Below, piece after piece: positions 1-64,000 of a DNA stretch of 64,000 nt. The position numbers and the translations under genes are program-made. Below the pieces are notes generated by a model. It was not told the DNA's origin and searched no databases. It saw only the letters and a program-made list of their open reading frames with translations. How positions within the stretch are numbered: the first letter of the stretch is position 1; each line of letters begins with the position of its first letter. This stretch comes from an uncultured Latescibacterota bacterium (GTDB lineage Bacteria > Latescibacterota > UBA2968), in contig OX638317.1 in NCBI GenBank assembly GCA_951812545.1, positions 5,843,014-5,907,013 on the forward strand, written 5' to 3'.

Positions 1-29
1 GATGCTGGATATGGGGATACTGGAGATGT

Positions 30-854
30 GTGTCGGCAGACAACGCAAAATGCTCAGGCTTTGTTTGGGTTGACATCGTGAAAACAAAGACGCGGCTGGG
101 ACAGCATTTTCTCACAGATGGCGCATCTATCGAGCGAATTGTAGAGGCTGCACAGATTGAAAAAGAGGATCTGGTTGTAGAAATTGGTCCTGGACGGGGC
201 GCGTTGACTGGACTCCTGATTGAGCAGTCAGATCGGGTGGTCGCTATTGAGGTTGATAGGGATTTGTGTGATCTGCTTTCCAATCGATTTGGTTCGCGGT
301 TAAAAATTGTATCAGATGATGTGCGGCGGGTCAATTTGCCCGCGCTTGTTGGAATTGAAAAACGAGAAAAGGCGGTTCTGGTGGGCAATTTGCCATACCA
401 TATTACGGGTGCGCTCATCAGGCAAATTACGGATGCTCGAAGGGTTTGGAAACGCGCTGTGATTACGGTGCAGCGTGAGGTGGGGCAACGCATGATCGCG
501 CCGCCGGGTAGTAAAATATATGGCGTGCTGTCGATTGTCACACAGGTGCGGTGTGTCGCAAAACGGTTGTTTGATCTACCTCCTGCGCATTTTTATCCGC
601 CGCCCAAAGTGCATTCTTCTGTGTTGGTGCTGGATTTTGAAGCGAATTCTGCTTATGATATTGCAGATGAGAGGCGTTTGTTTGGCGTGGTGCGCGCCGC
701 ATTTCAGCAGCGAAGGAAAATGGTGCGCAACGCACTTGCTGGCCTCGTGGATGACGAGATTTTGATAGAAGCGAATATCGATGGTCGAGCGCGTCCTGAA
801 ACCATATCAATAGATGGATTTGAACGGATTTGCCGTGCATTGGCTATGAGATAG
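30..854 (+). CDS. rsmA: 16S rRNA (adenine-N6,N6)-dimethyltransferase RsmA/KsgA
   Basis: 274-aa ORF with KsgA hallmarks: LGQHFL near the N-terminus, SAM loop VVEIGPGRGALT, and VGNLPYHIT. Exact start is uncertain because the ORF opens near the window edge. Confidence 0.9.
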   Translation: MSADNAKCSGFVWVDIVKTKTRLGQHFLTDGASIERIVEAAQIEKEDLVVEIGPGRGALTGLLIEQSDRVVAIEVDRDLCDLLSNRFGSRLKIVSDDVRRVNLPALVGIEKREKAVLVGNLPYHITGALIRQITDARRVWKRAVITVQREVGQRMIAPPGSKIYGVLSIVTQVRCVAKRLFDLPPAHFYPPPKVHSSVLVLDFEANSAYDIADERRLFGVVRAAFQQRRKMVRNALAGLVDDEILIEANIDGRARPETISIDGFERICRALAMR

Positions 855-875
855 TTTTATAGAAAGGGATTTCTT

Positions 876-1796
876 ATGCCCATTCCAAAGTCAGACAAGA
901 TCTGGTTTAATGGGAATTTTGTAGGTTGGGACGATGCCAAAGTTCACGTGCTGTCTCATGTGGTGCATTACGGTTCGAGTGTTTTTGAGGGGATACGGTG
1001 TTATCATACCGAAAGAGGACCGGCCTGTTTCAGGCTGCGAGATCATGTGAAGAGGCTTTACGATTCGGCCAAAATTTATCGCATGGAAATTCCCTATACG
1101 GAAGATGAACTGGAAGCGGCCATTTTGGAGACGATTCGCATTAATAAATTGCAAGCGTGTTATATCAGACCTGTGGTTTTTCGGGGATTTGGCGAATTGG
1201 CCGTCAATCCAATGCCATGCCCGATCGAGGTGGTGATCGCAGTGTGGGAATGGGGCAAGTACCTGGGGCCAGAAGCTCTGGAGAAAGGCGTGTCGGTTCG
1301 GTTTGCGTCGTGGAATCGCCTGGCACCCAATACCATGCCTTCGCTTGCCAAGGTGGCGGCAAATTATATGAATGCACAACTGATCAAAATGGAGGCGATG
1401 GCCGATGGATATGCCGAGGGTATTGCCCTGGATACACAGGGTTATGTGAGCGAAGGTAGCGGCGAGAATATTTTTATGGCGAAGAATGGGCAGATTTACA
1501 CGCCTTCTACCGGGTCGTCTATTTTGCCCGGTATTACGCGACATTCGGTTATTACACTTGCCCGAGATTTGGGACATACGGTGACGGCGCGACCAATTCC
1601 ACGAGAGTCCCTTTATATTGCCGATGAGGCGTTTTTTACGGGTAGCGCGGCAGAGATCACGCCAATCACGGCTATTGACCATATCGATGTTGGCTGTGGT
1701 TCTCGAGGTGAGATCACAAAGAAGCTGCAGGATGCCTTTTTTGCTGTTGTGGAAGGGCGTGCGGAAGACAAGCGCGGCTGGCTGACGTATGTTTGA
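876..1796 (+). CDS. ilvE: branched-chain amino acid aminotransferase (class IV PLP fold)
   Basis: 306 aa. Motifs [26 protein letters not shown] and EGSGENIF are typical of IlvE. A GGA-rich RBS lies upstream. Confidence 0.9.
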
Positions 1797-1819
1797 TGAG
1801 GTAAAAAAAGCTGATTGCT

Positions 1820-2626
1820 ATGAAAAATAAAAAAATTGCTGTTATTGGTGCAGGCAATATGGGGCGCGCGCTAATGGCCGGTTGGATTCGGTCGGGGCAG
1901 ATTGCGCCTGAAAATATCACGGCGGTGGATCTGGTTGCTGAGGTATTGGATCAGAGAAGGCGCGAGTTGGGTGTCCATGTTGCAGCGGATGCGCGCGAAG
2001 TGGTGGGCCATCAGGATATTGTGGTGTTGGGTGTGAAGCCGCAGTTCTGGAAGCAAACCGTTGTGGGATTTCGGGATTTGTTGCACGGTGATCAGGTGAT
2101 TATTTCCTTCATGGCGGGTGTGCGAATTGCGGCGTTGGAAGCGGAATTGGGTTCATTGCCCGTCGTTCGCGTGATGCCCAATATTCTGGCGCAGGTCGGT
2201 GCTGCAGGTTCGGGGGTGTGCGCTGGCACACATGTGAGTGAAGATCACATGAGTCTGGTAATGTCTTTGTTCAACGCGGTTGGCGCGGCAGTCGTTGTTT
2301 CAGAATCACAGATGGATGCGGTGACCGGGCTTGCGGGCAGCGGGCCTGCATATGTGTACGCGATAATTGATGCGTTGGCAGATGGTGGGGTGCGGTCTGG
2401 TTTATCAAAAGATATGGCGTTGACATTGGCGGCGCAGACCGTGTTGGGGGCGGCGCGTATGGTTGCCGAGAGCGGCGAACATCCGGCAATTTTGAAAGAT
2501 CAGGTGACGTCGGCGGGCGGAACTACTATTGCGGGTTTGCACGCGCTGGAGCAGGGCGGTTTGCGTGCCGCTTTGATGGATGCTGTTTTGGCTGCGACAG
2601 AGCGGTCGAGTGGGTTGGGGGAATGA
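1820..2626 (+). CDS. proC: pyrroline-5-carboxylate reductase
   Basis: 268 aa. Has the NADP fold IAVIGAGNMGRAL, then GSGPAYVY and VTSAGGTTIAG as in ProC. Confidence 0.9.
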   Translation: MKNKKIAVIGAGNMGRALMAGWIRSGQIAPENITAVDLVAEVLDQRRRELGVHVAADAREVVGHQDIVVLGVKPQFWKQTVVGFRDLLHGDQVIISFMAGVRIAALEAELGSLPVVRVMPNILAQVGAAGSGVCAGTHVSEDHMSLVMSLFNAVGAAVVVSESQMDAVTGLAGSGPAYVYAIIDALADGGVRSGLSKDMALTLAAQTVLGAARMVAESGEHPAILKDQVTSAGGTTIAGLHALEQGGLRAALMDAVLAATERSSGLGE

Positions 2627-2627
2627 G

Positions 2628-3230
2628 ATGATTGCGATTGTCAATTATGGGATGGGGAATTTGCGAAGTGTTCAAAAGGCATTTGAACACGTTGGGGCGA
2701 AGGCTTTTATTGTCGATAGACCCGAGGATATCGATGCCGCCGAGCGCGTTGTGTTGCCCGGCGTTGGGGCGTTTGGCGATGCGATGAACAATCTGAAAAC
2801 AGCGGGATTGATCGCGCCTATTGTAAGGGCTATCTCAGAGGGCCGGCCTTTTTTGGGTATTTGTTTGGGATTGCAATTGATGTTTGCCGAGAGTGAAGAA
2901 ATGGGGCAGTATCGGGGATTGGACATTTTGCCGGGAAAAGTGAAGCGTTTTCCCGAAGGGCAGCGCGTTCCGCAAATTGGATGGAATGAGGTGCGAATTC
3001 AGCGCGATACATCACTTTTAGATGGCGTGCCCGATGGGTCTTATTTTTATTTTGTCCATTCTTTTTTTGTGGTGTCTGAGCGCGATGAAGATGTGGTGGG
3101 GGTGACGGATTACGGGATTGATTATGCGTCAATTGCCGGAAATGATCGGGCTTTTGGTGTGCAGTTTCACCCCGAGAAAAGTCAGGATGCTGGCTTGAAG
3201 ATTTTAAAGAATTTTGCGGAGAAAGTTTAG
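2628..3230 (+). CDS. hisH: imidazole glycerol phosphate synthase, glutamine amidotransferase subunit
   Basis: Start moved to ATG 2628 (MIAIVNYGMGNLRSV), 1 nt after the proC stop. Has the class I GATase nucleophile elbow GICLGLQL and FHPEKS. Confidence 0.9.
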   Translation: MIAIVNYGMGNLRSVQKAFEHVGAKAFIVDRPEDIDAAERVVLPGVGAFGDAMNNLKTAGLIAPIVRAISEGRPFLGICLGLQLMFAESEEMGQYRGLDILPGKVKRFPEGQRVPQIGWNEVRIQRDTSLLDGVPDGSYFYFVHSFFVVSERDEDVVGVTDYGIDYASIAGNDRAFGVQFHPEKSQDAGLKILKNFAEKV

Positions 3231-3231
3231 A

Positions 3232-4029
3232 ATGCTGGCAAGGCGAATTATCCCGTGTTTAGATGTGAAAAACGGTCGCAATGTGCGCGGGGTCAGGTTT
3301 TCTGCCGATAAAGACGCTGGCGATCCCATTGCGCTGGCGAGACGCTATGATGCAGAAGGCGCAGATGAACTGGTGTTTTACGATATTACAGCATCGGCGG
3401 AGAAGCGCGATATTGTCGGCAAACTCGTGCGGCGCGTGTCCGAAGAGGTGTTTATTCCCTTTACAGTTGGCGGGGGCGTTCGCACGTATCAGGATATTCG
3501 CACAATTATCGAAGGGGGCGCGGAAAAAGCGTCAATCAATTCGGCTGCTGTACACACGCCTGAAATTATTACTCAGGGGGCCGAAAGTTTTGGGTCTCAG
3601 GCAATTGTGGGGTCGATTGACGCAATTCGACGGCCGAATTCCAATCAGACAGAGGATGTGCGCTGGGAAGTGGTCATCAATGGCGGACGCACATATACTG
3701 GACGAGATGCCCTCGAATGGGCTGAAGAACTGGTGGATCGCGGCGCGGGCGAACTGGTTTTGAACAGCATTGATGCGGATGGCACAAAAGATGGATACGA
3801 TATTGAGTTAAATCGCATGGTTGCCGAGCGCGTGGATGTGCCGATTGTGGCGTCTGGGGGGGCTGGGGGGCCAGAGGATATGTACGCGGTGTTGTCCAAA
3901 GGCAAGGCGAGCGCGGCACTGGCTGCGTCGATTTTTCACTACAATCAATACAGTATTGCGGAAATCAAAACGTATCTCGCAGAACGCGGGGTGCCAGTGC
4001 GCCCCAAAATCGAAATTGATTTGACATGA
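3232..4029 (+). CDS. hisF: imidazole glycerol phosphate synthase, cyclase subunit
   Basis: Start moved to ATG 3232 ([12 protein letters not shown]). Motifs [18 protein letters not shown] and [12 protein letters not shown] are typical of HisF. Confidence 0.9.
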
Positions 4030-5183
4030 GTGGGACAAAAGAACACGAAATTGATCGCAAAGCCTTATTCGCCGATGTGCGGCGGGTGGTGGTAAAATTG
4101 GGCACGCGGGTTGTGACGGCACATGGCAATACGTTGAATCTTGCGGTGATTGACCGCCTGGCCGTTGATGTGGCGTCTTTGGTCGCACGCGGTTTACAGG
4201 TGGCAGTAGTGACATCTGGAGCCGTTGGTGCCGGCATGGGGCAATTGGGGCTGAGTAATCGGCCGAGGCGTTTAGCCGATTTGCAAGCTACGGCTGCGGT
4301 GGGGCAGGGATTGGTGATGGATGCTTACAAACGGGCTTTTGAAGCATATGGTGTTTGGGTGGGGCAGGTGCTGTTGACATCGGATGATCTGGACAATCGC
4401 ACGCGGTATGTGAATGCGCGCAATACATTGGATCAATTGTTTCGGTATGGTGTTGTGCCTGTTGTCAATGAGAACGACAGCGTGGCGGTAGAAGAATTGC
4501 AATTGTCTGTGGGCGAAAATGATCGCCTATCTGCGATGGTGTCGCATCTGGTGGATGCGGACATGCTGGTGTTGTTGACCGATGTCGATGGGTTGTTTTC
4601 AGGTGATCCCGCAAAAGATCCAAACGCGCAATTGGTTCGGTTTGTGCGCGGGATGCCCGAAAAACTCTATGCAAATGTGGGGTCTTCGGGAAGTGCGTTG
4701 GGGCGCGGGGGAATGCGTACAAAACTCAGGGCAGCCGAGGCTGTGATGCAAGGTGGGCAGATGGCAGTGATTGCAAATGGATGTACAAACGGCTTGCGCG
4801 AAATTTTGGATGGGACAGATTGCGGCACGTTATTTGTGGCGGATAATCGCAGTTTGAACAGCAGAGATTTGTGGTTGGCGCATTCTCGAAAGCGAGGGGG
4901 TGTGGTTGTAGATGATGGCGCAGTGGTTGCTTTGAGCGATGGAGGCAAAAGTTTGTTGCCTTCGGGTATTGTCCGCGTTATTGGCGATTTTGAAGTTGGC
5001 GAACTCATTGGCGTAGAATCAGAACAACGCGTTGAGATCGCGCGCGGTTTAACGCGATTTAACGCCGGTGATGTGCGACGTATTCGCGGAAAGAAAACGC
5101 CAGAAGTTGCAAAAACTCTCGGAATTAATAATGGCGCGGTGGTTATCCACCGAGATGATATGGTGGTGTTAAATCGGAAGTAG
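4026..5183 (+). CDS. proB: glutamate 5-kinase with C-terminal PUA domain
   Basis: 385 aa. Motifs VVKLGT, VTSGAVGAG and NENDSV, plus a PUA-like C-terminus. Its ATG overlaps the hisF stop (ATGA). Confidence 0.9.
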   Translation: MSGTKEHEIDRKALFADVRRVVVKLGTRVVTAHGNTLNLAVIDRLAVDVASLVARGLQVAVVTSGAVGAGMGQLGLSNRPRRLADLQATAAVGQGLVMDAYKRAFEAYGVWVGQVLLTSDDLDNRTRYVNARNTLDQLFRYGVVPVVNENDSVAVEELQLSVGENDRLSAMVSHLVDADMLVLLTDVDGLFSGDPAKDPNAQLVRFVRGMPEKLYANVGSSGSALGRGGMRTKLRAAEAVMQGGQMAVIANGCTNGLREILDGTDCGTLFVADNRSLNSRDLWLAHSRKRGGVVVDDGAVVALSDGGKSLLPSGIVRVIGDFEVGELIGVESEQRVEIARGLTRFNAGDVRRIRGKKTPEVAKTLGINNGAVVIHRDDMVVLNRK

Positions 5184-5208
5184 GACAACCGACATTGGAG
5201 ATTGTGCT

Positions 5209-5577
5209 ATGCGCTCATTTTATCGGGGACAAAGTACGGTGTTGCCGGAAAACAGTCCGATCTTACCGGGAAGTGCAAGGCGACGCCTGAATAAATTTTT
5301 GATATTTGCACCCGTGGTGCTTTCCCTATATTTGTTTTTTGTAGGAGACAGTGGGATTTTCCAACTCATAATGCGCAAGCAGCAAATTGCCGCATTGAAA
5401 CAGGAAATTTCAACTATTCGTCAGCAGAATGCCATGTTGGAACGCGAGGCAAAGCTGCTGGAAAACAATTTGGATGAGATTGAACGCATTGCTCGAGAGC
5501 GCTATGGCATGGTGTATCTCAATGAATCAATTTATATGATCTATCCCAATCCACCAACAGCATTGGAGTCACCGTGA
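5209..5577 (+). CDS. septum formation initiator family protein (FtsB/DivIC-like)
   Basis: 122 aa. One TM helix (FLIFAPVVLSLYLFFV) is followed by a heptad coiled coil (QQIAALKQEISTIRQQNAMLEREAKLLENNLDEIERIARERYG). Confidence 0.6.
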   Translation: MRSFYRGQSTVLPENSPILPGSARRRLNKFLIFAPVVLSLYLFFVGDSGIFQLIMRKQQIAALKQEISTIRQQNAMLEREAKLLENNLDEIERIARERYGMVYLNESIYMIYPNPPTALESP

Positions 5578-6359
5578 TTTGCCAGACCGATGGGTTGGTG
5601 TTGCGCGGTTTTCGCATGAGTGAAAGCAGCAAGGTTGTGGTGTTGTTTTCTCGCGATTACGGCAAGTTGCGTCTGGTTGCCAAAGGCGCGCGGCGGCCCA
5701 AAAGCAAATTTGGCGCGAGTCTTGAACCCATGACATGGGGGCACTATGTTTTTTATCGGCGGGATAATCGAGAGTTGCAAATATTGAGCGAAGGCGATAT
5801 TGCACACGCTTTTGAACCGATAAAACAACACTACGGTCGAATGGCAGCCGGAAGTGCGATATGCGAATTTCTGGATCATATTACCGAAGATGAAGACCGC
5901 AACCCACTTTTGTTTAGTATTGCACTTGAAACGATGCAATGGGTGGGGGGTATTGCTGAAATAGCACTGGATGTGCCGGTGTGGTATTTCCAGATTCGCG
6001 CTGCGGGTGCGGTGGGTTATCGCCCCCATCTGAGTGGGTGTGTCCAATGTGGTGCTCGGCTCCAGGGGCACCGCCTGGGGTTCAGTCCCGGCCTGGGCGG
6101 TACATTGTGTGGCAAGCACGCAGGGGCGGGCATGCGCGTACAGTTTGAGACGATAAATTTTATGGCGCATCTACAAGTGGGACGTCCCGACCGCATTGAT
6201 CTTTCCCTCTTGCGGGGTGTAAACCGCGCAGAGGTGACGCGAATATTGCGCGCATTTTTTGACCAACACATCGAATCGCGCTATCGCCCCAAGGCACTGG
6301 ATTTTTTTGAACGCTTAAGGGCAGCAGAACCTGCGGTGCCTTATGGCGCGGGGATATAG
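5574..6359 (+). CDS. recO: DNA repair protein RecO
   Basis: 261 aa. N-terminal OB region GLVLRGFRMSESSKVVVLFSRDYGKLRLVAKGARRPKSKF and a Cys4 zinc motif CVQCG...LCGKH. GTG start overlaps the upstream stop (GTGA). Confidence 0.8.
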   Translation: MICQTDGLVLRGFRMSESSKVVVLFSRDYGKLRLVAKGARRPKSKFGASLEPMTWGHYVFYRRDNRELQILSEGDIAHAFEPIKQHYGRMAAGSAICEFLDHITEDEDRNPLLFSIALETMQWVGGIAEIALDVPVWYFQIRAAGAVGYRPHLSGCVQCGARLQGHRLGFSPGLGGTLCGKHAGAGMRVQFETINFMAHLQVGRPDRIDLSLLRGVNRAEVTRILRAFFDQHIESRYRPKALDFFERLRAAEPAVPYGAGI

Positions 6360-6364
6360 GATTT

Positions 6365-6898
6365 GTGATGAATCGACTTCTACAGCGATGGTTGGAGCGC
6401 GAAAAGCCACTTTTTCCCAAATTGCGCGCAATTCCACTCTTTCGGGAACTGAACCGCCGAGAGTTGCAGGCAGTGGTGCAACTTATAGAAATTTGCAAGT
6501 ATTCAACAGGCGATGTAGTTTTTGAACAGGGCGCACCGGGAGACGGCGTTTATGTGGTGCTAAAAGGGTGTGTAGAAGTAATTCAAAAGGATGGTGAAGA
6601 TGGCGAGAAAGTGCTGCTTGTCCAATCTAAATCCGGTTCCTTTTTTGGTGAAACCGCACTTTTGGAAGGTGTGCCGAGAACGGCAGCAGCAGTTGCGGCA
6701 GAAGATACCAAATTGGCACTTTTTTCACGAGACGTTCTGTACCAGTTGGCGGAACAGCGACCGCACCTGGGGGTAAAAATCGCCATTCAACTTTCGCGGA
6801 TTGTCGCCGAGCGATTGCGGCAAACCAATCACAGTTTGCAGGCTGCCCGAGATGAGTTGGCGGCTAAACAAAAAGAGGACGGGGGAGGCGAGTCATGA
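6365..6898 (+). CDS. cyclic nucleotide-binding domain protein
   Basis: 177 aa. Has a cNMP-binding beta-roll with a phosphate-binding cassette-like FFGETALLEGVPRTAAAVA. No DNA-binding or other output domain is visible. Confidence 0.75.
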   Translation: MMNRLLQRWLEREKPLFPKLRAIPLFRELNRRELQAVVQLIEICKYSTGDVVFEQGAPGDGVYVVLKGCVEVIQKDGEDGEKVLLVQSKSGSFFGETALLEGVPRTAAAVAAEDTKLALFSRDVLYQLAEQRPHLGVKIAIQLSRIVAERLRQTNHSLQAARDELAAKQKEDGGGES

Positions 6899-8418
6899 AT
6901 GAACCCTCTTCTGGTGGCATGGGTACTGCTCAGATTTTGCGTATTGTGATTTTTTTGGGCCTCATCGTTGTGGCGGTCTGGCTATTATATACCATTCGGA
7001 ATACTCTGGCTCCTTTTTTTCTTGCGTTTGTGCTGTCGTATTTGTTAATGCCCCTGGTCGATTTGCTCGAGTCGTATCGCTTAAATCGTCTGGTTGCTGT
7101 GGTTGTGGTCTTGATCACTGTTTTTGCAATTGTGTTCATTCCCCTCATTGTGGTCGCGCCTGTGATAGTGCGCAGTACCGAGGATATGGTCGAGCGCATT
7201 GTTGGTGAACAGGACACATGGTACTGTGTGGTGGAAAATAAGGGCGATGCCGTAGTGACGATTGATCGTTTTGAGAGTGAAATCGAAGATTTTAAGGTTG
7301 ATGGCCTGCCCCTGAAATTGGCACCCGATGGGCGAGATGCAGAATCCGCTGTCTTTTCCTGGCCTCCTCAGGCCAGCCCAAAAGTGGTCGGTGGACGAGG
7401 TACGCTGCGTGTGGTATTTTCTCCACAAGTATATGAGCCGCGTCAGGCGTTTCTGAGATTGTACGGTTTTTATGGCGGGCAAGAAGATTCTATTGTGTTG
7501 ACGCTTAGAGGGAATATCGAGGGTGTATCATCGATTTCAGACTCATTGGTTGTGGAACCCGAGGAGTCGGTTCAATTTGGAGAATCACAAATTTTAATAT
7601 CGGCAACACAACATACATTTGGGAAATACAAGCCGGGATATCTGGCAGTTGTAAAAACCTATATTGAAACCGTTCATGCCAGCTTCGAAAAATGGATGCC
7701 TATGCTCAAAGAATGGATGCCCCTGCTCGAAAGCAAAGACGTGGTTCAGGCGATAAATGCGCGTTTGCAGGTTATCGCCACAGATTTATTTAAGGAGACC
7801 CCTCGATTGGTCGGGCAATTGCTATCGGGACTTACATTTTTCATTATTGTGCCTTTTGTTTTGTTTTTCTTTTTGGGACAGGGCAGAACGATTAAGCGCG
7901 CGATCATTGAGCAGGTGCCAAATCGATATTTTGAGCTGGTATTAAATCTGTTATATCGCATTGACGCGCAATTGGGTGGCTATATGCGCGGTATGGTGTT
8001 GTCTGTGATGATTGTCTCGCTTCTGTCAATTACCGGACTTTATATCATCGGTTTGGAACATTTTTTGCTGATTGGTCTTCTCGCGGGTTTGGCCAATGTG
8101 ATTCCCTATCTGGGACCTCTGATTGGAATTGTTGCCGGTGTTGTTGCCGCTGTATTGCAATATTCCGCCCTGAGTTTTGGTGTGGTTCTGCCAGTGGTTC
8201 TTGTTTTTCTCTTCGTGCAGATTATAGATAATGTGTTTGTCGCCCCCGTCGTGGTCGCGCGCAGTGTTAATTTGCATCCTCTGCTCGTTATTTTTGCAGT
8301 GCTCGTCGGCAGCGAATTGTTTGGCGCAGTTGGTATGTTATTGGCCGTGCCCACAACAGCGGTGATTAAAGTATCTGTGCGGACGATTTATGAGGGGTGG
8401 CGAGGTTATTCGGTGTAA
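6895..8418 (+). CDS. AI-2E (PerM/YhhT) family transporter with about 200-aa extracytoplasmic insert
   Basis: 507 aa. The C-terminal half matches the AI-2E core (NVIPYLGPLIG, DNVFVAPVVVARSVNLHPLL, GAVGMLLAVP). Residues about 95-300 are a non-membrane beta-rich insert. ATG overlaps the upstream stop (ATGA). Confidence 0.75.
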   Translation: MNEPSSGGMGTAQILRIVIFLGLIVVAVWLLYTIRNTLAPFFLAFVLSYLLMPLVDLLESYRLNRLVAVVVVLITVFAIVFIPLIVVAPVIVRSTEDMVERIVGEQDTWYCVVENKGDAVVTIDRFESEIEDFKVDGLPLKLAPDGRDAESAVFSWPPQASPKVVGGRGTLRVVFSPQVYEPRQAFLRLYGFYGGQEDSIVLTLRGNIEGVSSISDSLVVEPEESVQFGESQILISATQHTFGKYKPGYLAVVKTYIETVHASFEKWMPMLKEWMPLLESKDVVQAINARLQVIATDLFKETPRLVGQLLSGLTFFIIVPFVLFFFLGQGRTIKRAIIEQVPNRYFELVLNLLYRIDAQLGGYMRGMVLSVMIVSLLSITGLYIIGLEHFLLIGLLAGLANVIPYLGPLIGIVAGVVAAVLQYSALSFGVVLPVVLVFLFVQIIDNVFVAPVVVARSVNLHPLLVIFAVLVGSELFGAVGMLLAVPTTAVIKVSVRTIYEGWRGYSV

Positions 8419-8450
8419 AAAAGGGGTGGGCTGAACGCTAATAAGGAGTA

Positions 8451-11171
8451 ATGGAGACGATGAAGAATAAAGCTTTGGAGCGTGCCTACGATCCAAAAGA
8501 TATTGAGAAGACGTGGTATGATTTCTGGTACAGGAAGGGATATTTTCGCCCGGAGTTTCGCGCGACAGGTCCCGCCTATACGGTGACGATTCCGCCGCCC
8601 AATGTGACGGGGGAGTTGCACATGGGTCACGCGCTACAGCACGCGATTCACGACGCGATGATTCGGTACAAGCGGATGCAGGGATTTCGCACGTTGTGTT
8701 TGCCCGGTACGGATCACGCGGGTATTGGCACACAGATGAAGGTGGAGCAAGAGATCTGGGAAAACGAAAAAAAGACGCGCCGCGAAATTGGGCGCAAAGC
8801 TTTGTTGAAGCGGATATGGGCCTGGCGGGAAAAATACGGCAGTACAATTTTGCGACAGTTGCGCGAGTTGGGCTGTAGTTATGACTGGTCGCGTGAGCGA
8901 TTTACAATGGATGAGGAGTACGTTCGGGCGGTGTTGGAGACATTCGTGCGTTTTTACGAGAAGGGCTGGATTTATCGGGGCAAACGCATGGTGAACTGGT
9001 GCCCACAGTGTGGTACTGTTATTTCCGACCTCGAGGTGGAAGAAAAAGAGGTCGATAGTCACCTGTGGCATATTCGGTACAAAGGGATAGATGATGCGCC
9101 CGATGTGGTTGTGGCGACAACGCGTCCGGAAACCATGCTGGGGGATACCGGGGTGGCGGTGCATCCATCTGATGTGCGATGGCGCGATGCCGTGGGTAAA
9201 ATGGTGATGTTGCCGCTTATGGAACGCCCCATTCCCATTGTGGCAGATGACTATGCCGATCCAGAAATGGGGAGCGGTGCAGTGAAGGTGACACCGGCAC
9301 ACGATCCCAATGATTACGAGATAGGACAGCGTCACGATTTACCCGAAATATCGGTTATTGGGCTGAACGGCCAGATGACGGAGAATGCGGGTGTTCACGC
9401 CGGGCAGGACCGGTATGCGTGTCGCAAGGCGGTAGTCGAGGCACTCGGCAATTTGGGTTTGATGGAAAAAATTGAGGATTATACCCACGCGGTGCCGCAT
9501 CACGATCGCTGTGGCACGGTGATTGAACCGATGCCAATGGAGCAGTGGTTTGTGGCGATGCGCGATTTGGCCGATTTGATTTTGCCCCTGATGCGCGAAA
9601 AAAAGATCGCTTATGTGCCGGATAGGTTTCGGGAATATTCGATTGAATGGCTGGAGAATATCCGCGACTGGTGTATTTCGAGGCAACTGTGGTGGGGACA
9701 TCGCATTCCGGTGTGGACGTGCGAAAATTGTAGTGAGGTGATTGTGAATGCAGAGCCGCCCGAAGTGTGTACAACGTGTGGCAGTCAGCAGTTGATGCAA
9801 GACCCGGATGTGCTCGATACGTGGTTTTCCTCGGCGCTGTGGCCTTTTGCAACACTGGGTTGGCCCGAAGATACAGAGGATTTGAAGCTGTTTCACCCGA
9901 CAGATTTGATGATTACGGGGCGGGATATTTTGTATCTGTGGGTGATTCGGATGATTATGACGGCTGTCGAATTTGTGGGCGAGATTCCGTTTCGGACGGT
10001 GCTGGTTCATCCAACAGTGCAAACGCGCGATGGCAAGCGCATGAGCAAGTCACTGGGTACTGGGATTGATCCGCGCGAATTGATCGAACGCTATGGCGCA
10101 GACGCCACGCGCCTGTCGCTTTTGTATCAATGCGGTAGTTCGCAGGATATTCGGTTCGATGCCGATGTGAAGGACAATAAGTTGCAAGATTCGCCTATCG
10201 CTGAAATGTGCCGCAATTTTTGCAACAAAATCTGGAATGCGGCGCGGTTTGTGCAAATGAATCTGGATGATCGCGATATCCGCGATGTGGCGTTGCAGAC
10301 GGTACCCAAGCCGGTTACAGACCTTTCTGATCGGTGGCTTTTGAGTTTGTACAATCGCACGGTGTTGCAGGTTACAGAGGCTTTGGAGGCGTATCGCTTT
10401 GACGAAGCGGCGCGTGCGCTATACGATTTTGTGTGGAGCGCGTATTGCGATTGGTATGTGGAGATGGCGAAAGTGCGCCTGTATGGCGATGATCCAATCG
10501 CCCGTCAAACTGCGCAGTCGATTTTGTGTGTTGTATTTGAAGGCACATTGCGCCTGCTACATCCTATCGCGCCTTTTATTTCTGAGGCGTTGTGGCAAAC
10601 ATTTCCACGCGAAGGCGAAGCACTTATTGTCGCGTCCTGGCCCAAATGCGACAAAACGCAATTTGATAAAGCAGCAGAGCGAGAAATGGCTTTGATGCGG
10701 GATGTGGTAGGTGCTGTGCGCCATATTCGAGGTACAATGCGTATTCCACCGGGCAAGCGCGTGGATGTGGTTTGTAAGACGAATTCTGAGGAGGCGCGTG
10801 CGATTTTGACGTCTGTTCAGGACTATATGAAGGCGTTGGGGCGCATTGAAAATTTGACCCTCGGTGCGGCTTTGGAACGCCCGGCAGCATCTGCGAGTGC
10901 TGTGGTTGGCGATGTGGAAATTTTTGTGCCTCTGGCCGGTGTGATTGATCTCACTGTGGAACGTCAGAGATTGGAGAAGGAGATTGGAGGATTGGAAAAG
11001 GCGCTGGGCGGATTGGAAAAGAAGTTGAGCAATGCGGGTTTTTTGAACAATGCCCCCGCAGAGGTCGTGACAAAAGAGCGCGAGCGCGAGCGCGAGTATC
11101 GAGATACACTGTCGAAGTTGCGGGAAAATCTCGCGGTTCTTTCAGAGGGAGACTCAAATGTCGAGCGTTAG
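8451..11171 (+). CDS. valS: valine--tRNA ligase
   Basis: 906 aa. Has class I HIGH motif (PPPNVTGELHMGHA), KMSKS (GKRMSKSLG) and a C-terminal coiled coil. Confidence 0.95.
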   Translation: METMKNKALERAYDPKDIEKTWYDFWYRKGYFRPEFRATGPAYTVTIPPPNVTGELHMGHALQHAIHDAMIRYKRMQGFRTLCLPGTDHAGIGTQMKVEQEIWENEKKTRREIGRKALLKRIWAWREKYGSTILRQLRELGCSYDWSRERFTMDEEYVRAVLETFVRFYEKGWIYRGKRMVNWCPQCGTVISDLEVEEKEVDSHLWHIRYKGIDDAPDVVVATTRPETMLGDTGVAVHPSDVRWRDAVGKMVMLPLMERPIPIVADDYADPEMGSGAVKVTPAHDPNDYEIGQRHDLPEISVIGLNGQMTENAGVHAGQDRYACRKAVVEALGNLGLMEKIEDYTHAVPHHDRCGTVIEPMPMEQWFVAMRDLADLILPLMREKKIAYVPDRFREYSIEWLENIRDWCISRQLWWGHRIPVWTCENCSEVIVNAEPPEVCTTCGSQQLMQDPDVLDTWFSSALWPFATLGWPEDTEDLKLFHPTDLMITGRDILYLWVIRMIMTAVEFVGEIPFRTVLVHPTVQTRDGKRMSKSLGTGIDPRELIERYGADATRLSLLYQCGSSQDIRFDADVKDNKLQDSPIAEMCRNFCNKIWNAARFVQMNLDDRDIRDVALQTVPKPVTDLSDRWLLSLYNRTVLQVTEALEAYRFDEAARALYDFVWSAYCDWYVEMAKVRLYGDDPIARQTAQSILCVVFEGTLRLLHPIAPFISEALWQTFPREGEALIVASWPKCDKTQFDKAAEREMALMRDVVGAVRHIRGTMRIPPGKRVDVVCKTNSEEARAILTSVQDYMKALGRIENLTLGAALERPAASASAVVGDVEIFVPLAGVIDLTVERQRLEKEIGGLEKALGGLEKKLSNAGFLNNAPAEVVTKEREREREYRDTLSKLRENLAVLSEGDSNVER

Positions 11172-12156
11172 ATTTGGTATTATGGGATTGGGGCGCGGCC
11201 GCGCAGCAGCAAAACAGGTGGCAGCAGCAGAGGGCAGCGCGTTGGTTTGCGTGTGCGATTTACAGGAAGACAAGGCCGTGGAGCAGGCCGAAGAGTATGG
11301 ATGCGACTGGACGACGAATTACAAGGCGATGTTTGCGCGCGATGATATCGATGTGATCGGTATCTATACGTCCAGTGGCACGCATTGCGATTATGCCATT
11401 GAAGCGATAGAAGCAGGCAAACATGCATTTGTCACCAAGCCGATGGATATTCTCGTAGAAAAGTGCGATGCGGCGATTCAGGCGGCAAAAGATGCGGGGA
11501 AGGTTCTGGCAGTGGATTTTGGGAATCGCTATTCTAAGGAAAACCAGCAATTGAAGGCCGCCATTGATCAGGGGATTATTGGACAGATTTTTTTGGGTGA
11601 TGTGAAGATGAAGTGGTGGCGCGAGCAGAGCTATTACAATGGGGGCTTTCCCCTGGGGTGGCGTAGCCGCAAAGAGACGGAGGGCGGCTCGATAGCCAAT
11701 CAGGGTGTGCATTTTGTCGATCTCATCTGCTGGTTGCTAGGTCCGGTAAAGGAAGTTTATGGGCGTAGTGCAACCATGACACACGATATTGAAACGGAAG
11801 ATATTACAATTGCACAGTTGACATTTCAAAGCGGCGCGTGGGGGCTGATTACGACCACGACATCGAGTTATCCAAATTTGGGGACACAAGTGGAGATCAG
11901 CGGCACGGACGGCACTGTCCGGTGGGATCAACGCGGCGGTATAGAAGTGATGACAAAGGATGAGAATTTGGTAGATTTGAGCCGTTTTGAAGTGCCCGAT
12001 GCGCCTGCCGATATTGCAGAGGATATGGTTTCTGCTATCACCAAAGGCACGTCTCCTGTGGTGTCGGGCGAAGAGGGCCGAAAGTCTGTTGAGCTTTTTT
12101 GTGCGGCTTATGAGTCTTCAAAATCGGGTTCCACTGTGGTTATTGATCAGCGGTGA
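11158..12156 (+). CDS. Gfo/Idh/MocA family oxidoreductase
   Basis: 332 aa. N-terminal Rossmann VRFGIMGLGRG and an EKP-like KHAFVTKPM motif typical of the family. Substrate is unknown. Confidence 0.8.
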   Translation: MSSVRFGIMGLGRGRAAAKQVAAAEGSALVCVCDLQEDKAVEQAEEYGCDWTTNYKAMFARDDIDVIGIYTSSGTHCDYAIEAIEAGKHAFVTKPMDILVEKCDAAIQAAKDAGKVLAVDFGNRYSKENQQLKAAIDQGIIGQIFLGDVKMKWWREQSYYNGGFPLGWRSRKETEGGSIANQGVHFVDLICWLLGPVKEVYGRSATMTHDIETEDITIAQLTFQSGAWGLITTTTSSYPNLGTQVEISGTDGTVRWDQRGGIEVMTKDENLVDLSRFEVPDAPADIAEDMVSAITKGTSPVVSGEEGRKSVELFCAAYESSKSGSTVVIDQR

Positions 12157-12171
12157 TATGCGGTTTCAAAC

Positions 12172-12651
12172 ATGTCTGAACATTTGGAAGTAAAGCTCGG
12201 AAAATTGCTTCGAGAACGAGGCTGGACTATTGCAGTCGCAGAAACCACAACAGGGGGGTTGATCAGCGCCCGCATTGTTTCGGTTCCGGGTAGTTCGGCT
12301 TATTATGAGCGGGGGGTTATTGCGTATAGCGCGTTGTCCAAATGCGATATGCTGGGGATAGATGTGGAGGTGATGGATACGTACGGTGCAGTGAGCGCAG
12401 AAGCCGCGTGCGCAATGGCCAAAGGCGTGCGAAAAGTGAGTGGTGCAGATTTGGGCTTGGCCGAGACCGGGATCGCAGGTCCCATTCGCGGTCGGTCGGC
12501 TAAGCCCATCGGTACGGCGTATATCGCACTTGCCGGTGCAGAAGGTGTGGTGTGTAAAGATTTTCGATTTGATGGGGGGCGCGATGCGATTCGCAATGAG
12601 ATATCAGATGCTGCCTTGCAAATGGTGATTGAGGCGGGAGAAAACAGTTGA
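12172..12651 (+). CDS. CinA C-terminal domain / nicotinamide-nucleotide amidohydrolase PncC family
   Basis: 159 aa. IAVAETTTGGLISARIVSVPGSSAYYERGVIAYS and AETGIAGP match the CinA_C fold. Confidence 0.8.
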   Translation: MSEHLEVKLGKLLRERGWTIAVAETTTGGLISARIVSVPGSSAYYERGVIAYSALSKCDMLGIDVEVMDTYGAVSAEAACAMAKGVRKVSGADLGLAETGIAGPIRGRSAKPIGTAYIALAGAEGVVCKDFRFDGGRDAIRNEISDAALQMVIEAGENS

Positions 12652-12847
12652 TAACTGATAACCGATGTTACGCAGTTTAAAAAAAAAGCTTCATTTTACC
12701 ACCATATATTGTATATCTTATTTCAAATAAATCACAAGATATAGAGTCGCTGCATAATATCAATTGATAACTTGATTTTTTGCGCGTTCAGCCGTATTTT
12801 CAGTGCCCTGCGCGATATTCAATGAGTTTTGGGTTTTGGAGGTTTGT

Positions 12848-13198
12848 ATGAGAATTTCGGAAAAGATCCGCGGCGATGTCGTTGTCTTAACCCTGTCGGG
12901 TGAATTGATGAGCGGTCCCGAAGTTGCCCCATTTCAAGATCATATTAAAAAACTTGTAAATGAAGGTATAAAAAAAGTGGTGGTTGATTTTTCCAGGGTG
13001 AGATGGTTTGGCAGTGCCATGTTGGGCGTGCTAACGGCGAGTTTGACGACGCTGCGCGGTGAAGGCGGCGATTTGAGATTGACGGGCGTTACCAGGAAGA
13101 TTGAAAGTATTTTGATGGTTACGCAGTTGGCGAATATTTTTAAGACCCTACCTACGGTAGATCGAGCCGTGGAAAGTTTTGCAGATAATGACGCATAG
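12848..13198 (+). CDS. STAS domain protein (anti-sigma factor antagonist family), copy 1
   Basis: Start moved to ATG 12848 behind GGAGG. STAS pattern: VVVLTLSGELMSG, VVDFSRVRWFGSAMLGVL, GGDLRL. Confidence 0.75.
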   Translation: MRISEKIRGDVVVLTLSGELMSGPEVAPFQDHIKKLVNEGIKKVVVDFSRVRWFGSAMLGVLTASLTTLRGEGGDLRLTGVTRKIESILMVTQLANIFKTLPTVDRAVESFADNDA

Positions 13199-13246
13199 CA
13201 ATTTTTTTTGGTCGTTCAATTTTTGGAAGAGTTGTGCGCAAAATTG

Positions 13247-13612
13247 ATGAGAGTGAAAGTTGACATTCGCGATCACGTCGCGGTTTTGACTGTATCGGGT
13301 ACCCTGATGAGCGGTCCTACAGTCGTTCCTTTTCAGCACTATGTCGAAGAGGTCATGGCCGATGGCATTACAAATGTCGTGGTCGATTTTTCCAGGGTGA
13401 GATGGTTTGGCAGCACGATGTTAGGCGTGTTGGCGGTCAGCCTGGAGATGTTGAGAAATGCCGGGGGCGATCTCAGGTTGGCTGGCATTGCAAACCGGAT
13501 GGAGAGTTTGATGATGGTCGGAAAATTGTCGTCGCATTTTCGCACGTTGGAATCCGTTGATGCGGCTATCGAAAGCTTTGTATCCGATCCACCGGTGAGA
13601 CGAGAAACGTAA
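13247..13612 (+). CDS. STAS domain protein (anti-sigma factor antagonist family), copy 2
   Basis: Start moved to ATG 13247. Collinear paralogue of 12848-13198: VAVLTVSGTLMSG, VVDFSRVRWFGSTMLGVL, GGDLRL. Confidence 0.75.
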   Translation: MRVKVDIRDHVAVLTVSGTLMSGPTVVPFQHYVEEVMADGITNVVVDFSRVRWFGSTMLGVLAVSLEMLRNAGGDLRLAGIANRMESLMMVGKLSSHFRTLESVDAAIESFVSDPPVRRET

Positions 13613-13652
13613 ATTGCCCCAAAATTATCATCCGTATTTCGCAAACAAAAAA

Positions 13653-13685
13653 GGGGTGCGATTATATCGCAATCCCTTCTTCTTT
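13653..13685 (+). terminator. putative intrinsic terminator after the STAS pair
   Basis: Imperfect hairpin GGGGTGCGAT-TAT-ATCGCAATCCC followed by the T-rich run TTCTTCTTT. Confidence 0.4.
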
Positions 13686-13759
13686 GGGAGGCAAATACCG
13701 CAAAGTAATCCCTCATCGGCCCGGCGATGAGGCTACATTATTGAAAGGAGACCCATCGT

Positions 13760-15892
13760 ATGTTGCATCGTATAATCCCCCTAGCACTGATGTTCTTATG
13801 TGCTTTTGTACAGTGCAGCGAAAAACAACCCATATCTGCACCACCCAAATACACCGGCGATCTTCCGCAATTGCAGGCTCGCGGCGCGTTGCGGGTAATC
13901 GTCCGTCCAGATCCAATCACCTATATGCCCCGGCAGGCGGAACAAGTGACGCTCAACTACGATATTGCCCGCGGTCTGGCCGAAGTACTCAAGCTGAATC
14001 TGGAGATTGTAAAGGTCACAAGTTATTCACAGATGATGGAAAAATTACTGATAGGCGAGGGCGATATTGTCGCCTCCAGCCTGACAATTACGCCAGAGCG
14101 GGAAGCGCATGCGGCGTTTTCAGTGCCATATCTCTACGTGGATGAATATCTGGTTACGGCGTCTGGTGACAGTTTGCCCGAGAAAATTGTAGATCTCGCT
14201 GGTATGGCGATCAGCGTGCGGCGGTCCAGTTCGTACTATCAGACCCTGGTCAAAATTCAGCAACAGGTTCCGTCTTTGAACATCCACACTGTACCGGAAA
14301 CGCTCAGTATCGAGAACTTGCTGGAAGGGGTTGCAAGCGGCAAATACGCAGCGACCGTATCCGACGCGCATTTGTGGCACGCCCTGTCTGGCTATTACGA
14401 CAGTTTGGTCACGCCGATAGTACTGGCTGAAGATCGTCCGCTCGCCCTGATGATGCGCCCAGGCGATACACAGCTCAAGGTCAAGGTAGATGAGTATTTG
14501 CTGGCACATCAATTTACGCGCCACCGCCAGCAGACATTTACTGACGATCTGACGGGCCTGAAAGAACGCCGTCGGTTGCGGATGATCACGCGCAATAATG
14601 CGATGACGTATTTTATTTATCGGGGGCAGCAGATAGGGTTCGAATACGAGCTTATGAAGCGATTTGCCTCGCAGCACGACCTGCGTCTCGAAATTGTCAT
14701 CCCGAATAGTCACGCCGAATTGTTGTCGTATTTGAATGAAGGTAGGGGCGATGTCGTAGCTTCGGCAATGACCATCACTGAGGTGCGGCAAGAGCAGGCG
14801 GCATTTACGCAACCCTATAATGAAGTGAGTGAACTGGTGGTGGTACATGCGGATGGCGATTCGATTGCCAGCTTTCAGGATTTGGCCGGGCGGACGATAC
14901 ATGTGCGCGCCAGTTCTTCGTTTTATACGACTCTGATGGCGTTGCAGGATTCCATCAAAGGTCTTGAGATCGCGTTGGTGCCCGACAATGTAGAAACCGA
15001 AGATATTTTAGCCGGGGTTGAAGAGGGTCTTTATGACCTCACGCTGTGCGATTCCAATTTGCTCGATATAGAACGCGCTTATGGACGCCGCCTCAAAGCC
15101 GCTTTGAGTATAAAGCCCACAGCGCTGGGCTGGGCGGTTCGCAAGGACAATTCAGACTTGCTGGCGGCACTCAACGAATATATAAAAGAAGAAAAAGGCG
15201 GTTTGTTTTTTAATATAATGAAAAAGAGGTATTTTAAGAGCACGCGCGCTGTCGCCAGAGCCAAAGACTCAATGCGGGTCGGGCTGAGCGGTCAGTTGTC
15301 GCCTTATGATGAATTGGCAAAAAAATATGCCTCTCAATACGGACAGGACTGGCGGTTGATTACCGCACAGATGTACCAGGAATCCAGATTCGATCCAGCG
15401 GCTGTTAGTTGGGTCGGCGCGCAGGGGCTGATGCAGGTGATGCCGAGCACGGGAGAGGATTTGGGTTTTACCGATCTTCACGAACCTCAGGAGAGCATAC
15501 ACGCGGGGGTGAAGTACATGCACCAGCTCATTAACCGGTTCGATCACAAGCTCCCGATGGAAGTGCGGATTCGATTTGCGCTGGCCTCTTATAATGTGGG
15601 ATACGGCCATGTGCTCGATGCCCGTCGCCTGGCGCGGGAAATGGGATGGGATCCCAACCGCTGGTTTGGTAATGTGGAACAGGCGATGCGCTTGCTGTCC
15701 CAACCGGACTACTACGAGCGGGCGCGATACGGTTTCTGCCGAGGCGGTCAGCCCGTACACTATGTCAAAAATATTCAGAATTTCTACGATGCTTATGTCG
15801 AAATCCTGAATACGACAATACCTGCAAAGGCAACTCAGCCGCTTAGCTCGGGCTTCTTTGGATCTCCGCCTGCTACAGAAGATCGTCGCTGA
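13760..15892 (+). CDS. mltF: membrane-bound lytic murein transglycosylase F-like lipoprotein (two SBP_bac_3-like domains + SLT domain)
   Basis: 710 aa. Lipobox LCAFVQC. Two tandem type 3 solute-binding-like domains. C-terminal SLT catalytic region MYQESRFDPAAVSWVGAQGLMQVMPST. Confidence 0.8.
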   Translation: MLHRIIPLALMFLCAFVQCSEKQPISAPPKYTGDLPQLQARGALRVIVRPDPITYMPRQAEQVTLNYDIARGLAEVLKLNLEIVKVTSYSQMMEKLLIGEGDIVASSLTITPEREAHAAFSVPYLYVDEYLVTASGDSLPEKIVDLAGMAISVRRSSSYYQTLVKIQQQVPSLNIHTVPETLSIENLLEGVASGKYAATVSDAHLWHALSGYYDSLVTPIVLAEDRPLALMMRPGDTQLKVKVDEYLLAHQFTRHRQQTFTDDLTGLKERRRLRMITRNNAMTYFIYRGQQIGFEYELMKRFASQHDLRLEIVIPNSHAELLSYLNEGRGDVVASAMTITEVRQEQAAFTQPYNEVSELVVVHADGDSIASFQDLAGRTIHVRASSSFYTTLMALQDSIKGLEIALVPDNVETEDILAGVEEGLYDLTLCDSNLLDIERAYGRRLKAALSIKPTALGWAVRKDNSDLLAALNEYIKEEKGGLFFNIMKKRYFKSTRAVARAKDSMRVGLSGQLSPYDELAKKYASQYGQDWRLITAQMYQESRFDPAAVSWVGAQGLMQVMPSTGEDLGFTDLHEPQESIHAGVKYMHQLINRFDHKLPMEVRIRFALASYNVGYGHVLDARRLAREMGWDPNRWFGNVEQAMRLLSQPDYYERARYGFCRGGQPVHYVKNIQNFYDAYVEILNTTIPAKATQPLSSGFFGSPPATEDRR

Positions 15893-15909
15893 GGCGCCAC
15901 CCCTTTTTT

Positions 15910-15943
15910 CAGGTAGTGCTCTGTTTTTTTAGAGCACTACCTG
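15910..15943. terminator. bidirectional intrinsic terminator between convergent mltF and thiC
   Basis: Perfect 13-bp stem CAGGTAGTGCTCT / AGAGCACTACCTG around a GTTTTTTT loop, with T/A runs on both sides. Confidence 0.7.
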
Positions 15944-15977
15944 TTCTTATTTCTCGGTTTTATTTTTCCTTTCTGCC

Positions 15978-17985
<2,008 letters not shown>

Positions 17986-17994
17986 GGATGGTGA

Positions 17995-18032
17995 GACCAC
18001 TTTTCGACTCTATGCGAAGGGTGGTTTTTTTT
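17995..18032 (+). terminator. attenuator terminator (expression platform of the thiO TPP riboswitch)
   Basis: Hairpin ACCACTTTTCG...CGAAGGGTGG followed by TTTTTTTT, 12 nt before the thiO start. Confidence 0.6.
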
Positions 18033-18043
18033 ACCTTGAGGTT

Positions 18044-19183
18044 GTGATGGCACAAAAGCGCGTGCTCATTGTGGGTGGTGGGGCGATTGGGCTAGCGATT
18101 GGCTGGCGGTTGGCGCGTGCGGGGTCTGCTGTGGTTCTGTTTGATCGGGGCCGCGTTGGGCACTCGGCGAGTTGGGCTTCAGCGGGTATGTTGTCGCCGC
18201 TGTCAGAGGTGCAATTTGAAGAGGAAGATCTGTTGCATCTCGGCCTGAAGGGGCTGGCGGTTTATCCTGAATTTGTTGGTGAATTGGAGGCCGATACCGG
18301 GTGCTGCGTGGGCTATCGCCGCGATGGGGTGCTGCTGGTGGGCATTACGCAAGACGATCTGGAGTACTTAAAATTTCGGTATCACTATCAGCGCGATTTG
18401 GGATTGTCTGTGACCTATCTCTCGGGCGATGGGGCGCGGGAACGAGAGCCGCACTTGTCGGCTCAAGTGAGTGCTGCTGTGTGGTGTCCAGGCGATCATC
18501 AAGTGGATAATCGGCGTCTGGTAATGGCATTGAAGAAGGGGCTTGTGGCGGCAGGTGGCGAGGTGTTTGAAGAGATGGGGGTAGATGAACTTTTGATAGA
18601 TGGGACGCGTGTGCGCGGGGTGCGAGTTGGCGAAGAAATTTTCGAGGGCGATACAGTGGTGTTGGCTTCGGGATGCTGGTCGCGTCTGATACCGGGTTTG
18701 CCCGATTGTGCCAGGCCTCCGGTGCGCCCCGTGCGCGGGCAGATTATGCGCCTGGCCCTGACGGAGGATTTTGCGCTCAATACAATGGTCTGGTATTCGC
18801 GGGTGGCGACTTCTACGGTGGCGTATCTCGTGCCGAAGGATAATGGGCATCTCGTTTTGGGGGCTACGTCAGAAGAGATGGGGTTTGATGAAGATGTGAC
18901 CGCAGGGGGGATGTTTGAGTTGTTGCGCGCCGCATGGGAAGTGGTGCCGGGGGTTTACGATTTGCCCATGGTTGAGTCCACGGCGGGGTTGCGTCCTGGT
19001 AGCCGGGATGATGCGCCTATTTTGGGCGAGACGCCTGTTGAGGGTTTAATTATGGCAACAGGCCATTATAGGAAGGGTATTTTGCTGACGCCGTTGACTG
19101 CGCTATCTATTGCCGAAGTGATTTTGGAGGGGCGTACCCCAGCACTTATTCGGCCTTTTGGGATTGACCGATTTGGATTATGA
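18044..19183 (+). CDS. thiO: glycine oxidase ThiO (FAD-dependent)
   Basis: 379 aa. DAO-family FAD fold VLIVGGGAIGLAIGWRLARAG. It sits directly before thiS-thiG under a TPP riboswitch. Confidence 0.85.
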   Translation: MMAQKRVLIVGGGAIGLAIGWRLARAGSAVVLFDRGRVGHSASWASAGMLSPLSEVQFEEEDLLHLGLKGLAVYPEFVGELEADTGCCVGYRRDGVLLVGITQDDLEYLKFRYHYQRDLGLSVTYLSGDGAREREPHLSAQVSAAVWCPGDHQVDNRRLVMALKKGLVAAGGEVFEEMGVDELLIDGTRVRGVRVGEEIFEGDTVVLASGCWSRLIPGLPDCARPPVRPVRGQIMRLALTEDFALNTMVWYSRVATSTVAYLVPKDNGHLVLGATSEEMGFDEDVTAGGMFELLRAAWEVVPGVYDLPMVESTAGLRPGSRDDAPILGETPVEGLIMATGHYRKGILLTPLTALSIAEVILEGRTPALIRPFGIDRFGL

Positions 19184-19186
19184 CCC

Positions 19187-19393
19187 ATGCAACTTATAGT
19201 GAATGGTCAAAAGCAATCAGTGGATGATGCGTCAACGCTGCTCGATTTGCTGATTGAGATGAATTTTAAAGCCGAACAAAAAGGTATTGCCGTGGCTGTA
19301 AATGCCGAGGTCATAGCGCGGGCGATGTGGGCAGATATGCGGTTGTGCAATGGTGATCGGGTGGATATTATTCACGCGGTTCAGGGGGGGTAG
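19187..19393 (+). CDS. thiS: sulfur carrier protein ThiS
   Basis: 68 aa, ubiquitin-like size, ends in the diagnostic Gly-Gly (AVQGG-stop). Lies between thiO and thiG. Confidence 0.85.
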
Positions 19394-19427
19394 ATTGGGG
19401 ATAGTGGGGAATAACAGTGAGGGTATT

Positions 19428-20204
19428 ATGACAGGCGATTTTAAGATGGCAGGCGTAACATATCGTTCACGGCTGTTGATAGGCACTGCACATTATCCCA
19501 ATATGCAGGTGATGCTGAAGTCCGTGGAAGTCAGTGGCGCGGAGATTGTGACGGTGGGCATTCGGCGGCTCAATATGAATGACGAATCTGGCGAGGGTGT
19601 TCTCGATTTGCTCGATCGATCGCGATACACCATTTTGCCAAATACTGCCGGATGTTTTACAGCTCAAGACGCGGTGCTTACTGCGCGGTTGGCCCGTGAA
19701 GCACTGGAAACCGATCTGATTAAGTTAGAGGTGATTGGGGATGAACGCACGTTGTTTCCGGATGTGGTGGGGTTGCTACAAGCAGCCGAGATCCTGGTGA
19801 ATGATGGGTTTACTGTGTTGCCCTATTGCAATGACGATCCGATTACCTGTAAGAAGCTGGAAGATCTGGGGTGCGCCGCTGTGATGCCTCTGGGGGCGCC
19901 CATTGGTTCGGGAATGGGGATTCGCAATCCGTACAATATTCAGATTATTCTGGATTCGGTCAATGTGCCGGTTATTGTCGATGCGGGTGTGGGGACCGCC
20001 TCGGACGCTGCTCTGGCGATGGAATTGGGTTGTGATGGCGTGTTGTTGAATACGGCAGTGGCAGGTGCTCGGCATCCGGTGAAGATGGCGATGGCTATGA
20101 AAAAGGGGGTTGAAGCTGGGCGGTATGCTTTTGAAGCTGGGCGGATTCCCAGGAAGCAGTACGCAACGGCTTCGACGGCGATGGAAGGACGGGTGGAAGT
20201 GTGA
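19428..20204 (+). CDS. thiG: thiazole synthase ThiG
   Basis: Start moved to ATG 19428 ([23 protein letters not shown]). Conserved [27 protein letters not shown] and [13 protein letters not shown]. Confidence 0.9.
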
Positions 20205-20313
20205 TCCGCAGAAAAAAACGCGAATAATTTGAGCGTTTTTCGCAGATGAACGCAGATAAAAAAGAGGGGCTGGGGTGTGCGGGCTGACTACTGACTACTG
20301 ACTGCGAAATGTT

Positions 20314-20931
20314 ATGCTTTTTTCTATACCTCCTCTTTATCTGATTGCCGAGCGGGCAACGTGCGGTGATCGGCCAATGCTGGATGTGCTCACGCGTGCG
20401 CTGGATGCCGGGGTGCGTCTGGTGCAGTTGCGGGAAAAAAATCTGGATAGAGATGTCTTAGAAGCTCTGGCGGAGCAGGTGTTGTCGTTGATGGCGCGTT
20501 ATGATGCGATGCTGTTGATTAATGCAGTCGCAGATATTGCCTTGAAGATTGGCGCGCAGGGTGTGCATTTGCCAGGTGATACATTGCCGCGTGCGGTCCG
20601 AGACCGGGTTGGGCCGTTATTTTTAATTGGTTATTCCGCGCATACCTATGCGGAATTAGATTGCGCTGATGGGGCAGATTTTGTGACTTATAGCCCCATT
20701 TTTACACCGGGGTCCAAACCCGGGTATGATGGTGTGGAAGTAGGGCTTGCGGGGTTGGCTAATGCGGTGAAGTACTCTCGCTTACCCGTTTACGCGCTGG
20801 GGGGGATTACGCCTGATCGCGCAGCCAAATGCCGCGCAACGGGATGTGCGGGCGTCGCGGTGATGTCGGGTATTTTAGCGGCGCGAGATCCAACCAAAGC
20901 TGTATGTGAATTTTTGAAGGCATGGGAATGA
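20314..20931 (+). CDS. ThiE-fold protein lacking Mg2+ ligands, probable TenI-like thiazole tautomerase
   Basis: 205 aa, TMP-TENI fold. Has LINAVAD instead of ThiE's NDRVD, and GVHLPGDTLP instead of GVHLGQDD. Shares AVMSGI with B. subtilis TenI as I recall that sequence. Confidence 0.6.
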   Translation: MLFSIPPLYLIAERATCGDRPMLDVLTRALDAGVRLVQLREKNLDRDVLEALAEQVLSLMARYDAMLLINAVADIALKIGAQGVHLPGDTLPRAVRDRVGPLFLIGYSAHTYAELDCADGADFVTYSPIFTPGSKPGYDGVEVGLAGLANAVKYSRLPVYALGGITPDRAAKCRATGCAGVAVMSGILAARDPTKAVCEFLKAWE

Positions 20932-21713
20932 AACAAGCCCTGACAATTGCGGGTTCGGATTCCGGTGGTGGCGCGGGCATTCAGGCGGATTTGAAAACAT
21001 TTCACGCCCATGGCGTGTTTGGCCTGTCTGCGATTACATCGGTTACTGCTCAGAATACGCAAGAGGTGCGTGCGGCTTGTGATTTGCCCGAAGAGATTAT
21101 TCGCGCTCAGATAAGTGCCGTGTTTGACGATTTTGAGATTTCTGCGGTCAAGACGGGTATGTTGTCTTCGCGTGCGATTGTAGAGGCTGTGGCCGATGAA
21201 CTGACAGTCCGCAATGGGCAACCGCTTGTGGTCGATCCGGTGATGATTTCGACGAGTGGGTTTTCGTTGCTCAAGGACGATGCTATACAATGTGTTACGG
21301 ATCGTTTGTTGCCGCTTGCTACGTTGGCGACGCCGAATATCCAAGAAGCAGAATTGTTGATTAGAAAAAAAATACAGACGCGAGAAGATGCCGGGTTCGC
21401 AGCGCGTAAAATTGCCGATTTGGGCGCGTGTGCCGTGCTGGTAAAGGGGGGACATTTGGAGGGGACAGCGGTGGATGTGTTGTGGGATGGGGTGTGTGAA
21501 ACGATTTTTGAAAGTGAACGCATAGATACCGAGAATACACACGGGACAGGTTGTACACTGGCATCGGCGATAGCTGCCAATTTTGCGCTGGGATACGGGT
21601 TGTGTGATGCAGTAGATAGGGCAAAAAATTATATTACCGAAGCTATCCGACATGGCTTAAATATTGGCAAGGGCAAAGGTCCTGTGAATCATTTTTATTT
21701 TTTTCGACTTTAA
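20922..21713 (+). CDS. thiD: bifunctional hydroxymethylpyrimidine / phosphomethylpyrimidine kinase
   Basis: 263 aa. ALTIAGSDSGGGAGIQADLKT, VKTGML and NTHGTGCTLASAIAA are typical of ThiD. Confidence 0.9.
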   Translation: MGMKQALTIAGSDSGGGAGIQADLKTFHAHGVFGLSAITSVTAQNTQEVRAACDLPEEIIRAQISAVFDDFEISAVKTGMLSSRAIVEAVADELTVRNGQPLVVDPVMISTSGFSLLKDDAIQCVTDRLLPLATLATPNIQEAELLIRKKIQTREDAGFAARKIADLGACAVLVKGGHLEGTAVDVLWDGVCETIFESERIDTENTHGTGCTLASAIAANFALGYGLCDAVDRAKNYITEAIRHGLNIGKGKGPVNHFYFFRL

Positions 21714-21714
21714 C

Positions 21715-22326
21715 ATGAAAAAAATTGGCAGACTTCACGTCATAACCGATGTTGTTTTGCAAGATCGCTTTTCACACGTAGCACTGGCACAAATGGCTGT
21801 TGCTGGCGGAGCGGATACGGTCCAGTTTCGGCAGAAAGAGGGTTCGACTCGCGCGTTGATTGAGACCGCCATTGCCATGAAGAATGCGTGTGGCGATGTG
21901 CCTTTGATTGTGAATGATCGGGTTGATGTGGCGATTGCCGCAGAGGCTGATGGGGTGCATCTGGGACAAGATGATTTTCCCATTGAAAAGGCACGCGATC
22001 TGCTGGGCGAAGATGCAGTGATTGGCGGGACGGCAAAGACGCTTGTGCAGGCGCAGCAATGTGTTGCTGAAGGTGCGGATTACATCGGTTTTGGGCCGAT
22101 TTATGCGACTGGTTCAAAAGCCGATGCGGGCATGGTGAAAGGTCTGGAGGACTTGCGCGAGATGGTCAATGGGGTACGTATGCCAATTATTGCCATTGGG
22201 GGTCTTGGAATAGAAAATGCTGGCGAGGTGATGCGCGCAGGGGCGCACGGTATTGCGGTGATTTCAGCCGTGTGTTGCCAGTCCGATCCCACTGAGGCGA
22301 CCCAAAGGTTGGTGGATCAATTATAG
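21715..22326 (+). CDS. thiE: thiamine-phosphate synthase
   Basis: 203 aa. LHVITD, VQFRQK, IVNDRVDVAI, GVHLGQDD, GFGPIYATGSK and IIAIGG are canonical ThiE catalytic and Mg motifs. Confidence 0.85.
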   Translation: MKKIGRLHVITDVVLQDRFSHVALAQMAVAGGADTVQFRQKEGSTRALIETAIAMKNACGDVPLIVNDRVDVAIAAEADGVHLGQDDFPIEKARDLLGEDAVIGGTAKTLVQAQQCVAEGADYIGFGPIYATGSKADAGMVKGLEDLREMVNGVRMPIIAIGGLGIENAGEVMRAGAHGIAVISAVCCQSDPTEATQRLVDQL

Positions 22327-22334
22327 GTACGATT

Positions 22335-24323
22335 TTGTCTAAAAGCCATTTGATTATTCATACGCTGATTCTGGTCCCGTTTTTTGCGGGGTGTCAGCCT
22401 CGCGAACAGGTGACGGTTTCGGGTGCGGTTGCAAAGCCGGGTACTTATGTATATCAGCCCGACAAATCGGCGAACAGTTATCTCGAAGATGCCGGTGGCA
22501 TGACTGAAGAAGCACTCCAGGATAGTGCATATTTGGTTCGCGGTTTGGTTGACTCTTCTGGCAAAGAGATAATCAAAAGTGTGACGATTTCCCTGTCGGA
22601 GCATCCAGAAGTTTTGCCCGATGATGAGATTAAAGTGCCAGTGCGTGTTTATGATGTGCGATTGGATACGGTTCGCGTTTTGCGCGATGTGCGATTGGTT
22701 CAAGAGAATCGGATTCTCAAAATTCCCAAAGGTGCCCTGGTGTCCGGGTGGACAGAGCGCGGCGTGCTGGTCGCGTTGTTACTTGGGCGCGGAAAAATTT
22801 ACGAGATGGCTGATACCACCAAGGCAGTGTGGGCTTTTCATTACTTATACGTTCATTTGCACCCCGATGAATACGGCCGCCTGAGGGGTTTTACGGGAGA
22901 TGTGATTGACAGTTTGGAGGCTCTGGAAGATGCATACGCCATCCATACACGCACCAGAACGCAGTTGGATTATGAGCATTACGAAGGGTTACAACTCCCG
23001 CCCGGAGGTTATTGGCGTGTGTTACTGGGGATTTTGTGGACGCCCAGGAGTGCATCCTTTCCGGGTAAAGGATTGCGCCGGCGTCGTTTTGAGGACGGGC
23101 GTGTGTGGACGACTTTTCCCAATGGGCGACAGCGCTGGCAGTATCCCGATGGGCGGGTGGAGGTGATATTTCCTGGGGGCGCGAAAGAAATCCGATTTCC
23201 CGATGGGCGGGTTGTGTCTGCCTATGAACAGCGGGTGTCTCGTTTGAAAGATGAGTCGGCGGTTCGCAATGGTGTAGCCAGCGGCGCGGTGAAGGAGCGC
23301 ACTTCGGAAAGGGTGCCGGGGATTTCGGCAGGGGTAATACCTGATGGCACTACAGTAACTCGCGAAAAAGAGGGAAATAAACCTGCCGTTCAGCCCGATG
23401 GGTATATGATTGTGAAAGGGGTGGATGGTTCAACTCGGGAAACATTTCCCGATGGGCGTATTTTGCATCGCAGTAGAACCGGGTATCAAATGGAGATTTT
23501 CCCCGATGGGCGAGAGATCGAGAGTAACCGTTTTGGACAAAAAATCACCTCGTGGCCCGATGGTCGAAAAGAAGTGCGAATGCCGGCGGCATACAGTTAT
23601 CCCGGTCCGTTGCGAACAGATCTCGCAGAGGTCAATTTGCTTCCAGACTCGGTTGCGGTAGGTGAAGAATTGATGGTTACAGGGCAGTTACACAGCGATG
23701 TGGAAGATATATCTATCTCGGCCTTTCTCGCGCCCGATGGAAATGTGATCAAAGGGGCTGTGCGAAGACAGGGGCGGCGGTTCCAGGCGCGGTTTCGGTT
23801 TGGGGAGAAGGGACACTGTCGCGTACAGGTTCAGGTTGTATTGCCCAAAGCACGCACCTTTACGGTTTCGCACCAGGCGGTGGTTGTTGGCAATCCCGAG
23901 AAGTTAGAAGACGAGGTTTTGACAATAGCCTCTTATTCGGGCGATGAGGCTGCCGAACAATTTTTGATCGATCAAATTAATGCGGCGCGAAAGCGGATCG
24001 GACGTCAGGCTGTACTTCCACATCCCAATTTGATGCATGTGGCGCGCATCCGCCTCGAGGAAATGTTGGCTTTGGGTGAGGTATCCCACTTTTCTTTGTC
24101 GGGATTGAATGTGATGTGGCATGTAACTACCCGGCGCTTGCCATTTTTTCAAGTGAGCGAAAATGTGGCAAACGGACACTTTGTCGAAACGATGCAGGCA
24201 GGTTGGATGTTAAGTGCGGGCCATCGTTCAAATATATTGGCGAGACACTGGACGCATGTGGGGGTGGCTGTTACAAAAGGCAAGGGCATGGTGTGGGGCG
24301 TCCAGGTGTTTGCACGGCAATAA
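22335..24323 (+). CDS. multidomain lipoprotein: SLBB-like domain, FPDGR beta-hairpin repeats (TCP10/G-box-like), Ig-like region, C-terminal CAP/SCP domain
   Basis: 662 aa from a TTG start. Lipobox FFAGC. SLBB-like VTVSGAVAKPGTYVY...YLEDAGG. About 8 short repeats such as FPNGRQRWQYPDGRVEVIFPGGAKEIRFPDGR. C-terminal CAP-like INAARKR...SAGHRSNIL...WTHVGVAV. Confidence 0.7.
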   Translation: MSKSHLIIHTLILVPFFAGCQPREQVTVSGAVAKPGTYVYQPDKSANSYLEDAGGMTEEALQDSAYLVRGLVDSSGKEIIKSVTISLSEHPEVLPDDEIKVPVRVYDVRLDTVRVLRDVRLVQENRILKIPKGALVSGWTERGVLVALLLGRGKIYEMADTTKAVWAFHYLYVHLHPDEYGRLRGFTGDVIDSLEALEDAYAIHTRTRTQLDYEHYEGLQLPPGGYWRVLLGILWTPRSASFPGKGLRRRRFEDGRVWTTFPNGRQRWQYPDGRVEVIFPGGAKEIRFPDGRVVSAYEQRVSRLKDESAVRNGVASGAVKERTSERVPGISAGVIPDGTTVTREKEGNKPAVQPDGYMIVKGVDGSTRETFPDGRILHRSRTGYQMEIFPDGREIESNRFGQKITSWPDGRKEVRMPAAYSYPGPLRTDLAEVNLLPDSVAVGEELMVTGQLHSDVEDISISAFLAPDGNVIKGAVRRQGRRFQARFRFGEKGHCRVQVQVVLPKARTFTVSHQAVVVGNPEKLEDEVLTIASYSGDEAAEQFLIDQINAARKRIGRQAVLPHPNLMHVARIRLEEMLALGEVSHFSLSGLNVMWHVTTRRLPFFQVSENVANGHFVETMQAGWMLSAGHRSNILARHWTHVGVAVTKGKGMVWGVQVFARQ

Positions 24324-24337
24324 AAGAGAGGTTTGAT

Positions 24338-25933
24338 GTGAATAAAAAACAGGCCGATGTGCCCGATTTGCTCCAGATTGGCGGCGGGTTAAATTCAGGC
24401 GTGTCGCGGGAGGTGTCGCAACAAACGGGTGTTCCCGAAGCGCAGGTCTATGGCGTGGGTAGCTTTTTTGATTTGTTGAATGATACGGACAAAAAAGTGC
24501 GGGTCTGCACGGGTTTGTCGTGTCGCATGGCGGGTGCAGATCAGGTGTTGCAGGCAATGGAAGATGCGGGTCTGCCCGCGATGGGATGTTCGTGTCTGGC
24601 GGCTTGTGATCGCCCTCCTGCGGTATTGCGAGACCGCGATGTGTTGCCCGCTGTATCGGTCGAAGATGTGGCGCAGGCAGAAGGCGATTGGACAGTGCTC
24701 AGGGCAGAGATAGAATCCAATGGCAAAAGCTGGTTGGGGCATGTGGGGCCAGAGGTGGATGATCCAGATACCTTGGCGATCAATTTGTTGGGGCAGGCCG
24801 ATTGGTCGGGTAAAGCGTTTAAAAAGGCCGCGAAGATGCGTCCCGAAGAAATTATTGAAGAAATAGAGATGTCGGGGTTGCAGGGGCGCGGTGGCGCGGG
24901 TTTTTCTGCCTCTTTTAAGTGGAATGCCGTGTGTTCAGAAAAAGAGACCGTGCGCTATGTGGTTTTAAATGGTGATGAGAGCGAGCCAGGTACATTTAAG
25001 GACCGCGAAATTTTGATGCGTCGTCCCGATCTGGTCATTGAGGGATTGGCGATTGCGGCTTATACAATTGGGGCAAGAGATGTTTATTTGTACTTGCGGG
25101 GCGAGTTTGCATTTCCAAAGGCTGTGATGGCAAAAGCAGTTGCAGAGTTTGAATCGCATAATATATTTCCCGATATCCGTTTTCATATGCACTCGGGACA
25201 GGGTGCGTATATTTGCGGTGAGGAGACCGCGCTTTTAGAGGCTTTGGAGGGTAAGCGGGGGATGCCGCGTTTGCGACCACCCTATCCCACAGAGTATGGT
25301 TTGTGGGGAAAACCCACACTTATTCACAATGTGGAGACTATTGCGTGCGTGCCCTCGATTATTTCAAGAGGTGGCGATTGGTTTCGCAATTTGGGACGCA
25401 CAGAAGCGGGTACAAAAGTGTATTGTATTAGCGGGCATGTGGAACGTCCGGGCGTCTATGAATTGCCACTGGGCGTGACTCTGGATGAACTGGTCGAAGA
25501 GGCGGGCGGGTATATTGGTACTCCAAAAGCATTTAGCCCCGGAGGTGCGAGTTCGGGCTTTTTGCCGGCTAAATACAGAGATCAGCCATTGGATTTTCAG
25601 ACCATGGATGGGTTGAGTTCGTTGCTCGGCTCGGCCGGTGTTGTTGTGTTGAACGACACGGTGGATATGAAATGGTCGGTCAGTCAACAGTTGAGATTTT
25701 TTCACGATGAAAGCTGCGGGCAATGTGCCCCCTGTCGCATTGGTACGCGGTATTTACACGAGGCACTTGAAAATCGCATTTGCAATCGGGAACAAGACCA
25801 CAAACCTCATTTGCTACACGCGGCAGACGTGGCGTGGCAAATGAATGAAGGTTCGATATGTGGTCTTGGGCAAATTGCTGCTCTCCCCCTGACGAGTGCC
25901 CAAAAATTTTTCCCCGAGGAATTTGATGAATGA
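24338..25933 (+). CDS. NAD-dependent formate dehydrogenase beta subunit (NuoE-like 2Fe-2S domain fused to NuoF-like FMN/NAD/4Fe-4S module)
   Basis: Start set to GTG 24338 behind AAAGAGAGG. NuoE Cys pattern VCTGLSC...CLAAC, NuoF FMN site GLQGRGGAGF, and 4Fe-4S ESCGQCAPCR. Confidence 0.85.
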   Translation: MNKKQADVPDLLQIGGGLNSGVSREVSQQTGVPEAQVYGVGSFFDLLNDTDKKVRVCTGLSCRMAGADQVLQAMEDAGLPAMGCSCLAACDRPPAVLRDRDVLPAVSVEDVAQAEGDWTVLRAEIESNGKSWLGHVGPEVDDPDTLAINLLGQADWSGKAFKKAAKMRPEEIIEEIEMSGLQGRGGAGFSASFKWNAVCSEKETVRYVVLNGDESEPGTFKDREILMRRPDLVIEGLAIAAYTIGARDVYLYLRGEFAFPKAVMAKAVAEFESHNIFPDIRFHMHSGQGAYICGEETALLEALEGKRGMPRLRPPYPTEYGLWGKPTLIHNVETIACVPSIISRGGDWFRNLGRTEAGTKVYCISGHVERPGVYELPLGVTLDELVEEAGGYIGTPKAFSPGGASSGFLPAKYRDQPLDFQTMDGLSSLLGSAGVVVLNDTVDMKWSVSQQLRFFHDESCGQCAPCRIGTRYLHEALENRICNREQDHKPHLLHAADVAWQMNEGSICGLGQIAALPLTSAQKFFPEEFDE

Positions 25934-28736
25934 ACTGATATTGAACGGACAGACGGTATGTTTTGCTGAGGGCGAAACCTTGCTGGATATTGCATCCCGT
26001 CAGGGATTGGAAATTCCGACCCTGTGTCACGATCCGCGCTTAGAGCCCGCAGGTGCGTGTCGCTCTTGTCTGGTGGAAGTTGCCGGTGAGCGGTTGATGA
26101 CACCGGCCTGTGCGCGTGTGGCGCAAGCTGGTATGGTGGTGATGACCGAGAATGAGCGCATTGATCGGCACCGCCGAACTCTGATGGCTTTGTATATGAC
26201 CGATCATCCGCACGAACGCGAGGTATCGGAAGTCGGTTCGCCGGATTTATTGCTGGATATGGCCGCTGAGTTCGATGCCCCAATGGATTGGGGATGGATG
26301 GAGCCGATGCGGGGAGATAGAGAGGATCGCAATCTCTATGTGGATTTTAATCCCGATACCTGCATTGCGTGTGCGCGATGCGTGCGCTATTGCGAGGAAA
26401 TAGAAGGAGTTTCGGCTATTACCCTTGCGGGTAGAGGGTCGCATACGACGATTTCTACAGTGGAAGAAAAATCCTTGTTGGATACGACGTGCGAGTTGTG
26501 CGGTGGCTGTATTGATGTGTGTCCAACCGGCGCGATGAATGAAAAATTGCCACTGATGCGCGGGCAAAAACCCGAGCGCGAATTGGTAAAGGTGCGGTCA
26601 ACCTGCAACTTTTGTGGGGTGGGTTGTCAGCTCGATCTCAATGTGGATTTAGAAGGACGCGATGGTCAGGGGCAGATTGTAAAGGTAACGAGTCCACCGC
26701 CGGGCACGACGACCAATGATGGCAATTTGTGTGTCAAGGGACGCTTTGCCTATGATTTTGTCCACCATAACGACCGGTTGACGCAGCCACTTGTGCGGGA
26801 TGAGGATGGTGTATTGTATCCAACCACATGGGACGATGCGCTCGAAAGAGCAGCGGAGGGATTGTTGGGCGTTGCAGAGCGACACGGCGTAGATGCCCTG
26901 GGTTTTGTGAGTTCGTCTCGGTGTACGATGGAGGAAAATTTCCTCGTTCAGAAAATGGCGCGTGCACTGTTTCGGGCAAATCACGTCCATCAGTGTGCGG
27001 CTACGTGACACGCGCCAACGGTGGCCGGTCTGGTCGAAACATTTGGTGCAGGTGCTATGACAAATTCAATTGGCGAGATACGCGATGCTGATTTTCTGTT
27101 TGTGATTGGCAGCAATACGAGTGAAGCGCATCCGATTATTGCTATGGAAATGAAGCGCGCGGTTCGCAAAGGTGCGACCCTCGTTGTCGCCGATCCCAGG
27201 GCAATATGGATGACGTCTATTGCGAAAAAGCATTTGCAACTCAATCCGGGTACAGATGTGTGGTTGCTCAATGCAATGGCGCATGTTATTGTGGCAGAGG
27301 ATTTGATTGATCGCGAGTTTATCGAGAATCAAACGGAAAATTTTGAGCAGGTCAAAGCGACCGTTGCGTCTTATACACCCGAGAAGGCGGAGGAGATAAC
27401 GGGTATTTCTGCAGATGATATTCGCTGGACAGCGCGTCAGTATGCGATGACGGAAAAAGCGGGTATATACTATACGCTGGGCATTACGGAACACGCACAC
27501 GGTACGGATAATGTGTATGCGCTTGCCAATCTGGTTTTGATGACGGGGCATCTGGGCAAGCCAGCGACCGGGATGAATCCCCTGCGCGGACAGAATAATG
27601 TGCAGGGTGCGAATGACGCGGGTGCTACGCCGATGTTTTATCCGGGTTATCAGCGCGTGGATGATCCCGAAGTGCGGGCAAAGTACGAAAAGTCCTGGGG
27701 TGTTTCGCTGTCCCCTGTGCCGGGTCTGAATCTCAATGAGATGATGAAGACGGTGGGGGAACAGATGCGCGGCTTTTTTGTGATGGGTGAAGATATTGTG
27801 TTGTCCGAACCCAATGTGCTCGAGTTGGAAAAAGGGTTGAATAATGTTGATTTTATCGTGATGCAGGATGCGTTTATGAATGAGACGGCGCGTTTTGCCG
27901 ATGTGATTTTGCCCGCAGCCGTGTTTGCCGAGAAGGAGGGTACGTTCACCAATTCAGAGCGTCGCGTACAGAGGGTTCGCAAGGCGGTTGAACCTCCTGG
28001 GGAAGCGCTTCCAGACTGGGAAATTCTGGTTATGCTGGCGAATAAGATGGGCGCGAATTGGTCGTATAAAGATCCGGCGGAAGTTTATGCCGAGATGGTT
28101 AAAGACGTTCCTCAGTTTGCCGGTATTAGTCACGAAAAATTGGAAAAAATAGATGCAGGAGAAGAGAGCATAGCGGGCTTGCAGTGGCCGTGCCCCGATG
28201 CAGATCATCCAGGTACAAAATTTTTACACGAAGATGGGATTTTGCGTGGGAAGGGATTGTTTATGCCCGTGCATTATATCCCGCCGGCGGAATTGCCGGA
28301 TGAAGATTACGGTCTTTTTCTTTCAACGGGACGTACGCTATATCACTACAATGCCGCAACGCAGACGCGCCGGGAATCTGGACTCGATGCAAAACAGTCC
28401 GAAGCTTTTGTGGAGTTGCACCCGAGCGACGCGCGGAAACGGGGTGTTCATCACGGGGATATGGTGGAGGTGGCGACGCGGCGCGGGAGTGTGCAGTTGC
28501 GGGCTGTGATGTCGCGGCAAGTGCGCCCGGGATGTATCTGGATGCCATTGCATTTTGCCGAGGCACGCGCCAATGTGCTGACCAACGATGTGGGTGATGC
28601 AGTGACGGGGACAGCAGAGTACAAGGTGTGTGCGGCAGAGGTGCGATTGGTCGAGTCGATGCCTGGCAATGAAAGGTTTTTTCCGGGGAGCTATTACTAC
28701 GAGAAGGGACCGGGGTTGCAGCGCGTGGGTGATTGA
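25926..28736 (+). CDS. fdhA: formate dehydrogenase alpha subunit, selenocysteine-containing (TGA 27006-27008 read as Sec)
   Basis: ORFs 25896-27008 and 27021-28736 are in the same frame. The junction reads HQCAAT-U-HAPTVAGLVETFGAGAMTNS, the FDH active-site (Sec/Cys)-H-x-P-[ST]-V-x-GL motif. Has N-terminal 2Fe-2S and 4Fe-4S motifs, and MopB and molybdopterin-binding domains. Confidence 0.85.
27015..27046 (+). promoter_or_regulatory. candidate bacterial SECIS hairpin downstream of the UGA
   Basis: Starts 7 nt after the UGA. Lower stem CCAA/UUGG, upper stem GGCC/GGUC closing a GGUCU loop. The GGUCUG codons are at the same position as the apical loop of E. coli fdhF SECIS. The stem is short and partly wobble-paired. 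Confidence 0.4.
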
Positions 28737-28752
28737 GTCAGGGTATGTATGT

Positions 28753-28787
28753 AAAAAAAGCCGCGAGTTATGCTCGCGGCTTTTTTT
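28753..28787. terminator. bidirectional intrinsic terminator between fdhA and the decarboxylase gene
   Basis: AAAAAAA-GCCGCGAG-TTATG-CTCGCGGC-TTTTTTT. Confidence 0.75.
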
Positions 28788-28839
28788 ATTAGTTGGGGTG
28801 TCTCGCCCTCCTCACTAAAGATATGAACGATGCCTTCCT

Positions 28840-30309
28840 TCAGGATAACGCCTCGCGTCCGAATCGCTCGGCGGCCTCAAGGGTCTCGCGCACATCGTCC
28901 CATGTCGTGGTGTGGTTGACGATGCACAGCCGAAGTGAAAACTTTCCATGCAGGAGCGTCGAGGATATAAAGGCTTTGTCTTCCCAAAAGATGCGGGCGA
29001 GTATTGTCTTGTTGATTTCTTCGAGTTCTTCCTCTTCAATAGCTGTGTCAGCGGGGTTGATTCGGAAGCATACGACCCCCAGCGATGCGGGGTTCAACAT
29101 TTCCAGGGTTTGGCTTTCACGGACGTATGCCTCGGCGCGGGCAGCCAGTTCCATTCCCTTTGAGATGGCGCGGCGGAATGCGTCCATCCCGAAGGTCTGG
29201 ACGGACATCCAGATCTTAAGCGCGCGCACTGAGCGGCTCAGTTGCAGGCCGCGATCCGAGAAGTTCGGGTGGTTCGCACCCCATATTGTGTCCTGGAGAA
29301 TGTCGTGGTGAACGCCGAAGGCATTTTCAAGTGTGCCCAGGTCTTTGACCAGCAGGCAGCCGGCTTCATAAGGCTGGAAGAACCATTTGTGCGCGTCCAG
29401 GCCGATGGAATCAGCCCGTTCGATTCCGCGCAAGAGTTCTTTGCCCTGTTCGGTCACGACCGCGAAGCCGCCGTACGCAGCATCAACGTGTAGCCAGATA
29501 CCTTCTGTCTCGCAGTAGTCTGCCATGGCTTCGATTGGATCAATAGTTCCGGTACTGCTCGTTCCGGCGTTGGCGCACACTGCAATGGGGGTGAATCCTG
29601 CGGCACGGTCATCAGCTACAGTCTGTGCGAGTGCATCCATGTCCAGACGGAAGAGGTCGTCGCTTGGTATCAGGCGTATGCATTCTGGTCGAATGCCGAT
29701 GATTCTGGCTGCTCGTATGTGCGCGCTGTGGCTCTGGTCGCACATGTACACTGTGGCGCGTTCGGGATGCCCTGCGGCTTCTCGCGCTGCAACGAGGGCA
29801 TCGAGGCTGGCTGCTGAGCCTCCGCTCGTCAAAAGCCCGCCCGCGCTTTCTGGGTATCCGACCCATTGCCGCAACCAATCGATGACGACCAGTTCGAGTT
29901 GACTCGGACCGCTCCCGACCAGCCAGGTGCATGCGTTGACGTTGTATCCGGCGGCCATGAAATCGGCCAGTACCCCGGGCCAGGTGGGCGATGTTGGGAT
30001 GAAAGCGAAGCAGCGTGGATGGTCCAGTCGCATCGCAATCGGGAGGATTTCGCGCGCGGCTTGCTCAATGACTTCCATTGGGGGCCTTCCGTCTTTGGGT
30101 GGATCTTTCAGGAGTTGTTTTTCCAGCCCCTGCCTGAATTCTCCATCCCAGGCTTCTTCCCCGGGCAAGGTCTCGATTCGTTCCACCACAAGCTCCGCGG
30201 CTTTGCGCGCGAGGTCGAGCATGAGTTCGGGAGCCATCTGGAGGCTGTTATCCGCCCCGGCCGAAAGTTCTCGTTTTTCCTCTGATTGTCTTTCCATACC
30301 CCTTCTCAT
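28840..30309 (-). CDS. group II pyridoxal-dependent (aromatic amino acid-type) decarboxylase
   Basis: 489 aa. HVDAAYGGF and the PLP-lysine motif SIGLDAHKWF. ATG overlaps the stop of the upstream Cache gene (ATGA at 30306-30309). Confidence 0.85.
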   Translation of the reverse strand: MRRGMERQSEEKRELSAGADNSLQMAPELMLDLARKAAELVVERIETLPGEEAWDGEFRQGLEKQLLKDPPKDGRPPMEVIEQAAREILPIAMRLDHPRCFAFIPTSPTWPGVLADFMAAGYNVNACTWLVGSGPSQLELVVIDWLRQWVGYPESAGGLLTSGGSAASLDALVAAREAAGHPERATVYMCDQSHSAHIRAARIIGIRPECIRLIPSDDLFRLDMDALAQTVADDRAAGFTPIAVCANAGTSSTGTIDPIEAMADYCETEGIWLHVDAAYGGFAVVTEQGKELLRGIERADSIGLDAHKWFFQPYEAGCLLVKDLGTLENAFGVHHDILQDTIWGANHPNFSDRGLQLSRSVRALKIWMSVQTFGMDAFRRAISKGMELAARAEAYVRESQTLEMLNPASLGVVCFRINPADTAIEEEELEEINKTILARIFWEDKAFISSTLLHGKFSLRLCIVNHTTTWDDVRETLEAAERFGREALS

Positions 30310-31682
30310 TCTTTCACTTGCGGATAAAAGCCCGATAGCAGGGTTAATTCCATGCCGGTTTGTGGGTTAGTGATTGGGGTGGCATAACCTATTTTCGGTG
30401 AGCCAATGGGATCTCCGAGTAATTCACCATCTCCATTCTCATCTACCGCCGGATTATCGAAAGAATACTCGACAAAACCGCCACCTGCTGCGGCTGCAGC
30501 GATGAGTTCCTGGACGTATTTGACGCCGTTGGGATCTTCAAAGTTAATCAGGTTTTGTCCTTCGAGAGCTGAATTGGCAGCGTGAAACACTATGACACCC
30601 TCGCTGTTTAAAACTGCGAGGTAGATGGCTTCGTGTTTCCATCTGTCTCCCTCTTGCCTGAATTCTGCTGCGATGTCTTCGGAAAAGGGGAAGCTTTTCG
30701 CGTATTCTTTTGCGGATCCGACAAATGCTTTGAGGGTTTCTTTATCTACCACAGCACGAGCCGTGACTGGATAAAAGCCAGAGAGCAGGGTTAATTCCAT
30801 GCCGGTTTGTGAGTCAATGATCGGGATGGCGTAACTTATTTTTGGTGAGCCAATGGGATCTCCGACCAATTCGCCATCCCCATTCTCATCTATCGCTGGA
30901 TTATCGAAATAATACTCGACAAATCCGCCACCTGCAGCGGCTGCAGCGATGAGTTCCTGGGTATATTTGACGCCGTTGGGATCTTCAAGGTTAATCAGGT
31001 TTTGCCCTTCGAGGGCTGGATTGGCTGCGTGAAATAATATGACGCCATCGCTATTTCCAATTACGAGATAGATGGATTCGTGTTTCCATCTGTCTCCCTC
31101 TTGCCTGAATTCTGCTGCGATTTCCTCGGAGAGGGGAAAGCTTTTTGCGTATTCTTTTGCGGCCTCTACAAATGCTTTCAGAGTTTTCTTATCGCCGACA
31201 TCCCTGGCCGTGATCTGTTTTGTTGGCTCTTCCAGAGAGTATGAACCCTTCACCTGCGCTTTTCCACCAATAGGCAAATTGAGTATGACCTTATAGCCTG
31301 CGTTAATTGGTATGCTGGACCAGGAACCGATCTCGCTATCATCTTGCGAGGCACGCGCTTGATAATAACCATTGCCCGATGTGATTTCCACCAGTGCCTG
31401 ACCTTTTTCATCGGTTATGCCGGACCACTCATAGGCCGGAGCCTGTCCGGCAATAGAGCGCGAGAATTCTACGGTTGCACCGCTTACTGGTGTGCCATCA
31501 CTATGCAAATTGACCATGACGATAGCCTGTGCTTTGTGATGGGCTGCTGCCAATTTGCTCAGGGGACGTCCAATCTGTTCCTCTGTTCCGATTTCTGATT
31601 GTGTCACGCGCTCTCCGCCGCAGTTCCACATCAGTCCTGCAGCAAGGGCTATGACAACTATACTGCGAATGTGTCTCATCAT
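30306..31682 (-). CDS. secreted lipoprotein: beta-sandwich module + two tandem sCache_2-like domains
   Basis: 458 aa. Signal with Cys (AAGLMWNCGG). Module aa 52-140. Two 149-aa repeats with Cache signatures (GDRWKHE.IYL, FHAAN.ALEGQNLI, GGGFVEY.FDNP, SPKI.YA). No TM or output domain. Confidence 0.75.
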   Translation of the reverse strand: MMRHIRSIVVIALAAGLMWNCGGERVTQSEIGTEEQIGRPLSKLAAAHHKAQAIVMVNLHSDGTPVSGATVEFSRSIAGQAPAYEWSGITDEKGQALVEITSGNGYYQARASQDDSEIGSWSSIPINAGYKVILNLPIGGKAQVKGSYSLEEPTKQITARDVGDKKTLKAFVEAAKEYAKSFPLSEEIAAEFRQEGDRWKHESIYLVIGNSDGVILFHAANPALEGQNLINLEDPNGVKYTQELIAAAAAGGGFVEYYFDNPAIDENGDGELVGDPIGSPKISYAIPIIDSQTGMELTLLSGFYPVTARAVVDKETLKAFVGSAKEYAKSFPFSEDIAAEFRQEGDRWKHEAIYLAVLNSEGVIVFHAANSALEGQNLINFEDPNGVKYVQELIAAAAAGGGFVEYSFDNPAVDENGDGELLGDPIGSPKIGYATPITNPQTGMELTLLSGFYPQVKE

Positions 31683-31743
31683 CGGTCCTCCCTTTGTTGA
31701 GTTTTTTCAGGTTTTGCAAAAGTCTGCTATATGGTGCAAATGC

Positions 31744-31772
31744 AGTTTATGCTTAGAAACTCTATTTGTCAA
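31744..31772 (-). promoter_or_regulatory. putative sigma70-type promoter for 30306-31682
   Basis: Minus strand: TTGACA, 17 nt, TAAACT, about 60-90 nt upstream of the start codon. Confidence 0.35.
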
Positions 31773-31801
31773 ATTATGTTTGTGAGGTCCTTGAATCAAA
31801 T

Positions 31802-31834
31802 AAAAAGCCGCGAATTATGCCCGCGGCTTTTTTT
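31802..31834 (-). terminator. intrinsic terminator after 31852-33441
   Basis: AAAAA-GCCGCG-AATTATGC-CCGCGGC-TTTTTTT. Nearly the same sequence as the terminator at 28753-28787. Confidence 0.7.
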
Positions 31835-31851
31835 AATGTTGGATCTCAAGC

Positions 31852-33441
31852 TTACTTTACCAGAAGCAGCCGTCGGATGATGACGTCACTTGAATGTGCC
31901 AACCGGGAAATATAAACTCCACTGGAAACTTCTCGGCCAAACTCGTCTTTGCCATCCCACCTGACCCGATAATGACCAGGTGCCTGACTGTCCTGCACCA
32001 GGACGCGAACCTGTTGTCCCAATGTGTTGTATATCGTCAGACTCACATGCCCTGCTTCGGGTATCTGATAGGCGATTTGCGTAGATGGGTTAAAGGGGTT
32101 GGGTACATTGGGATATAGAACGAGGTCCTGCATAGCTGTCTGAGCGCGACTGCCTATGGGTAGAGAGAGTGTTTTTGGTTCTCCGCCGTTGATGGGAATG
32201 CTATTCCAGGTGGCGAGCGTGTTTCCGTCGGCATCCTTTGCACGGGCGAGGTAGTAGCCCGAGACATCGCTATCAGATTGGATGTTGATGGTGGCGCGTC
32301 CTTCGGCATCGGTGGTGCCTTGCCACTGGTATTCGGGTGCGCGACCAGCAATGGATTGAGAGAATTCGACTGTGGCATCTGCTACAGGCTGGTCGTTCTG
32401 AGTAAGGGTAATATTCACGATGGCGCGCTTGAGGTCTATATATAGCCCGGCGCCGACGACATACTCCCCGCCGCGGAATACAACGAGTTCGGCATAGCTC
32501 ACTTTGGGCGAACCGGTATCTTCATCGCCTACTATCGTCGGATCGTCGAAGTTATATTCGACAAAGCCGCCTCCCGCCTTTGCCACGTTAATGAGTTCTC
32601 GGAGGTACATGACTCCGTTTACATCCACCTTATTGATGTCGCTTGTTTGGAACTCCAGTGATCGATCGACACCGTGAAATAACACATAACCCCCGGTAGA
32701 GAACACAAAGAAATAGACGGAGCCTTGCCTATAGGGGCCGCCTTCTTCTCTGAAGAGATCCTGATGTTGCTGAAGCTGATCAAGCCCGATTTCCTCCACG
32801 GCTTGTAGATATCTGTGTCCCGTTCCGAGTACGAATGCCTTGAGGGTTTCCCGATCAACCACGTCGGCGGCCGTGACCTCGGGGGGGGGAATGAGGGACG
32901 GATCGAACGGCGTTGCACTGGCATGCGAAACGTCCTGGTAATAGCCGCCGATCAGGACCACCGCGGTTCCGGTTTGTCCGGAGACATAGTTGACGGCGTA
33001 GGCGACCTTGGGGCTGTCCTCATCTCCTTCCACCGCCGGATCATCCCAGTAATACTCGACGTGGCCTCCGCCCATGTTGGCTGCTGCAAGGAGGTTTTGC
33101 ACGACCTTATTGCCGCGGGCGTCTTCGATGTCGTACAGGTGCTTGCCGTTTACGCTGATGTCACCGGCATGATGAAACACCGTGCCATTTGGTAACATGA
33201 TGATGAGGTACGTGTTCCCGTGTTTCCAATCCCCCTCGACGCTGATGCTTTGGAGATACGGCGCGAGGTCGTTGGGATCGGTAAAAGCTTCTGCATGTGA
33301 TTTTGCGCCTTCGACAAAGGCTTTTAAGGTTTCCCTGTCCACCACTTCGCTGGCTGTTACCTCGGGCGATTGAGCTATGGCGGGTTGCACGGCAAAGAGG
33401 CTTGTCAGCCCCAGAATGATTACTGCTGTTATATGCTTCAA
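31852..33441 (-). CDS. secreted protein: two sCache_2-like domains + beta-sandwich module + T9SS type-A C-terminal sorting domain (paralogue A)
   Basis: 529 aa, TTG start, SPI-type signal (FAVQPAIAQ). Cache signatures GDWKHGNTYLI, GGGHVEYYWDDP and SPKVAYAV. CTD LYPNVPNPFNPSTQIAYQIP...SGVYISRL...LLLVK. Confidence 0.75.
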   Translation of the reverse strand: MKHITAVIILGLTSLFAVQPAIAQSPEVTASEVVDRETLKAFVEGAKSHAEAFTDPNDLAPYLQSISVEGDWKHGNTYLIIMLPNGTVFHHAGDISVNGKHLYDIEDARGNKVVQNLLAAANMGGGHVEYYWDDPAVEGDEDSPKVAYAVNYVSGQTGTAVVLIGGYYQDVSHASATPFDPSLIPPPEVTAADVVDRETLKAFVLGTGHRYLQAVEEIGLDQLQQHQDLFREEGGPYRQGSVYFFVFSTGGYVLFHGVDRSLEFQTSDINKVDVNGVMYLRELINVAKAGGGFVEYNFDDPTIVGDEDTGSPKVSYAELVVFRGGEYVVGAGLYIDLKRAIVNITLTQNDQPVADATVEFSQSIAGRAPEYQWQGTTDAEGRATINIQSDSDVSGYYLARAKDADGNTLATWNSIPINGGEPKTLSLPIGSRAQTAMQDLVLYPNVPNPFNPSTQIAYQIPEAGHVSLTIYNTLGQQVRVLVQDSQAPGHYRVRWDGKDEFGREVSSGVYISRLAHSSDVIIRRLLLVK

Positions 33442-33508
33442 AAGGATTCCCTCCTTTTTTGAGTTGTGATACTGTGAACCATAGCCTTTCTATGGCTGAA
33501 ACCGGCAA

Positions 33509-33537
33509 ATTTTAAGCTAAGAAGCCCTTTTTGTCAA
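33509..33537 (-). promoter_or_regulatory. putative sigma70-type promoter for 31852-33441
   Basis: Minus strand: TTGACA (33532-33537), 17 nt, TAAAAT (33509-33514). Confidence 0.4.
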
Positions 33538-33586
33538 ATATATTAGAAGTGCAGCTCCAAGGGTCTATGCCCCTAAAGGTGGTCTA

Positions 33587-33627
33587 ATAAAAACAACTGC
33601 TCTCTTGTTGGGACATGCCAAGAGAGC
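33587..33627 (-). terminator. putative intrinsic terminator after 33735-35336
   Basis: 9-bp stem GCTCTCTTG/CAAGAGAGC, followed on the minus strand by UUGUUUUUAUU. Confidence 0.5.
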
Positions 33628-33734
33628 GGTTGGGTGTAATAAAACAATGGGTTATTGATTGATTCACACTTCGCTGTAGTTCAACGGAAAAGCCACCGAT
33701 ACATTGTTTGGTCATATAATGTTGGATCTCAAAC

Positions 33735-35336
33735 TTATTTGACCAGAAGCAGCCGCCGGATGATGACGTCACTTGAATGTGCCAACCGGGAAATATAAAC
33801 TCCACTGGAAACTTCTCGGCCAAACTCGTCTTTGCCATCCCACCTGACCCGATAATGACCAGGTGCCTGACTGTCTTGCACCAAAACGCGAACCTGTTGT
33901 CCCAATGTGTTGTATATCGTCAGACTCACATGCCCTGCTTCGGGTATCTGATAGGCGATTTGCGTAGATGGGTTAAAGGGGTTGGGTACATTGGGATATA
34001 GAACGAGGTCCTGCATAGCTGTCTGAGCGCGACTGCCTATGGGTAGAGAGAGTGTTTTTGGTTCTCCGCCGTTGATGGGAATGCTATTCCAGGTGGCGAG
34101 CGTGTTTCCGTCGGCATCCTTTGCACGGGCGAGGTAGTAGCCCGAGACATCGCTATCAGATTGGATGTTGATGGTGGCGCGTCCTTCGGCATCGGTGGTG
34201 CCTTGCCACTGGTATTCGGGTGCGCGACCAGCAATGGATTGAGAGAATTCGACTGTGGCATCTGCTACAGGCTGGTCGTTCTGAGTGAGGGTAATATTCA
34301 CCATAACGCGCTTGAGGTCTATATATAGCCCGGCGCCGATGATATACTCCCCGCCAGGGAACACAACGAGTTCGGCATAGGTTACTTTGGGCGAGCCGGT
34401 GTCTTCGTCGCCTTCTACCGTCGGATCGTCCCAGTAGTACTCGACAAAGCCGCCTCCCGCCTTTGCCACGTTAATAATTTCCCGGATGAACTTAACCCCG
34501 TTTATATCCTCCCGGTCGAGGCTGCTCACAAACCTGTGCTCTACCGACCGATCGGCACCGTGAAAGTACACGTAACCATCCGTGGTTAAGGCAAAGAAAT
34601 AGACGGAGCCTTGCCTGTAGGGGCCGCCTTCTTCTCTGAAGAGATCCTGATTTTGCTGAAGAAGTACATCAAGCCCAACTTGCTCTATGGCTTTTATATA
34701 GCTGTCTACCGTTCCGAGTACGAATGCCTTGAGGGTTTCCCGATCAACCACGTCGGCGGCCGTGACCTCGGGAGGGGGAATGAGGGACGGATCTAACGGC
34801 GTTGCATTGGCATGCGAAACATTCTGGTAATAGCCGCCGATCAGGACCACCGCGGTTCCGGTTTGTCCGGAGACATAGTTGACGGCGTAGGCGATCTTGG
34901 GGCTGTCCTCATCTCCTTCCACCGCCGGATCATCCCAGTAATACTCGACGTGGCCTCCGCCCATGTTGGCTGCTGCAAGGAGGTTTTGCACGACCTTATT
35001 GCCGCGGGCGTCTTCGATGTCGTACAGGTGCTTGCCGTTTACGCTGATGTCACCGACATGATGAAACACCGTGCCATTTGGTAACATGATGATGAGGTAC
35101 GTGTTCCCGTGTTTCCAATCCCCCTCGACGCTGATGCTTTGGAGATACGGCGCGAGGTCGTTGGGATCGGTAACAGTTTCCGCATATGATTTTGCATATA
35201 ATACGAATGCCTCCAATGTCTCCGCATCTACCACCTCGCTGGCGGTTATCTTCTCAGGCGATTGAGCCACGGCGGGCTGCACTGCTGCAAAGAGACTTGC
35301 CAATCCCAAAAGGATTACTGCTGTTATATGCTTCAA
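33735..35336 (-). CDS. secreted protein: two sCache_2-like domains + beta-sandwich module + T9SS type-A C-terminal sorting domain (paralogue B)
   Basis: 533 aa, TTG start. Collinear with 31852-33441. The last roughly 190 aa are identical to paralogue A. Confidence 0.75.
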   Translation of the reverse strand: MKHITAVILLGLASLFAAVQPAVAQSPEKITASEVVDAETLEAFVLYAKSYAETVTDPNDLAPYLQSISVEGDWKHGNTYLIIMLPNGTVFHHVGDISVNGKHLYDIEDARGNKVVQNLLAAANMGGGHVEYYWDDPAVEGDEDSPKIAYAVNYVSGQTGTAVVLIGGYYQNVSHANATPLDPSLIPPPEVTAADVVDRETLKAFVLGTVDSYIKAIEQVGLDVLLQQNQDLFREEGGPYRQGSVYFFALTTDGYVYFHGADRSVEHRFVSSLDREDINGVKFIREIINVAKAGGGFVEYYWDDPTVEGDEDTGSPKVTYAELVVFPGGEYIIGAGLYIDLKRVMVNITLTQNDQPVADATVEFSQSIAGRAPEYQWQGTTDAEGRATINIQSDSDVSGYYLARAKDADGNTLATWNSIPINGGEPKTLSLPIGSRAQTAMQDLVLYPNVPNPFNPSTQIAYQIPEAGHVSLTIYNTLGQQVRVLVQDSQAPGHYRVRWDGKDEFGREVSSGVYISRLAHSSDVIIRRLLLVK

Positions 35337-35518
35337 GGTGATTTCTCCCCTTTTTGAGTTGTGATACTGTGAACTATACTTTTCTTATAAAAAATAAAAA
35401 TACGATTTTTCTTTTAAAAAAAGTAGATTTATTTATGCAAACGTTTATATTTTATTAATTTTACTTACGGTATAAGCAGAAGTGCATCCCCAAAGGTCTA
35501 TGCTTCAAAAGGCGGTCT

Positions 35519-35562
35519 AATAAAAATGAACCGCTCTCCTGGAGGGACGTGCAAGAGAGCGG
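35519..35562 (-). terminator. putative intrinsic terminator after 35607-37208
   Basis: 8-bp stem CCGCTCTC/GAGAGCGG with a U-rich tail on the minus strand. Homologous to the element at 33587-33627. Confidence 0.45.
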
Positions 35563-35606
35563 TTGGGTATAGTTAATGAAATGGCCTGTTGATCGGTTTT
35601 AGGACC

Positions 35607-37208
35607 TTACGGCGAGAATCGATAGACCACGGGCAATTTTGCGGGGTCTGTGATGTTTAAATCTGTGTGGTGGTAGATGTTGATGCGCCCGGTGCCACAG
35701 TCTCCAAATTCGTCGCAGTTGAGTGTGCCGACAAGGCTCTGAAAGCCGGATGTCGCGTGGAGTTGCCTGCGCAGCGCGGCGCGATCTACATACAATTTTC
35801 CGCCAGCTTCGCCTGCGACAATCTCAATGGCGTTGAGCAGTAGCGTTGTGGCGTCGTAAGAGTGCGCCCAGTATGGCGTGATTGGAAATCCGCCATACTG
35901 GGCTGAGTATGCGGCGAGCGCTTCATCTACGCTCTTGCCGGTTACAGCATTGACATTTGAGCCGAGATCTGCCTCTGGTCCTGCAGCGTAAACACCCTCT
36001 GACTGCGGTGTGGCGAGGAACTTCGAATCGAGGAGGGCTGCACCCGTGATGAGTGTCGCGTCTTTCAGGCTGGCGTGTTCCCTCGCCTGCTTGGCGAAAG
36101 GTATGCCTTCTATATCGAAGAGCGGGAAGAAGATGCCGTCTGGTGTAGCTGCTGCAAATTCTGTGAGGACGGCTGTCATATCTGTCTGGCCTTTCTCGAT
36201 CGTGGCGGTGGCTACGACCTCGCCGCCGATGGCGCTAAACGCATTGCCAAATGCGATGGTGAGGCCCATGGTGTACGGGTCGCCATCGTCGAGGGCCGCC
36301 ATGCGCCGCAGGCCCAATTCATTGTATGTGAAGTCGGCGACTGCCCGCGCCTGATAGAGGTCGTTGACCGCAACGCGAAAATAGCCGGGATGATAGTTGG
36401 GACTCGCGTTGCCGGAGAGGTCGGACGTAAGTGCTGGCGAGGTGTTAGATGGCGCGATCATTACCAGACCAGCTTCGCTGATCACCGGTGAGGCCGCCAC
36501 TGCCGCACCCGAGCAGTTCGTGCCGATGACGCCGAGTACTTGTGGGTCGGCGACAATCTGCTCTGCACCCATGCGTCCGCCATCCGGTCCACACCCGCCG
36601 TCTATTGGCTCGCCGAGTTCGACCTCGTGACCGTGGATCATGCCGAAGTCTTGTACGGCTAACTCAACGGCGTTCCGCGACGGCACACCAAGCGATGTCG
36701 CGATTGTATGCGCGAGCAACGAACGGATTTGCACGGCTTCGCCCTCGCTCACCATGACTAAGACATCCATGGACGAACTGGTTACCTGTGCTTGTCCATC
36801 GATGGGCAAGTCCATGACCTCGTAGCCCGCGTTGATTGGAATGCTGGACCAGGAACCGATTTCGACCCCGTCCTGCGAGGCACGCGCCTGGTAATAACCA
36901 TTGCCCGATGTGATTTCCACCCATGCCTGACCATTGTCATCGATCATGCCCGACCATTGATAGTTGGGGGCCTGTCCTGCAATGGAGCGTGCTAATGCGA
37001 TAGTTGCACCGCTCACTGGTGTGCCATCACGATGCACAGTGACCATGACGACGGCCTTTGTCTCGTGATGGGCTACTGCCAATTTGCTCAGGGGACGGCC
37101 AATCTGTTCGTTTTCAACTCTTGACTGTGTCACGCGCTCACCGCCGCAGTTCCACATCAGCCCTGAGGCAAGAGCTATGACAATAATACTGCGAATGTGC
37201 TTCAACAT
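35607..37208 (-). CDS. lipoprotein: beta-sandwich module + LivK-like (type I, Peripla_BP_6) solute-binding domain
   Basis: Start moved to ATG 37208 (MLKHIRSIIVIALASGLMWNCGG) behind GGAGGA. The N-terminal 140 aa are paralogous to 30306-31682. The rest resembles branched-chain amino acid ABC binding proteins (VIGTNCSGAAVAASPV, MIAPSNTSPALT). Confidence 0.75.
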   Translation of the reverse strand: MLKHIRSIIVIALASGLMWNCGGERVTQSRVENEQIGRPLSKLAVAHHETKAVVMVTVHRDGTPVSGATIALARSIAGQAPNYQWSGMIDDNGQAWVEITSGNGYYQARASQDGVEIGSWSSIPINAGYEVMDLPIDGQAQVTSSSMDVLVMVSEGEAVQIRSLLAHTIATSLGVPSRNAVELAVQDFGMIHGHEVELGEPIDGGCGPDGGRMGAEQIVADPQVLGVIGTNCSGAAVAASPVISEAGLVMIAPSNTSPALTSDLSGNASPNYHPGYFRVAVNDLYQARAVADFTYNELGLRRMAALDDGDPYTMGLTIAFGNAFSAIGGEVVATATIEKGQTDMTAVLTEFAAATPDGIFFPLFDIEGIPFAKQAREHASLKDATLITGAALLDSKFLATPQSEGVYAAGPEADLGSNVNAVTGKSVDEALAAYSAQYGGFPITPYWAHSYDATTLLLNAIEIVAGEAGGKLYVDRAALRRQLHATSGFQSLVGTLNCDEFGDCGTGRINIYHHTDLNITDPAKLPVVYRFSP

Positions 37209-37251
37209 GGAATCCTCCATAGGGTAAAGAGTTGTGTGAAAATACTGTCGA

Positions 37252-38274
37252 TCAAGCAAGTGTCAGGGCTTCTCTGGCAGCTTGGGCTTGGGGTGAGTTG
37301 GGATCGCGTTGTATGGCGCGGTTCATAGCAATATGTGCGCGTTTATCTCCTGCTTTAGCCAGTTCGAGTGCTTCTGAAAAACCTTTCTCCGAATAGCTGA
37401 GGTCGCGGGGTATGATGCGGTTGTCCTGATTTTCCCAGTAGTATTTGAGGTCGTCGGTTTTCCAGTCTTTGTACACATCTTTCCATGTGAGATTGTTGAA
37501 AATGTTCAGATGGGGTTCGAGCATGTGCTCAGATAGGGTATCGCCGAGTTTTTGATAGCGGTTGTCGAGGGAGACGCGAAGGCGATCTTCGGTGAGATTT
37601 GGCAGGGCCTGGTGTACTGTGAGTGCGGGGAAGATAAGGGTATCGCCGATTTCGTAGTTGGTGCTGTGCCATTGGCCTTCCAATTCGTCGGTGTGGATGC
37701 ACAGGCTGCCCGCGCCCAGAGAGAAGTGGTGTTCCATGACTGCATTGATTTTGTGAGAGCCGGGCAGTACGGCGAGACCACCCAGTTCAATGGGACAGTC
37801 GCCAACAGGTGCCCAGCAGGTATAGGTGTCAAAGTTGCCCTGAAAGTGTACGAAGTCCTGGTGAATCGGTGTGGTGTGCGCCGTGTATTTTGGAAACCAC
37901 AGGCGAGCGACTTTGTGCGGATGAGGGAAAACAGGGCCGTCCATCACTTTTTCGAGCAGGTCGAGTACTTCTGGTTCATGGGCGATGCGGTGAAAGACTT
38001 CGAGTTTGTACACTTCGTGATATACGTCGGTGTATTCGGGGTCGCCTTCGGTACACTGCCTGGATATATCGGCGATGCCATCTATGGGATCGGTTCCCTC
38101 GACGAGCCAGGGTGTCATTCTGTTGAGCATTTGTCGCCGCAAATCCCAGAGTTTGTCCGGGTTCTGCAATTTGCGGAAGAAGAGATACCCCTCTTCACGG
38201 ATGCGCCGCCGCAACTCTTCCGAATCGTTGATCGCGTCGTTGGATACGCGCAATTCTGCAATCTGGTCAGTCAT
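37252..38274 (-). CDS. phytanoyl-CoA dioxygenase (PhyH) family Fe(II)/2-oxoglutarate oxygenase
   Basis: 340 aa. PhyH-like layout with HQDFVHF (His-x-Asp), a later His, and a helical C-terminal tail. Confidence 0.75.
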   Translation of the reverse strand: MTDQIAELRVSNDAINDSEELRRRIREEGYLFFRKLQNPDKLWDLRRQMLNRMTPWLVEGTDPIDGIADISRQCTEGDPEYTDVYHEVYKLEVFHRIAHEPEVLDLLEKVMDGPVFPHPHKVARLWFPKYTAHTTPIHQDFVHFQGNFDTYTCWAPVGDCPIELGGLAVLPGSHKINAVMEHHFSLGAGSLCIHTDELEGQWHSTNYEIGDTLIFPALTVHQALPNLTEDRLRVSLDNRYQKLGDTLSEHMLEPHLNIFNNLTWKDVYKDWKTDDLKYYWENQDNRIIPRDLSYSEKGFSEALELAKAGDKRAHIAMNRAIQRDPNSPQAQAAREALTLA

Positions 38275-38392
38275 GGCCTGCTCCTGTGGTAATGAGGAGA
38301 TTTGGGCGATTTCTATGCGGAGGGGATAGCCAAATTCCCTATAATGTATGTATTCCGTATATTAGAATGCAACTTAAATTAGTAGAGATAAG

Positions 38393-39587
38393 CATGGTAC
38401 ACGACAAAACGCTAAAAAGGTTGAAGTCATAGTTTTTTCAAGAGAGCGAGACAGTATTTAAACTCACACCGATGGGCTTGAATATTTAGGAGAAGATACT
38501 GCAAGTAATCAAGTCCATATCGAAAGAGGCTCTTCTCCCGATATCCATGCGTTTTAATTTTCAGCGGATGATGTTTTGCAACCCATTCACCAACGATATG
38601 CGCCCAGCTACATGCAATAGCCAGAAGTGCAACGAGCTTTTCAATGCGATCTTCGTGGACGAGATGGGTCGCTTCCAGATCAAAGCCTCGACTTTTAAGA
38701 TTTGCAAAAAAGACTTCGATGCCCCAGCGTTTTTTGTATGCGACCAATGCCCACTGTCCTTGTGCTTTACTGGCAACAATGAGGCATTCATCCTTCAATC
38801 GTATCGCAGACAGATAGAGCGCATGCCCATAAACGCGACGGGGTTTGCGTAAAATCGTTTGCTGGTGTATTTGCAGGTTTTGGAACAGCTTTTTTAGGGG
38901 TATCTCTTTATTGTCTGATTTGACGATGGCGTTTTCCTTGATGCGGATGGCGAACGGGATATGTTGTGTGTCTAACCAAGCAAACCATTCTTGCCCAATA
39001 AATTCCCGATCTGCAACCACAACGTGGATTTGGGATTTGGGAATGCGTGTAAGCACCTGTTCCATCAAATTGATGCGCTCCCGTGTATTAGAATTGCCCC
39101 GTTTGGATAACAGCATCCAACAGATGGGAAATGCCACGCCTTGATAGATAATCCCTGCGGCGAGTATGTTGATATTAAATTTACCCAACTTCCAATTGGT
39201 ACGGTCTATTGAGACGGTAAAATCGGACTTTATGGGTAACAAGTGCAAGATCAGCCCTGTCAGACACTCATAGGACAGATCAAAGTGTGCAAAGAAGCGT
39301 TGGATGCGACGATAATTGGATTTTTGCTTAACATTGCCATTGAGTGCGTTTGCCAGTTTGGTAAAATTGACGCTGGTCAATTTAATCAGAGACACAATGA
39401 ACGCGGCGATGAATCTCACGCGCGCTTTATGCCATGGAAAATATCCTTGCATAACTTCTTGAAGTTCGATAGTTTCAGTGGACATAGACCTGTGCTTTGT
39501 TGAGATGAGAAGGTTCGTTTCGGGACATTCAAACCTAACTCTTTTTAGCATTTTTCACAGGTCTTTTATTTTTTGTCGTGTACTTTG
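38393..39587 (-). mobile_element. IS4-family insertion sequence, apparently intact
   Basis: 1195 bp. Perfect 13-bp inverted core GTACACGACAAAA (38397-38409) / TTTTGTCGTGTAC (39571-39583). Flanked by the 9-bp direct repeat AGAGATAAG (38384-38392 and 39588-39596). Confidence 0.8.
38427..39485 (-). CDS. IS4 family DDE transposase
   Basis: Start moved to ATG 39485 (MSTETIELQE). Candidate DDE residues in SIDRTNW, VVADREF and the exact Y-x2-R-x3-E-x6-K signature YKKRWGIEVFFANLK. Confidence 0.8.
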   Translation of the reverse strand: MSTETIELQEVMQGYFPWHKARVRFIAAFIVSLIKLTSVNFTKLANALNGNVKQKSNYRRIQRFFAHFDLSYECLTGLILHLLPIKSDFTVSIDRTNWKLGKFNINILAAGIIYQGVAFPICWMLLSKRGNSNTRERINLMEQVLTRIPKSQIHVVVADREFIGQEWFAWLDTQHIPFAIRIKENAIVKSDNKEIPLKKLFQNLQIHQQTILRKPRRVYGHALYLSAIRLKDECLIVASKAQGQWALVAYKKRWGIEVFFANLKSRGFDLEATHLVHEDRIEKLVALLAIACSWAHIVGEWVAKHHPLKIKTHGYREKSLFRYGLDYLQYLLLNIQAHRCEFKYCLALLKKL

Positions 39588-39703
39588 AGAGATAAGTTTA
39601 ATTTATATGATAAGGACTCGCAAACTTTGTTTGCTAAATCTGTGCAAATCTACGATAATTAAGAGCGATACTCTGGTGACGCTAACCAACCACTGAGTTT
39701 ACC

Positions 39704-42700
39704 ATGCATCCCAAATCTTCTCTTTTGCCGCGTATTTCGGTGTTGCGACCCGTGTCCGTTACCATGTGCCTTGTCGCGCTATTGGTGCTGGGGGCGGTGG
39801 CGTATGTGCGTATGCCCGTCGAGATGATGCCCGATGGTTTGACGCCGCCCTTTTTGGCTGTGTCTGTTGGGTATCGCAATGCCTCTCCGCAGGAAACCGA
39901 GCAACAGATTACCCTGCCGCTGGAAGAGACGCTGCGTACCGTAAAGGGTATTAAGACCATGCGTAGCTACAGTTCTAAGGGCGCACGCGTGCATATGGAA
40001 TTTCGCCAATATACAGATATGGTGGTTGCGTACAATCAGGTTTCGGATCGGCTCGAGCGCCTCAAGCCCTTACTTCCGGAAGAGGCGCGAGATGAGGTGC
40101 GTATTCACAAATACGATCAGGATTCGTGGCCTGTTATGTATGTGGCTGTGGCAGTAGATCCGGCTATTGCGGAACCCTTTCAGTTTATCGAGACCTTTGT
40201 GCAATATCCTTTGGAACGCGTGGATGGGGTTGGGCGTGTGGATATATTTGGCGCAGATCGCAAGGAAGTGATGGTGGAGGTGGATCAAGAGCGCATGAGG
40301 GCGCGCGGCGTGCGCATTGGCGAGATTGTTTCGACCTTGAGGAGCGACAATTTCGTGCTTGCCGGGGGCTATGTGCGCGAAGGCACAAAGAAATTTTACG
40401 TGCGGTCGCTGGCGCAGTATGTCACGCTGAGAGAAATTGAAAATATCCAGATTCAATCGCGGGCAGGCAAGGTGCGCCTGGGCGATGTGGCTTCGGTGGT
40501 TTTCGAGGTGCCCGAAAAGTCGTGGACGCAGCGCATTGATGGCAAAAGAGGTATGAGTTTTGGCATCAGACAGGAATCGGGTGCAAATGTCGCGAATGTG
40601 ACCGATCGGGTTGTGGCAAAATTGAAAGCTATCGAAGAAGATCCGCGCATGGCCGGGCAGGTGTCGTTTCAAGTGATGTTCAATCAGGGATTTTTTGTCA
40701 AGGAATCGATTCGCAATCTTCGGGAAACCGGGCTTTGGGGCGGGTTGTTTGCCGCGCTGGTGTTGTTGTTCTTTTTGCGTACCGTGCGGATGACGGCCAT
40801 TATTACACTGGCTATTCCGCTGTGTGTGATGATTGCGATGACTGCGTTGTATTTTGTCGGCTGGTCGCTCAATGTGGTAACTATGATGGGGCTTATGGTT
40901 GGGGTTGGGCTGGTTGTGGATAATGCCATTGTGATTTTGGAGAATATTTATCGGCGGCGGGGCAATGGCGAGGCGCCCGAAGATGCCGCCATCTTTGGCG
41001 CGAGTGAGGTGGGGCAGGCCATTACTATGGCGACGTTTACGACGGTGGTGGTGTTTTTGCCCATGATGTTGTTTAGCGGCAATATGTTTATGACTTTTTA
41101 TATGACGCGCATGGGCGTTCCGGTTGGGGTGGCTCTGGTGGGGTCGCTATTTGTGGCACTGTTATTTATTCCCCTGGCATCTGTGCGATTGGGCAAAGGT
41201 CGGGTGCGTCCCAATCCCAAAATTATTGTGAAGGCGCGAGGAATTTATGAACGCATGTTGAGTTGGACATTGCGACACCGTCGGGACGCGGTGTTGATCG
41301 CGCTGGCACTTGCGGCAACGACGATGTATCCCATGGACAATCTGAAGCGCGCAGACCGCCACCGCGGGGACAAGTTTAACGATTTGGACGTGCGGTTGAA
41401 GTTGCCGCGTCACTTTTCGGAGGAAGAAACCGAGGATATTGTGGGGGAGGTCGAGGAATTTTTGGAGGCGCAGCGCGAAAAATACGGCTATGAAACCCTG
41501 CGCGTTTATTATCGACCTGGCTACGGTAATCTGAGCTTGTATATGCCGGCTAAGAGCGATGATCCGTGGTGGTACGTGGCGTATAAAAATACGCGCAATG
41601 CCCTGGGGATACCCGTTGCTGGACCAATGGAACGGGCTGAGATCGTGGAAGATATTAGCAAAAATATGCCCAGATATGTGGCTGTGCGGCATTCTGTGGA
41701 AGGGCGTGGCGATGGGGGCGGTGGTGGCGAGCCGGGCGTGTCGATTTATCTGATAGGCGATGATACCGAGGTTCTGGTCAGTCTCGTCGATGAGGTGGAG
41801 CGGCGTTTGAGACAAATCCCGTCTCTCGTTGGCGTTGACACGGATCTGGAACTGGCCGATGACGAGGTGCGGATCGTGATTGATCGGGAGCGGGCGAAAC
41901 GACTTGGGATTTCTGTGCGGGATGTTGCGCGCTATATTTCTTATGGTCTGCAGGGGGTTTCGTTGCCCCGTTTTAAGTCCGATGACGGCGAGGTGCGGGT
42001 GCGGCTTTTTCTGGAGAGAGCAGACCGACAAAATTTGAATCAGTTGCGCAATTTTCCGTTTGAGACCGACGATGGTACAGAAGTGGCTTTGAGCGAAGTC
42101 GCCTTCTTCCAGGTCTCGCGGGGGATGGGGCGCATTGCGCGGTACGATGGCAAGGTCAAGTTGCGTGTCAGGGCTTATACGACGCGGGGAGATACCAGGG
42201 GTCTGGCCGAGGATATTGACAAAGTGATGGCCGGTCTCGAGTTGCCCCGCGGGTATTCGTGGGACAAAGGAGAGAGTTTCAAGCAACTTAAAGAGGACGA
42301 AGCCTCTGAGCGACTGGGGATTGTGATGGCGGTGACGTGTGTGTTTTTGTTGATGGGCGTTTTGTTCGAGTCGTTTATTTTGCCGTTTTCAGTGCTTTTT
42401 TCAATTCCATTTTCTTTTTTCGGTGTTTATTGGACGCTGTATTTGACAGATACAGCTATGGATCGAATGGCGTCTGTGGGGGTGATTGTGTTGATCGGTG
42501 TGGTGGTGAATAATGCGATTGTGCTGGTGGATATGGTCAATCGCTTGCGTGCCGATGGTATGGATCGCTTTGATGCAATTATGGAAGCGGGGCGCAATCG
42601 CTTTCGCCCCATTTTGATGACGACTTTTACAACGGTCTTTGGCTTGCTGCCCATGGCTGTGGGCGATAGCAATGCAATGGGTACGTCTTATGCGCCTTTG

Positions 42701-42871
42701 GGGCGCACGATGATGGGCGGGCTGTTGGCCTCGACGTTCCTGACTTTGCTGGTTGTGCCTTTGTTTTATACTTTGCTCGACGATTTGCGTCTGGCTATTC
42801 GGCGTTTGGGCGCTGGCGTGTTTGCCTCTCGCGCGAGGGATGAGGCTTATGATATAGCTGACGATGATTGA
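39704..42871 (+). CDS. RND efflux transporter permease (AcrB/AcrD/AcrF-type)
   Basis: 1055 aa. 12-TM RND topology with two large periplasmic loops. VVDNAIVILENI and VVNNAIVLVDMV are the TM4/TM10 signatures. No adjacent MFP or OMF gene. Confidence 0.9.
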   Translation: MHPKSSLLPRISVLRPVSVTMCLVALLVLGAVAYVRMPVEMMPDGLTPPFLAVSVGYRNASPQETEQQITLPLEETLRTVKGIKTMRSYSSKGARVHMEFRQYTDMVVAYNQVSDRLERLKPLLPEEARDEVRIHKYDQDSWPVMYVAVAVDPAIAEPFQFIETFVQYPLERVDGVGRVDIFGADRKEVMVEVDQERMRARGVRIGEIVSTLRSDNFVLAGGYVREGTKKFYVRSLAQYVTLREIENIQIQSRAGKVRLGDVASVVFEVPEKSWTQRIDGKRGMSFGIRQESGANVANVTDRVVAKLKAIEEDPRMAGQVSFQVMFNQGFFVKESIRNLRETGLWGGLFAALVLLFFLRTVRMTAIITLAIPLCVMIAMTALYFVGWSLNVVTMMGLMVGVGLVVDNAIVILENIYRRRGNGEAPEDAAIFGASEVGQAITMATFTTVVVFLPMMLFSGNMFMTFYMTRMGVPVGVALVGSLFVALLFIPLASVRLGKGRVRPNPKIIVKARGIYERMLSWTLRHRRDAVLIALALAATTMYPMDNLKRADRHRGDKFNDLDVRLKLPRHFSEEETEDIVGEVEEFLEAQREKYGYETLRVYYRPGYGNLSLYMPAKSDDPWWYVAYKNTRNALGIPVAGPMERAEIVEDISKNMPRYVAVRHSVEGRGDGGGGGEPGVSIYLIGDDTEVLVSLVDEVERRLRQIPSLVGVDTDLELADDEVRIVIDRERAKRLGISVRDVARYISYGLQGVSLPRFKSDDGEVRVRLFLERADRQNLNQLRNFPFETDDGTEVALSEVAFFQVSRGMGRIARYDGKVKLRVRAYTTRGDTRGLAEDIDKVMAGLELPRGYSWDKGESFKQLKEDEASERLGIVMAVTCVFLLMGVLFESFILPFSVLFSIPFSFFGVYWTLYLTDTAMDRMASVGVIVLIGVVVNNAIVLVDMVNRLRADGMDRFDAIMEAGRNRFRPILMTTFTTVFGLLPMAVGDSNAMGTSYAPLGRTMMGGLLASTFLTLLVVPLFYTLLDDLRLAIRRLGAGVFASRARDEAYDIADDD

Positions 42872-42890
42872 TGGTTGAAGAGGATGTGTA

Positions 42891-42968
42891 ATGGAAATAG
42901 TGATTAGCCTGATTGCTGTGTATATAATCGCGGCTCTGGTAGTGAGGTGGCAGGGAAAGGGTAAATAA
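42891..42968 (+). CDS. candidate 25-aa single-TM micro-protein downstream of the RND pump
   Basis: ATG 42891 lies 6 nt after GAAGAGGA. Encodes MEIVISLIAVYIIAALVVRWQGKGK (hydrophobic helix plus basic tail). The stop is followed by the terminator at 42974. Below the ORF-track size cut-off. No homology evidence. Confidence 0.35.
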   Translation: MEIVISLIAVYIIAALVVRWQGKGK

Positions 42969-42973
42969 CGATT

Positions 42974-43002
42974 GTGGCGGCTTTGAGGTCGCCACTTTTT
43001 TT
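42974..43002 (+). terminator. putative intrinsic terminator after the RND pump / micro-ORF
   Basis: GTGGCG-(10 nt)-CGCCAC followed by TTTTTTT. Confidence 0.55.
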
Positions 43003-43011
43003 GGATTTTTT

Positions 43012-44040
43012 ATGTTAGAGAAAGACGATTTAGACAAACGCCCGCTGATGGGTGTTACGATGGGCGATCCGTGTGGTATAGGACCCGAAGTGATTTTGAA
43101 GGCTCTGGCACATGAGGAAAGCTATCGTGTGTGCAAGCCACTGGTTATTGGGCATCCGGAAATATTGAAGCGCGATATGGCTATGGCAGGTGTGCGACTG
43201 GATGTGCGGGTGGTGGATCAGCCCGAAGATGGTGTGTTTGAGTTTGGGTGTGTGGATATCTGGTGCCCGGTGGATGTGGATATGGATCAGATTGCTATGG
43301 GCGAGACGTGTTGCGAGGCGGGTAGAGCAGCGGCTGAGTGGGTGATTCGCGCAGTTGATCTGGCGATGGCGGATCGCATTGACGGTATTGTGACGGCGCC
43401 TTTGAATAAGGAGGCGATAAATCTGGCGGGTTATTCGTATGCGGGACATACGGAATTGTTGGCTGAGAAATCAGGTGCAGGACGCGCACATCTCATGCTG
43501 GTCTCCAATCGCATGAATGTGTCGCATGTGACGGGGCATATTGCGTTGCACGAGGTTCCCGATAGGCTTACGGTCGATCTGATTTACGATACGATTCGGC
43601 TGACCCGCGATGTGCTTATCGGCATGGGGAAATCAGATCCCAGGGTTGCGGTATGCGGGTTAAATCCACACGCGGGCGAGAATGGTTTGTTTGGTAGCGA
43701 AGATGCGGAGATCGTGCGTCCGGCTGTTGAAAAGGCTTTGAGCGAAGGCTGGCGCATTGATGGGCCTCTGCCTGCGGATACGACTTTTTTGAAGGCCTAC
43801 AATGGAATTTACGACGGGGTGGTGGCGATGTATCACGATCAAGGCCATGTGCCCGCAAAGCTGGTGGCGTTTGACGAGGCTGTCAATGTGACCCTGGGGT
43901 TGCCGATTGTGCGGGCGTCTGTGGATCACGGTACGGCTTATGATATCGCGGGCAAAGGCGTTGCCAAAGCCGTGAATATGTTGCAGGCGATTCGCGTGGG
44001 GAGTAAGTTGGCGATTTGGATTACTTCATCCCCGCAATGA
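43012..44040 (+). CDS. pdxA: 4-hydroxythreonine-4-phosphate dehydrogenase
   Basis: 342 aa. GDPCGIGPE, GHTELLA, GLNPHAGE, MYHDQGH and ASVDHGTA are PdxA motifs. Confidence 0.9.
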   Translation: MLEKDDLDKRPLMGVTMGDPCGIGPEVILKALAHEESYRVCKPLVIGHPEILKRDMAMAGVRLDVRVVDQPEDGVFEFGCVDIWCPVDVDMDQIAMGETCCEAGRAAAEWVIRAVDLAMADRIDGIVTAPLNKEAINLAGYSYAGHTELLAEKSGAGRAHLMLVSNRMNVSHVTGHIALHEVPDRLTVDLIYDTIRLTRDVLIGMGKSDPRVAVCGLNPHAGENGLFGSEDAEIVRPAVEKALSEGWRIDGPLPADTTFLKAYNGIYDGVVAMYHDQGHVPAKLVAFDEAVNVTLGLPIVRASVDHGTAYDIAGKGVAKAVNMLQAIRVGSKLAIWITSSPQ

Positions 44041-44398
44041 CGTCGAGGAGTATGAGGTGTGCGCCGGTATCGCCGAAGATGGGGGTGCGTGTGGGTGCGT
44101 TGTCGGGGAAAAACTCGGCGTAGGCGTCGTTGAAGTCCGAAAAGAGCGCGCGGTCTTTGAGGATGACGGTTACTTTCAGGACGTTGTCGAGCGATGTTCC
44201 CGCGTCTTCGAGTATGCCCGAGATATTGGTGAGAATGCACCGGGTTTGCGTTTTGATATCGTCTCCGACAATTTCATCGGTTTCCGGATCGACCGGGGGC
44301 TGAGCAGAGATGAAGATGAGGTCGCCGTAGATTATGGCCTGGGAGTAGGGGAATTTGGGGATGTTGCCGCGTTTGCTGGTGAAGGGTTGTTTTTTCAT
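44021..44398 (-). CDS. RidA/YjgF/UK114 family reactive-intermediate deaminase
   Basis: 125 aa. YSQAIIYGDLIFISAQ...DIKTQTRCILTNI..L...G..L.NVLKVTV. Its convergent 3' end overlaps pdxA by 20 nt. Confidence 0.85.
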   Translation of the reverse strand: MKKQPFTSKRGNIPKFPYSQAIIYGDLIFISAQPPVDPETDEIVGDDIKTQTRCILTNISGILEDAGTSLDNVLKVTVILKDRALFSDFNDAYAEFFPDNAPTRTPIFGDTGAHLILLDVIAGMK

Positions 44399-44547
44399 TG
44401 TGATCTCCTTGTGAAATGAATATTGAGAATGTGTAAATATAATTCTCTACGAAAAAAAACAAAAGGTTTAGATATGGGATGGGAGATGGGAACGTTCTGG
44501 CGTATTGGGTGGTCTAAGGATTAGTGCTAAAAAAATAGGAATGCGTT

Positions 44548-45027
44548 TTGGATATTTCAACCCAACAATCTCGGAGAGAAGGCGCTGATACGCTGCGGCG
44601 TTTTGTTCTCGTTATTTTGATAATGGGAATTGTCGGCACGGGAGCCGAGCTTGTTCTCCTTGAGCATATGGAGGATTTCTGGCAGTGGGTGCCCCTCGTG
44701 CTCTTTGTGGTGGCACTTCCATGCGCCGGCTGGCTCTTTGTCGCGCCTGGCGTGTCGAGTGTCCGCGTTTTTCAGATTGTTATGGTGTTGTTCGTTGTTT
44801 CGGGTTTTGTCGGCCAGTGGCTTCACTACAAGGGAAATGTCGAGTTCGAGTTGGAGATGTATCCATCCCGCAGCGGACTTGAGCTTGTTTGGGAGGCTTT
44901 GGGGGGTGCCACCCCGTCGCTGGCACCAGGTACGATGACACTTCTCGGGTTGCTCGGTTTGGTGGTTTGTTTTCGCCACCCCGGTTTGGGGGCTGGTGAA
45001 GTGAGAAATTCTCAGGAGGGAACATGA
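44548..45027 (+). CDS. hypothetical integral membrane protein (about 4 TM helices)
   Basis: 159 aa with four hydrophobic segments. First gene of three translationally coupled ORFs. No recognisable family. Confidence 0.5.
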   Translation: MDISTQQSRREGADTLRRFVLVILIMGIVGTGAELVLLEHMEDFWQWVPLVLFVVALPCAGWLFVAPGVSSVRVFQIVMVLFVVSGFVGQWLHYKGNVEFELEMYPSRSGLELVWEALGGATPSLAPGTMTLLGLLGLVVCFRHPGLGAGEVRNSQEGT

Positions 45028-45695
45028 ATATTTGCGGAAGAAGCGTGAGGTTTACCAACATGGTAGTGTTGCTCGTGTGTTTTGCGATGATCTGGGGTTT
45101 TGGTAGGTCGAATTCGGAAGAATCCACGAGTAGCGCGATGGTGGTTGTCAATCCAAATCTCGCGGGTGCCGATGAACTCGGCGCGCTTCCCGGGATGAGC
45201 AAAGCACTCGTTGACTCGATTATGGCGCAGCGCCCGTTCCTCGGTATGGAAGCATTGCACCCGGTTGTCACACAGCATCTTGGCGAGGAGGAGGTCGAGA
45301 AGCTCTACGTTCAGATGTTTATTCCGATTAATCTGAATACCGCCAGCGAGGAGGAGATTCTTCTGGTGCCTGGCGTGGGAAAGCGTATGGCGCACGAGTT
45401 TGAGGAGTACCGTCCTTATAAGGCTATCGCCCAATGGCGCCGTGAGATGGGCAAATACGTAGATGATACCGAGGTTGCGCGGATGGAGCAGTATGTTTTT
45501 GTGCCTATTGATTTGAACACCGCTACCAGAGAGGAAATCCTCGCCGTTCCCGGCGTGGGAAGGCGGATGGCACGCGAGTTTCAGGAGTACCGCCCGTATG
45601 TGAGTATGGAGCAGTTCCGGCGCGAGATTGGCAAGTACGTCGATGATGGCGAGGTCGCACGTCTGGAACGGTATGTGGAAATAAGGAGGCCGTGA
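45024..45695 (+). CDS. secreted helix-hairpin-helix repeat protein (ComEA-like HhH units)
   Basis: 223 aa with a signal-like N-terminus. Three repeats of N(L/P)N.A...E(L/I)...PG(M/V)(S/G)K..A..F.EYRPY. Confidence 0.65.
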   Translation: MNICGRSVRFTNMVVLLVCFAMIWGFGRSNSEESTSSAMVVVNPNLAGADELGALPGMSKALVDSIMAQRPFLGMEALHPVVTQHLGEEEVEKLYVQMFIPINLNTASEEEILLVPGVGKRMAHEFEEYRPYKAIAQWRREMGKYVDDTEVARMEQYVFVPIDLNTATREEILAVPGVGRRMAREFQEYRPYVSMEQFRREIGKYVDDGEVARLERYVEIRRP

Positions 45696-46390
45696 TGTCT
45701 GTTAATCGCCGACGTTTTCTGTATCAGTCCGCTGCATTGGGTGCGGCGGTTTTTGTGACGCCAGGGGTTTTTGCCGAGCAACTGACGCTTACGCCCCGGC
45801 AGACCGAGGGTCCGTTTTATCCGGATGAGATGCCGCTGGATGTCGATAATGATCTCGTGATAATCAACGATGCGATTACGCCAGCCGTAGGGGAGATTAC
45901 GCATTTGACCGGGCGCGTTCTGGATGTGAATGCCAATCCCGTAAAGAATGCCATTGTGGAGATCTGGCAGGTCGATCGCAATGGGGTTTATATTCATACC
46001 GAGGCTCCGCGACGCAATAGGCGAGATACAAATTTTCAGGGTTTTGGGCGTTTTGAGACGGGATCTACAGGTGAATACCGCTTTCGGACGATTAAGCCCG
46101 TGCGGTACAGGGGGTCGCGAACCGCTCATATTCATTTTGCGATTAATAAAAATGGGCACCGGATTTTGACGTCGCAGATGTACGTGAAAGACAATCCGGA
46201 CAATGAGTGGGATTCTATTTTCAGGAATACTGGTCGCGCGTCTCACGATTTGCTGTCCGTGCCGTTTAAGCCATTGCCCGGGTCTGAGGTTGGCGAGTTG
46301 ACGGCAAATTTTGATATTGTGATTGGCGAAACACCCGAAGACCGGGGAAATGACCGCGGGCGACGAGGCCGACGGCGCGGGTGGTGGTAA
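45695..46390 (+). CDS. Tat-exported intradiol ring-cleavage dioxygenase family protein with Arg/Gly-rich tail
   Basis: Twin-arginine signal MSVNRRRFLYQSAALGAAVFV. Dioxygenase core GRVLDVNANPVKNAIVEIWQVDRNGVY...RTAHIHF. C-terminal DRGNDRGRRGRRRGWW. Confidence 0.7.
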   Translation: MSVNRRRFLYQSAALGAAVFVTPGVFAEQLTLTPRQTEGPFYPDEMPLDVDNDLVIINDAITPAVGEITHLTGRVLDVNANPVKNAIVEIWQVDRNGVYIHTEAPRRNRRDTNFQGFGRFETGSTGEYRFRTIKPVRYRGSRTAHIHFAINKNGHRILTSQMYVKDNPDNEWDSIFRNTGRASHDLLSVPFKPLPGSEVGELTANFDIVIGETPEDRGNDRGRRGRRRGWW

Positions 46391-46406
46391 AAAAGATACG
46401 CGCCTC

Positions 46407-46435
46407 TTGACGCAATAATCGTTTTGGGTTATTCT
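46407..46435 (+). promoter_or_regulatory. putative sigma70-type promoter of the metal efflux operon
   Basis: TTGACG (46407-46412), 17 nt, TATTCT (46430-46435), about 35 nt before GTG 46470. Confidence 0.3.
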
Positions 46436-46469
46436 TTTTAGACCTTTCCAACTTCTGGAGATTGAGGCC

Positions 46470-46823
46470 GTGCTTAGTCGTTTTGCTCACATTCTTATTG
46501 TCGCGCTGACACTCATTGGAACGGTTGCGCCCTGTCTGTGCTGGGCGCATCAGGCGTCGATGCCAGAGTGTCATGCTGCGGCAGAGATGAAAGATTGCTG
46601 TTGTAGCAAAGAGGCGACAGTCGATCAGGAGATGCCAGCGGGCGATGTGGCTGTTTTGCCCGGTGGATGGCAAAATCCAAAGTTGGATTTGGTATGTGTG
46701 ACGTTGTATCCCTCTGTTGTTCTTTCCCAGAGTAATTTCCTTCCTTTTGTGGCGTTTGATCGCCAGGATGTTCTGCGATCACCGCCCTATCTGTACCTTC
46801 TCCACGCTGCATTTCTCATCTGA
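46470..46823 (+). CDS. small Cys/His-rich exported protein (possible CzcI-like accessory protein)
   Basis: 117 aa, GTG start. Signal-like N-terminus, then PCLCWAHQASMPECHAAAEMKDCCCSKE. Lies directly upstream of the TolC/MFP/RND metal efflux genes. Coding status is not proven. Confidence 0.35.
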   Translation: MLSRFAHILIVALTLIGTVAPCLCWAHQASMPECHAAAEMKDCCCSKEATVDQEMPAGDVAVLPGGWQNPKLDLVCVTLYPSVVLSQSNFLPFVAFDRQDVLRSPPYLYLLHAAFLI

Positions 46824-46961
46824 TTTTTCCTTCCTGCGCGTGAACTACGTTTGGGGATAGGTGTGTACAAATCGTTCCCCGATTGTCGTTTTTTCTACCG
46901 CATGTTTTACAGACTTTTTCCTTTTTAAATACTCTAAATACAGATTCTCTGGAGGTGGCTT

Positions 46962-48221
46962 GTGTATGCTATTCGAGCCATGATCGGGCTATGCCTCATG
47001 GGTATATCTATTTTACCTGTGCGGGCAGATGAACTGGATCTGGATGCGCTGATTCAGGAGGCTTTGAAAAATAATCCCAATTTGTCGGTTTTGCGGGCGC
47101 GTTTGGCTGCTTTTGAAGCAAAAATTCCGCAGGCGGGCGCGCTGGAAGATCCGTCTTTTCGCTTTGAGGTGAGCAATGTGCCGTTGAGCGACTTTAATTT
47201 GAGCAGTACGCCGATGAGTGGGAATCAATTTGTGCTCAGCCAGAAGTTTTCTTTGCCGGGCAAACAGCGGGCGCGCGAGCGATCAGCGCAGTTTGCCTCA
47301 GATTCTGCTGCATGGCTGTTGCGCGATCGAGAACTGGCAATTGTCAATGCAGTCAAGCAGCCTTTTTTAGAACTGGCTTATGTGACCCGCGCTATTGCAA
47401 TTATGGAAAAGAATCGGGTGTTGTTGCAAGACCTTGTTCGCACTGCCCGCACGAAATACGCTGTTGGAAAGGGTTTGCAACAGGATGTGTTGAAAGCCCA
47501 GGTTTCGCTGTCGGCACTGGATACGCGGTTGATTGCGCTTCGGGCTGAGAAACAATTGGCAGAGGCGCGTTTGAATCTGGTGTTGAATCGGTCTCCACAA
47601 AGTCCTCTGGGCGCGCCGCCAGATACTATTGGTCTTTCGGGTGTGCCGTTGGCGGTTGATGCTTTGCAGGCGCAGGCCGATGAGACACATCCATCCCTGA
47701 AGGCGATGGAGCAATTGATTATGATGTGGCAGGCGCAGGTTGAGGTGGCAAAAAGAAATTTTTGGCCGGATATGACGGTGAATTTGGGGTATCGCCAACG
47801 CGTATTTACGCCCAATGATCCGGCGGGGGGAAGCGATTTTATATCTGTTGGTATCGGCATTCCGTTGCCCGTGTTTGGCGGGCGCAAGCAACGTCAGAAG
47901 ATTGCAGAAGCGCGGGCCAATATGCGAGAGGTTGAGGCTCAAAAGGCCGCTGAACGCCAGCAGATTCACTACGAGATTCAGCGTCTAATTATTGAGGTCA
48001 GGCAACACCGGGAAAGTGCCGAGTTGTTTCGCACGGCGATGTTGCCTCAAGCAGAGCAGTCGCTGGCGTCGGCGTTGTCGGGATATCAGGTAGATAAGGT
48101 GGATTTTTTGACGTTGTTGAACAATCAGATGACGCTGTTGAATTTTGAGATCGCACATTATCGACATGTGATTGAGCATGAAAAGCGGGTGGCAGATTTG
48201 GATGCGGCGGTGGGGTGGTAG
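46962..48221 (+). CDS. TolC-family outer membrane efflux protein (CusC/CzcC-like)
   Basis: 419 aa. Signal peptide, two OEP repeats with coiled-coil segments, typical N-terminal LDLDALIQEALKNNPNL. Confidence 0.8.
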   Translation: MYAIRAMIGLCLMGISILPVRADELDLDALIQEALKNNPNLSVLRARLAAFEAKIPQAGALEDPSFRFEVSNVPLSDFNLSSTPMSGNQFVLSQKFSLPGKQRARERSAQFASDSAAWLLRDRELAIVNAVKQPFLELAYVTRAIAIMEKNRVLLQDLVRTARTKYAVGKGLQQDVLKAQVSLSALDTRLIALRAEKQLAEARLNLVLNRSPQSPLGAPPDTIGLSGVPLAVDALQAQADETHPSLKAMEQLIMMWQAQVEVAKRNFWPDMTVNLGYRQRVFTPNDPAGGSDFISVGIGIPLPVFGGRKQRQKIAEARANMREVEAQKAAERQQIHYEIQRLIIEVRQHRESAELFRTAMLPQAEQSLASALSGYQVDKVDFLTLLNNQMTLLNFEIAHYRHVIEHEKRVADLDAAVGW

Positions 48222-48242
48222 GGGCAGGTTTAAAACCTGCCC
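48222..48242. repeat. palindromic REP-like element copy 1 (GGGCAGGTTT-A-AAACCTGCCC)
   Basis: Perfect 10-bp arms, starting 1 nt after the stop of the TolC-like gene. Shares GTAGGGGCAGGTTT...AACCTGCCCG with 52925-52949. Confidence 0.6.
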
Positions 48243-48270
48243 GCCCGTCCATTTAACAAGGAGTTGAGAC

Positions 48271-49674
48271 ATGAAATATCTCCTTCCAATTTTAGTGTTG
48301 ATCGCGGTATTGATCGCGGGATTTGTTGGTGGGGTCTGGATTTCGGGAGATACGCATATAGAGCAGGAGCAGGCGTTAAAAACATATATTTGTCCGATGC
48401 ACCCGACGGTGGTGTCGGATAAGTCCGGATCTTGTCCAATCTGCGGTATGGATCTGGTGGAGAAGAAGATGGATGGTGGGCACGGTCAGGAGATGCATGC
48501 GGGTCATGAAACATATATTTGTCCGATGCACCCGACGGTGGTGTCGGATAAACCGGGCAGTTGTCCAATATGTGGTATGGATCTGGTGGTGAAGGAGGCT
48601 GATGCGTCTTCCGCACAAAATGGAAGCGTGCAGATTGATCCTGTGACGATTCAGAATATTGGTGTCAAGACGATGGTGGTGAAGAAACAGCCTTTGAAGC
48701 GTATGGTGCGCGCGGTGGGCAGGGTGGATTATGACGAGACGCGGATTATGGATGTGAATAGCAAGATCGCCGGGTGGGTTGAGCAGTTATATGTGGATTA
48801 TACCGGTCAGTGGGTGGAAAAGGGGCAGCCTTTGCTCGCGCTTTATAGCCCTGAACTGGTCGCGGCGCAGGAGGAGTATTTGACGGCTCTGGATTATGCG
48901 GAGAGAATGCGCGATGGTGCGGTTCGAGAGGTGTCGCAAAGTGCCGATGATCTGCTTGCTGCTGCGCGGCAAAGGTTGTTGTACTGGGATATTTCGGTGG
49001 GGCAGATTGCGGAGTTGGAAAAGATGCGACAGGTCGGGCGAACAATGCCCATTCTGGCGCCTCGGTCGGGGATTGTGACGCACAGAGATGTGCTGGAGGG
49101 GGCGTATATCAGATCGGGTCAACATCTGTATCGCATTGCGGATCTGTCAGTGGTGTGGATTTATGCAGATGTGTACGAATACGAGATGCCGTGGGTTTCC
49201 AAAGGGCAGCGCGCAGAGGTGTCGCTGTCTTATTTGCCTGGCGAGCAATTTGAGGGCAAAGTGGATTATATTTTTCCGTTTATGAATAAAAAGACGCGCA
49301 CGGTTCAGGTGCGGATGATTTTTGACAATGCAGATGGCGCGCTTAAGCCGGATATGTATGCCGATGTGGTGATTCGCCCCGAGGTGGGGCGTGAGGGCAT
49401 TGTGATACCAGTTCAGGCGGTGATTCATTCGGGGACGCGCAGGGTTGTTGTGATGGCTCACGGAGATGGCAGGTTTGAACCGCGTGAGATTCACACCGGG
49501 GTGGAGACCGAGGATGGCTATGAGGTGCTGCGCGGGCTAAATCCGGGGGAAGAGATTGTGACTGCGGCGCAATTTTTGATTGATTCAGAGAGCAATTTGA
49601 AGGCTGCACTGGCGGGGATGCGTGGAGATCCTGTGAAACATGGTGGACATGGTGGTGGACACGGTGGGCATTGA
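48271..49674 (+). CDS. efflux RND periplasmic adaptor (CusB-like) with two N-terminal heavy-metal-binding domains and His-rich tail
   Basis: 467 aa. N-terminal TM helix. Duplicated YICPMHPTVVSDK.GSCPICGMDLV. MFP barrel/lipoyl/beta-barrel core. C-terminal HGGHGGGHGGH. Confidence 0.85.
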   Translation: MKYLLPILVLIAVLIAGFVGGVWISGDTHIEQEQALKTYICPMHPTVVSDKSGSCPICGMDLVEKKMDGGHGQEMHAGHETYICPMHPTVVSDKPGSCPICGMDLVVKEADASSAQNGSVQIDPVTIQNIGVKTMVVKKQPLKRMVRAVGRVDYDETRIMDVNSKIAGWVEQLYVDYTGQWVEKGQPLLALYSPELVAAQEEYLTALDYAERMRDGAVREVSQSADDLLAAARQRLLYWDISVGQIAELEKMRQVGRTMPILAPRSGIVTHRDVLEGAYIRSGQHLYRIADLSVVWIYADVYEYEMPWVSKGQRAEVSLSYLPGEQFEGKVDYIFPFMNKKTRTVQVRMIFDNADGALKPDMYADVVIRPEVGREGIVIPVQAVIHSGTRRVVVMAHGDGRFEPREIHTGVETEDGYEVLRGLNPGEEIVTAAQFLIDSESNLKAALAGMRGDPVKHGGHGGGHGGH

Positions 49675-49703
49675 AGCGCGTATTCTAACGGAGCTATAAC
49701 GCG

Positions 49704-52700
49704 ATGTTAAATCGAATTATTGAAGCGAGTGTGAAGAATCGATTTCTGGTGGTGATTGTCACTTTGATGGTGATTGGGTGGGGGGTGTATGCGATGTTGA
49801 ATACGCCGCTGGATGCGATTCCCGATTTGTCGGATGTGCAGGTGATCGTGTTTAGCGAATATCCGGGTCAGGCGCCGCAGGTGGTGGAAGATCAGGTGAC
49901 GTATCCGCTGACGACGGCGATGTTATCCGTGCCTTATGCAAAGACGGTGCGGGGATATTCGTTTTTTGGCATTTCTTATGTGTATGTAATTTTTGAAGAT
50001 GGAACGGATATGTACTGGGCGCGCAGTCGGGTGTTGGAGTATCTCAATTCCGCGTCTGATAGATTGCCGCAAGGGGTGACGCCGAAGCTGGGGCCAGATG
50101 CGACGGGTGTGGGCTGGGTCTATCAATATACTGTGCTGGATACGACTGGGAGACATGATCTTTCGGAATTGCGCTCAATTCAGGATTGGTATTTGCGGTA
50201 TGAATTGAGCAGTGTGCAAGGTGTTTCGGAAGTGGCGTCTGTGGGTGGATTTGTGAAGCAGTATCAGGTGATTGTGGATCCCAATCGCTTGCTGGCATAC
50301 AATATTCCTTTGCAGAAGATTCGGACGGCGATTCAGCGCAGCAATAATGACGTGGGAGGGCGGCTGGTCGAATTGGCAGAGACAGAATTTATGGTGCGTG
50401 GGTTGGGATATATCCAGTCTGTGTCGGATATAGAGCAGATTGCCCTGGGCGTGGATGAACACGGTACGCCAATTCGCGTAAAAGATGTTGCGACTGTGCA
50501 GGTGGGGCCAGAGCTAAGAAGGGGATTGGCCGAGTGGAATGGCGAGGGGGAGGTGGTAGGGGGTATTGTGGTGATGCGGTCTGGGGAAAACGCACTCAAA
50601 GTTATTGATCGGGTGAAAGAGAAGTTGGCGTCACTCAAACCCGGTCTTCCCGAAGGCGTGGTGGTGGTCGCGAATTATGATCGCTCGGCACTTATTCTGC
50701 GCGCGGTTGATCATTTGCAGAAGAAGCTGATTGAAGAGATCGCGGTGGTGGCTGTGGTATGTATTGTTTTTTTACTTCATTTTCGCAGTGCTTTTGTGGC
50801 TGTTTTTACATTGCCGATGGGGATTTTAATTGCGTTCGCCGCGATGTATCACCAGGGCGTCAATTCGAATATTATGTCTCTTGGGGGCATTGCGATTGCA
50901 ATTGGGGCGATGGTGGATGCAGCTATTGTGATGATCGAAAATGCACATAAGCATATCGAACGCGATGGCGGGAAAAAGTCGCATAGTGAGATGATCATTG
51001 CCGCTTCGAAAGAGGTGGGGCCTGCGCTGTTCTTTTCGCTGTTGATTATTACGCTGTCGTTTTTGCCGGTTTTTACACTGGAGGCGCAGGAGGGAAGGTT
51101 GTTTAAGCCGCTCGCATATACCAAAACTTATGCTATGGCGGCGGCGGCATTTTTGGCGATTACGGTTGTACCGGTGCTGATGACTTTTTTTGTGCGGGGC
51201 AAAATTCGGTCTGAGTCCGAGAATCCCATCAGTCGCGTTTTGATGTATCTGTATCGGCCTGTGATTGATTGGGTGTTGCGACATCGGGTGCTGACGATGG
51301 TGCTGGGCGGGCTGGTGTTGTTTGTGACTATATTTCCCTTTCGCGATATTGTGGTGTCGCGTTTTTCAGATCGGCCACAGAGTTTGACTTATAAAGCACT
51401 GGTGAAGTTGGACGCGCTGTTTCCTATGGAAAAAATTGGATCTGAATTTATGCCGCCTCTGTACGAGGGCGATCTGTTGTATATGCCCACGACATTGCCG
51501 GGGATATCGATTACGAGAGCGCGGGCGCTGTTGCAACAGACGGATAAGATTATTCGCACTTTCCCAGAAGTTGAACATGTATTTGGCAAAATTGGTCGGG
51601 CAGAGACTGCGACAGACCCGGCGCCGTTGTCGATGATTGAGACGACGATTATGCTCAAGCCCGAGTCCGAGTGGCGAGAGGGCATGACGCCTCAAAAATT
51701 AATTCGAGAATTGAATCAGGCGGTAAAGTTTCCGGGATTGACCAATGCGTGGACTATGCCGATTAAGACGCGCATCGATATGCTTTCAACGGGTATTAAG
51801 ACGCCTGTGGGTATCAAGGTGGTGGGGGATGATCTGGAGACATTGCAGATGTTGGGTGAGAAAATCGAGACGGTGGTGCGCGATCTGCCGGGTACGCTGA
51901 GTGTGTTTGCCGAGCGTGCAGTAGGCGGCAATTATCTGGATTTTGAGATCGATAGGCGGGCTGCTGCGCGTTATGGACTGACGGTCGGGGATGTGCAGGA
52001 TGTTATTATGTCGGCATTGGGCGGGATGAATATCACGCATACCGTGGAGGGTTTGGAGCGCTATCCGGTGAATTTGCGTTATGGGCGAGAGTTGCGCGAT
52101 AATTTGCCCGCGCTTCGGCGCGTGCTGGTGCCCACGCCGATGGGGGCGCAGATTCCCATTGGACAGTTGGCAGATCTTCGCATTCGGAAGGGGCCGCCGA
52201 GTATTAAGAGCGAGAATGCGCGGTTAAATGCGTGGGTCTATGTCGATATTGAAGGTGTGGATGTGGGGACTTATGTGGCGCGGGCGCAACAGGCTGTGTT
52301 GGAGCAAGTGCAGATGCCGCCTGGTTATACCGCGATCTGGAGTGGTCAGTATGAATATATGTTGCGGGCAGAGAAAAAGCTGAAGGTTGTGGTGCCTGTG
52401 ACGCTGGCGATCATTTTTGTGTTGTTGTATCTGAATTTTAGAAATGTGGCTGAGAGCGCGATTGTGATGCTTTCTCTGCCCTTTGCACTGGTTGGTGGGA
52501 TATGGTTGATGTATATTTTGGATTACGATATGAGCATTGCCGTGGGTGTGGGGTTCATCGCGCTGGCTGGATTGGCTGCCGAGACAGGGGTGGTGATGCT
52601 GATTTATCTGGATCAGGCTTATGAGAGTATCAAACGCGAAAAAGGCGATGTATTGACACGAACAGACTTAAATCAGGCGGTGATGTCCGGTGCTGTGGAG

Positions 52701-52913
52701 CGGGTGCGGCCCAAGTTGATGACGGTGTTTTCAACGATGGTTGGCCTGTTGCCGATTATGTGGTCAACGGGCACGGGGTCCGAGGCGATGAAGCGCATTG
52801 CAGCACCTATGGTGGGGGGGATGGTGTCATCGACGATTTTGACGCTGTTGGTGATTCCGGCGATTTATGCGTTGTGGAAAGAGCGGGACGTATCCGCAGA
52901 TGGACGCAGATGA
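49704..52913 (+). CDS. CusA/CzcA family heavy metal efflux RND transporter
   Basis: 1069 aa. Typical N-terminus MLNRIIEASVKNRFLVVI..., 12 TM helices, GAMVDAAIVMIEN. Operon context with a metal-binding MFP and an HMA protein. Confidence 0.9.
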   Translation: MLNRIIEASVKNRFLVVIVTLMVIGWGVYAMLNTPLDAIPDLSDVQVIVFSEYPGQAPQVVEDQVTYPLTTAMLSVPYAKTVRGYSFFGISYVYVIFEDGTDMYWARSRVLEYLNSASDRLPQGVTPKLGPDATGVGWVYQYTVLDTTGRHDLSELRSIQDWYLRYELSSVQGVSEVASVGGFVKQYQVIVDPNRLLAYNIPLQKIRTAIQRSNNDVGGRLVELAETEFMVRGLGYIQSVSDIEQIALGVDEHGTPIRVKDVATVQVGPELRRGLAEWNGEGEVVGGIVVMRSGENALKVIDRVKEKLASLKPGLPEGVVVVANYDRSALILRAVDHLQKKLIEEIAVVAVVCIVFLLHFRSAFVAVFTLPMGILIAFAAMYHQGVNSNIMSLGGIAIAIGAMVDAAIVMIENAHKHIERDGGKKSHSEMIIAASKEVGPALFFSLLIITLSFLPVFTLEAQEGRLFKPLAYTKTYAMAAAAFLAITVVPVLMTFFVRGKIRSESENPISRVLMYLYRPVIDWVLRHRVLTMVLGGLVLFVTIFPFRDIVVSRFSDRPQSLTYKALVKLDALFPMEKIGSEFMPPLYEGDLLYMPTTLPGISITRARALLQQTDKIIRTFPEVEHVFGKIGRAETATDPAPLSMIETTIMLKPESEWREGMTPQKLIRELNQAVKFPGLTNAWTMPIKTRIDMLSTGIKTPVGIKVVGDDLETLQMLGEKIETVVRDLPGTLSVFAERAVGGNYLDFEIDRRAAARYGLTVGDVQDVIMSALGGMNITHTVEGLERYPVNLRYGRELRDNLPALRRVLVPTPMGAQIPIGQLADLRIRKGPPSIKSENARLNAWVYVDIEGVDVGTYVARAQQAVLEQVQMPPGYTAIWSGQYEYMLRAEKKLKVVVPVTLAIIFVLLYLNFRNVAESAIVMLSLPFALVGGIWLMYILDYDMSIAVGVGFIALAGLAAETGVVMLIYLDQAYESIKREKGDVLTRTDLNQAVMSGAVERVRPKLMTVFSTMVGLLPIMWSTGTGSEAMKRIAAPMVGGMVSSTILTLLVIPAIYALWKERDVSADGRR

Positions 52914-52927
52914 AAGGTAAGACGTAG

Positions 52928-52948
52928 GGGCAGGTTTTTAACCTGCCC
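52928..52948. repeat. palindromic REP-like element copy 2 (GGGCAGGTT-TTT-AACCTGCCC)
   Basis: 9-bp arms, 15 nt after the RND gene stop. Followed by the related half-site GTAGGGGCGAACCCC. Confidence 0.6.
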
Positions 52949-52995
52949 GATGTAGGGGCGAACCCCAGAATCATTCACTTTTCAGGAGGTGTGTT

Positions 52996-53349
52996 ATGAA
53001 GTCTCGTATTTTTGCATTATTGGTCATTGGCGCGACAGCTATAGGTATGGCGGGATGGGTCGGCTGTTCGTCAAAGTCGGAGGCGACGACTGTCGAGGTG
53101 AAATTGTCCACAATGCAGTGCGCTATGTGCTCGAATACCATAGAAGAAGCACTGAAAAAGGTCGATGGTGTTCAGAGCGTGGAAGTCAATCTGGATGTGA
53201 AAACAGCGAAGGTGACGTTTGATGATAAGGTGACCAGTGTTCCCGCCCTGGAGCAGGCCGTTGTCAAGACGGGTTATGCGGCTAATGACAAAAAGGCCGA
53301 TTCCGATGCGTATGCAAAGTTGCCCAGTTGTTGCCAAGTTCCTGAGTAA
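52996..53349 (+). CDS. heavy-metal-associated (HMA) domain lipoprotein, periplasmic CopZ-like metallochaperone
   Basis: 117 aa. Lipobox MAGWVGC. HMA motif TMQCAMCSNTIEEALKKVDGV. C-terminal PSCCQVPE. Confidence 0.8.
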   Translation: MKSRIFALLVIGATAIGMAGWVGCSSKSEATTVEVKLSTMQCAMCSNTIEEALKKVDGVQSVEVNLDVKTAKVTFDDKVTSVPALEQAVVKTGYAANDKKADSDAYAKLPSCCQVPE

Positions 53350-53363
53350 TAATCGTTGGGTCA

Positions 53364-53400
53364 AAGCCCCGGATGTTTTGATGCATTCGGGGCTTGTTTT
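53364..53400. terminator. bidirectional terminator between the HMA gene and the yeiH-like gene
   Basis: 12-bp stem AAGCCCCGGATG/CATTCGGGGCTT (one G-U pair), 8-nt loop, then GTTTTA. Confidence 0.65.
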
Positions 53401-54538
53401 ATATATGTGCAACACCCAGCCCCAGCAATGCCAGAGTGATAGCTGATAAGACGCCCAATATCACCGGTTTTATACCGCCTGCTTTCATTGCTGCAAATGC
53501 CGTAGATAATCCCACCCCGGCCATCGCGCAGATAATAATCCACTTGCCGCTCTGGCTTAATAAGTCAGCTATATCTATATGCCGGTCGCCTGCACCAAAT
53601 ACAAATTGCTCGGATAAATGTAATGTCACTTCCGGCAAAAAGCCCAGGGTTCGCAGCAGCGCCATTGCCAGAAACAACACGACAAAACCCGGTACCAGCC
53701 TGGAATAACGCACTGGCTCATCGATATAAATCGTCTGTCGCTGCGTATAAGCAAACCACGCCCCCAGCACGAATACTACAGGTCCCAAAAGCGAAATGCG
53801 TACCAGTTTTACAATGGTCGCCATTTCCCCGGCTGTCTGTCCATCTCCTGCATGCGCGAATCCCGCGGCAATTACCTGTGGTGTTGCGTGAATGCCCAAT
53901 CCACACCAGATGCCATATACTTCTGCATCCAGCATTGCCAGAGATCCAACCACGGGAAATAGCAGCATCGCCACAACGCCCAGCAGATTGATCACCCCGA
54001 CCGAATACGTTATTTCTTCGTTGTTGGCTTTGATCATGGGCGCGAGGGCTACAATGGCAGAACTTCCGCAAACTCCTGTGCCCACACCAATCAACAGCCC
54101 CATTTTTTTTTCGATGTTAAACCAGCGCGACATCAGATGGGTGAATACAACAATTATTGCAATCAATACGGCCGCACCAATCAGGACCTGCACTGCGACG
54201 CGAATCAAATCGTAAAAATCCAACCGCGCGCCCAGGAGCACTATTCCAACGGGCAGCCACTTTTGCACCACTGTATCTATACCGGGCTTCAATTTTGCTG
54301 TTGATGGCATCACATTGCACAACAGCATGCCCAATAACAATGCCAATAATACTGCGCTCAGGGGATGTTGGCCCGAGGTCAGTGTAAATGGAGGAAAAGG
54401 CAATGTGTTTAAATATATTGCTGCCCACGACAGCACCACACATATTCCAATGCCTGGCCAGGGACTTTCTTTGGGCCAGATAGAGATTTTTTTGCGAAAT
54501 TGCGCTTCAAATGATCGCTCTTTCCCGCTCAGATTCAT
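53399..54538 (-). CDS. YeiH/UPF0324 family putative sulfate exporter-type membrane protein
   Basis: 379 aa, about 10-11 TM helices. Gly-rich motifs (GVGTGVCGSSAIVA) typical of the YeiH family. Lies 12 nt downstream of cysK. Confidence 0.7.
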   Translation of the reverse strand: MNLSGKERSFEAQFRKKISIWPKESPWPGIGICVVLSWAAIYLNTLPFPPFTLTSGQHPLSAVLLALLLGMLLCNVMPSTAKLKPGIDTVVQKWLPVGIVLLGARLDFYDLIRVAVQVLIGAAVLIAIIVVFTHLMSRWFNIEKKMGLLIGVGTGVCGSSAIVALAPMIKANNEEITYSVGVINLLGVVAMLLFPVVGSLAMLDAEVYGIWCGLGIHATPQVIAAGFAHAGDGQTAGEMATIVKLVRISLLGPVVFVLGAWFAYTQRQTIYIDEPVRYSRLVPGFVVLFLAMALLRTLGFLPEVTLHLSEQFVFGAGDRHIDIADLLSQSGKWIIICAMAGVGLSTAFAAMKAGGIKPVILGVLSAITLALLGLGVAHI

Positions 54539-54550
54539 ACTTTCATTTCC

Positions 54551-55510
54551 TTATAGAAGCGCATTGACATTTTGCACTTCGTCGCGCCGAAAATATTCTT
54601 CAATACTGAAATATCGCGTTCCCGTATCACACAGTACTGTCACGACTACGTCATCGCTCGAAAGTCTCTGGGCCACGCGCCGGGCTGCCAGTACATTTGC
54701 TCCCGAAGAAATCCCGACCAATAGTGCCTCTTCCCTCGCCAGAGTTTCCGTCATGTCAAATGCCTCGCGATCCTCTATTGTGATTACTTCATCCAGTATA
54801 TTGCAATTTAAAATCGATGGAATAAATCCCGCTCCAATTCCCTCGATTGCGTGAGGACCCCGGCTTTTACCACTTAATACAGCCGAACCCGCAGGCTCAA
54901 CAGCTACTACTTTTGCACCTGGTACTTCTGATTTGAGGACCTCACCCACACCCGTAATTGTCCCACCTGTCCCTACTCCCGACACAAAAGCCGTCACCTT
55001 TCCCCCTGTTGCTTTTACAATTTCTGGTCCTGTGGTCTGCCGATGAGCCTCCGGGTTGGCCGGATTGTCAAACTGCTTCAACTCAATGCAATTTGCATTC
55101 TTTTTTACTATTTCCTGCGCCCGCTGTTTTGCCCCGTCCATATCGCCTGAGCCGGGTGTGATGACCACTTCGGCTCCGTATCTGGTCACCAGTGCCCGTC
55201 GTTCAAAACTCATTGTTTCAGGCATTGTCAATACCAGCCGATATTTGAGTTTGGCACATAACATTGCCAGGCCGATCCCGGTATTGCCACTGGTTGCCTC
55301 TACAATGGTCATGCCGGATTTGAGTGTTCCGGTTTTCTCTGCATCTCGAATCATATTCAGCGCAATGCGATCTTTTACGCTGCCCCCCGGATTGAGATAT
55401 TCCATCTTGGCCAGAATGGTAGCGCCCCCCGCTGGCGATAAATTCTCTAACCGAACCATTGGCGTTCCACCAATGATATCGGAAACGCGACCCACAATAG
55501 TATCTGGCAT
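54551..55510 (-). CDS. cysK: cysteine synthase A (O-acetylserine sulfhydrylase)
   Basis: 319 aa. PLP-lysine motif NPGGSVKDRIAL, TSGNTGIGLA, GVGTGGTITG. Confidence 0.9.
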   Translation of the reverse strand: MPDTIVGRVSDIIGGTPMVRLENLSPAGGATILAKMEYLNPGGSVKDRIALNMIRDAEKTGTLKSGMTIVEATSGNTGIGLAMLCAKLKYRLVLTMPETMSFERRALVTRYGAEVVITPGSGDMDGAKQRAQEIVKKNANCIELKQFDNPANPEAHRQTTGPEIVKATGGKVTAFVSGVGTGGTITGVGEVLKSEVPGAKVVAVEPAGSAVLSGKSRGPHAIEGIGAGFIPSILNCNILDEVITIEDREAFDMTETLAREEALLVGISSGANVLAARRVAQRLSSDDVVVTVLCDTGTRYFSIEEYFRRDEVQNVNALL

Positions 55511-55758
55511 AGCATTCTCCCTTAAAGGACGAGATCAAAACCCGTGTCCTGTGTATCCGGCGCGAAGGGTTGAGAAATACGAGGTGTGCGCCGGTGTGAC
55601 AATATAATTCTCGGCGTTGAAAAATAAAGCGGTTTAGAGGTTGAGAAGTTTTTTGAATCAGTTGTGTCTTGAATTATTCGCAGGTGATGAGTATATTCGG
55701 TTCGAAATATTCTTCGGTCTGGCGAGATACCTGGATATGCAGGTTAAAGGAGGGGTTT

Positions 55759-56724
55759 ATGGCCCTTGCGATGACAGAGCAGCAAGAGAGAGATTTTGAT
55801 GAGAAGGGATTTATTGTTCTTGAGGATTTTTTTACTCAGGACGAGGTCAATCGGCTTTTGCTGGCTATTGATGAGGTGGCAGAGCGGATTCGAGAGGCCG
55901 AAGGCCTGGGACCTGATGATCCTTTTGCCGTGCGCAATGCCCTGTCGCAGCACGAGGCGTTTCTGGATTTGATCGATCATCCGCGCATGTTGCCTCTGGT
56001 GGTGGATGCGATTGGCTGGAATATTCAGATACGAACGACGCATCTGGACTATCGACCGCCATATCCCGAGGGTTTGAAAGCAGGCGATGTTGGCGTTGGC
56101 AAGGGCGAAGATCAGGAGATTGGGTACCGCAATGTGGCATGGCATCCCGATTTGGCGAGCGATATGTTGTTTCTGGGACCTTCGCTGGATGGGCGTCTCC
56201 CGTTTATGGAGATCAAGGTTTTTTACGTGCTTTACGATATGACCGAATCCAATTGTGGCAATCTGTGGTTGGTGCCGGGTAGTCACAAGCGCAAGCCTGA
56301 AGAGTTGCGAGAGATGGGACGCGAGGTCAATCCGGAAGAGGCGGTTGAGCTCAAGTTGCGGGCTGGTTCCGCGGTGTTGTGGCGAACCGCTGTTTGGCAC
56401 TGCGTGGGTCCCAATTTGTCGAGAAAAACGCGGAAGATTATGCATGTGGGGTATAATTACCGGTGGCTTCGTCCAACTGATTATATTGAGCAGGATACGG
56501 AACTCATTGAACGGAGTTCGCCAGTTCGGCGCCAGTTGTTGGGCGCGCTGGCATCGGGAAAAGATCCACTGGGACCAGAACCAGATTTTCACCCTTCGTC
56601 ACAATACTGGCTGACAAAGAATTGGGATGATGTCCCGTTGCGAGCTTGGGCAGAGGAACAAGAGACGAGTCAAAAGCAACCACATGTGAACGGCTATCGT
56701 AGTTGCACACCGGTTGTAAAGTAA
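55759..56724 (+). CDS. phytanoyl-CoA dioxygenase (PhyH) family protein
   Basis: Start moved to ATG 55759 behind AAAGGAGGGG (MALAMTEQQERDFDEKGFIVLEDFF). WHPD (His-x-Asp) and a later WHCVGPN His. Second PhyH-family gene in the window. Confidence 0.8.
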   Translation: MALAMTEQQERDFDEKGFIVLEDFFTQDEVNRLLLAIDEVAERIREAEGLGPDDPFAVRNALSQHEAFLDLIDHPRMLPLVVDAIGWNIQIRTTHLDYRPPYPEGLKAGDVGVGKGEDQEIGYRNVAWHPDLASDMLFLGPSLDGRLPFMEIKVFYVLYDMTESNCGNLWLVPGSHKRKPEELREMGREVNPEEAVELKLRAGSAVLWRTAVWHCVGPNLSRKTRKIMHVGYNYRWLRPTDYIEQDTELIERSSPVRRQLLGALASGKDPLGPEPDFHPSSQYWLTKNWDDVPLRAWAEEQETSQKQPHVNGYRSCTPVVK

Positions 56725-56785
56725 GAGGCAAGAGGTGTGAGTGTAGGGAAGTACTCCTGTGCATGCCCCAAGAGATAGGATTAGA

Positions 56786-58172
56786 ATGCAAAAATATCAA
56801 GCCGAAGTCTTATTGAGACGTGCTGTCGGTGATCCCAACGTCCGTTTTCGAACGGGTCAATGGGAAGCTATTGACGCGCTGGTTAACCACCGCCGCAAGT
56901 TGATGGTGGTACAGCGCACTGGCTGGGGCAAAAGCTCGGTTTACTTCATTGGTACGCGCATATTGCGTGATCAAGGGAGCGGAGTAACAGTGATTGTGTC
57001 CCCTCTGATTGCGCTGATGCGCAATCAGATCGAAGCGGCCAATCGACTTGGTATTCGTGCAGAGACGATCAATTCCACAAACCAGGATAATTGGCCTGAG
57101 GTCAGCCACGCTCTATTAGCCGACCAAGTTGATGCCATTCTGATTTCGCCTGAACGTCTCGCGAACGAGACATTTGTCGAGGAGGTTTTGATACCGGTAG
57201 CTGATCGCGTTGGCCGACCACGATGAATTATCTACATTTCAACTTCAGCAGTATCTCAATTTGAGGCATGGACAAATTGACAAAGTCTTGAAAATCCTCA
57301 GTGTTGAAAGCCCATCTCCTGTAATCAAACAGGGTAGCAAGTGGCGTCGGACACCTGTTCTATACCATATGGACCACGCACGGATTGAACGTTTGACACA
57401 GCAAAGAGAAATCGAGTGGCAAGAGGTCCAAGATTATATCGACACGGATGATTGTCTTATGGCTTATTTGAGAAATGCCCTTGATGATCGAGAAAACGAT
57501 AAGTGTGGTCGGTGTACTGTTTGTCTGGGTGAACCAGTTGTGGATATAGATATAGAACACTCTCTTGTCATTGATGCAACCCGGTTTTTGAGGCAGGCAG
57601 AGATGCCTTTCAAACCAAATAGACAGGTCGCTACTGGTGCGTTTCCCATATATGACTTTCGAGGCAACCTGCGGCCTGAACTTCAGGCATCAGAAGGGCG
57701 GATCTTATCGCGCTGGGGTGATGCTGGCTGGGGTCAACTGGTGTCCGCTGATAAGCATGCAGGTCGTTTTCGAGATGCGTTGGTGGAAGCTATGGCAGAT
57801 ATGATCAAGCTACGATGGCAACCAGATCCCACTCCGGAATGGGTGACTTGTGTTCCTTCATTCAGCCATCCTACACTGGTGCCGCACTTTGCACAGCGAC
57901 TTGCAACCCAGTTGCAATTGCCTTTTGTGGACGCCATTCATAAAATACAAAATAACGAACCGCAGAAAAATCAGCAGAACCGTTTCCATCAATGCCAAAA
58001 TCTGGATGGCGTGTTCGAAATTTCGGAAAATATTCCTGTAACACCTGTACTACTGGTGGACGATATAATAGATTCCGGATGGACGATGACCGTACTTGCT
58101 GCCTTGTTACGGCAGGCGGGGAGTGGGCCGGTCTTTCCGGTGGCATTAGCCTCGACGAGTGCGGGGGATTAA
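56786..58172 (+). pseudogene. RecQ-like helicase fused to ComF-type phosphoribosyltransferase domain, internally deleted
   Basis: ORF 1 has helicase motifs I/Ia (QRTGWGKSSVYF, VSPLIALMRNQ) and stops at 57226. ORF 2, from about 57210 in another frame, has a wHTH-like region, CGRCTVC and a PRTase loop VLLVDDIIDSGWT. The DEAH box and the whole helicase C lobe are absent. Confidence 0.65.
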
Positions 58173-59409
58173 ATGTCGGTATCACATAATACACAGGCGA
58201 TCTTGTTGCTGACGGCGCATTTTTCCAAAGCGAAAAATGAGGCGGTTAAACCGTTGACAATGAAAGAATGGGGGCGTTTTACATGGTGGCTTAGGAAGCG
58301 GTCACTGACCCCAGAGGACCTGATGACCGGGCGACTTGATGAACTCTTAAATGGGTGGTCAGACAAGACGATTACCATGGAGCGTGTCAAGGGCCTGATG
58401 CATCGCGGTTCAGCACTTGCGCTGGCTCTGGAGAAATGGTTCCGTGCGGGTCTATGGGTTATGACAAGATCGGATCCAGATTACCCGACGCGATTCAAGC
58501 AACGTCTGGGGATTGACTCACCTGCCGTCGTGTTTGGTTGTGGCAACAGAGCCTTACTCAATAGCGGTGGCTTGGCAGTGATAGGCTCTCGCAATGCAAC
58601 GGAAGAGAATTTGGCATATAGTCGTGATCTGGGTGCCCTGGCTGCGAGCACTGGTTATTCGGTTGTTTCGGGAGGTGCGAGAGGGGTTGATGAGGCATCT
58701 ATGCTTGGATCCCTCGAAGTAGAAGGCACTGTGATTGGTGCTTGCGGATAGCCTTATGAGAGCCTGCTCAGGTGTCAAGTATCGCAAACACTTAATGGCA
58801 AATAATCTCGTACTTATTTCGACTTTTTATCCCGAAGCTGGGTTCAACGTGGGCCATGCTATGCAGCGGAACAAGTACATTTATTGCCTTTCTGATGCCG
58901 CTCTGGTGGTTCACTCCGGTACAAAGGGCGGTACTTGGAGCGGCGCGATGGAAAATCTTAAGAAGCAATGGGTACCGCTTTGGGTAAAAAGGACTAACGA
59001 AAAAAGAGCCGGAAATGCAGCTATTGTCAGGGCTGGTGCAGCATGGGTACCGGAGAATATCAGGGACGTTGATCTCATAGCACGGTTTACGACAGATCGT
59101 AAAGAAAAATCTCCGCAACAAATGACGCTAACGAAATCGGATCAGTTCGTCCAAGTTGTTAAGGAGGATGCTAAGACATACTCTTCAGTCGAGGATATTG
59201 GATTCTATGATCTATTTCTCTTAAAAGCCCAAGTACTGTGCAAAGATGTCCCAAAGACTCGTGATGAGTTGTCTGAAGCATTGCAAGTTCGCAAGACCCA
59301 GATCGATATCTGGCTCAAGCAGGCCACCGACGATCAGAAATTGGAGAAATTGTCCAGACCGGTTCGTTATCAGTGGGTCAACTCGCAGCAAGGTGCGTTA
59401 TCCGTATAA
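58173..59409 (+). pseudogene. dprA: DNA processing protein DprA/Smf family, frameshifted
   Basis: GLAVIGSRNATEENLAYSRDLGALAASTGYSVVSGGARGVDEA...GTVIG, then a frame change near 58737 to VLADSL...HAMQRNKYIYCLSDAALVV. Restoring one base gives a continuous DprA Rossmann fold. A wHTH-like C-terminus follows. Confidence 0.7.
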
Positions 59410-59466
59410 AAAAATGAGATATACCACAGTAGAACTTTTTCCATTGCGTAGCTTTGATATAAACAG

Positions 59467-59495
59467 AAAACCCCAGAAGCCTGCTTCTGGGGTTT
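59467..59495. terminator. bidirectional terminator between dprA and the response regulator gene
   Basis: AAAA-CCCCAGAAGC-CT-GCTTCTGGGG-TTTG. Confidence 0.65.
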
Positions 59496-59523
59496 GTGGT
59501 GTGCCGGGAGATGTTTTTGATTA

Positions 59524-60195
59524 TCAGGGGGGATCAAATTTGTAGCCGACACCGCGCACTGTGGTAATGGCTTTGCCCGATTCGCCGAGTTTGGAGCGCA
59601 AGCGGCGAATGTGGACGTCAACGGTGCGCATGCCGCCGTAATAGTCATAGCCCCAGATGCTGTCGAGCAGGTCCGACCGGGTAAATACGCGGGCCTCGTG
59701 GGTGACCAGATGTTTGAGTAGTTCGTATTCTTTGAGTGTGAGTTCGACAACGCTGCCCTTGACGCGCACTTCATAGCGCGCCATATTGATGACGAGGTCA
59801 TCTATTTTGAGGGTGTGGTCGTCGGGGGGATTATCGTCGTTCCAAAGTGCCAGGCGCAGGCGAGCTTCGAACTCGCGCAGGCTATAGGGTTTGATGACGA
59901 AATCTGAAATGCCGAGTGAAAAATCGAGATTGAGTGCGGTCATTTCATCGGTGATGACGAGCAGGGAACTGTCGTTGGTAGAATGTTGTTGTTGCAGGTC
60001 TGCAATGGCCTGTGCGAGGCGATCGAGGGAGGATTCGGGGTCAATAATGGTCAAATCAATACCGTCAGCGGGAATGGGAGACAAATTGCTCCGCCCGCGC
60101 AGGATCACGTGTTCGACCTGATGCCCGATGTATTCGAGGTCTGATTTGAGACGCGCGCCGTAGGCTTCGTCTGCGAGAAGAAGAATAGTTGCCAT
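59524..60195 (-). CDS. OmpR/PhoB-family response regulator (receiver + winged-helix)
   Basis: 223 aa. Receiver with DLTIID (phospho-acceptor Asp) and FVIKP. C-terminal trans_reg_C (RVFTRSDLLDSIWG...RTVDVHIRRLRSKL...TVRGVGYKF). No histidine kinase gene nearby. Confidence 0.85.
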   Translation of the reverse strand: MATILLLADEAYGARLKSDLEYIGHQVEHVILRGRSNLSPIPADGIDLTIIDPESSLDRLAQAIADLQQQHSTNDSSLLVITDEMTALNLDFSLGISDFVIKPYSLREFEARLRLALWNDDNPPDDHTLKIDDLVINMARYEVRVKGSVVELTLKEYELLKHLVTHEARVFTRSDLLDSIWGYDYYGGMRTVDVHIRRLRSKLGESGKAITTVRGVGYKFDPP

Positions 60196-60393
60196 TGGAG
60201 ACGAAATTGGGAATAAGGGAGGAACTGATATTACGCATTTTTATGCGCCCGTGTGTAATATCAGTACTGAAAACAGAAAACCGAAAATTAGTGGCCTCAT
60301 GGCATTTTGTCAAGGCGTATCTAAGAATACGGGCGCGGGCGTTTGAAAGAAATTAGTAAAATACTTTAATTAAAACAGTCTCAGGAGCACATA

Positions 60394-62031
60394 ATGTCTT
60401 CTCCCCATGCAATTGCTCATCCCGCTTTCAGGCCGTCCATTATGGGTAGGAATGGCGTGGTTACATCGGGACACCATCTCGCTTCTCAAGCAGGTATCCA
60501 GATCATGATGGCCGGCGGCAATGCCATTGATGCGGCTATTGCTACAGCCGCTGCGCTCGGCGTGGTTGAACCGCAATCTTCAGGCGCGGGCGGCGATGGT
60601 TTTATCTTGATCTATTCTGCCAAAACGGGCACAGTATCCGCCATCAATGCCACTGGCGCAGCCCCAACGGGTGCGACCCGGGAGTTTTATCTCAAACGCG
60701 GTGGTATCCCGATGAAGGGTATTCTGAGTGTTTCTATACCCGGCCTAGTAGATGGCTGGCTCGTTGCTCACGAGCACTTTGGCACGCGCCCGCTCGAAGA
60801 TATTTTTGCGCCAGCAATCGCCTTTTGCGAAGAGGGCTTTCCTCTCAGTCACAAATTGGCGAACAGTTTGCGGGGGGAAACAAAACGCTTTGCATCCGAT
60901 CCATATACGCGGGCGGTCTTCACAAATGATGGTCAGCCTCTTCATCCCGGGGACATTGTCTATCAGAAAGACCTGGGTAAGACCTTGCGGAAGATCGCCG
61001 CAGAGGGGCGCGACGCCTATCGCACGGGTGAAATAGCCCGGGATTTCGTTGCATTTAGCCAGTCGCGAGGTGGGTTGCTCACCGAAGCCGACTTGAAGAA
61101 CCATTGCGCCCGTATTGGGGATCCCATTGCTGTGACCTATAAAGGTTATACAGTATATGAAACGCCGCCCAATTCGAGTGGGCATATCTTACTTCAAGAA
61201 CTCAATATTGTCGAAAATTTTGATCTTCGGGCACTGGGTTGCAATACTGCCGAGAGTATCCACCTTATGGTTGAGGCGAAAAAACTCGCTTTTGCAGACC
61301 GCGAAAAATACGTGGCCGATCCAGATTGGGTCGATGTGCCAATTGATGGACTTCTTTCGAAAGATTATGCAAAAGAGCGCGCTTCATACATCGACCTCGA
61401 ACGCGCTGCTATTCATGTCCCACCTGGTATCCCCGAATCGGTCGAGGATACTACATGTTTCTGCGTGGCTGATAGCGAGGGCAACGCGGTTTGTCAACTG
61501 CAGAGCATTCAATCTGGCTGGGGATCAAGTCTTATTGCGGGTGATACGGGCATTCTCCTCAACAACCGCATGACTTACTGGCATCTCGAAAAAGATCATC
61601 CCAATTGTCTGATGCCCGGCAAACGGGTTCGCCATACGATGAATCCCGTTATTGTTACGAAAGACGACAAACCCGTTCTGATATGCGGTACGCCGGGCGC
61701 AGATACACAGGTGCAGACCAATTTGCAACTGGTGACACATATTCTGGAATTTGGTATGACACCTCAAGAGGCTGTTGAAGCCCCTCGCTGGCGTTCTTTG
61801 CAAAACCCTATGGAATCCACTGTTCCCCATACTTGCGAAGATGTGCTTCAACTCGAAAGCCGTTTTCCTACAATCGCGTGCGAAGCTCTGGCTCGGAAAG
61901 GTCACGACCTTCGCTACCTCTCAAATTGGGGTGGGCCGGGGAATGCTCAAGCCATTCAAATCGATCCCGAAACCGGTACCCTGATGGGCGGTTCAGATCC
62001 CAGGCGAGACGGATATGCCATTGCTTTTTAA
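60394..62031 (+). CDS. ggt: gamma-glutamyltransferase family protein (no signal peptide)
   Basis: 545 aa. GGT N-terminal GGNAIDAAIA..A.LGVVEP.SSG.GGDGF, the Ntn nucleophile region EDTTCFCVAD, and GTPGADTQ. Confidence 0.8.
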   Translation: MSSPHAIAHPAFRPSIMGRNGVVTSGHHLASQAGIQIMMAGGNAIDAAIATAAALGVVEPQSSGAGGDGFILIYSAKTGTVSAINATGAAPTGATREFYLKRGGIPMKGILSVSIPGLVDGWLVAHEHFGTRPLEDIFAPAIAFCEEGFPLSHKLANSLRGETKRFASDPYTRAVFTNDGQPLHPGDIVYQKDLGKTLRKIAAEGRDAYRTGEIARDFVAFSQSRGGLLTEADLKNHCARIGDPIAVTYKGYTVYETPPNSSGHILLQELNIVENFDLRALGCNTAESIHLMVEAKKLAFADREKYVADPDWVDVPIDGLLSKDYAKERASYIDLERAAIHVPPGIPESVEDTTCFCVADSEGNAVCQLQSIQSGWGSSLIAGDTGILLNNRMTYWHLEKDHPNCLMPGKRVRHTMNPVIVTKDDKPVLICGTPGADTQVQTNLQLVTHILEFGMTPQEAVEAPRWRSLQNPMESTVPHTCEDVLQLESRFPTIACEALARKGHDLRYLSNWGGPGNAQAIQIDPETGTLMGGSDPRRDGYAIAF

Positions 62032-62043
62032 GAAGGAATAACT

Positions 62044-63222
62044 ATGAAAATCAAAGATATTCGCGCAGTTGCCGTCAATATTTCTCCTGCTCAAAAAACA
62101 GAACCTCGCGTCCCGAAGTTATCTACAGATGGTTTTATCAGCCCTATGGCGCGATATTCCGAATTTAAAAAATCGAAATGGAATCCAGGCTGGACTCGCA
62201 CGGCCTGTGTCGTGACCGCGCAAGATGGTTCCTGGGGGGTTGGTTTTACCAATCACAGTGGGCCGGTGCTCAGTATTATCAACGATCACTTCGCCCCTTT
62301 GCTCGAAGGGCAAAATTGCATGGCGACCGAGAAGCTGTGGGACATGATGCGCCGCGCTTCTTCGCCTTATCACACGGCGGGTTTGTCCAGCTATGCCATC
62401 AGTGCTGTGGATAACGCCCTGTGGGACTTAAAAGGAAAAATTTTGCAGCGTCCTGTTTACGCGCTCTTGGGCGGTCCGCAAAAAGACAAAATTTTCTGTT
62501 ATGCCAGCAATACAGATATATCTTATGGTACGGAGAATAGCATTGAGTGGTTCCTCGAACTGGGTTTCAAGGCGGTCAAGCTCTTTGCGCGATACGGGCC
62601 TGAGTCCGGTATTGAGGGAATAAATAAAACGGAAGAATTGGTTGCCAAAACGCGCGAGCAGATCGGCGATGATGTCGAACTCATGCTCGATGCGTGGATG
62701 TCGCTCAATGTCGAGTACACGGTTCGCCTCGTTGAAGTCCTGAAACCGTATCGTCTCAAGTGGCTTGAAGACTACGTGCTGCCCGAAGATATGGAAAGCT
62801 ATATGAAGGTGCGCCAACGCGTCCCCGGGCAAATTCTCGCAACGGGCGAACACTGGTACACCATCCATCCCTTTGCCACAGCTGCGAGCCAGGGGCTTGT
62901 CGATATTTTGCAGCCCGATATTCAGTGGGCAGGTGGTGTCACAGCCTTGATGCGGATATGCCATATTGCCGAGGCGCATGGGCTAACAGTTATCAGCCAC
63001 GCGGGCATGAATTATCCCTACGGTCAGCACCTTTCTTATGCTATGCCGGCGATACAGTGGGGCGAGCGTTCCGAAGGGGTATCGCCTCCGGGCGTTCCAC
63101 TCGAAGAACGCGTCGCGCTGCCAGGAACCCCTGTGATCAAAGACGGTTATCTCATTCCGAGCGATGCTCCTGGATTTGGCATCGAAGTCACTAAGGACTG
63201 GTTGGAACAAAAGGCTGTATAA
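62044..63222 (+). CDS. enolase superfamily enzyme (mandelate racemase/muconate lactonizing family; acid-sugar dehydratase-like)
   Basis: 392 aa. Capping domain plus a TIM barrel with metal-ligand-like MLDAW, WLEDY and ATGEH segments. Substrate is unknown. Confidence 0.75.
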   Translation: MKIKDIRAVAVNISPAQKTEPRVPKLSTDGFISPMARYSEFKKSKWNPGWTRTACVVTAQDGSWGVGFTNHSGPVLSIINDHFAPLLEGQNCMATEKLWDMMRRASSPYHTAGLSSYAISAVDNALWDLKGKILQRPVYALLGGPQKDKIFCYASNTDISYGTENSIEWFLELGFKAVKLFARYGPESGIEGINKTEELVAKTREQIGDDVELMLDAWMSLNVEYTVRLVEVLKPYRLKWLEDYVLPEDMESYMKVRQRVPGQILATGEHWYTIHPFATAASQGLVDILQPDIQWAGGVTALMRICHIAEAHGLTVISHAGMNYPYGQHLSYAMPAIQWGERSEGVSPPGVPLEERVALPGTPVIKDGYLIPSDAPGFGIEVTKDWLEQKAV

Positions 63223-63237
63223 CTCATTGGAGACGAT

Positions 63238-63783
63238 ATGGCGCAAGAGTGGAGACACTTGCTCAAGTTTCGTTGCACTCGCTGTGGAAATTGTTGTCGA
63301 GACCCTATTGTTCTGGTTACTGACGAAGATGTGCGCCGCATTGTTGAGGGCACAAATCAAGCGGCTTATGATGTTGTCGATTTTTATAAACCCAGCGAGA
63401 TTGAATGGGGCGAAGACCAGCCTGGCTGGATACGTTTGAAGTCTGGCCAGCGCGTTATGGGATTGCGTCGAACCGAGAGCGGATGCCAATATCTGGGTGA
63501 AGACGATTTGTGTACTATTTATGACTATCGCCCGGTGACCTGTAGAAGGTATCCATTTGATCTCGAGTTTGACGAAAATGACGATATCGAGTTGCTCAGC
63601 ATTAGCCAATCTACCGATTGTCCGTATGAACTCGATGGGTATAATCCATTGGGCGAAATCAAGGCTATTGCGAAATGGGAGGCGTGGGAAGAAGAACCCT
63701 ATTATGCCAGAGTTGAAGCGTGGAACGCACGCAACGAGATGGGTGGAAAAAAGACATTCCTCAAATTTATTGGGTTGGAGTGA
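63238..63783 (+). CDS. YkgJ/UPF0153 family cysteine-cluster protein
   Basis: 181 aa. CTRCGNCC near the N-terminus and CQYLGEDDLCTIYDYRPVTCRRYPF, the family signature. Confidence 0.7.
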   Translation: MAQEWRHLLKFRCTRCGNCCRDPIVLVTDEDVRRIVEGTNQAAYDVVDFYKPSEIEWGEDQPGWIRLKSGQRVMGLRRTESGCQYLGEDDLCTIYDYRPVTCRRYPFDLEFDENDDIELLSISQSTDCPYELDGYNPLGEIKAIAKWEAWEEEPYYARVEAWNARNEMGGKKTFLKFIGLE

Positions 63784-63813
63784 AAAGGCCTGGACCAGAA
63801 TGGAAGATAGTCT

Positions 63814-64000
63814 ATGAATCATAACATTTTTGATCGCGCTGAAGAATTTATCTATAAAAATGCACGGCTGATCGAGCGGCAGTTGTTTGCCTATCATTTC
63901 AAAGGGGGTTCGCGAGAGCAGGTACTTACCGCGCTTCGTGCCTATCAAAGTGAAGATGGCGGATTCGGGCATGCCCTTGAACCGGATATTCGCTGTCCAG
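63814..64000 (+). CDS. hypothetical protein, 5' partial at window end
   Basis: My translation from ATG 63814 gives MNHNIFDRAEEFIYKNARLIERQLFAYHFKGGSREQVLTALRAYQSEDGGFGHALEPDIRCP, open to the window edge. The DGGFG pattern hints at an alpha/alpha-toroid repeat protein. Confidence 0.4.
   Translation, partial: MNHNIFDRAEEFIYKNARLIERQLFAYHFKGGSREQVLTALRAYQSEDGGFGHALEPDIRCP

What the first reader, a model, noticed from the sequence alone, without database searches (positions are those of the whole stretch)
28840..38274. Six-gene cluster of stand-alone, surface-targeted Cache and solute-binding proteins coupled to a PLP decarboxylase: candidate undescribed ligand-capture system
All six genes are on the minus strand.
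1. PhyH-family dioxygenase (37252-38274).
2. Lipoprotein made of the beta-sandwich module plus a LivK-like type I binding domain (35607-37208). No ABC permease or ATPase genes are nearby.
3. and 4. Two paralogues with a signal peptide, two sCache_2-like domains, the beta-sandwich module and a T9SS type-A sorting domain (33735-35336 and 31852-33441).
5. Lipoprotein made of the beta-sandwich module plus two sCache_2-like domains (30306-31682).
6. Group II PLP decarboxylase (28840-30309), whose ATG overlaps the stop of gene 5.

Cache domains are established as extracytoplasmic sensor modules of chemoreceptors, histidine kinases and cyclases. Here six Cache modules occur with no TM helix or signalling output. 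They are instead routed to the cell surface by lipidation or T9SS.

My inference is a surface-displayed small-molecule capture or sensing array. The LivK-like fold and the decarboxylase make amino acids, amines or carboxylates plausible ligands. I am not aware of a described system of this kind.
Basis: partly seen in the sequence, partly recalled or inferred. Interest (0 to 1): 0.7.

Follow-up and report, generated by a model that had tools for sequence, protein, structure and literature searches.

The report
Surface-displayed Cache binding proteins, decarboxylase-linked
A probable sponge-symbiont bacterium (Latescibacterota) encodes small-molecule "sensor" (Cache) domains with no signalling part, exported or lipid-anchored instead, and linked in three phyla to one highly conserved vitamin-B6 enzyme, which looks like an undescribed way of capturing a host-derived acid.

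Summary
All six minus-strand genes exist at the stated coordinates with the stated domains.

They form four transcription units rather than one operon: [PhyH–SBP], [Cache-CTD], [Cache-CTD], [Cache lipoprotein–PLP enzyme].

The Cache proteins belong to a narrow clade, 73 representatives among 1.84 billion. No member carries a signalling output. Partner modules are T9SS C-terminal domains, autotransporter β-barrels, Ig spacers or lipoboxes. Both modules keep the sCache_2 carboxylate-binding residues (Tyr/His/Tyr/Lys), invariant in module 2, plus a family-specific acidic loop.

Genome hits are MAGs of at least six phyla. Many carry sponge-microbiome bin names.

A 74–92% identical PLP enzyme sits next to and co-oriented with Cache genes in Latescibacterota, Acidobacteriota and Gemmatimonadota. 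In the last it precedes a 2147-aa seven-Cache autotransporter. The lipoprotein SBP recurs in 12 loci and never has ABC partners. The PhyH orthologue is confined to close relatives.

A sister clade with the same architecture lies inside cobalamin-riboswitch uptake operons, which argues for capture rather than signalling.

The ligand, surface exposure, T9SS presence and enzyme product (amine or aldehyde) remain untested. I rate it a new variant of a known kind, interest about 0.7.

The parts
37252..38274 (-). g1: PhyH-family Fe(II)/2-oxoglutarate dioxygenase, cytoplasmic (no signal peptide). It is the first gene of unit 1.
   Evidence: PF05721, 54.5 bits. The nearest solved structure is PtlH hydroxylase 2RDN, 50.7 bits. 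HxD...H is readable in the sequence (HQD ... TVHQ). The orthologue occurs only in L001, L002, L007 and L008.
35607..37208 (-). g2: lipoprotein made of a signal peptide with lipobox (LMWNC), a beta-sandwich, and a LivK-like type I solute-binding domain. No ABC partner is present.
   Evidence: Peripla_BP_6, 115.6 bits. PDB relatives are LivJ-like 4N0Q and 3TD9, and aromatic-acid binders. Orthologues (570-595 bits) occur in 12 loci, carry canonical lipoboxes and have no adjacent permease.
35519..35565 (-). Intrinsic terminator after g2.
   Evidence: A 13-bp GC-rich hairpin followed by a T-run, -20.3 kcal/mol.
33735..35336 (-). g3: secreted protein made of a Sec signal (AVA|QS), two sCache_2 modules, an Ig-like sandwich and a T9SS type-A C-terminal domain. 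It is monocistronic.
   Evidence: AF2 pLDDT is 85-96 over the Cache modules. Foldseek matches 4EXO, 4K08, 5G4Y, PorU and PorZ. Y246, H259, Y300 and K317 are invariant.
33586..33632 (-). Intrinsic terminator after g3.
   Evidence: Hairpin followed by a T-run, -24 kcal/mol for the folded stretch.
31852..33441 (-). g4: paralogue of g3 (89% identical) with the same architecture and its own promoter-like site (33537-33509) and leader.
31802..31835 (-). Intrinsic terminator after g4. It is nearly identical to the one after g6.
30306..31682 (-). g5: lipoprotein made of a lipobox, a beta-sandwich and two sCache_2 modules. The two modules are 83% identical to each other (a recent duplication). Each carries a longer insert, DENGDGELxGDPIGSPK, which resembles a Ca-binding loop.
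   Evidence: The modules are most similar (50-55%) to the 187-aa single-Cache paralogue that flanks the PLP enzyme in Latescibacterota class-A loci.
28840..30309 (-). g6: cytoplasmic group II PLP-dependent decarboxylase-like enzyme, translationally coupled to g5 through an ATGA overlap.
   Evidence: PF00282, 228 bits. The best PDB match is the R. gnavus Trp decarboxylase 4OBU at 284 bits, then plant Tyr/Trp decarboxylases and aldehyde synthases. H194, D276 and K308 are invariant, and no Tyr occurs in the catalytic loop. More than 120 clusters are 74-92% identical across phyla.
28752..28788 (.). Bidirectional terminator between g6 and the convergent formate dehydrogenase gene.

Best explanation
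The cluster encodes a set of extracytoplasmic binding proteins with no signalling part, serving a cytoplasmic PLP enzyme.

- g3 and g4 are exported. They are either released or fixed on the cell surface through a T9SS-type C-terminal domain.
- g5 and the LivK-like g2 are lipid-anchored.
- Each Cache module keeps the sCache_2 carboxylate pocket. An acidic loop next to it could contact a cationic group or a metal.

I propose that these proteins capture a host-derived amino-acid-like carboxylate from the sponge matrix and hand it inward. The most likely ligand is an aromatic or hydrophobic amino acid or a derivative. Outer- and inner-membrane transporters encoded elsewhere would import it. g6 then decarboxylates it in the cytoplasm, to an amine or, given the missing loop Tyr, possibly to an aldehyde. 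In this lineage the PhyH dioxygenase modifies the substrate or the product.

Shown: the architectures, the fold, conservation of the pocket residues, absence of output domains, gene linkage across phyla, and a paralogous clade inside B12-riboswitch uptake operons.

Inferred: ligand identity, direction of flow, surface exposure, and hand-over to transporters.
For: 1. No member of the clade has an output domain. Partner domains are T9SS CTDs (8 + 5 members), autotransporter beta-domains (5), Big_2, PKD and a dockerin.
2. The PscD carboxylate tetrad Y90/H103/Y143/K156 and the W92/W145 clamp (PMC5062169) align to g3 Y246/H259/Y300/K317 and F248/W302. In 83 homologues the tetrad and F248 are 100% invariant and the W302 position is aromatic in 81. 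In module 1, Y80/H93/Y132/W134 are 93-99% conserved.
3. A homologue of g6 (600-926 bits) is adjacent to and co-oriented with Cache genes in 14 of 81 loci. These include Latescibacterota (L018, L020, L023, L045, L047, L068), Acidobacteriota (L061, L073, L076, with overlapping genes) and Gemmatimonadota (L038, in front of a seven-Cache autotransporter). The g5 modules are closest to the single-Cache gene that flanks the enzyme in those loci.
4. SBP orthologues occur in 12 loci. In L068 the order is Cache, PLP enzyme, SBP, contiguous.
5. Clade B has the same Cache-sandwich-CTD architecture at 41-46% identity. Its gene lies between cbiB and btuD/btuC-like genes, behind a cobalamin riboswitch, in all 6 loci tested. 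A TonB receptor and a BtuF-like protein are in the same operon. This shows a family member in a riboswitch-controlled uptake unit.
6. g5 and g6 are translationally coupled.
Against: - No transporter is encoded in the window cluster or next to any SBP orthologue.
- g3 and g4 are separate transcription units.
- The PLP enzyme also occurs without Cache neighbours, in a Nitrospira MAG, an alphaproteobacterial MAG and two unnamed large contigs. The dependence is therefore one-sided.
- Known sCache_2 pockets hold only C2-C4 acids (PMC5062169), so a whole aromatic amino acid may not fit.
- T9SS machinery is not shown for this genome.
- The lipoproteins could be periplasmic.
- Nothing has been tested biochemically.
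Confidence: 0.45

Rival explanations
1. Co-receptor sensing. The free or anchored Cache proteins and the orphan SBP bind ligand and then dock onto a membrane sensor (histidine kinase, chemoreceptor or sigma-54 system) encoded elsewhere. This would resemble LuxP-LuxQ or SBP-dependent chemoreceptors. The cluster would then be a sensory front end that regulates, among other things, the PLP enzyme.
For: - Cache domains are overwhelmingly sensory; more than 90% are fused to signalling modules (PMC12889525).
- The SBP never has an ABC partner in 12 loci, as expected for signalling SBPs.
- Sigma-54 activators lie within 10 kb in L005 and L006.
Against: - No sensor or regulator gene is conserved next to the family in any context class.
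- Multicopy arrays, with up to 7-15 modules in one autotransporter or giant protein, and release or display outside the outer membrane fit poorly with docking onto an inner-membrane sensor.
- The clade-B member sits in an uptake and salvage operon, not beside a regulator.
Confidence: 0.15
2. Host interface or sequestration. The displayed Cache arrays bind a host or community metabolite to hold it at the cell surface, to quench a host signal, or to mediate recognition by sponge cells. The link to the PLP enzyme would reflect a shared role in manipulating host aromatic-amine or acid signalling.
For: - The family occurs in MAGs with sponge-microbiome bin names from at least six phyla, with identities of 40-60% that suggest niche-driven horizontal spread.
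- Cache Pfams were reported as enriched in sponge Thaumarchaeota and proposed as host-recognition surface proteins (PMC7848895).
- Sponge symbiont aromatic decarboxylases have been proposed to make trace amines for the host (PMC10570526).
- Tryptamine, tyramine and phenethylamine drive sponge contractions (bioRxiv 10.64898/2026.02.14.704838).
- High-valency display on autotransporters resembles adhesins.
Against: - The strictly conserved small-carboxylate pocket argues for a metabolite ligand, not a host macromolecule.
- The clade-B gene in a B12 uptake operon is a nutritional context.
- The sponge origin of many of the MAGs is inferred from names only.
Confidence: 0.2
3. Product handling. g6 makes an acid-derived product: an arylacetaldehyde that is then oxidised to an arylacetate, or another carboxylate. 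This product is exported, and the Cache proteins bind the product rather than the substrate, for retention, recapture or delivery.
For: - The g6 family has no Tyr in the catalytic loop. The aligned column is F/I/V/L, as in the aldehyde synthase 6JRL.
- Its neighbours in other phyla are an aldehyde dehydrogenase (Nitrospira) or an aldo-keto reductase plus a GFO/IDH/MocA oxidoreductase (Acidobacteriota).
- The Cache pocket binds carboxylates.
Against: - The closest solved relative, the R. gnavus Trp decarboxylase, has Thr at the aligned loop column, so the loop rule may not transfer.
- There is no exporter in the cluster.
- There is no aldehyde dehydrogenase in the window cluster.
Confidence: 0.1
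4. No functional link. The genes are neighbours because a variable region rich in mobile elements accumulated secreted paralogues beside an independently useful, horizontally mobile PLP enzyme.
For: - An IS4 element lies next to the cluster.
- There are four transcription units.
- The PLP enzyme is found in unrelated contexts.
- The neighbours of the Cache genes vary between lineages.
Against: - Adjacency with overlap or short gaps recurs in three phyla, with different Cache architectures.
- g5 and g6 overlap by ATGA.
- The chance of a given single-copy-type gene falling within 10 kb of a marker in 14 of 81 loci is negligible.
Confidence: 0.07

Closest known systems
sCache_2 ligand-binding domains of chemoreceptors and kinases (PscD 5G4Y, McpP, Adeh_3718 4K08, V. 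parahaemolyticus 4EXO/2QHK, TlpB 3UB6, MctS, CtpM)
   Same: Same Pfam family and fold (TM 0.67-0.75). Same Tyr/His/Tyr/Lys carboxylate-binding residues and aromatic clamp. Extracytoplasmic location.
   Different: There is no flanking transmembrane helix and no HAMP, MCP or kinase output. Modules occur in tandem or as long arrays fused to display modules. A family-specific acidic insert (GDEDxGSPK, or DENGDGE... in g5) precedes the ligand-binding Lys.
Stand-alone sCache_heme proteins (Tll0287-like; PMC12889525)
   Same: Cache domains that occur without signalling modules, an organisation called atypical for the superfamily.
   Different: Those carry a CXXCH c-type haem insert and are proposed redox proteins. 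The present family has no CXXCH, keeps the carboxylate pocket, and is coupled to secretion or display domains and to a PLP enzyme.
Surface capture proteins that feed TonB-dependent transporters (BtuG/BtuH of Bacteroides B12 loci, SusD-like proteins, haemophores). This comparison is from general knowledge.
   Same: The proposed role is the same: an exposed binding protein that captures a scarce ligand for uptake. The clade-B paralogue sits in a cobalamin-riboswitch operon with a TonB receptor and BtuF/C/D-like genes.
   Different: The fold is unrelated (Cache, not beta-propeller or TPR). The pocket is built for small carboxylates. No TonB receptor is linked in the window cluster. The function is untested.
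LivJ/LivK-type (Peripla_BP_6) substrate-binding proteins of ABC importers
   Same: g2 matches the family (115.6 bits) and is a lipoprotein, like many Gram-negative and FCB-group SBPs.
   Different: It has an N-terminal beta-sandwich copied from g5. No permease or ATPase genes lie beside it or beside any of its 12 orthologues.
Group II aromatic L-amino-acid decarboxylases and aldehyde synthases (R. gnavus TrpDC 4OBU, plant TyDC/TDC 6EEM/6EEW, insect DHPAA synthase 6JRL)
   Same: Same fold family. The PLP-Lys, the His stacking on PLP and the Asp are conserved. These are the best-scoring solved relatives.
   Different: The top hit scores only 284 bits. g6 reaches the cut-off of no NCBIfam equivalog model (DABA decarboxylase 219 against 900). 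No Tyr occurs in the catalytic loop. The enzyme is unusually conserved (74-92%) across phyla.
T9SS type-A CTD cargo proteins of Bacteroidota
   Same: N-terminal Sec signal, an Ig-like spacer, a C-terminal roughly 80-aa beta-sandwich that passes TIGR04183, and structural similarity to the PorU and PorZ C-terminal regions.
   Different: The host phylum is Latescibacterota, where the machinery has not been studied. The passenger is a sensor-type binding domain, not an enzyme or adhesin. The Pfam CTD model scores below its cut-off.

Membership tests
sCache_2 (PF17200), Cache superfamily | Match to the family model above the curated cut-off | tested here: met
   g3 82.1, g4 80.3 and g5 101.5 bits against a cut-off of 25, with two stretches each.
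sCache_2 (PF17200), Cache superfamily | Cache fold: N-terminal helix followed by a PAS-like beta-sheet | tested here: met
   The AF2 model has pLDDT 85-96 over both modules. Foldseek gives 4EXO TM 0.75 at rmsd 2.9 A, and also matches 4K08, 5G4Y and TlpB.
sCache_2 (PF17200), Cache superfamily | Carboxylate-binding residues (PscD Y90, H103, Y143, K156) | tested here: met
   These align to g3 Y246, H259, Y300 and K317, which are invariant in 83 of 83 homologues. In module 1, Y80, H93 and Y132 are 93-98% conserved. The check is by alignment only; no ligand was tested.
Cache-containing signal transducers (MCP, histidine kinase, cyclase) | Transmembrane anchoring and a cytoplasmic output module | tested here: not met
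   No output domain in g3, g4 or g5, in the 120 nearest clusters, or in the 73 exhaustive-search representatives.
T9SS type-A sorting-domain cargo (TIGR04183 / PF18962) | C-terminal sorting domain at the extreme C-terminus, plus an N-terminal Sec signal | tested here: met
   TIGR04183 scores 30.6 and 30.5 bits against a cut-off of 23, over residues 451-530 of 533. FlgD_ig scores 34.5 and 38.1 against 27. Pfam PF18962 scores only about 20 against 27. The signal peptide MKHITAVILLGLASLFAAVQPAVA|QS was read from the sequence. Foldseek matches PorU and PorZ.
T9SS type-A sorting-domain cargo (TIGR04183 / PF18962) | T9SS core machinery (PorK/L/M/N, Sov/SprA, PorU/V) in the same genome | not testable with these tools
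   None was found among the window ORFs scanned. Indirect support: many different proteins in related loci carry the same CTD (39 loci). The literature lists possible T9SS in other FCB phyla, but not Latescibacterota (PMC11285876).
ABC-transporter type I substrate-binding protein (Peripla_BP_6, LivK-like) | Match to the family model and an extracytoplasmic anchor | tested here: met
   115.6 bits against a cut-off of 31.7. LivJ-like PDB relatives. Lipobox present, and canonical in orthologues.
ABC-transporter type I substrate-binding protein (Peripla_BP_6, LivK-like) | Cognate permease and ATPase genes in the same locus | tested here: not met
   None was found among the window ORFs scanned, and none recurs beside the 12 orthologues.
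Group II PLP-dependent amino-acid decarboxylase (PF00282) | Family match and the catalytic Lys, His and Asp | tested here: met
   228.2 bits. K308 in DAHKW, H194 in QSHS and D276 in HVDAAYGG are invariant in 31 homologues.
Group II PLP-dependent amino-acid decarboxylase (PF00282) | Catalytic-loop Tyr, which gives true decarboxylase rather than aldehyde-synthase chemistry | tested here: not met
   The aligned column is F350, and F/I/V/L across the family. No Tyr occurs at positions 330-355. 6EEI and 6LIU have Tyr there and 6JRL has Phe, but the R. gnavus enzyme has Thr, so the meaning is uncertain.
L-2,4-diaminobutyrate decarboxylase RhbB (NF052646), the best NCBIfam hit | Score at or above the equivalog cut-off | tested here: not met
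   219 bits against a cut-off of 900.
PhyH Fe(II)/2OG dioxygenase (PF05721) | Family match and the HxD...H iron triad | tested here: met
   54.5 bits against a cut-off of 22. H-Q-D and a distal TVHQ His are readable in the translation. Nearest structure is PtlH 2RDN.
Decarboxylase/antiporter proton-motive modules (GadB/GadC, TyrDC/TyrP type) | Precursor/product antiporter gene next to the decarboxylase | tested here: not met
   No APC or other antiporter lies in the cluster or in the 14 Cache-linked loci. An MFS gene follows the enzyme only in one alphaproteobacterial locus, and it is unrelated to the class-A MFS.

The most novel reading that the evidence does not exclude
Cache domains have a second, non-sensory use as surface-displayed nutrient- or signal-capture modules. 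One clade has spread horizontally among sponge symbionts of at least six phyla, mounted on whatever display machinery the recipient has (T9SS CTD, autotransporter or lipid anchor). In that reading it captures a host-derived aromatic amino-acid-like acid for a shared, highly conserved PLP enzyme. The product of that enzyme (a trace amine or an arylacetaldehyde/arylacetate) would feed back on the nerveless host's monoamine-type signalling. A sister clade would do the same job for a cobamide-related ligand under B12-riboswitch control.
Probability: 0.15. Interest if true: 0.9.

Novelty: new variant of a known kind. Interest (0 to 1): 0.7.

Why it matters
Cache is the largest family of bacterial extracellular sensor domains, and it is treated as an input module of signal transducers. 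A clade that has entirely given up signalling outputs would extend what Cache domains are understood to do. This clade is instead exported on three different display systems, and it is genetically tied either to a metabolic enzyme or to a riboswitch-controlled uptake operon.

It would also add a new class of candidates to the short list of surface capture proteins, alongside SusD, BtuG and haemophores.

The family appears to be concentrated in sponge symbionts of many phyla, together with an unusually conserved aromatic-decarboxylase-like enzyme. It therefore gives a concrete, testable handle on which host metabolites these uncultured symbionts take up. It also bears on the current question of whether symbionts contribute to monoamine signalling in sponges.

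Tried and rejected
- **Exact look-up of g5:** not on record in the assembly collection. I used the 98%-identical g3 homologue P0001 instead.
- **Riboswitch or leader upstream of g3, g4 or g5:** Rfam at gathering and at E ≤ 1 gives only terminator-like weak hits. The conserved intergenic blocks are a terminator, a promoter-like site and an RBS leader inherited through the g3/g4 duplication.
- **PhyH g1 as part of a conserved core:** rejected. The orthologue is present only in four close relatives. Other PhyH subfamilies do recur in class-A loci.
- **A conserved transporter:**
  - The class-A MFS is unrelated to the MFS that follows the enzyme in the alphaproteobacterial locus.
  - The alphaproteobacterial Peripla_BP_6 is unrelated to g2.
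  - The genes downstream of the SBP in L068 are leucine and arginine biosynthesis genes.
- **DABA decarboxylase (siderophore or ectoine-type) reading of g6:** 219 against a cut-off of 900 bits, and lower than the aromatic decarboxylases in the PDB.
- **Halogenase reading of g1:** the weak TIGR01762 hit has E = 0.033, and HxD is intact, so g1 is a hydroxylase or dioxygenase type.
- **Accession numbers of the OZ/OX MAGs in the literature:** none found. Sponge origin rests on bin names (SB06xx, IRC, COS, RHO) that fit the sponge species named in PMC8163846, and on sponge genome notes that report Latescibacteria MAGs.

Full report
**1.

Pfam and NCBIfam assign these domains:

| Gene | Coordinates | Domains |
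|---|---|---|
| g1 | 37252-38274 | PhyH |
| g2 | 35607-37208 | Peripla_BP_6 (LivK-like) behind an N-terminal beta-sandwich |
| g3 | 33735-35336 | two sCache_2 stretches, an Ig-like sandwich, a C-terminal domain |
| g4 | 31852-33441 | as g3 (89% identical) |
| g5 | 30306-31682 | sandwich plus two sCache_2 |
| g6 | 28840-30309 | Pyridoxal_deC |

- The C-terminal domain of g3 and g4 passes NCBIfam's T9SS type-A model (30.6 and 30.5 against 23 bits) and Pfam FlgD_ig. It does not pass Pfam Por_Secre_tail.
- The sandwich module is shared. The first 145 residues of g2, signal peptide included, are 74% identical to the first 147 of g5.
- The g5 stop and the g6 start overlap as ATGA.
- An AlphaFold model of g3, built on 83 homologues, is confident over both Cache modules. 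It superposes on sCache_2 sensor domains (4EXO TM 0.75; also 4K08, 5G4Y, TlpB). The C-terminal part matches PorU and PorZ.
- The N-termini read as a Sec signal in g3 and g4 (AVA|QS) and as a lipobox in g2 and g5 (LMWN-C-GGE). That lipobox is unusual, but SBP orthologues in other loci have canonical ones.

**2. Corrections to the anatomy**

Hairpin terminators follow g2, g3, g4 and g6. The cluster is therefore four transcription units: [g1-g2], [g3], [g4], [g5-g6].

An IS4 transposase (38427-39551) lies just upstream. It is missing at that site in the close relatives L001, L002, L007 and L008, which otherwise keep the same cluster, complete in L001 and L007, between an RND pump gene and, where the locus reaches that far (L001, L007), the formate dehydrogenase genes.

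The ORFs I scanned in the rest of the window encode housekeeping, thiamine, FDH and Cus-like efflux functions. None is an ABC importer, a TonB receptor or a T9SS core component.

**3. Who carries it**

The nearest genome records are Candidatus Latescibacterota MAGs; L007 (OZ242320.1) is 88% identical. A pattern-plus-tblastn scan of one genome per GTDB species returned 75 loci. These come from Latescibacterota, Gemmatimonadota/Longimicrobiales, Acidobacteriota, Rhodothermales, Gammaproteobacteria, Caldilineaceae and Aminicenantes.

Many bins are named SB06xx, IRC, COS or RHO. Those prefixes fit the sponge species sampled in PMC8163846. Sponge genome notes report Latescibacteria MAGs. The sponge origin of the remaining MAGs is an inference from names.

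**4. A narrow clade without outputs**

An exhaustive phmmer search with the tandem module, against 1.84 billion cluster representatives, finds only 73 proteins at E ≤ 1e-30 and 342 at E ≤ 1e-10. I scanned those 73 against Pfam:

- None has a kinase, MCP, GGDEF/EAL, cyclase or HAMP domain.
- The only partner domains are T9SS CTDs (8 Por_Secre_tail, 5 FlgD_ig), autotransporter beta-domains (5), Big_2, PKD, a dockerin and an OMP barrel.
- The precomputed domains of the 120 nearest clusters say the same.
- Some members are giants, one of 2142 aa and one with 15 matched stretches.

The literature states that more than 90% of Cache domains are fused to signalling modules and calls stand-alone ones 'highly unusual'; the paper making that statement describes stand-alone haem-binding Cache domains (PMC12889525). 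No paper in the library holds both 'Cache domain' and 'type IX secretion'. The same binding clade is mounted on three unrelated display routes.

**5. The pocket**

In PscD, propionate is held by Tyr90, His103, Tyr143 and Lys156, between Trp92 and Trp145 (PMC5062169).

- HMMER alignments to 5G4Y and 4EXO place these on g3 Y246, H259, Y300 and K317, and on F248 and W302.
- In 83 homologues the four hydrogen-bonding residues and F248 are 100% invariant.
- The module-1 equivalents are 93-99% conserved.
- Between the third and fourth of these positions the family has an invariant acidic insert, G-D-E-D-x-G-S-P-K, four residues longer than in the solved domains.
- In g5 the insert is longer still (DENGDGELxGDP) and resembles an EF-hand or dockerin calcium loop. 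That is read from the sequence and is untested.

The predicted ligand is therefore a carboxylate, possibly one that also carries a cationic group or is bound through a metal. A plain amine is unlikely.

**6. Conserved linkage**

I translated all ORFs of the 81 loci and searched them with the window's domains.

- A close homologue of g6 (600-926 bits) lies next to and co-oriented with Cache genes in 14 loci.
- In Latescibacterota class-A loci it is embedded in arrays of 2-5 Cache genes.
- In Acidobacteriota (L061, L073, L076) the order is aldo-keto reductase, GFO/IDH/MocA oxidoreductase, PLP enzyme, then 3-4 Cache genes. In L061 the enzyme and first Cache ORFs overlap by 16 nt.
- In Gemmatimonadota L038 it precedes a 2147-aa protein with seven sCache_2 stretches, Big_2 and an autotransporter beta-domain.
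- The g5 modules are a recent internal duplication (83% identical; the L007 orthologue has one module). They are most similar to the 187-aa single-Cache gene that flanks the enzyme in class-A loci.
- The SBP core recurs at 570-595 bits in 12 loci. It is adjacent to Cache genes in L019 and L027, and the order in L068 is Cache, enzyme, SBP. It never has ABC genes beside it.
- The g1 orthologue is restricted to close relatives. Two other PhyH subfamilies, a Pec_lyase-like protein, 496-aa thioredoxin-like proteins, a creatininase and a sulfatase recur in class-A loci.

**7. A second context that speaks to function**

Clade B has the same Cache-sandwich-CTD architecture at 41-46% identity to g3. 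Its gene always lies between cbiB and btuD/btuC-like genes. The same co-oriented operon contains BtuF-like, TonB-receptor, unknown 413-aa and cbiZ genes. Gaps around the Cache gene are 33-85 nt in L028 and L024. All six loci tested start with a cobalamin riboswitch of 111-124 bits.

A family member is thus part of a riboswitch-controlled uptake and salvage unit. That fits an accessory capture protein, analogous in role to BtuG, and does not fit a signal transducer.

**8. The enzyme**

- g6's best solved relatives are aromatic amino-acid decarboxylases and aldehyde synthases: R. gnavus TrpDC at 284 bits, then plant TyDC/TDC and DOPA decarboxylase. DABA, Glu and CSAD types score lower.
- It reaches no NCBIfam equivalog cut-off.
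- It is very conserved. More than 120 clusters are 74-92% identical, with source names from Gemmatimonadota, Nitrospira and Alphaproteobacteria.
- H194, D276 and K308 are invariant.
- The catalytic loop contains no Tyr in any of 31 homologues. The column that holds the catalytic Tyr in 6EEI and 6LIU, and Phe in the aldehyde synthase 6JRL, is F/I/V/L here.
- Where the enzyme occurs without Cache genes, its neighbours vary. In Nitrospira it is an aldehyde dehydrogenase. In an alphaproteobacterium they are an MFS, SBPs and Rieske oxygenases. In a 7.8-Mb contig (L087) they are PhyH, sulfatase and ABC genes.
- Together with the reductase and oxidoreductase neighbours in Acidobacteriota, this leaves open that the product is an aldehyde rather than an amine. 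The R. gnavus enzyme has Thr at that column, so the rule may not transfer.

**9. Mechanism proposed**

The proposal is extracytoplasmic capture of a host-derived amino-acid-like carboxylate. g3 and g4 act outside the outer membrane, and g5 and g2 act as lipoproteins. Import is by transporters encoded elsewhere. g6 decarboxylates the compound in the cytoplasm, and a PhyH step is added in this lineage.

- Shown: items 1-8 above.
- Inferred: the ligand, the direction of flow and the hand-over to transporters.

I give this about 0.45. The rivals are co-receptor sensing (0.15), a host-interface or sequestration role (0.2), product handling (0.1) and accidental neighbourhood (0.07). The host-interface reading draws on reports of Cache enrichment in sponge archaea and of symbiont aromatic decarboxylases (PMC7848895, PMC10570526).

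**10. Verdict**

Its central inference, a display or capture array without signalling output that has not been described, is supported by comparative evidence. The evidence narrows it in three ways: the conserved core is Cache plus PLP enzyme, with the SBP often present; the ligand is a carboxylate; and capture is more likely than sensing.

It uses known domain families in a new architecture and role. I therefore file it as a new variant of a known kind, with interest 0.7.

Noticed in passing
L024, L026, L028-L037, L080 (e.g. L028 2362-13739): A paralogous Cache-sandwich-CTD gene is embedded in a cobalamin-riboswitch operon. The gene order is BtuF-like, TonB receptor, unknown 413-aa protein, CbiZ, CbiB, Cache, ABC ATPase, FecCD permease. 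This is a candidate new accessory protein of corrinoid uptake or salvage.
   Followed up: partly
L038 9941-16384; protein P0259: Poly-Cache autotransporters of about 2140 aa, with seven sCache_2 stretches and a type-V autotransporter beta-domain; Big_2 also matched in L038. In L038 the gene follows the PLP enzyme directly.
   Followed up: partly
window 25896-28736 (TGA at 27006-27008): The two ORFs called for the formate dehydrogenase alpha subunit are joined by an in-frame TGA in the motif CAAT-U-HAPTVAGL. This is probably a selenocysteine codon. The gene caller of the related contig L001 also split the gene.
   Followed up: partly
window 17710-17799 (-) and 17896-17991 (+): Two divergent TPP riboswitches lie back to back. 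One is in front of thiC (15978-17699, minus strand). The other is in front of thiO/thiG/thiD-like genes (18044-21713, plus strand).
   Followed up: partly
window 38427-39551 (-): An IS4-family transposase (NF033591, 256 bits) is inserted between the PhyH gene and the RND pump gene. It is absent at this site in L001, L002, L007 and L008, so it is a recent insertion.
   Followed up: yes
window 1-64000: GC skew is strongly positive (+0.2 to +0.3) where genes are on the plus strand and near zero across the minus-strand cluster. This means a G-rich coding strand throughout.
   Followed up: no
L009, L018, L020, L023, L045 and other class-A loci (C-termini of the 187/354-aa Cache genes): The short Cache paralogues without a CTD end in a conserved tail, ...(Q/P)SWGQLKSxF-COOH. 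This may be another sorting or anchoring signal. It is unexplained.
   Followed up: no
window 28840-30309 and homologues P0139-P0258: The PLP enzyme is 74-92% identical across MAGs that sources name as Gemmatimonadota, Nitrospira and Alphaproteobacteria. This is far more conserved than the Cache proteins and suggests recent horizontal spread. The family lacks the catalytic-loop Tyr.
   Followed up: partly
window 22335-24323 (+): A 662-aa ORF with an N-terminal hydrophobic, Cys-containing (lipobox-like) start combines SLBB, Tcp10_C repeats and a CAP (cysteine-rich secretory protein) domain. I did not examine the meaning of these domains.
   Followed up: no
window 55669-56724 (+); L003, L005, L087: There are further PhyH-family dioxygenase genes in the window and near Cache or PLP-enzyme genes in relatives. 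The family appears expanded in these genomes.
   Followed up: no
L048-L075 (class C, e.g. L049 9965-12535): Longimicrobiales, Rhodothermales and Gammaproteobacteria carry proteins of about 820-860 aa (longest ORFs up to about 970 aa). Each has a signal peptide, two sCache_2 modules and a C-terminal half of about 480 aa with no Pfam match. In L049 and L058 this half ends in an aromatic residue (…SMRW, …SMHW), so it may be an unrecognised beta-barrel anchor.
   Followed up: no

What the first reader, a model, noticed from the sequence alone, without database searches (positions are those of the whole stretch)
56759..59409. Decayed operon: RecQ-type helicase fused to a ComF-like PRTase domain, followed by DprA, with both genes inactivated independently
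Gene 1 starts like a RecQ helicase (motifs I and Ia). After ...FVEEVLIPVADRVG it jumps, with a frame change near 57205-57215, straight into a winged-helix-like region. It continues into a CxxC zinc element and a C-terminal phosphoribosyltransferase loop (VLLVDDIIDSGWT). The DEAH box and the entire second RecA lobe are missing, so roughly 250 aa appear deleted.

Gene 2 starts 1 nt after gene 1's stop. It is a full-length DprA (N-terminal helical domain, Rossmann/SLOG fold, C-terminal wHTH) broken by a 1-nt frameshift near 58737 (TVIG|VLADSL).

Established knowledge: in natural transformation, DprA works with the ComFA helicase and the PRTase-like ComFC. A RecQ-PRTase fusion next to DprA looks like an alternative ssDNA-handling or possibly defence-type module. 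I do not know it as a characterised system. Two separate lesions suggest it is being lost in this lineage.
Basis: partly seen in the sequence, partly recalled or inferred. Interest (0 to 1): 0.6.

Follow-up and report, generated by a model that had tools for sequence, protein, structure and literature searches.

The report
Decayed PsyrTA (RqlHI) toxin-antitoxin pair
These are the broken remains of a known bacterial toxin-antitoxin and anti-phage gene pair (PsyrTA, also called RqlHI) in a probable sponge-symbiont bacterium, where a 710-base deletion recently disabled the toxin gene and a 2-base deletion the antidote gene; this is ordinary gene decay, not a new system.

Summary
Four ORFs at 56759-59409 are two broken genes.

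PADLOC models identify them as PsyrT (model positions 3-144 and 376-688 of 689) and PsyrA (1-189 and 190-397 of 398). PsyrT is a RecQ-like helicase with a PRTase toxin domain. PsyrA is a DprA-like antitoxin. This is the characterised PsyrTA/RqlHI toxin-antitoxin and anti-phage system, not an unknown module and not a competence module.

Five syntenic Candidatus Latescibacterota relatives (91-94% nt identity) carry the locus:
- Four have both genes intact (698 and 412 aa).
- One has a TGG>TAG nonsense codon in the toxin only.

Against these, the window has two lesions:
- An exact 710-nt deletion between two GTTGGC copies. It removes the helicase from the DEVH box (motif II) to past motif VI and shifts the frame.
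- A 2-nt (GT) deletion in GGTGTG of psyrA.

An independent Logan assembly of the likely source run reproduces both lesions with no differences. Other runs at about 96-99% identity carry the intact forms.

The remnants have no further stops or indels. Window-specific codon changes are 34 synonymous to 15 nonsynonymous. The loss is therefore recent.

The toxin was probably lost first, but this is inferred, not shown. Interest is low.

The parts
56786..57214 (+). psyrT (rqlH) 5' remnant: codons 1-143, helicase motifs I and Ia only. The listed ORF 56759-57226 adds an upstream GTG and a 4-codon out-of-frame tail ending in TGA.
   Evidence: PADLOC PsyrT model positions 3-144 of 689, E = 7.8e-59. Pfam DEAD profile positions 3-107 of 167. 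tblastn with the intact L001 PsyrT gives query 1-143 at 96.5% identity.
57209..57214 (+). Deletion junction: the single surviving GTTGGC copy. 710 nt present in relatives are missing here (L013 5290-5999/6000-6005), which shifts the frame.
   Evidence: blastn break at 57213/57211 against locus 5294/6002. Junction sequences. GTTGGC at L013 5290 and 6000, 710 nt apart. The X1 contig 'skips 710', with 6 letters fitting both sides.
57216..58172 (+). psyrT 3' remnant: codons about 381-698 plus the TAA stop. It holds the RecQ-Zn/winged-helix region and an intact PRTase domain with the PRPP loop VLLVDDIIDSGWT. It is in a different frame from the 5' remnant.
   Evidence: PADLOC PsyrT positions 376-688 of 689, E = 4.1e-111. 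Pfam Pribosyltran 35.2 bits and RecQ_Zn_bind 21.7 bits. tblastn query 374-698 at 91% identity.
58173..58739 (+). psyrA (rqlI) 5' part: codons 1-189, the N-terminal helical domain and the first half of the DprA/SLOG Rossmann fold. The listed ORF runs on out of frame to a stop at 58751.
   Evidence: PADLOC PsyrA positions 1-189 of 398, E = 3.5e-81. Pfam DNA_processg_A positions 4-103 of 212. tblastn query 1-189 at 95% identity.
58737..58740 (+). Site of the 2-nt (GT) deletion. Relatives read ATTGGTGTGCTT and the window reads ATTGGTGCTT. One unit of a short GT/TG repeat is lost, which causes the frameshift.
   Evidence: DNA alignment A1. Runs X2, X5 and X6 have 'GT put in behind 58737', whereas X1 does not.
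58741..59409 (+). psyrA 3' part: codons 191-412 plus stop, the second half of the DprA fold and the C-terminal wHTH-like tail.
   Evidence: PADLOC PsyrA positions 190-397 of 398, E = 4.3e-71. Pfam DNA_processg_A positions 118-210 of 212. tblastn query 190-412 at 87% identity.
59468..59495 (.). 12-bp-stem GC-rich hairpin between the convergent psyrA and response-regulator genes. It is a likely terminator for the operon end; the scan scored it on the minus strand.
   Evidence: Terminator-like site. Consensus match only.

Best explanation
The locus is a recently pseudogenised copy of the two-gene PsyrTA (RqlHI) toxin-antitoxin and anti-phage system.

**Intact form, seen at the same chromosomal site in close Latescibacterota relatives**
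[quoted passage not shown] The PRTase domain is the toxic part.
- psyrA abuts psyrT and encodes a 412-aa DprA-like antitoxin that binds and restrains PsyrT.

**In the window's lineage**
- A 710-nt deletion between two 6-nt direct repeats (GTTGGC) removed helicase motifs II to VI and shifted the frame. This looks like replication slippage or microhomology-mediated deletion. The PRTase part is no longer translated as part of a helicase fusion.
- A 2-nt slippage deletion in GGTGTG cut the antitoxin in the middle of its Rossmann fold.

**Shown:** the identity of the genes, both lesions, intact alleles in near relatives, and the lack of further decay.

**Inferred:**
- The system is now non-functional.
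- The toxin was disabled first, which made the antitoxin dispensable.
- The loss reflects relaxed need for this defence, or its cost, in this symbiont lineage.
For: - **Family identity:** PADLOC PsyrT and PsyrA models cover both genes except the deleted part, with E values from 1e-59 to 1e-111. Pfam domains agree.
- **Intact relatives:** L001-L004 (Latescibacterota, 91-94% nt identity, same flanking genes) have uninterrupted 698-aa and 412-aa genes.
- **Deletion:** exactly 710 nt between GTTGGC copies.
- **Frameshift:** a GT deletion.
- **Not an assembler artefact:** the X1 Logan contig is identical over 2751 nt and no X1 contig covers the deleted segment. Runs X2, X5, X6 and X7 carry the intact forms.
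- **Recency:** window-unique codon changes in the remnants are 34 synonymous to 15 nonsynonymous, no more nonsynonymous than in the intact relatives, and there are no extra stops or indels.
- **Conserved pairing:** a PsyrA gene lies directly downstream of PsyrT in 77 of 80 species-level loci. The other 3 end at a contig edge.
- **Toxin-first order:**
  - L013 has TGG>TAG at codon 103 of psyrT with psyrA intact.
  - Ten loci have only the toxin broken and four have only the antitoxin broken.
  - A psyrA deletion mutant could not be transformed (Millman 2022).
  - A delta-rqlI strain suffers RqlH-dependent DNA stress (PMC4670107).
Against: - Only assembled contigs could be laid, at about 6x k-mer depth and probably from the same reads as the window. 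A minor intact allele in that sample cannot be excluded.
- The order of the two lesions is not observable. Four surveyed loci (L016, L051, L070, L080) have an apparently intact toxin with a broken antitoxin. Many bacteria carry RqlH without RqlI. Antitoxin loss first is therefore possible.
- Whether the 320-aa Zn/WH-PRTase ORF (TTG at 57210) is translated was not tested. That exact fragment has no published toxicity test.
- No function was tested in this organism.
Confidence: 0.92

Rival explanations
1. Assembly or sequencing artefact. Under this reading the real genome has intact psyrT and psyrA, and the two lesions come from mis-assembly or low coverage.
For: Depth in the only run that holds the exact sequence is low, about 6.2 k-mer depth. 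That run is probably the window's own source, so it is not independent data. Intact alleles exist in strains of about 96-99% identity.
Against: - A different assembler (Logan) gives the same 2751 nt with 0 differences.
- A 6-nt repeat cannot make a k=31 assembler skip 710 nt.
- No X1 contig covers the missing segment.
- A 2-nt indel outside a homopolymer is an unusual consensus error.
- Each lesion has a natural mutational signature: a microhomology deletion and dinucleotide slippage.
Confidence: 0.04
2. A remodelled but still working module. Under this reading the free Zn/WH-PRTase protein (ORF 57210-58172) and the N-terminal PsyrA fragment (1-189), or the separately started C-terminal fragment, are expressed and form a reduced toxin-antitoxin or defence pair.
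For: - The PRTase domain and its PRPP loop are intact, and the remnants carry no further damage.
- In-frame TTG codons open both downstream ORFs.
- In E. coli, helicase-dead RqlH point mutants stay toxic.
- Shigella sonnei has a PRTase part split from the helicase by an IS element.
Against: - The arrangement is unique to this one strain. All five close relatives, and the intact forms in four other runs, keep the fused genes.
- The psyrA break lies inside the Rossmann fold.
- The lack of further decay is explained equally well by the lesions being recent.
Confidence: 0.04
3. One reading: a competence-like or general ssDNA-handling module related to ComFA, ComFC and DprA, rather than a toxin-antitoxin or defence pair.
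For: The domains resemble each other: helicase, PRTase and DprA-like protein. The solved relatives of PsyrA are DprA proteins and ShosA.
Against: - Both genes match the specific PsyrT and PsyrA models far better than the generic domain models.
- The family has been shown experimentally to be a toxin-antitoxin pair and to defend against phage.
- The nearest solved structure to PsyrA is the ShosA antitoxin.
- No competence genes adjoin the locus.
Confidence: 0.02

Closest known systems
PsyrTA of Pseudomonas syringae / RqlH-RqlI of E. coli F11 (Sberro 2013; Russell & Mulvey 2015, PMC4670107; Millman 2022, bioRxiv 10.1101/2022.05.11.491447; PADLOC PDLC03928 and PDLC03927)
   Same: - Same two genes in the same order and abutting.
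- The toxin is a RecQ-like helicase with a Zn/WH region and a C-terminal PRTase.
- The antitoxin is DprA-like with an N-terminal helical domain and a C-terminal HTH-like tail.
- Model coverage is end to end apart from the deleted segment.
- Intact relatives have 698 and 412 aa, against about 690 and 400 aa in E. coli.
   Different: - Both genes are inactivated here (710-nt deletion, 2-nt deletion).
- The host is a Latescibacterota probable sponge symbiont.
- The locus is chromosomal, conserved in position, and sits among housekeeping genes, not in a defence island.
Toxin-dead, antitoxin-intact PsyrTA loci
   Same: The toxin gene of the same family has decayed through simple mutations: nonsense, frameshift or duplication.
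   Different: In those cases the antitoxin is still whole. Here the antitoxin is broken too, which is a later stage of loss.
ShosTA (PRTase toxin ShosT plus DprA-like antitoxin ShosA; PMC11961720, PMC12961424; PDB 9vzo, 8zva)
   Same: Sister system with a PRTase-domain toxin and a DprA-like antitoxin. ShosA is the closest solved structure to PsyrA. There are weaker PADLOC hits to ShosT and ShosA.
   Different: ShosT has no RecQ helicase domain. The scores to PsyrT and PsyrA are far higher (370 against 21 bits, and 271 against 52 bits).
Mycobacterium smegmatis RqlH (stand-alone RecQ-like helicase with PRTase, as described in PMC4670107)
   Same: Same helicase-PRTase fusion architecture.
   Different: It is found without an RqlI/PsyrA partner in Gram-positive bacteria. 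Here the partner gene is present.
Competence proteins ComFA, ComFC and DprA
   Same: The same kinds of domain: SF2 helicase, PRTase-like protein and DprA Rossmann fold.
   Different: They are separate genes with a different family assignment. No link to transformation is shown for PsyrTA. This is a resemblance only.

Membership tests
PsyrTA / RqlHI toxin-antitoxin (anti-phage) system | The toxin gene matches the PsyrT family model over its full length. | tested here: not met
   The window matches PDLC03928 only at model positions 3-144 and 376-688 of 689, in two different frames. Positions about 145-375 are deleted. The ancestral form met this feature: L001 is 698 aa in one frame. The window copy is therefore a homologous pseudogene, not a functional member.
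PsyrTA / RqlHI toxin-antitoxin (anti-phage) system | A RecQ-like SF2 helicase core with both RecA lobes (motifs I-VI). | tested here: not met
   Only motifs I and Ia remain (Pfam DEAD profile 3-107 of 167). DEVH, Helicase_C (L001 aa 239-340) and QQVGRAGR lie in the deleted 710 nt.
PsyrTA / RqlHI toxin-antitoxin (anti-phage) system | A C-terminal PRTase domain with a PRPP-binding acidic loop, the toxic domain (D663 region in E. coli RqlH). | tested here: met
   Pfam PF00156 at 35.2 bits, above the 26.3 cut-off. The loop VLLVDDIIDSGWT is present. The role of the domain in toxicity comes from PMC4670107.
PsyrTA / RqlHI toxin-antitoxin (anti-phage) system | A DprA-like antitoxin gene directly downstream on the same strand. 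| tested here: met
   The ATG at 58173 follows the TAA at 58170-58172. PDLC03927 is covered at positions 1-189 and 190-397 of 398, but the reading frame is broken by a 2-nt deletion. The pairing is conserved in 77 of 80 loci.
PsyrTA / RqlHI toxin-antitoxin (anti-phage) system | The toxin is toxic alone and is neutralised by the antitoxin, and the pair protects against phage. | not testable with these tools
   Known for E. coli and P. syringae homologues from the literature. Not tested for this lineage. Not expected for the broken copy.
Competence DprA (with ComFA/ComFC) | The best match is to canonical DprA rather than to a defence-type DprA-like family. | tested here: not met
   PsyrA model scores 271 + 238 bits, against 71 + 43 bits for Pfam DNA_processg_A. 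The closest solved chain is the ShosA antitoxin.
Competence DprA (with ComFA/ComFC) | A separate canonical dprA and comEC/comFA elsewhere in the genome, to show that this copy is the accessory one. | not tested
Within the 64-kb window there is no second copy of either gene.

The most novel reading that the evidence does not exclude
The frameshifting deletion may have freed a 320-aa Zn/winged-helix-PRTase protein (57210-58172) from its helicase. That protein might still be made from the in-frame TTG and act on its own, for example as a low-toxicity nucleotide-metabolism or defence effector that no longer needs PsyrA. The strain would then be a natural experiment separating the PRTase effector from its helicase sensor, not a dead locus.

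A milder reading is more likely than not. The three states at one syntenic site (intact; toxin with a nonsense codon and antitoxin whole; both broken) record a toxin-first order of decay of a type IV toxin-antitoxin pair in symbiont lineages.
Probability: 0.05. Interest if true: 0.4.

Novelty: already known. Interest (0 to 1): 0.15.

Why it matters
It matters little on its own. The finding corrects an apparent 'uncharacterised RecQ-PRTase-DprA module' to a known defence and toxin-antitoxin system, and shows that the copy is dead.

It has some value as a clean, dated example of how such systems are lost:
- Each lesion has a clear mutational signature: a 6-nt microhomology deletion and a dinucleotide slippage.
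- Intact alleles exist in strains of about 96-99% identity.
- One sister species shows a possible intermediate stage, with only the toxin dead.

In a rough survey of 80 species-level loci, about 14% have a broken toxin and about 6% a broken antitoxin. This suggests that PsyrTA is often dismantled and that the toxin is usually hit first. The numbers need checking against assembly quality.

Tried and rejected
- **First protein search.** The search used only the 320-aa fragment. Its length filter excluded full-length proteins of about 690 aa and returned many truncated gene calls. The genome-contig scan was far more useful.
- **Programmed frameshift in psyrA.** Rejected: all five close relatives and three other runs have the uninterrupted frame.
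- **Defence-island context.** Rejected: the neighbours are a PhyH-like dioxygenase, cysteine synthase, an OmpR-type regulator, gamma-glutamyltranspeptidase and a Cus-type metal efflux operon. There are no tRNA genes in the window.
- **Relaxed selection on the remnants.** Looked for and not seen: 34 synonymous to 15 nonsynonymous window-unique changes.
- **Promoter scan.** It gave nothing above chance.
- **Structure prediction.** Not run, because the sequence-level family assignment was already decisive.
Full report
**1. Observation**

| ORF | Length | Pfam result |
|---|---|---|
| 56759-57226 | 155 aa | N-terminal part of a DEAD/DEAH helicase lobe (profile 3-107 of 167) |
| 57210-58172 | 320 aa | Weak RecQ zinc-binding match plus a PRTase domain above the gathering score (35.2 against 26.3 bits), with the loop VLLVDDIIDSGWT |
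| 58173-58751 | 192 aa | First half of the DprA domain (profile 4-103 of 212) |
| 58735-59409 | 224 aa | Second half of the DprA domain (profile 118-210 of 212) |

The description is therefore correct: a RecQ-like start, a jump with a frame change into a Zn/WH region and a PRTase, then a split DprA-like gene.

**2. What it is**

PADLOC family models identify the pair directly.
- ORF1 matches PsyrT model positions 3-144 of 689 (E = 7.8e-59).
- ORF2 matches PsyrT positions 376-688 (E = 4.1e-111).
- ORF3 matches PsyrA positions 1-189 of 398 (E = 3.5e-81).
- ORF4 matches PsyrA positions 190-397 (E = 4.3e-71).

Matches to the sister system ShosTA and to DpdF helicases are much weaker.

PsyrTA is the same system as RqlHI.
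- It was found as a toxin-antitoxin pair by shotgun cloning (Sberro 2013, cited).
- It was dissected in E. coli F11 (Russell & Mulvey 2015, PMC4670107).
- It was shown to protect against phages (Millman 2022 preprint).

Its guess of a defence-type module is right.

**3. Relatives and the ancestral state**

A scan of species-representative genomes found 80 loci. The five closest are Candidatus Latescibacterota MAGs (L001-L004 and L013). They share 91-94% nucleotide identity with the window across the genes and both flanks: the PhyH-like dioxygenase gene upstream and the response-regulator gene downstream. The system therefore sits at a conserved chromosomal site in this lineage.

- In L001-L004 both genes are uninterrupted: PsyrT is 698 aa from the MQKYQ start and PsyrA is 412 aa.
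- The intact PsyrT has DEAD, Helicase_C and Pribosyltran domains. The intact PsyrA has one full DprA domain.
- The solved relatives are RecQ, BLM and similar helicases for the helicase part. For PsyrA they are ShosA (9vzo, 8zva) and DprA proteins.
- Across all 80 loci a PsyrA-like gene follows PsyrT directly in 77. The other three end at a contig edge.

**4. The two lesions**

*(a) Toxin gene.* The window aligns to the relatives up to 57213 (locus 5294) and resumes at 57211 (locus 6002).
- In L013 the hexamer GTTGGC occurs at 5290 and at 6000, exactly 710 nt apart. The window keeps one copy at 57209-57214.
- 710 is not a multiple of three, which explains the frame change.
- The lost segment is residues about 144-380 of 698. 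It starts just before the DEVH box and ends after QQVGRAGR (motif VI), so it takes out all of Helicase_C.
- A deletion between short direct repeats is the signature of replication slippage or microhomology-mediated deletion. This is an inference from established knowledge.

*(b) Antitoxin gene.* All five relatives read ATTGGTGTGCTT (I G V L). The window reads ATTGGTGCTT. One GT of a short GT/TG run is lost. It cuts PsyrA at residue 189/190, in the middle of the Rossmann fold.

**5. Are the lesions real?**

- Run X1 holds 100% of the sampled words and is probably the source sample. Its Logan contig (2894 nt, k-mer depth 6.2) matches 56700-59450 with 0 differences and 0 gaps.
- Laid on the intact relative L013, the same contig 'skips 710' from 5289 to 6000, with 6 letters that fit both sides. 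No other X1 contig covers the missing part.
- Runs X2, X5, X6 and X7 come from other samples. One (X5) carries the same organism label as X1. At about 96-99% identity over these stretches, their contigs carry the 710 nt and the extra GT.

The lesions are therefore reproduced by a second assembler and are strain-specific. Two caveats apply: only contigs were available, not reads, and depth is low. I put the artefact reading at about 4%.

**6. Age of the lesions**

The remnants have no further stops or indels. Codon changes unique to the window number 34 synonymous and 15 nonsynonymous over the four segments. The intact relatives' own unique changes are, if anything, more nonsynonymous, for example 32/24 for L003 and 20/16 for L013. 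Most of the window's private divergence was thus accumulated under purifying selection, so the inactivation is recent. This fits the intact alleles seen in near-identical strains.

**7. How it worked, and the likely order of loss**

From the literature on homologues:
- The PRTase domain is required for RqlH toxicity (SOS induction, filamentation).
- RqlI binds RqlH and neutralises it.
- The PRTase domain alone is not sufficient for toxicity.
- Helicase-dead point mutants remain toxic.
- RqlI 1-250 is only partly active.
- A psyrA deletion mutant could not be obtained.

On that basis the window's pieces are most likely inert. These pieces are a 143-residue helicase stub, an untethered Zn/WH-PRTase ORF without an obvious expression signal, and a 189-residue PsyrA stub. 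This is an inference.

The toxin was probably hit first, which released the antitoxin from selection. Support for this order:
- L013 shows such a stage at the same site: TGG>TAG at codon 103 of psyrT, unique to L013, with psyrA intact.
- In the 80-locus survey, ten loci have only the toxin broken, four have only the antitoxin broken, and one has both broken.
- Earlier scan notes describe toxin-dead, antitoxin-intact copies in E. coli. These are leads only and were not checked here.

Evidence against a strict order:
- Four loci have a broken antitoxin and an apparently whole toxin. One of them is the isolate Pantoea rodasii LMG 26273 (L051).
- Many bacteria carry RqlH without RqlI.

I hold toxin-first at roughly 70%.

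**8. Context**

The neighbours are a Cus-type metal efflux operon, a PF03601 membrane protein, cysteine synthase, a PhyH-like dioxygenase, an OmpR-type regulator, gamma-glutamyltranspeptidase and an enolase-superfamily enzyme. There are no tRNA genes and no second copy of either gene in the window. It is neither a defence island nor a competence locus.

**9. Limits**

The whole genome could not be searched for a canonical dprA, competence genes or a second PsyrTA.
- The survey of broken copies mixes isolates, short-read MAGs and long-read MAGs. Some breaks may be assembly errors.

**10. Verdict**

This is a real, correctly described pair of lesions in a known system, PsyrTA/RqlHI. It is ordinary, recent pseudogenisation. 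Interest is low and the system is already known.

Noticed in passing
L013:5173-5175 (Latescibacterota MAG JAJEAX010000379.1): In this sister species psyrT carries a TGG>TAG nonsense codon at codon 103 while psyrA is intact. The window, four other relatives and runs X1, X5 and X7 all read TGG/G at this site. It is an independent inactivation of the toxin only, at the same syntenic locus.
   Followed up: yes
L016, L051 (Pantoea rodasii LMG 26273), L070, L080: In these loci PsyrT reads as one open frame but the PsyrA gene is frameshifted or stopped. This is the reverse of the expected toxin-first decay. The possible causes are assembly errors, silent toxin inactivation, or tolerance of an unguarded PsyrT.
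   Followed up: partly
L044 and L080 (same MAG, MFD05537.bin.2.84): One genome carries two PsyrTA copies on different contigs. One is heavily decayed in both genes (6 stops and frameshifts). The other has a whole toxin frame and a frameshifted antitoxin.
   Followed up: no
one search hit list (for example P0008, P0043, P0024): Many database proteins that match the PsyrT C-terminus are only 350-555 aa long yet lie on long contigs (up to 581 kb). This suggests frequent truncated or split PsyrT gene calls. The search's length filter also selected for such proteins.
   Followed up: no
window 59468-59495: A 12-bp-stem GC-rich hairpin (AAACCCCAGAAGC...GCTTCTGGGGTTT) lies between the convergent psyrA and response-regulator genes. 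It is a plausible bidirectional terminator.
   Followed up: partly
L009 (OZ253560.1) 1870-2762 against window 55759-56651: A more distant relative (72-77% nt identity) also has the PhyH-like dioxygenase gene upstream of PsyrTA, but with about 2.1 kb more DNA between them. The PhyH-PsyrTA linkage therefore extends beyond the closest clade.
   Followed up: no
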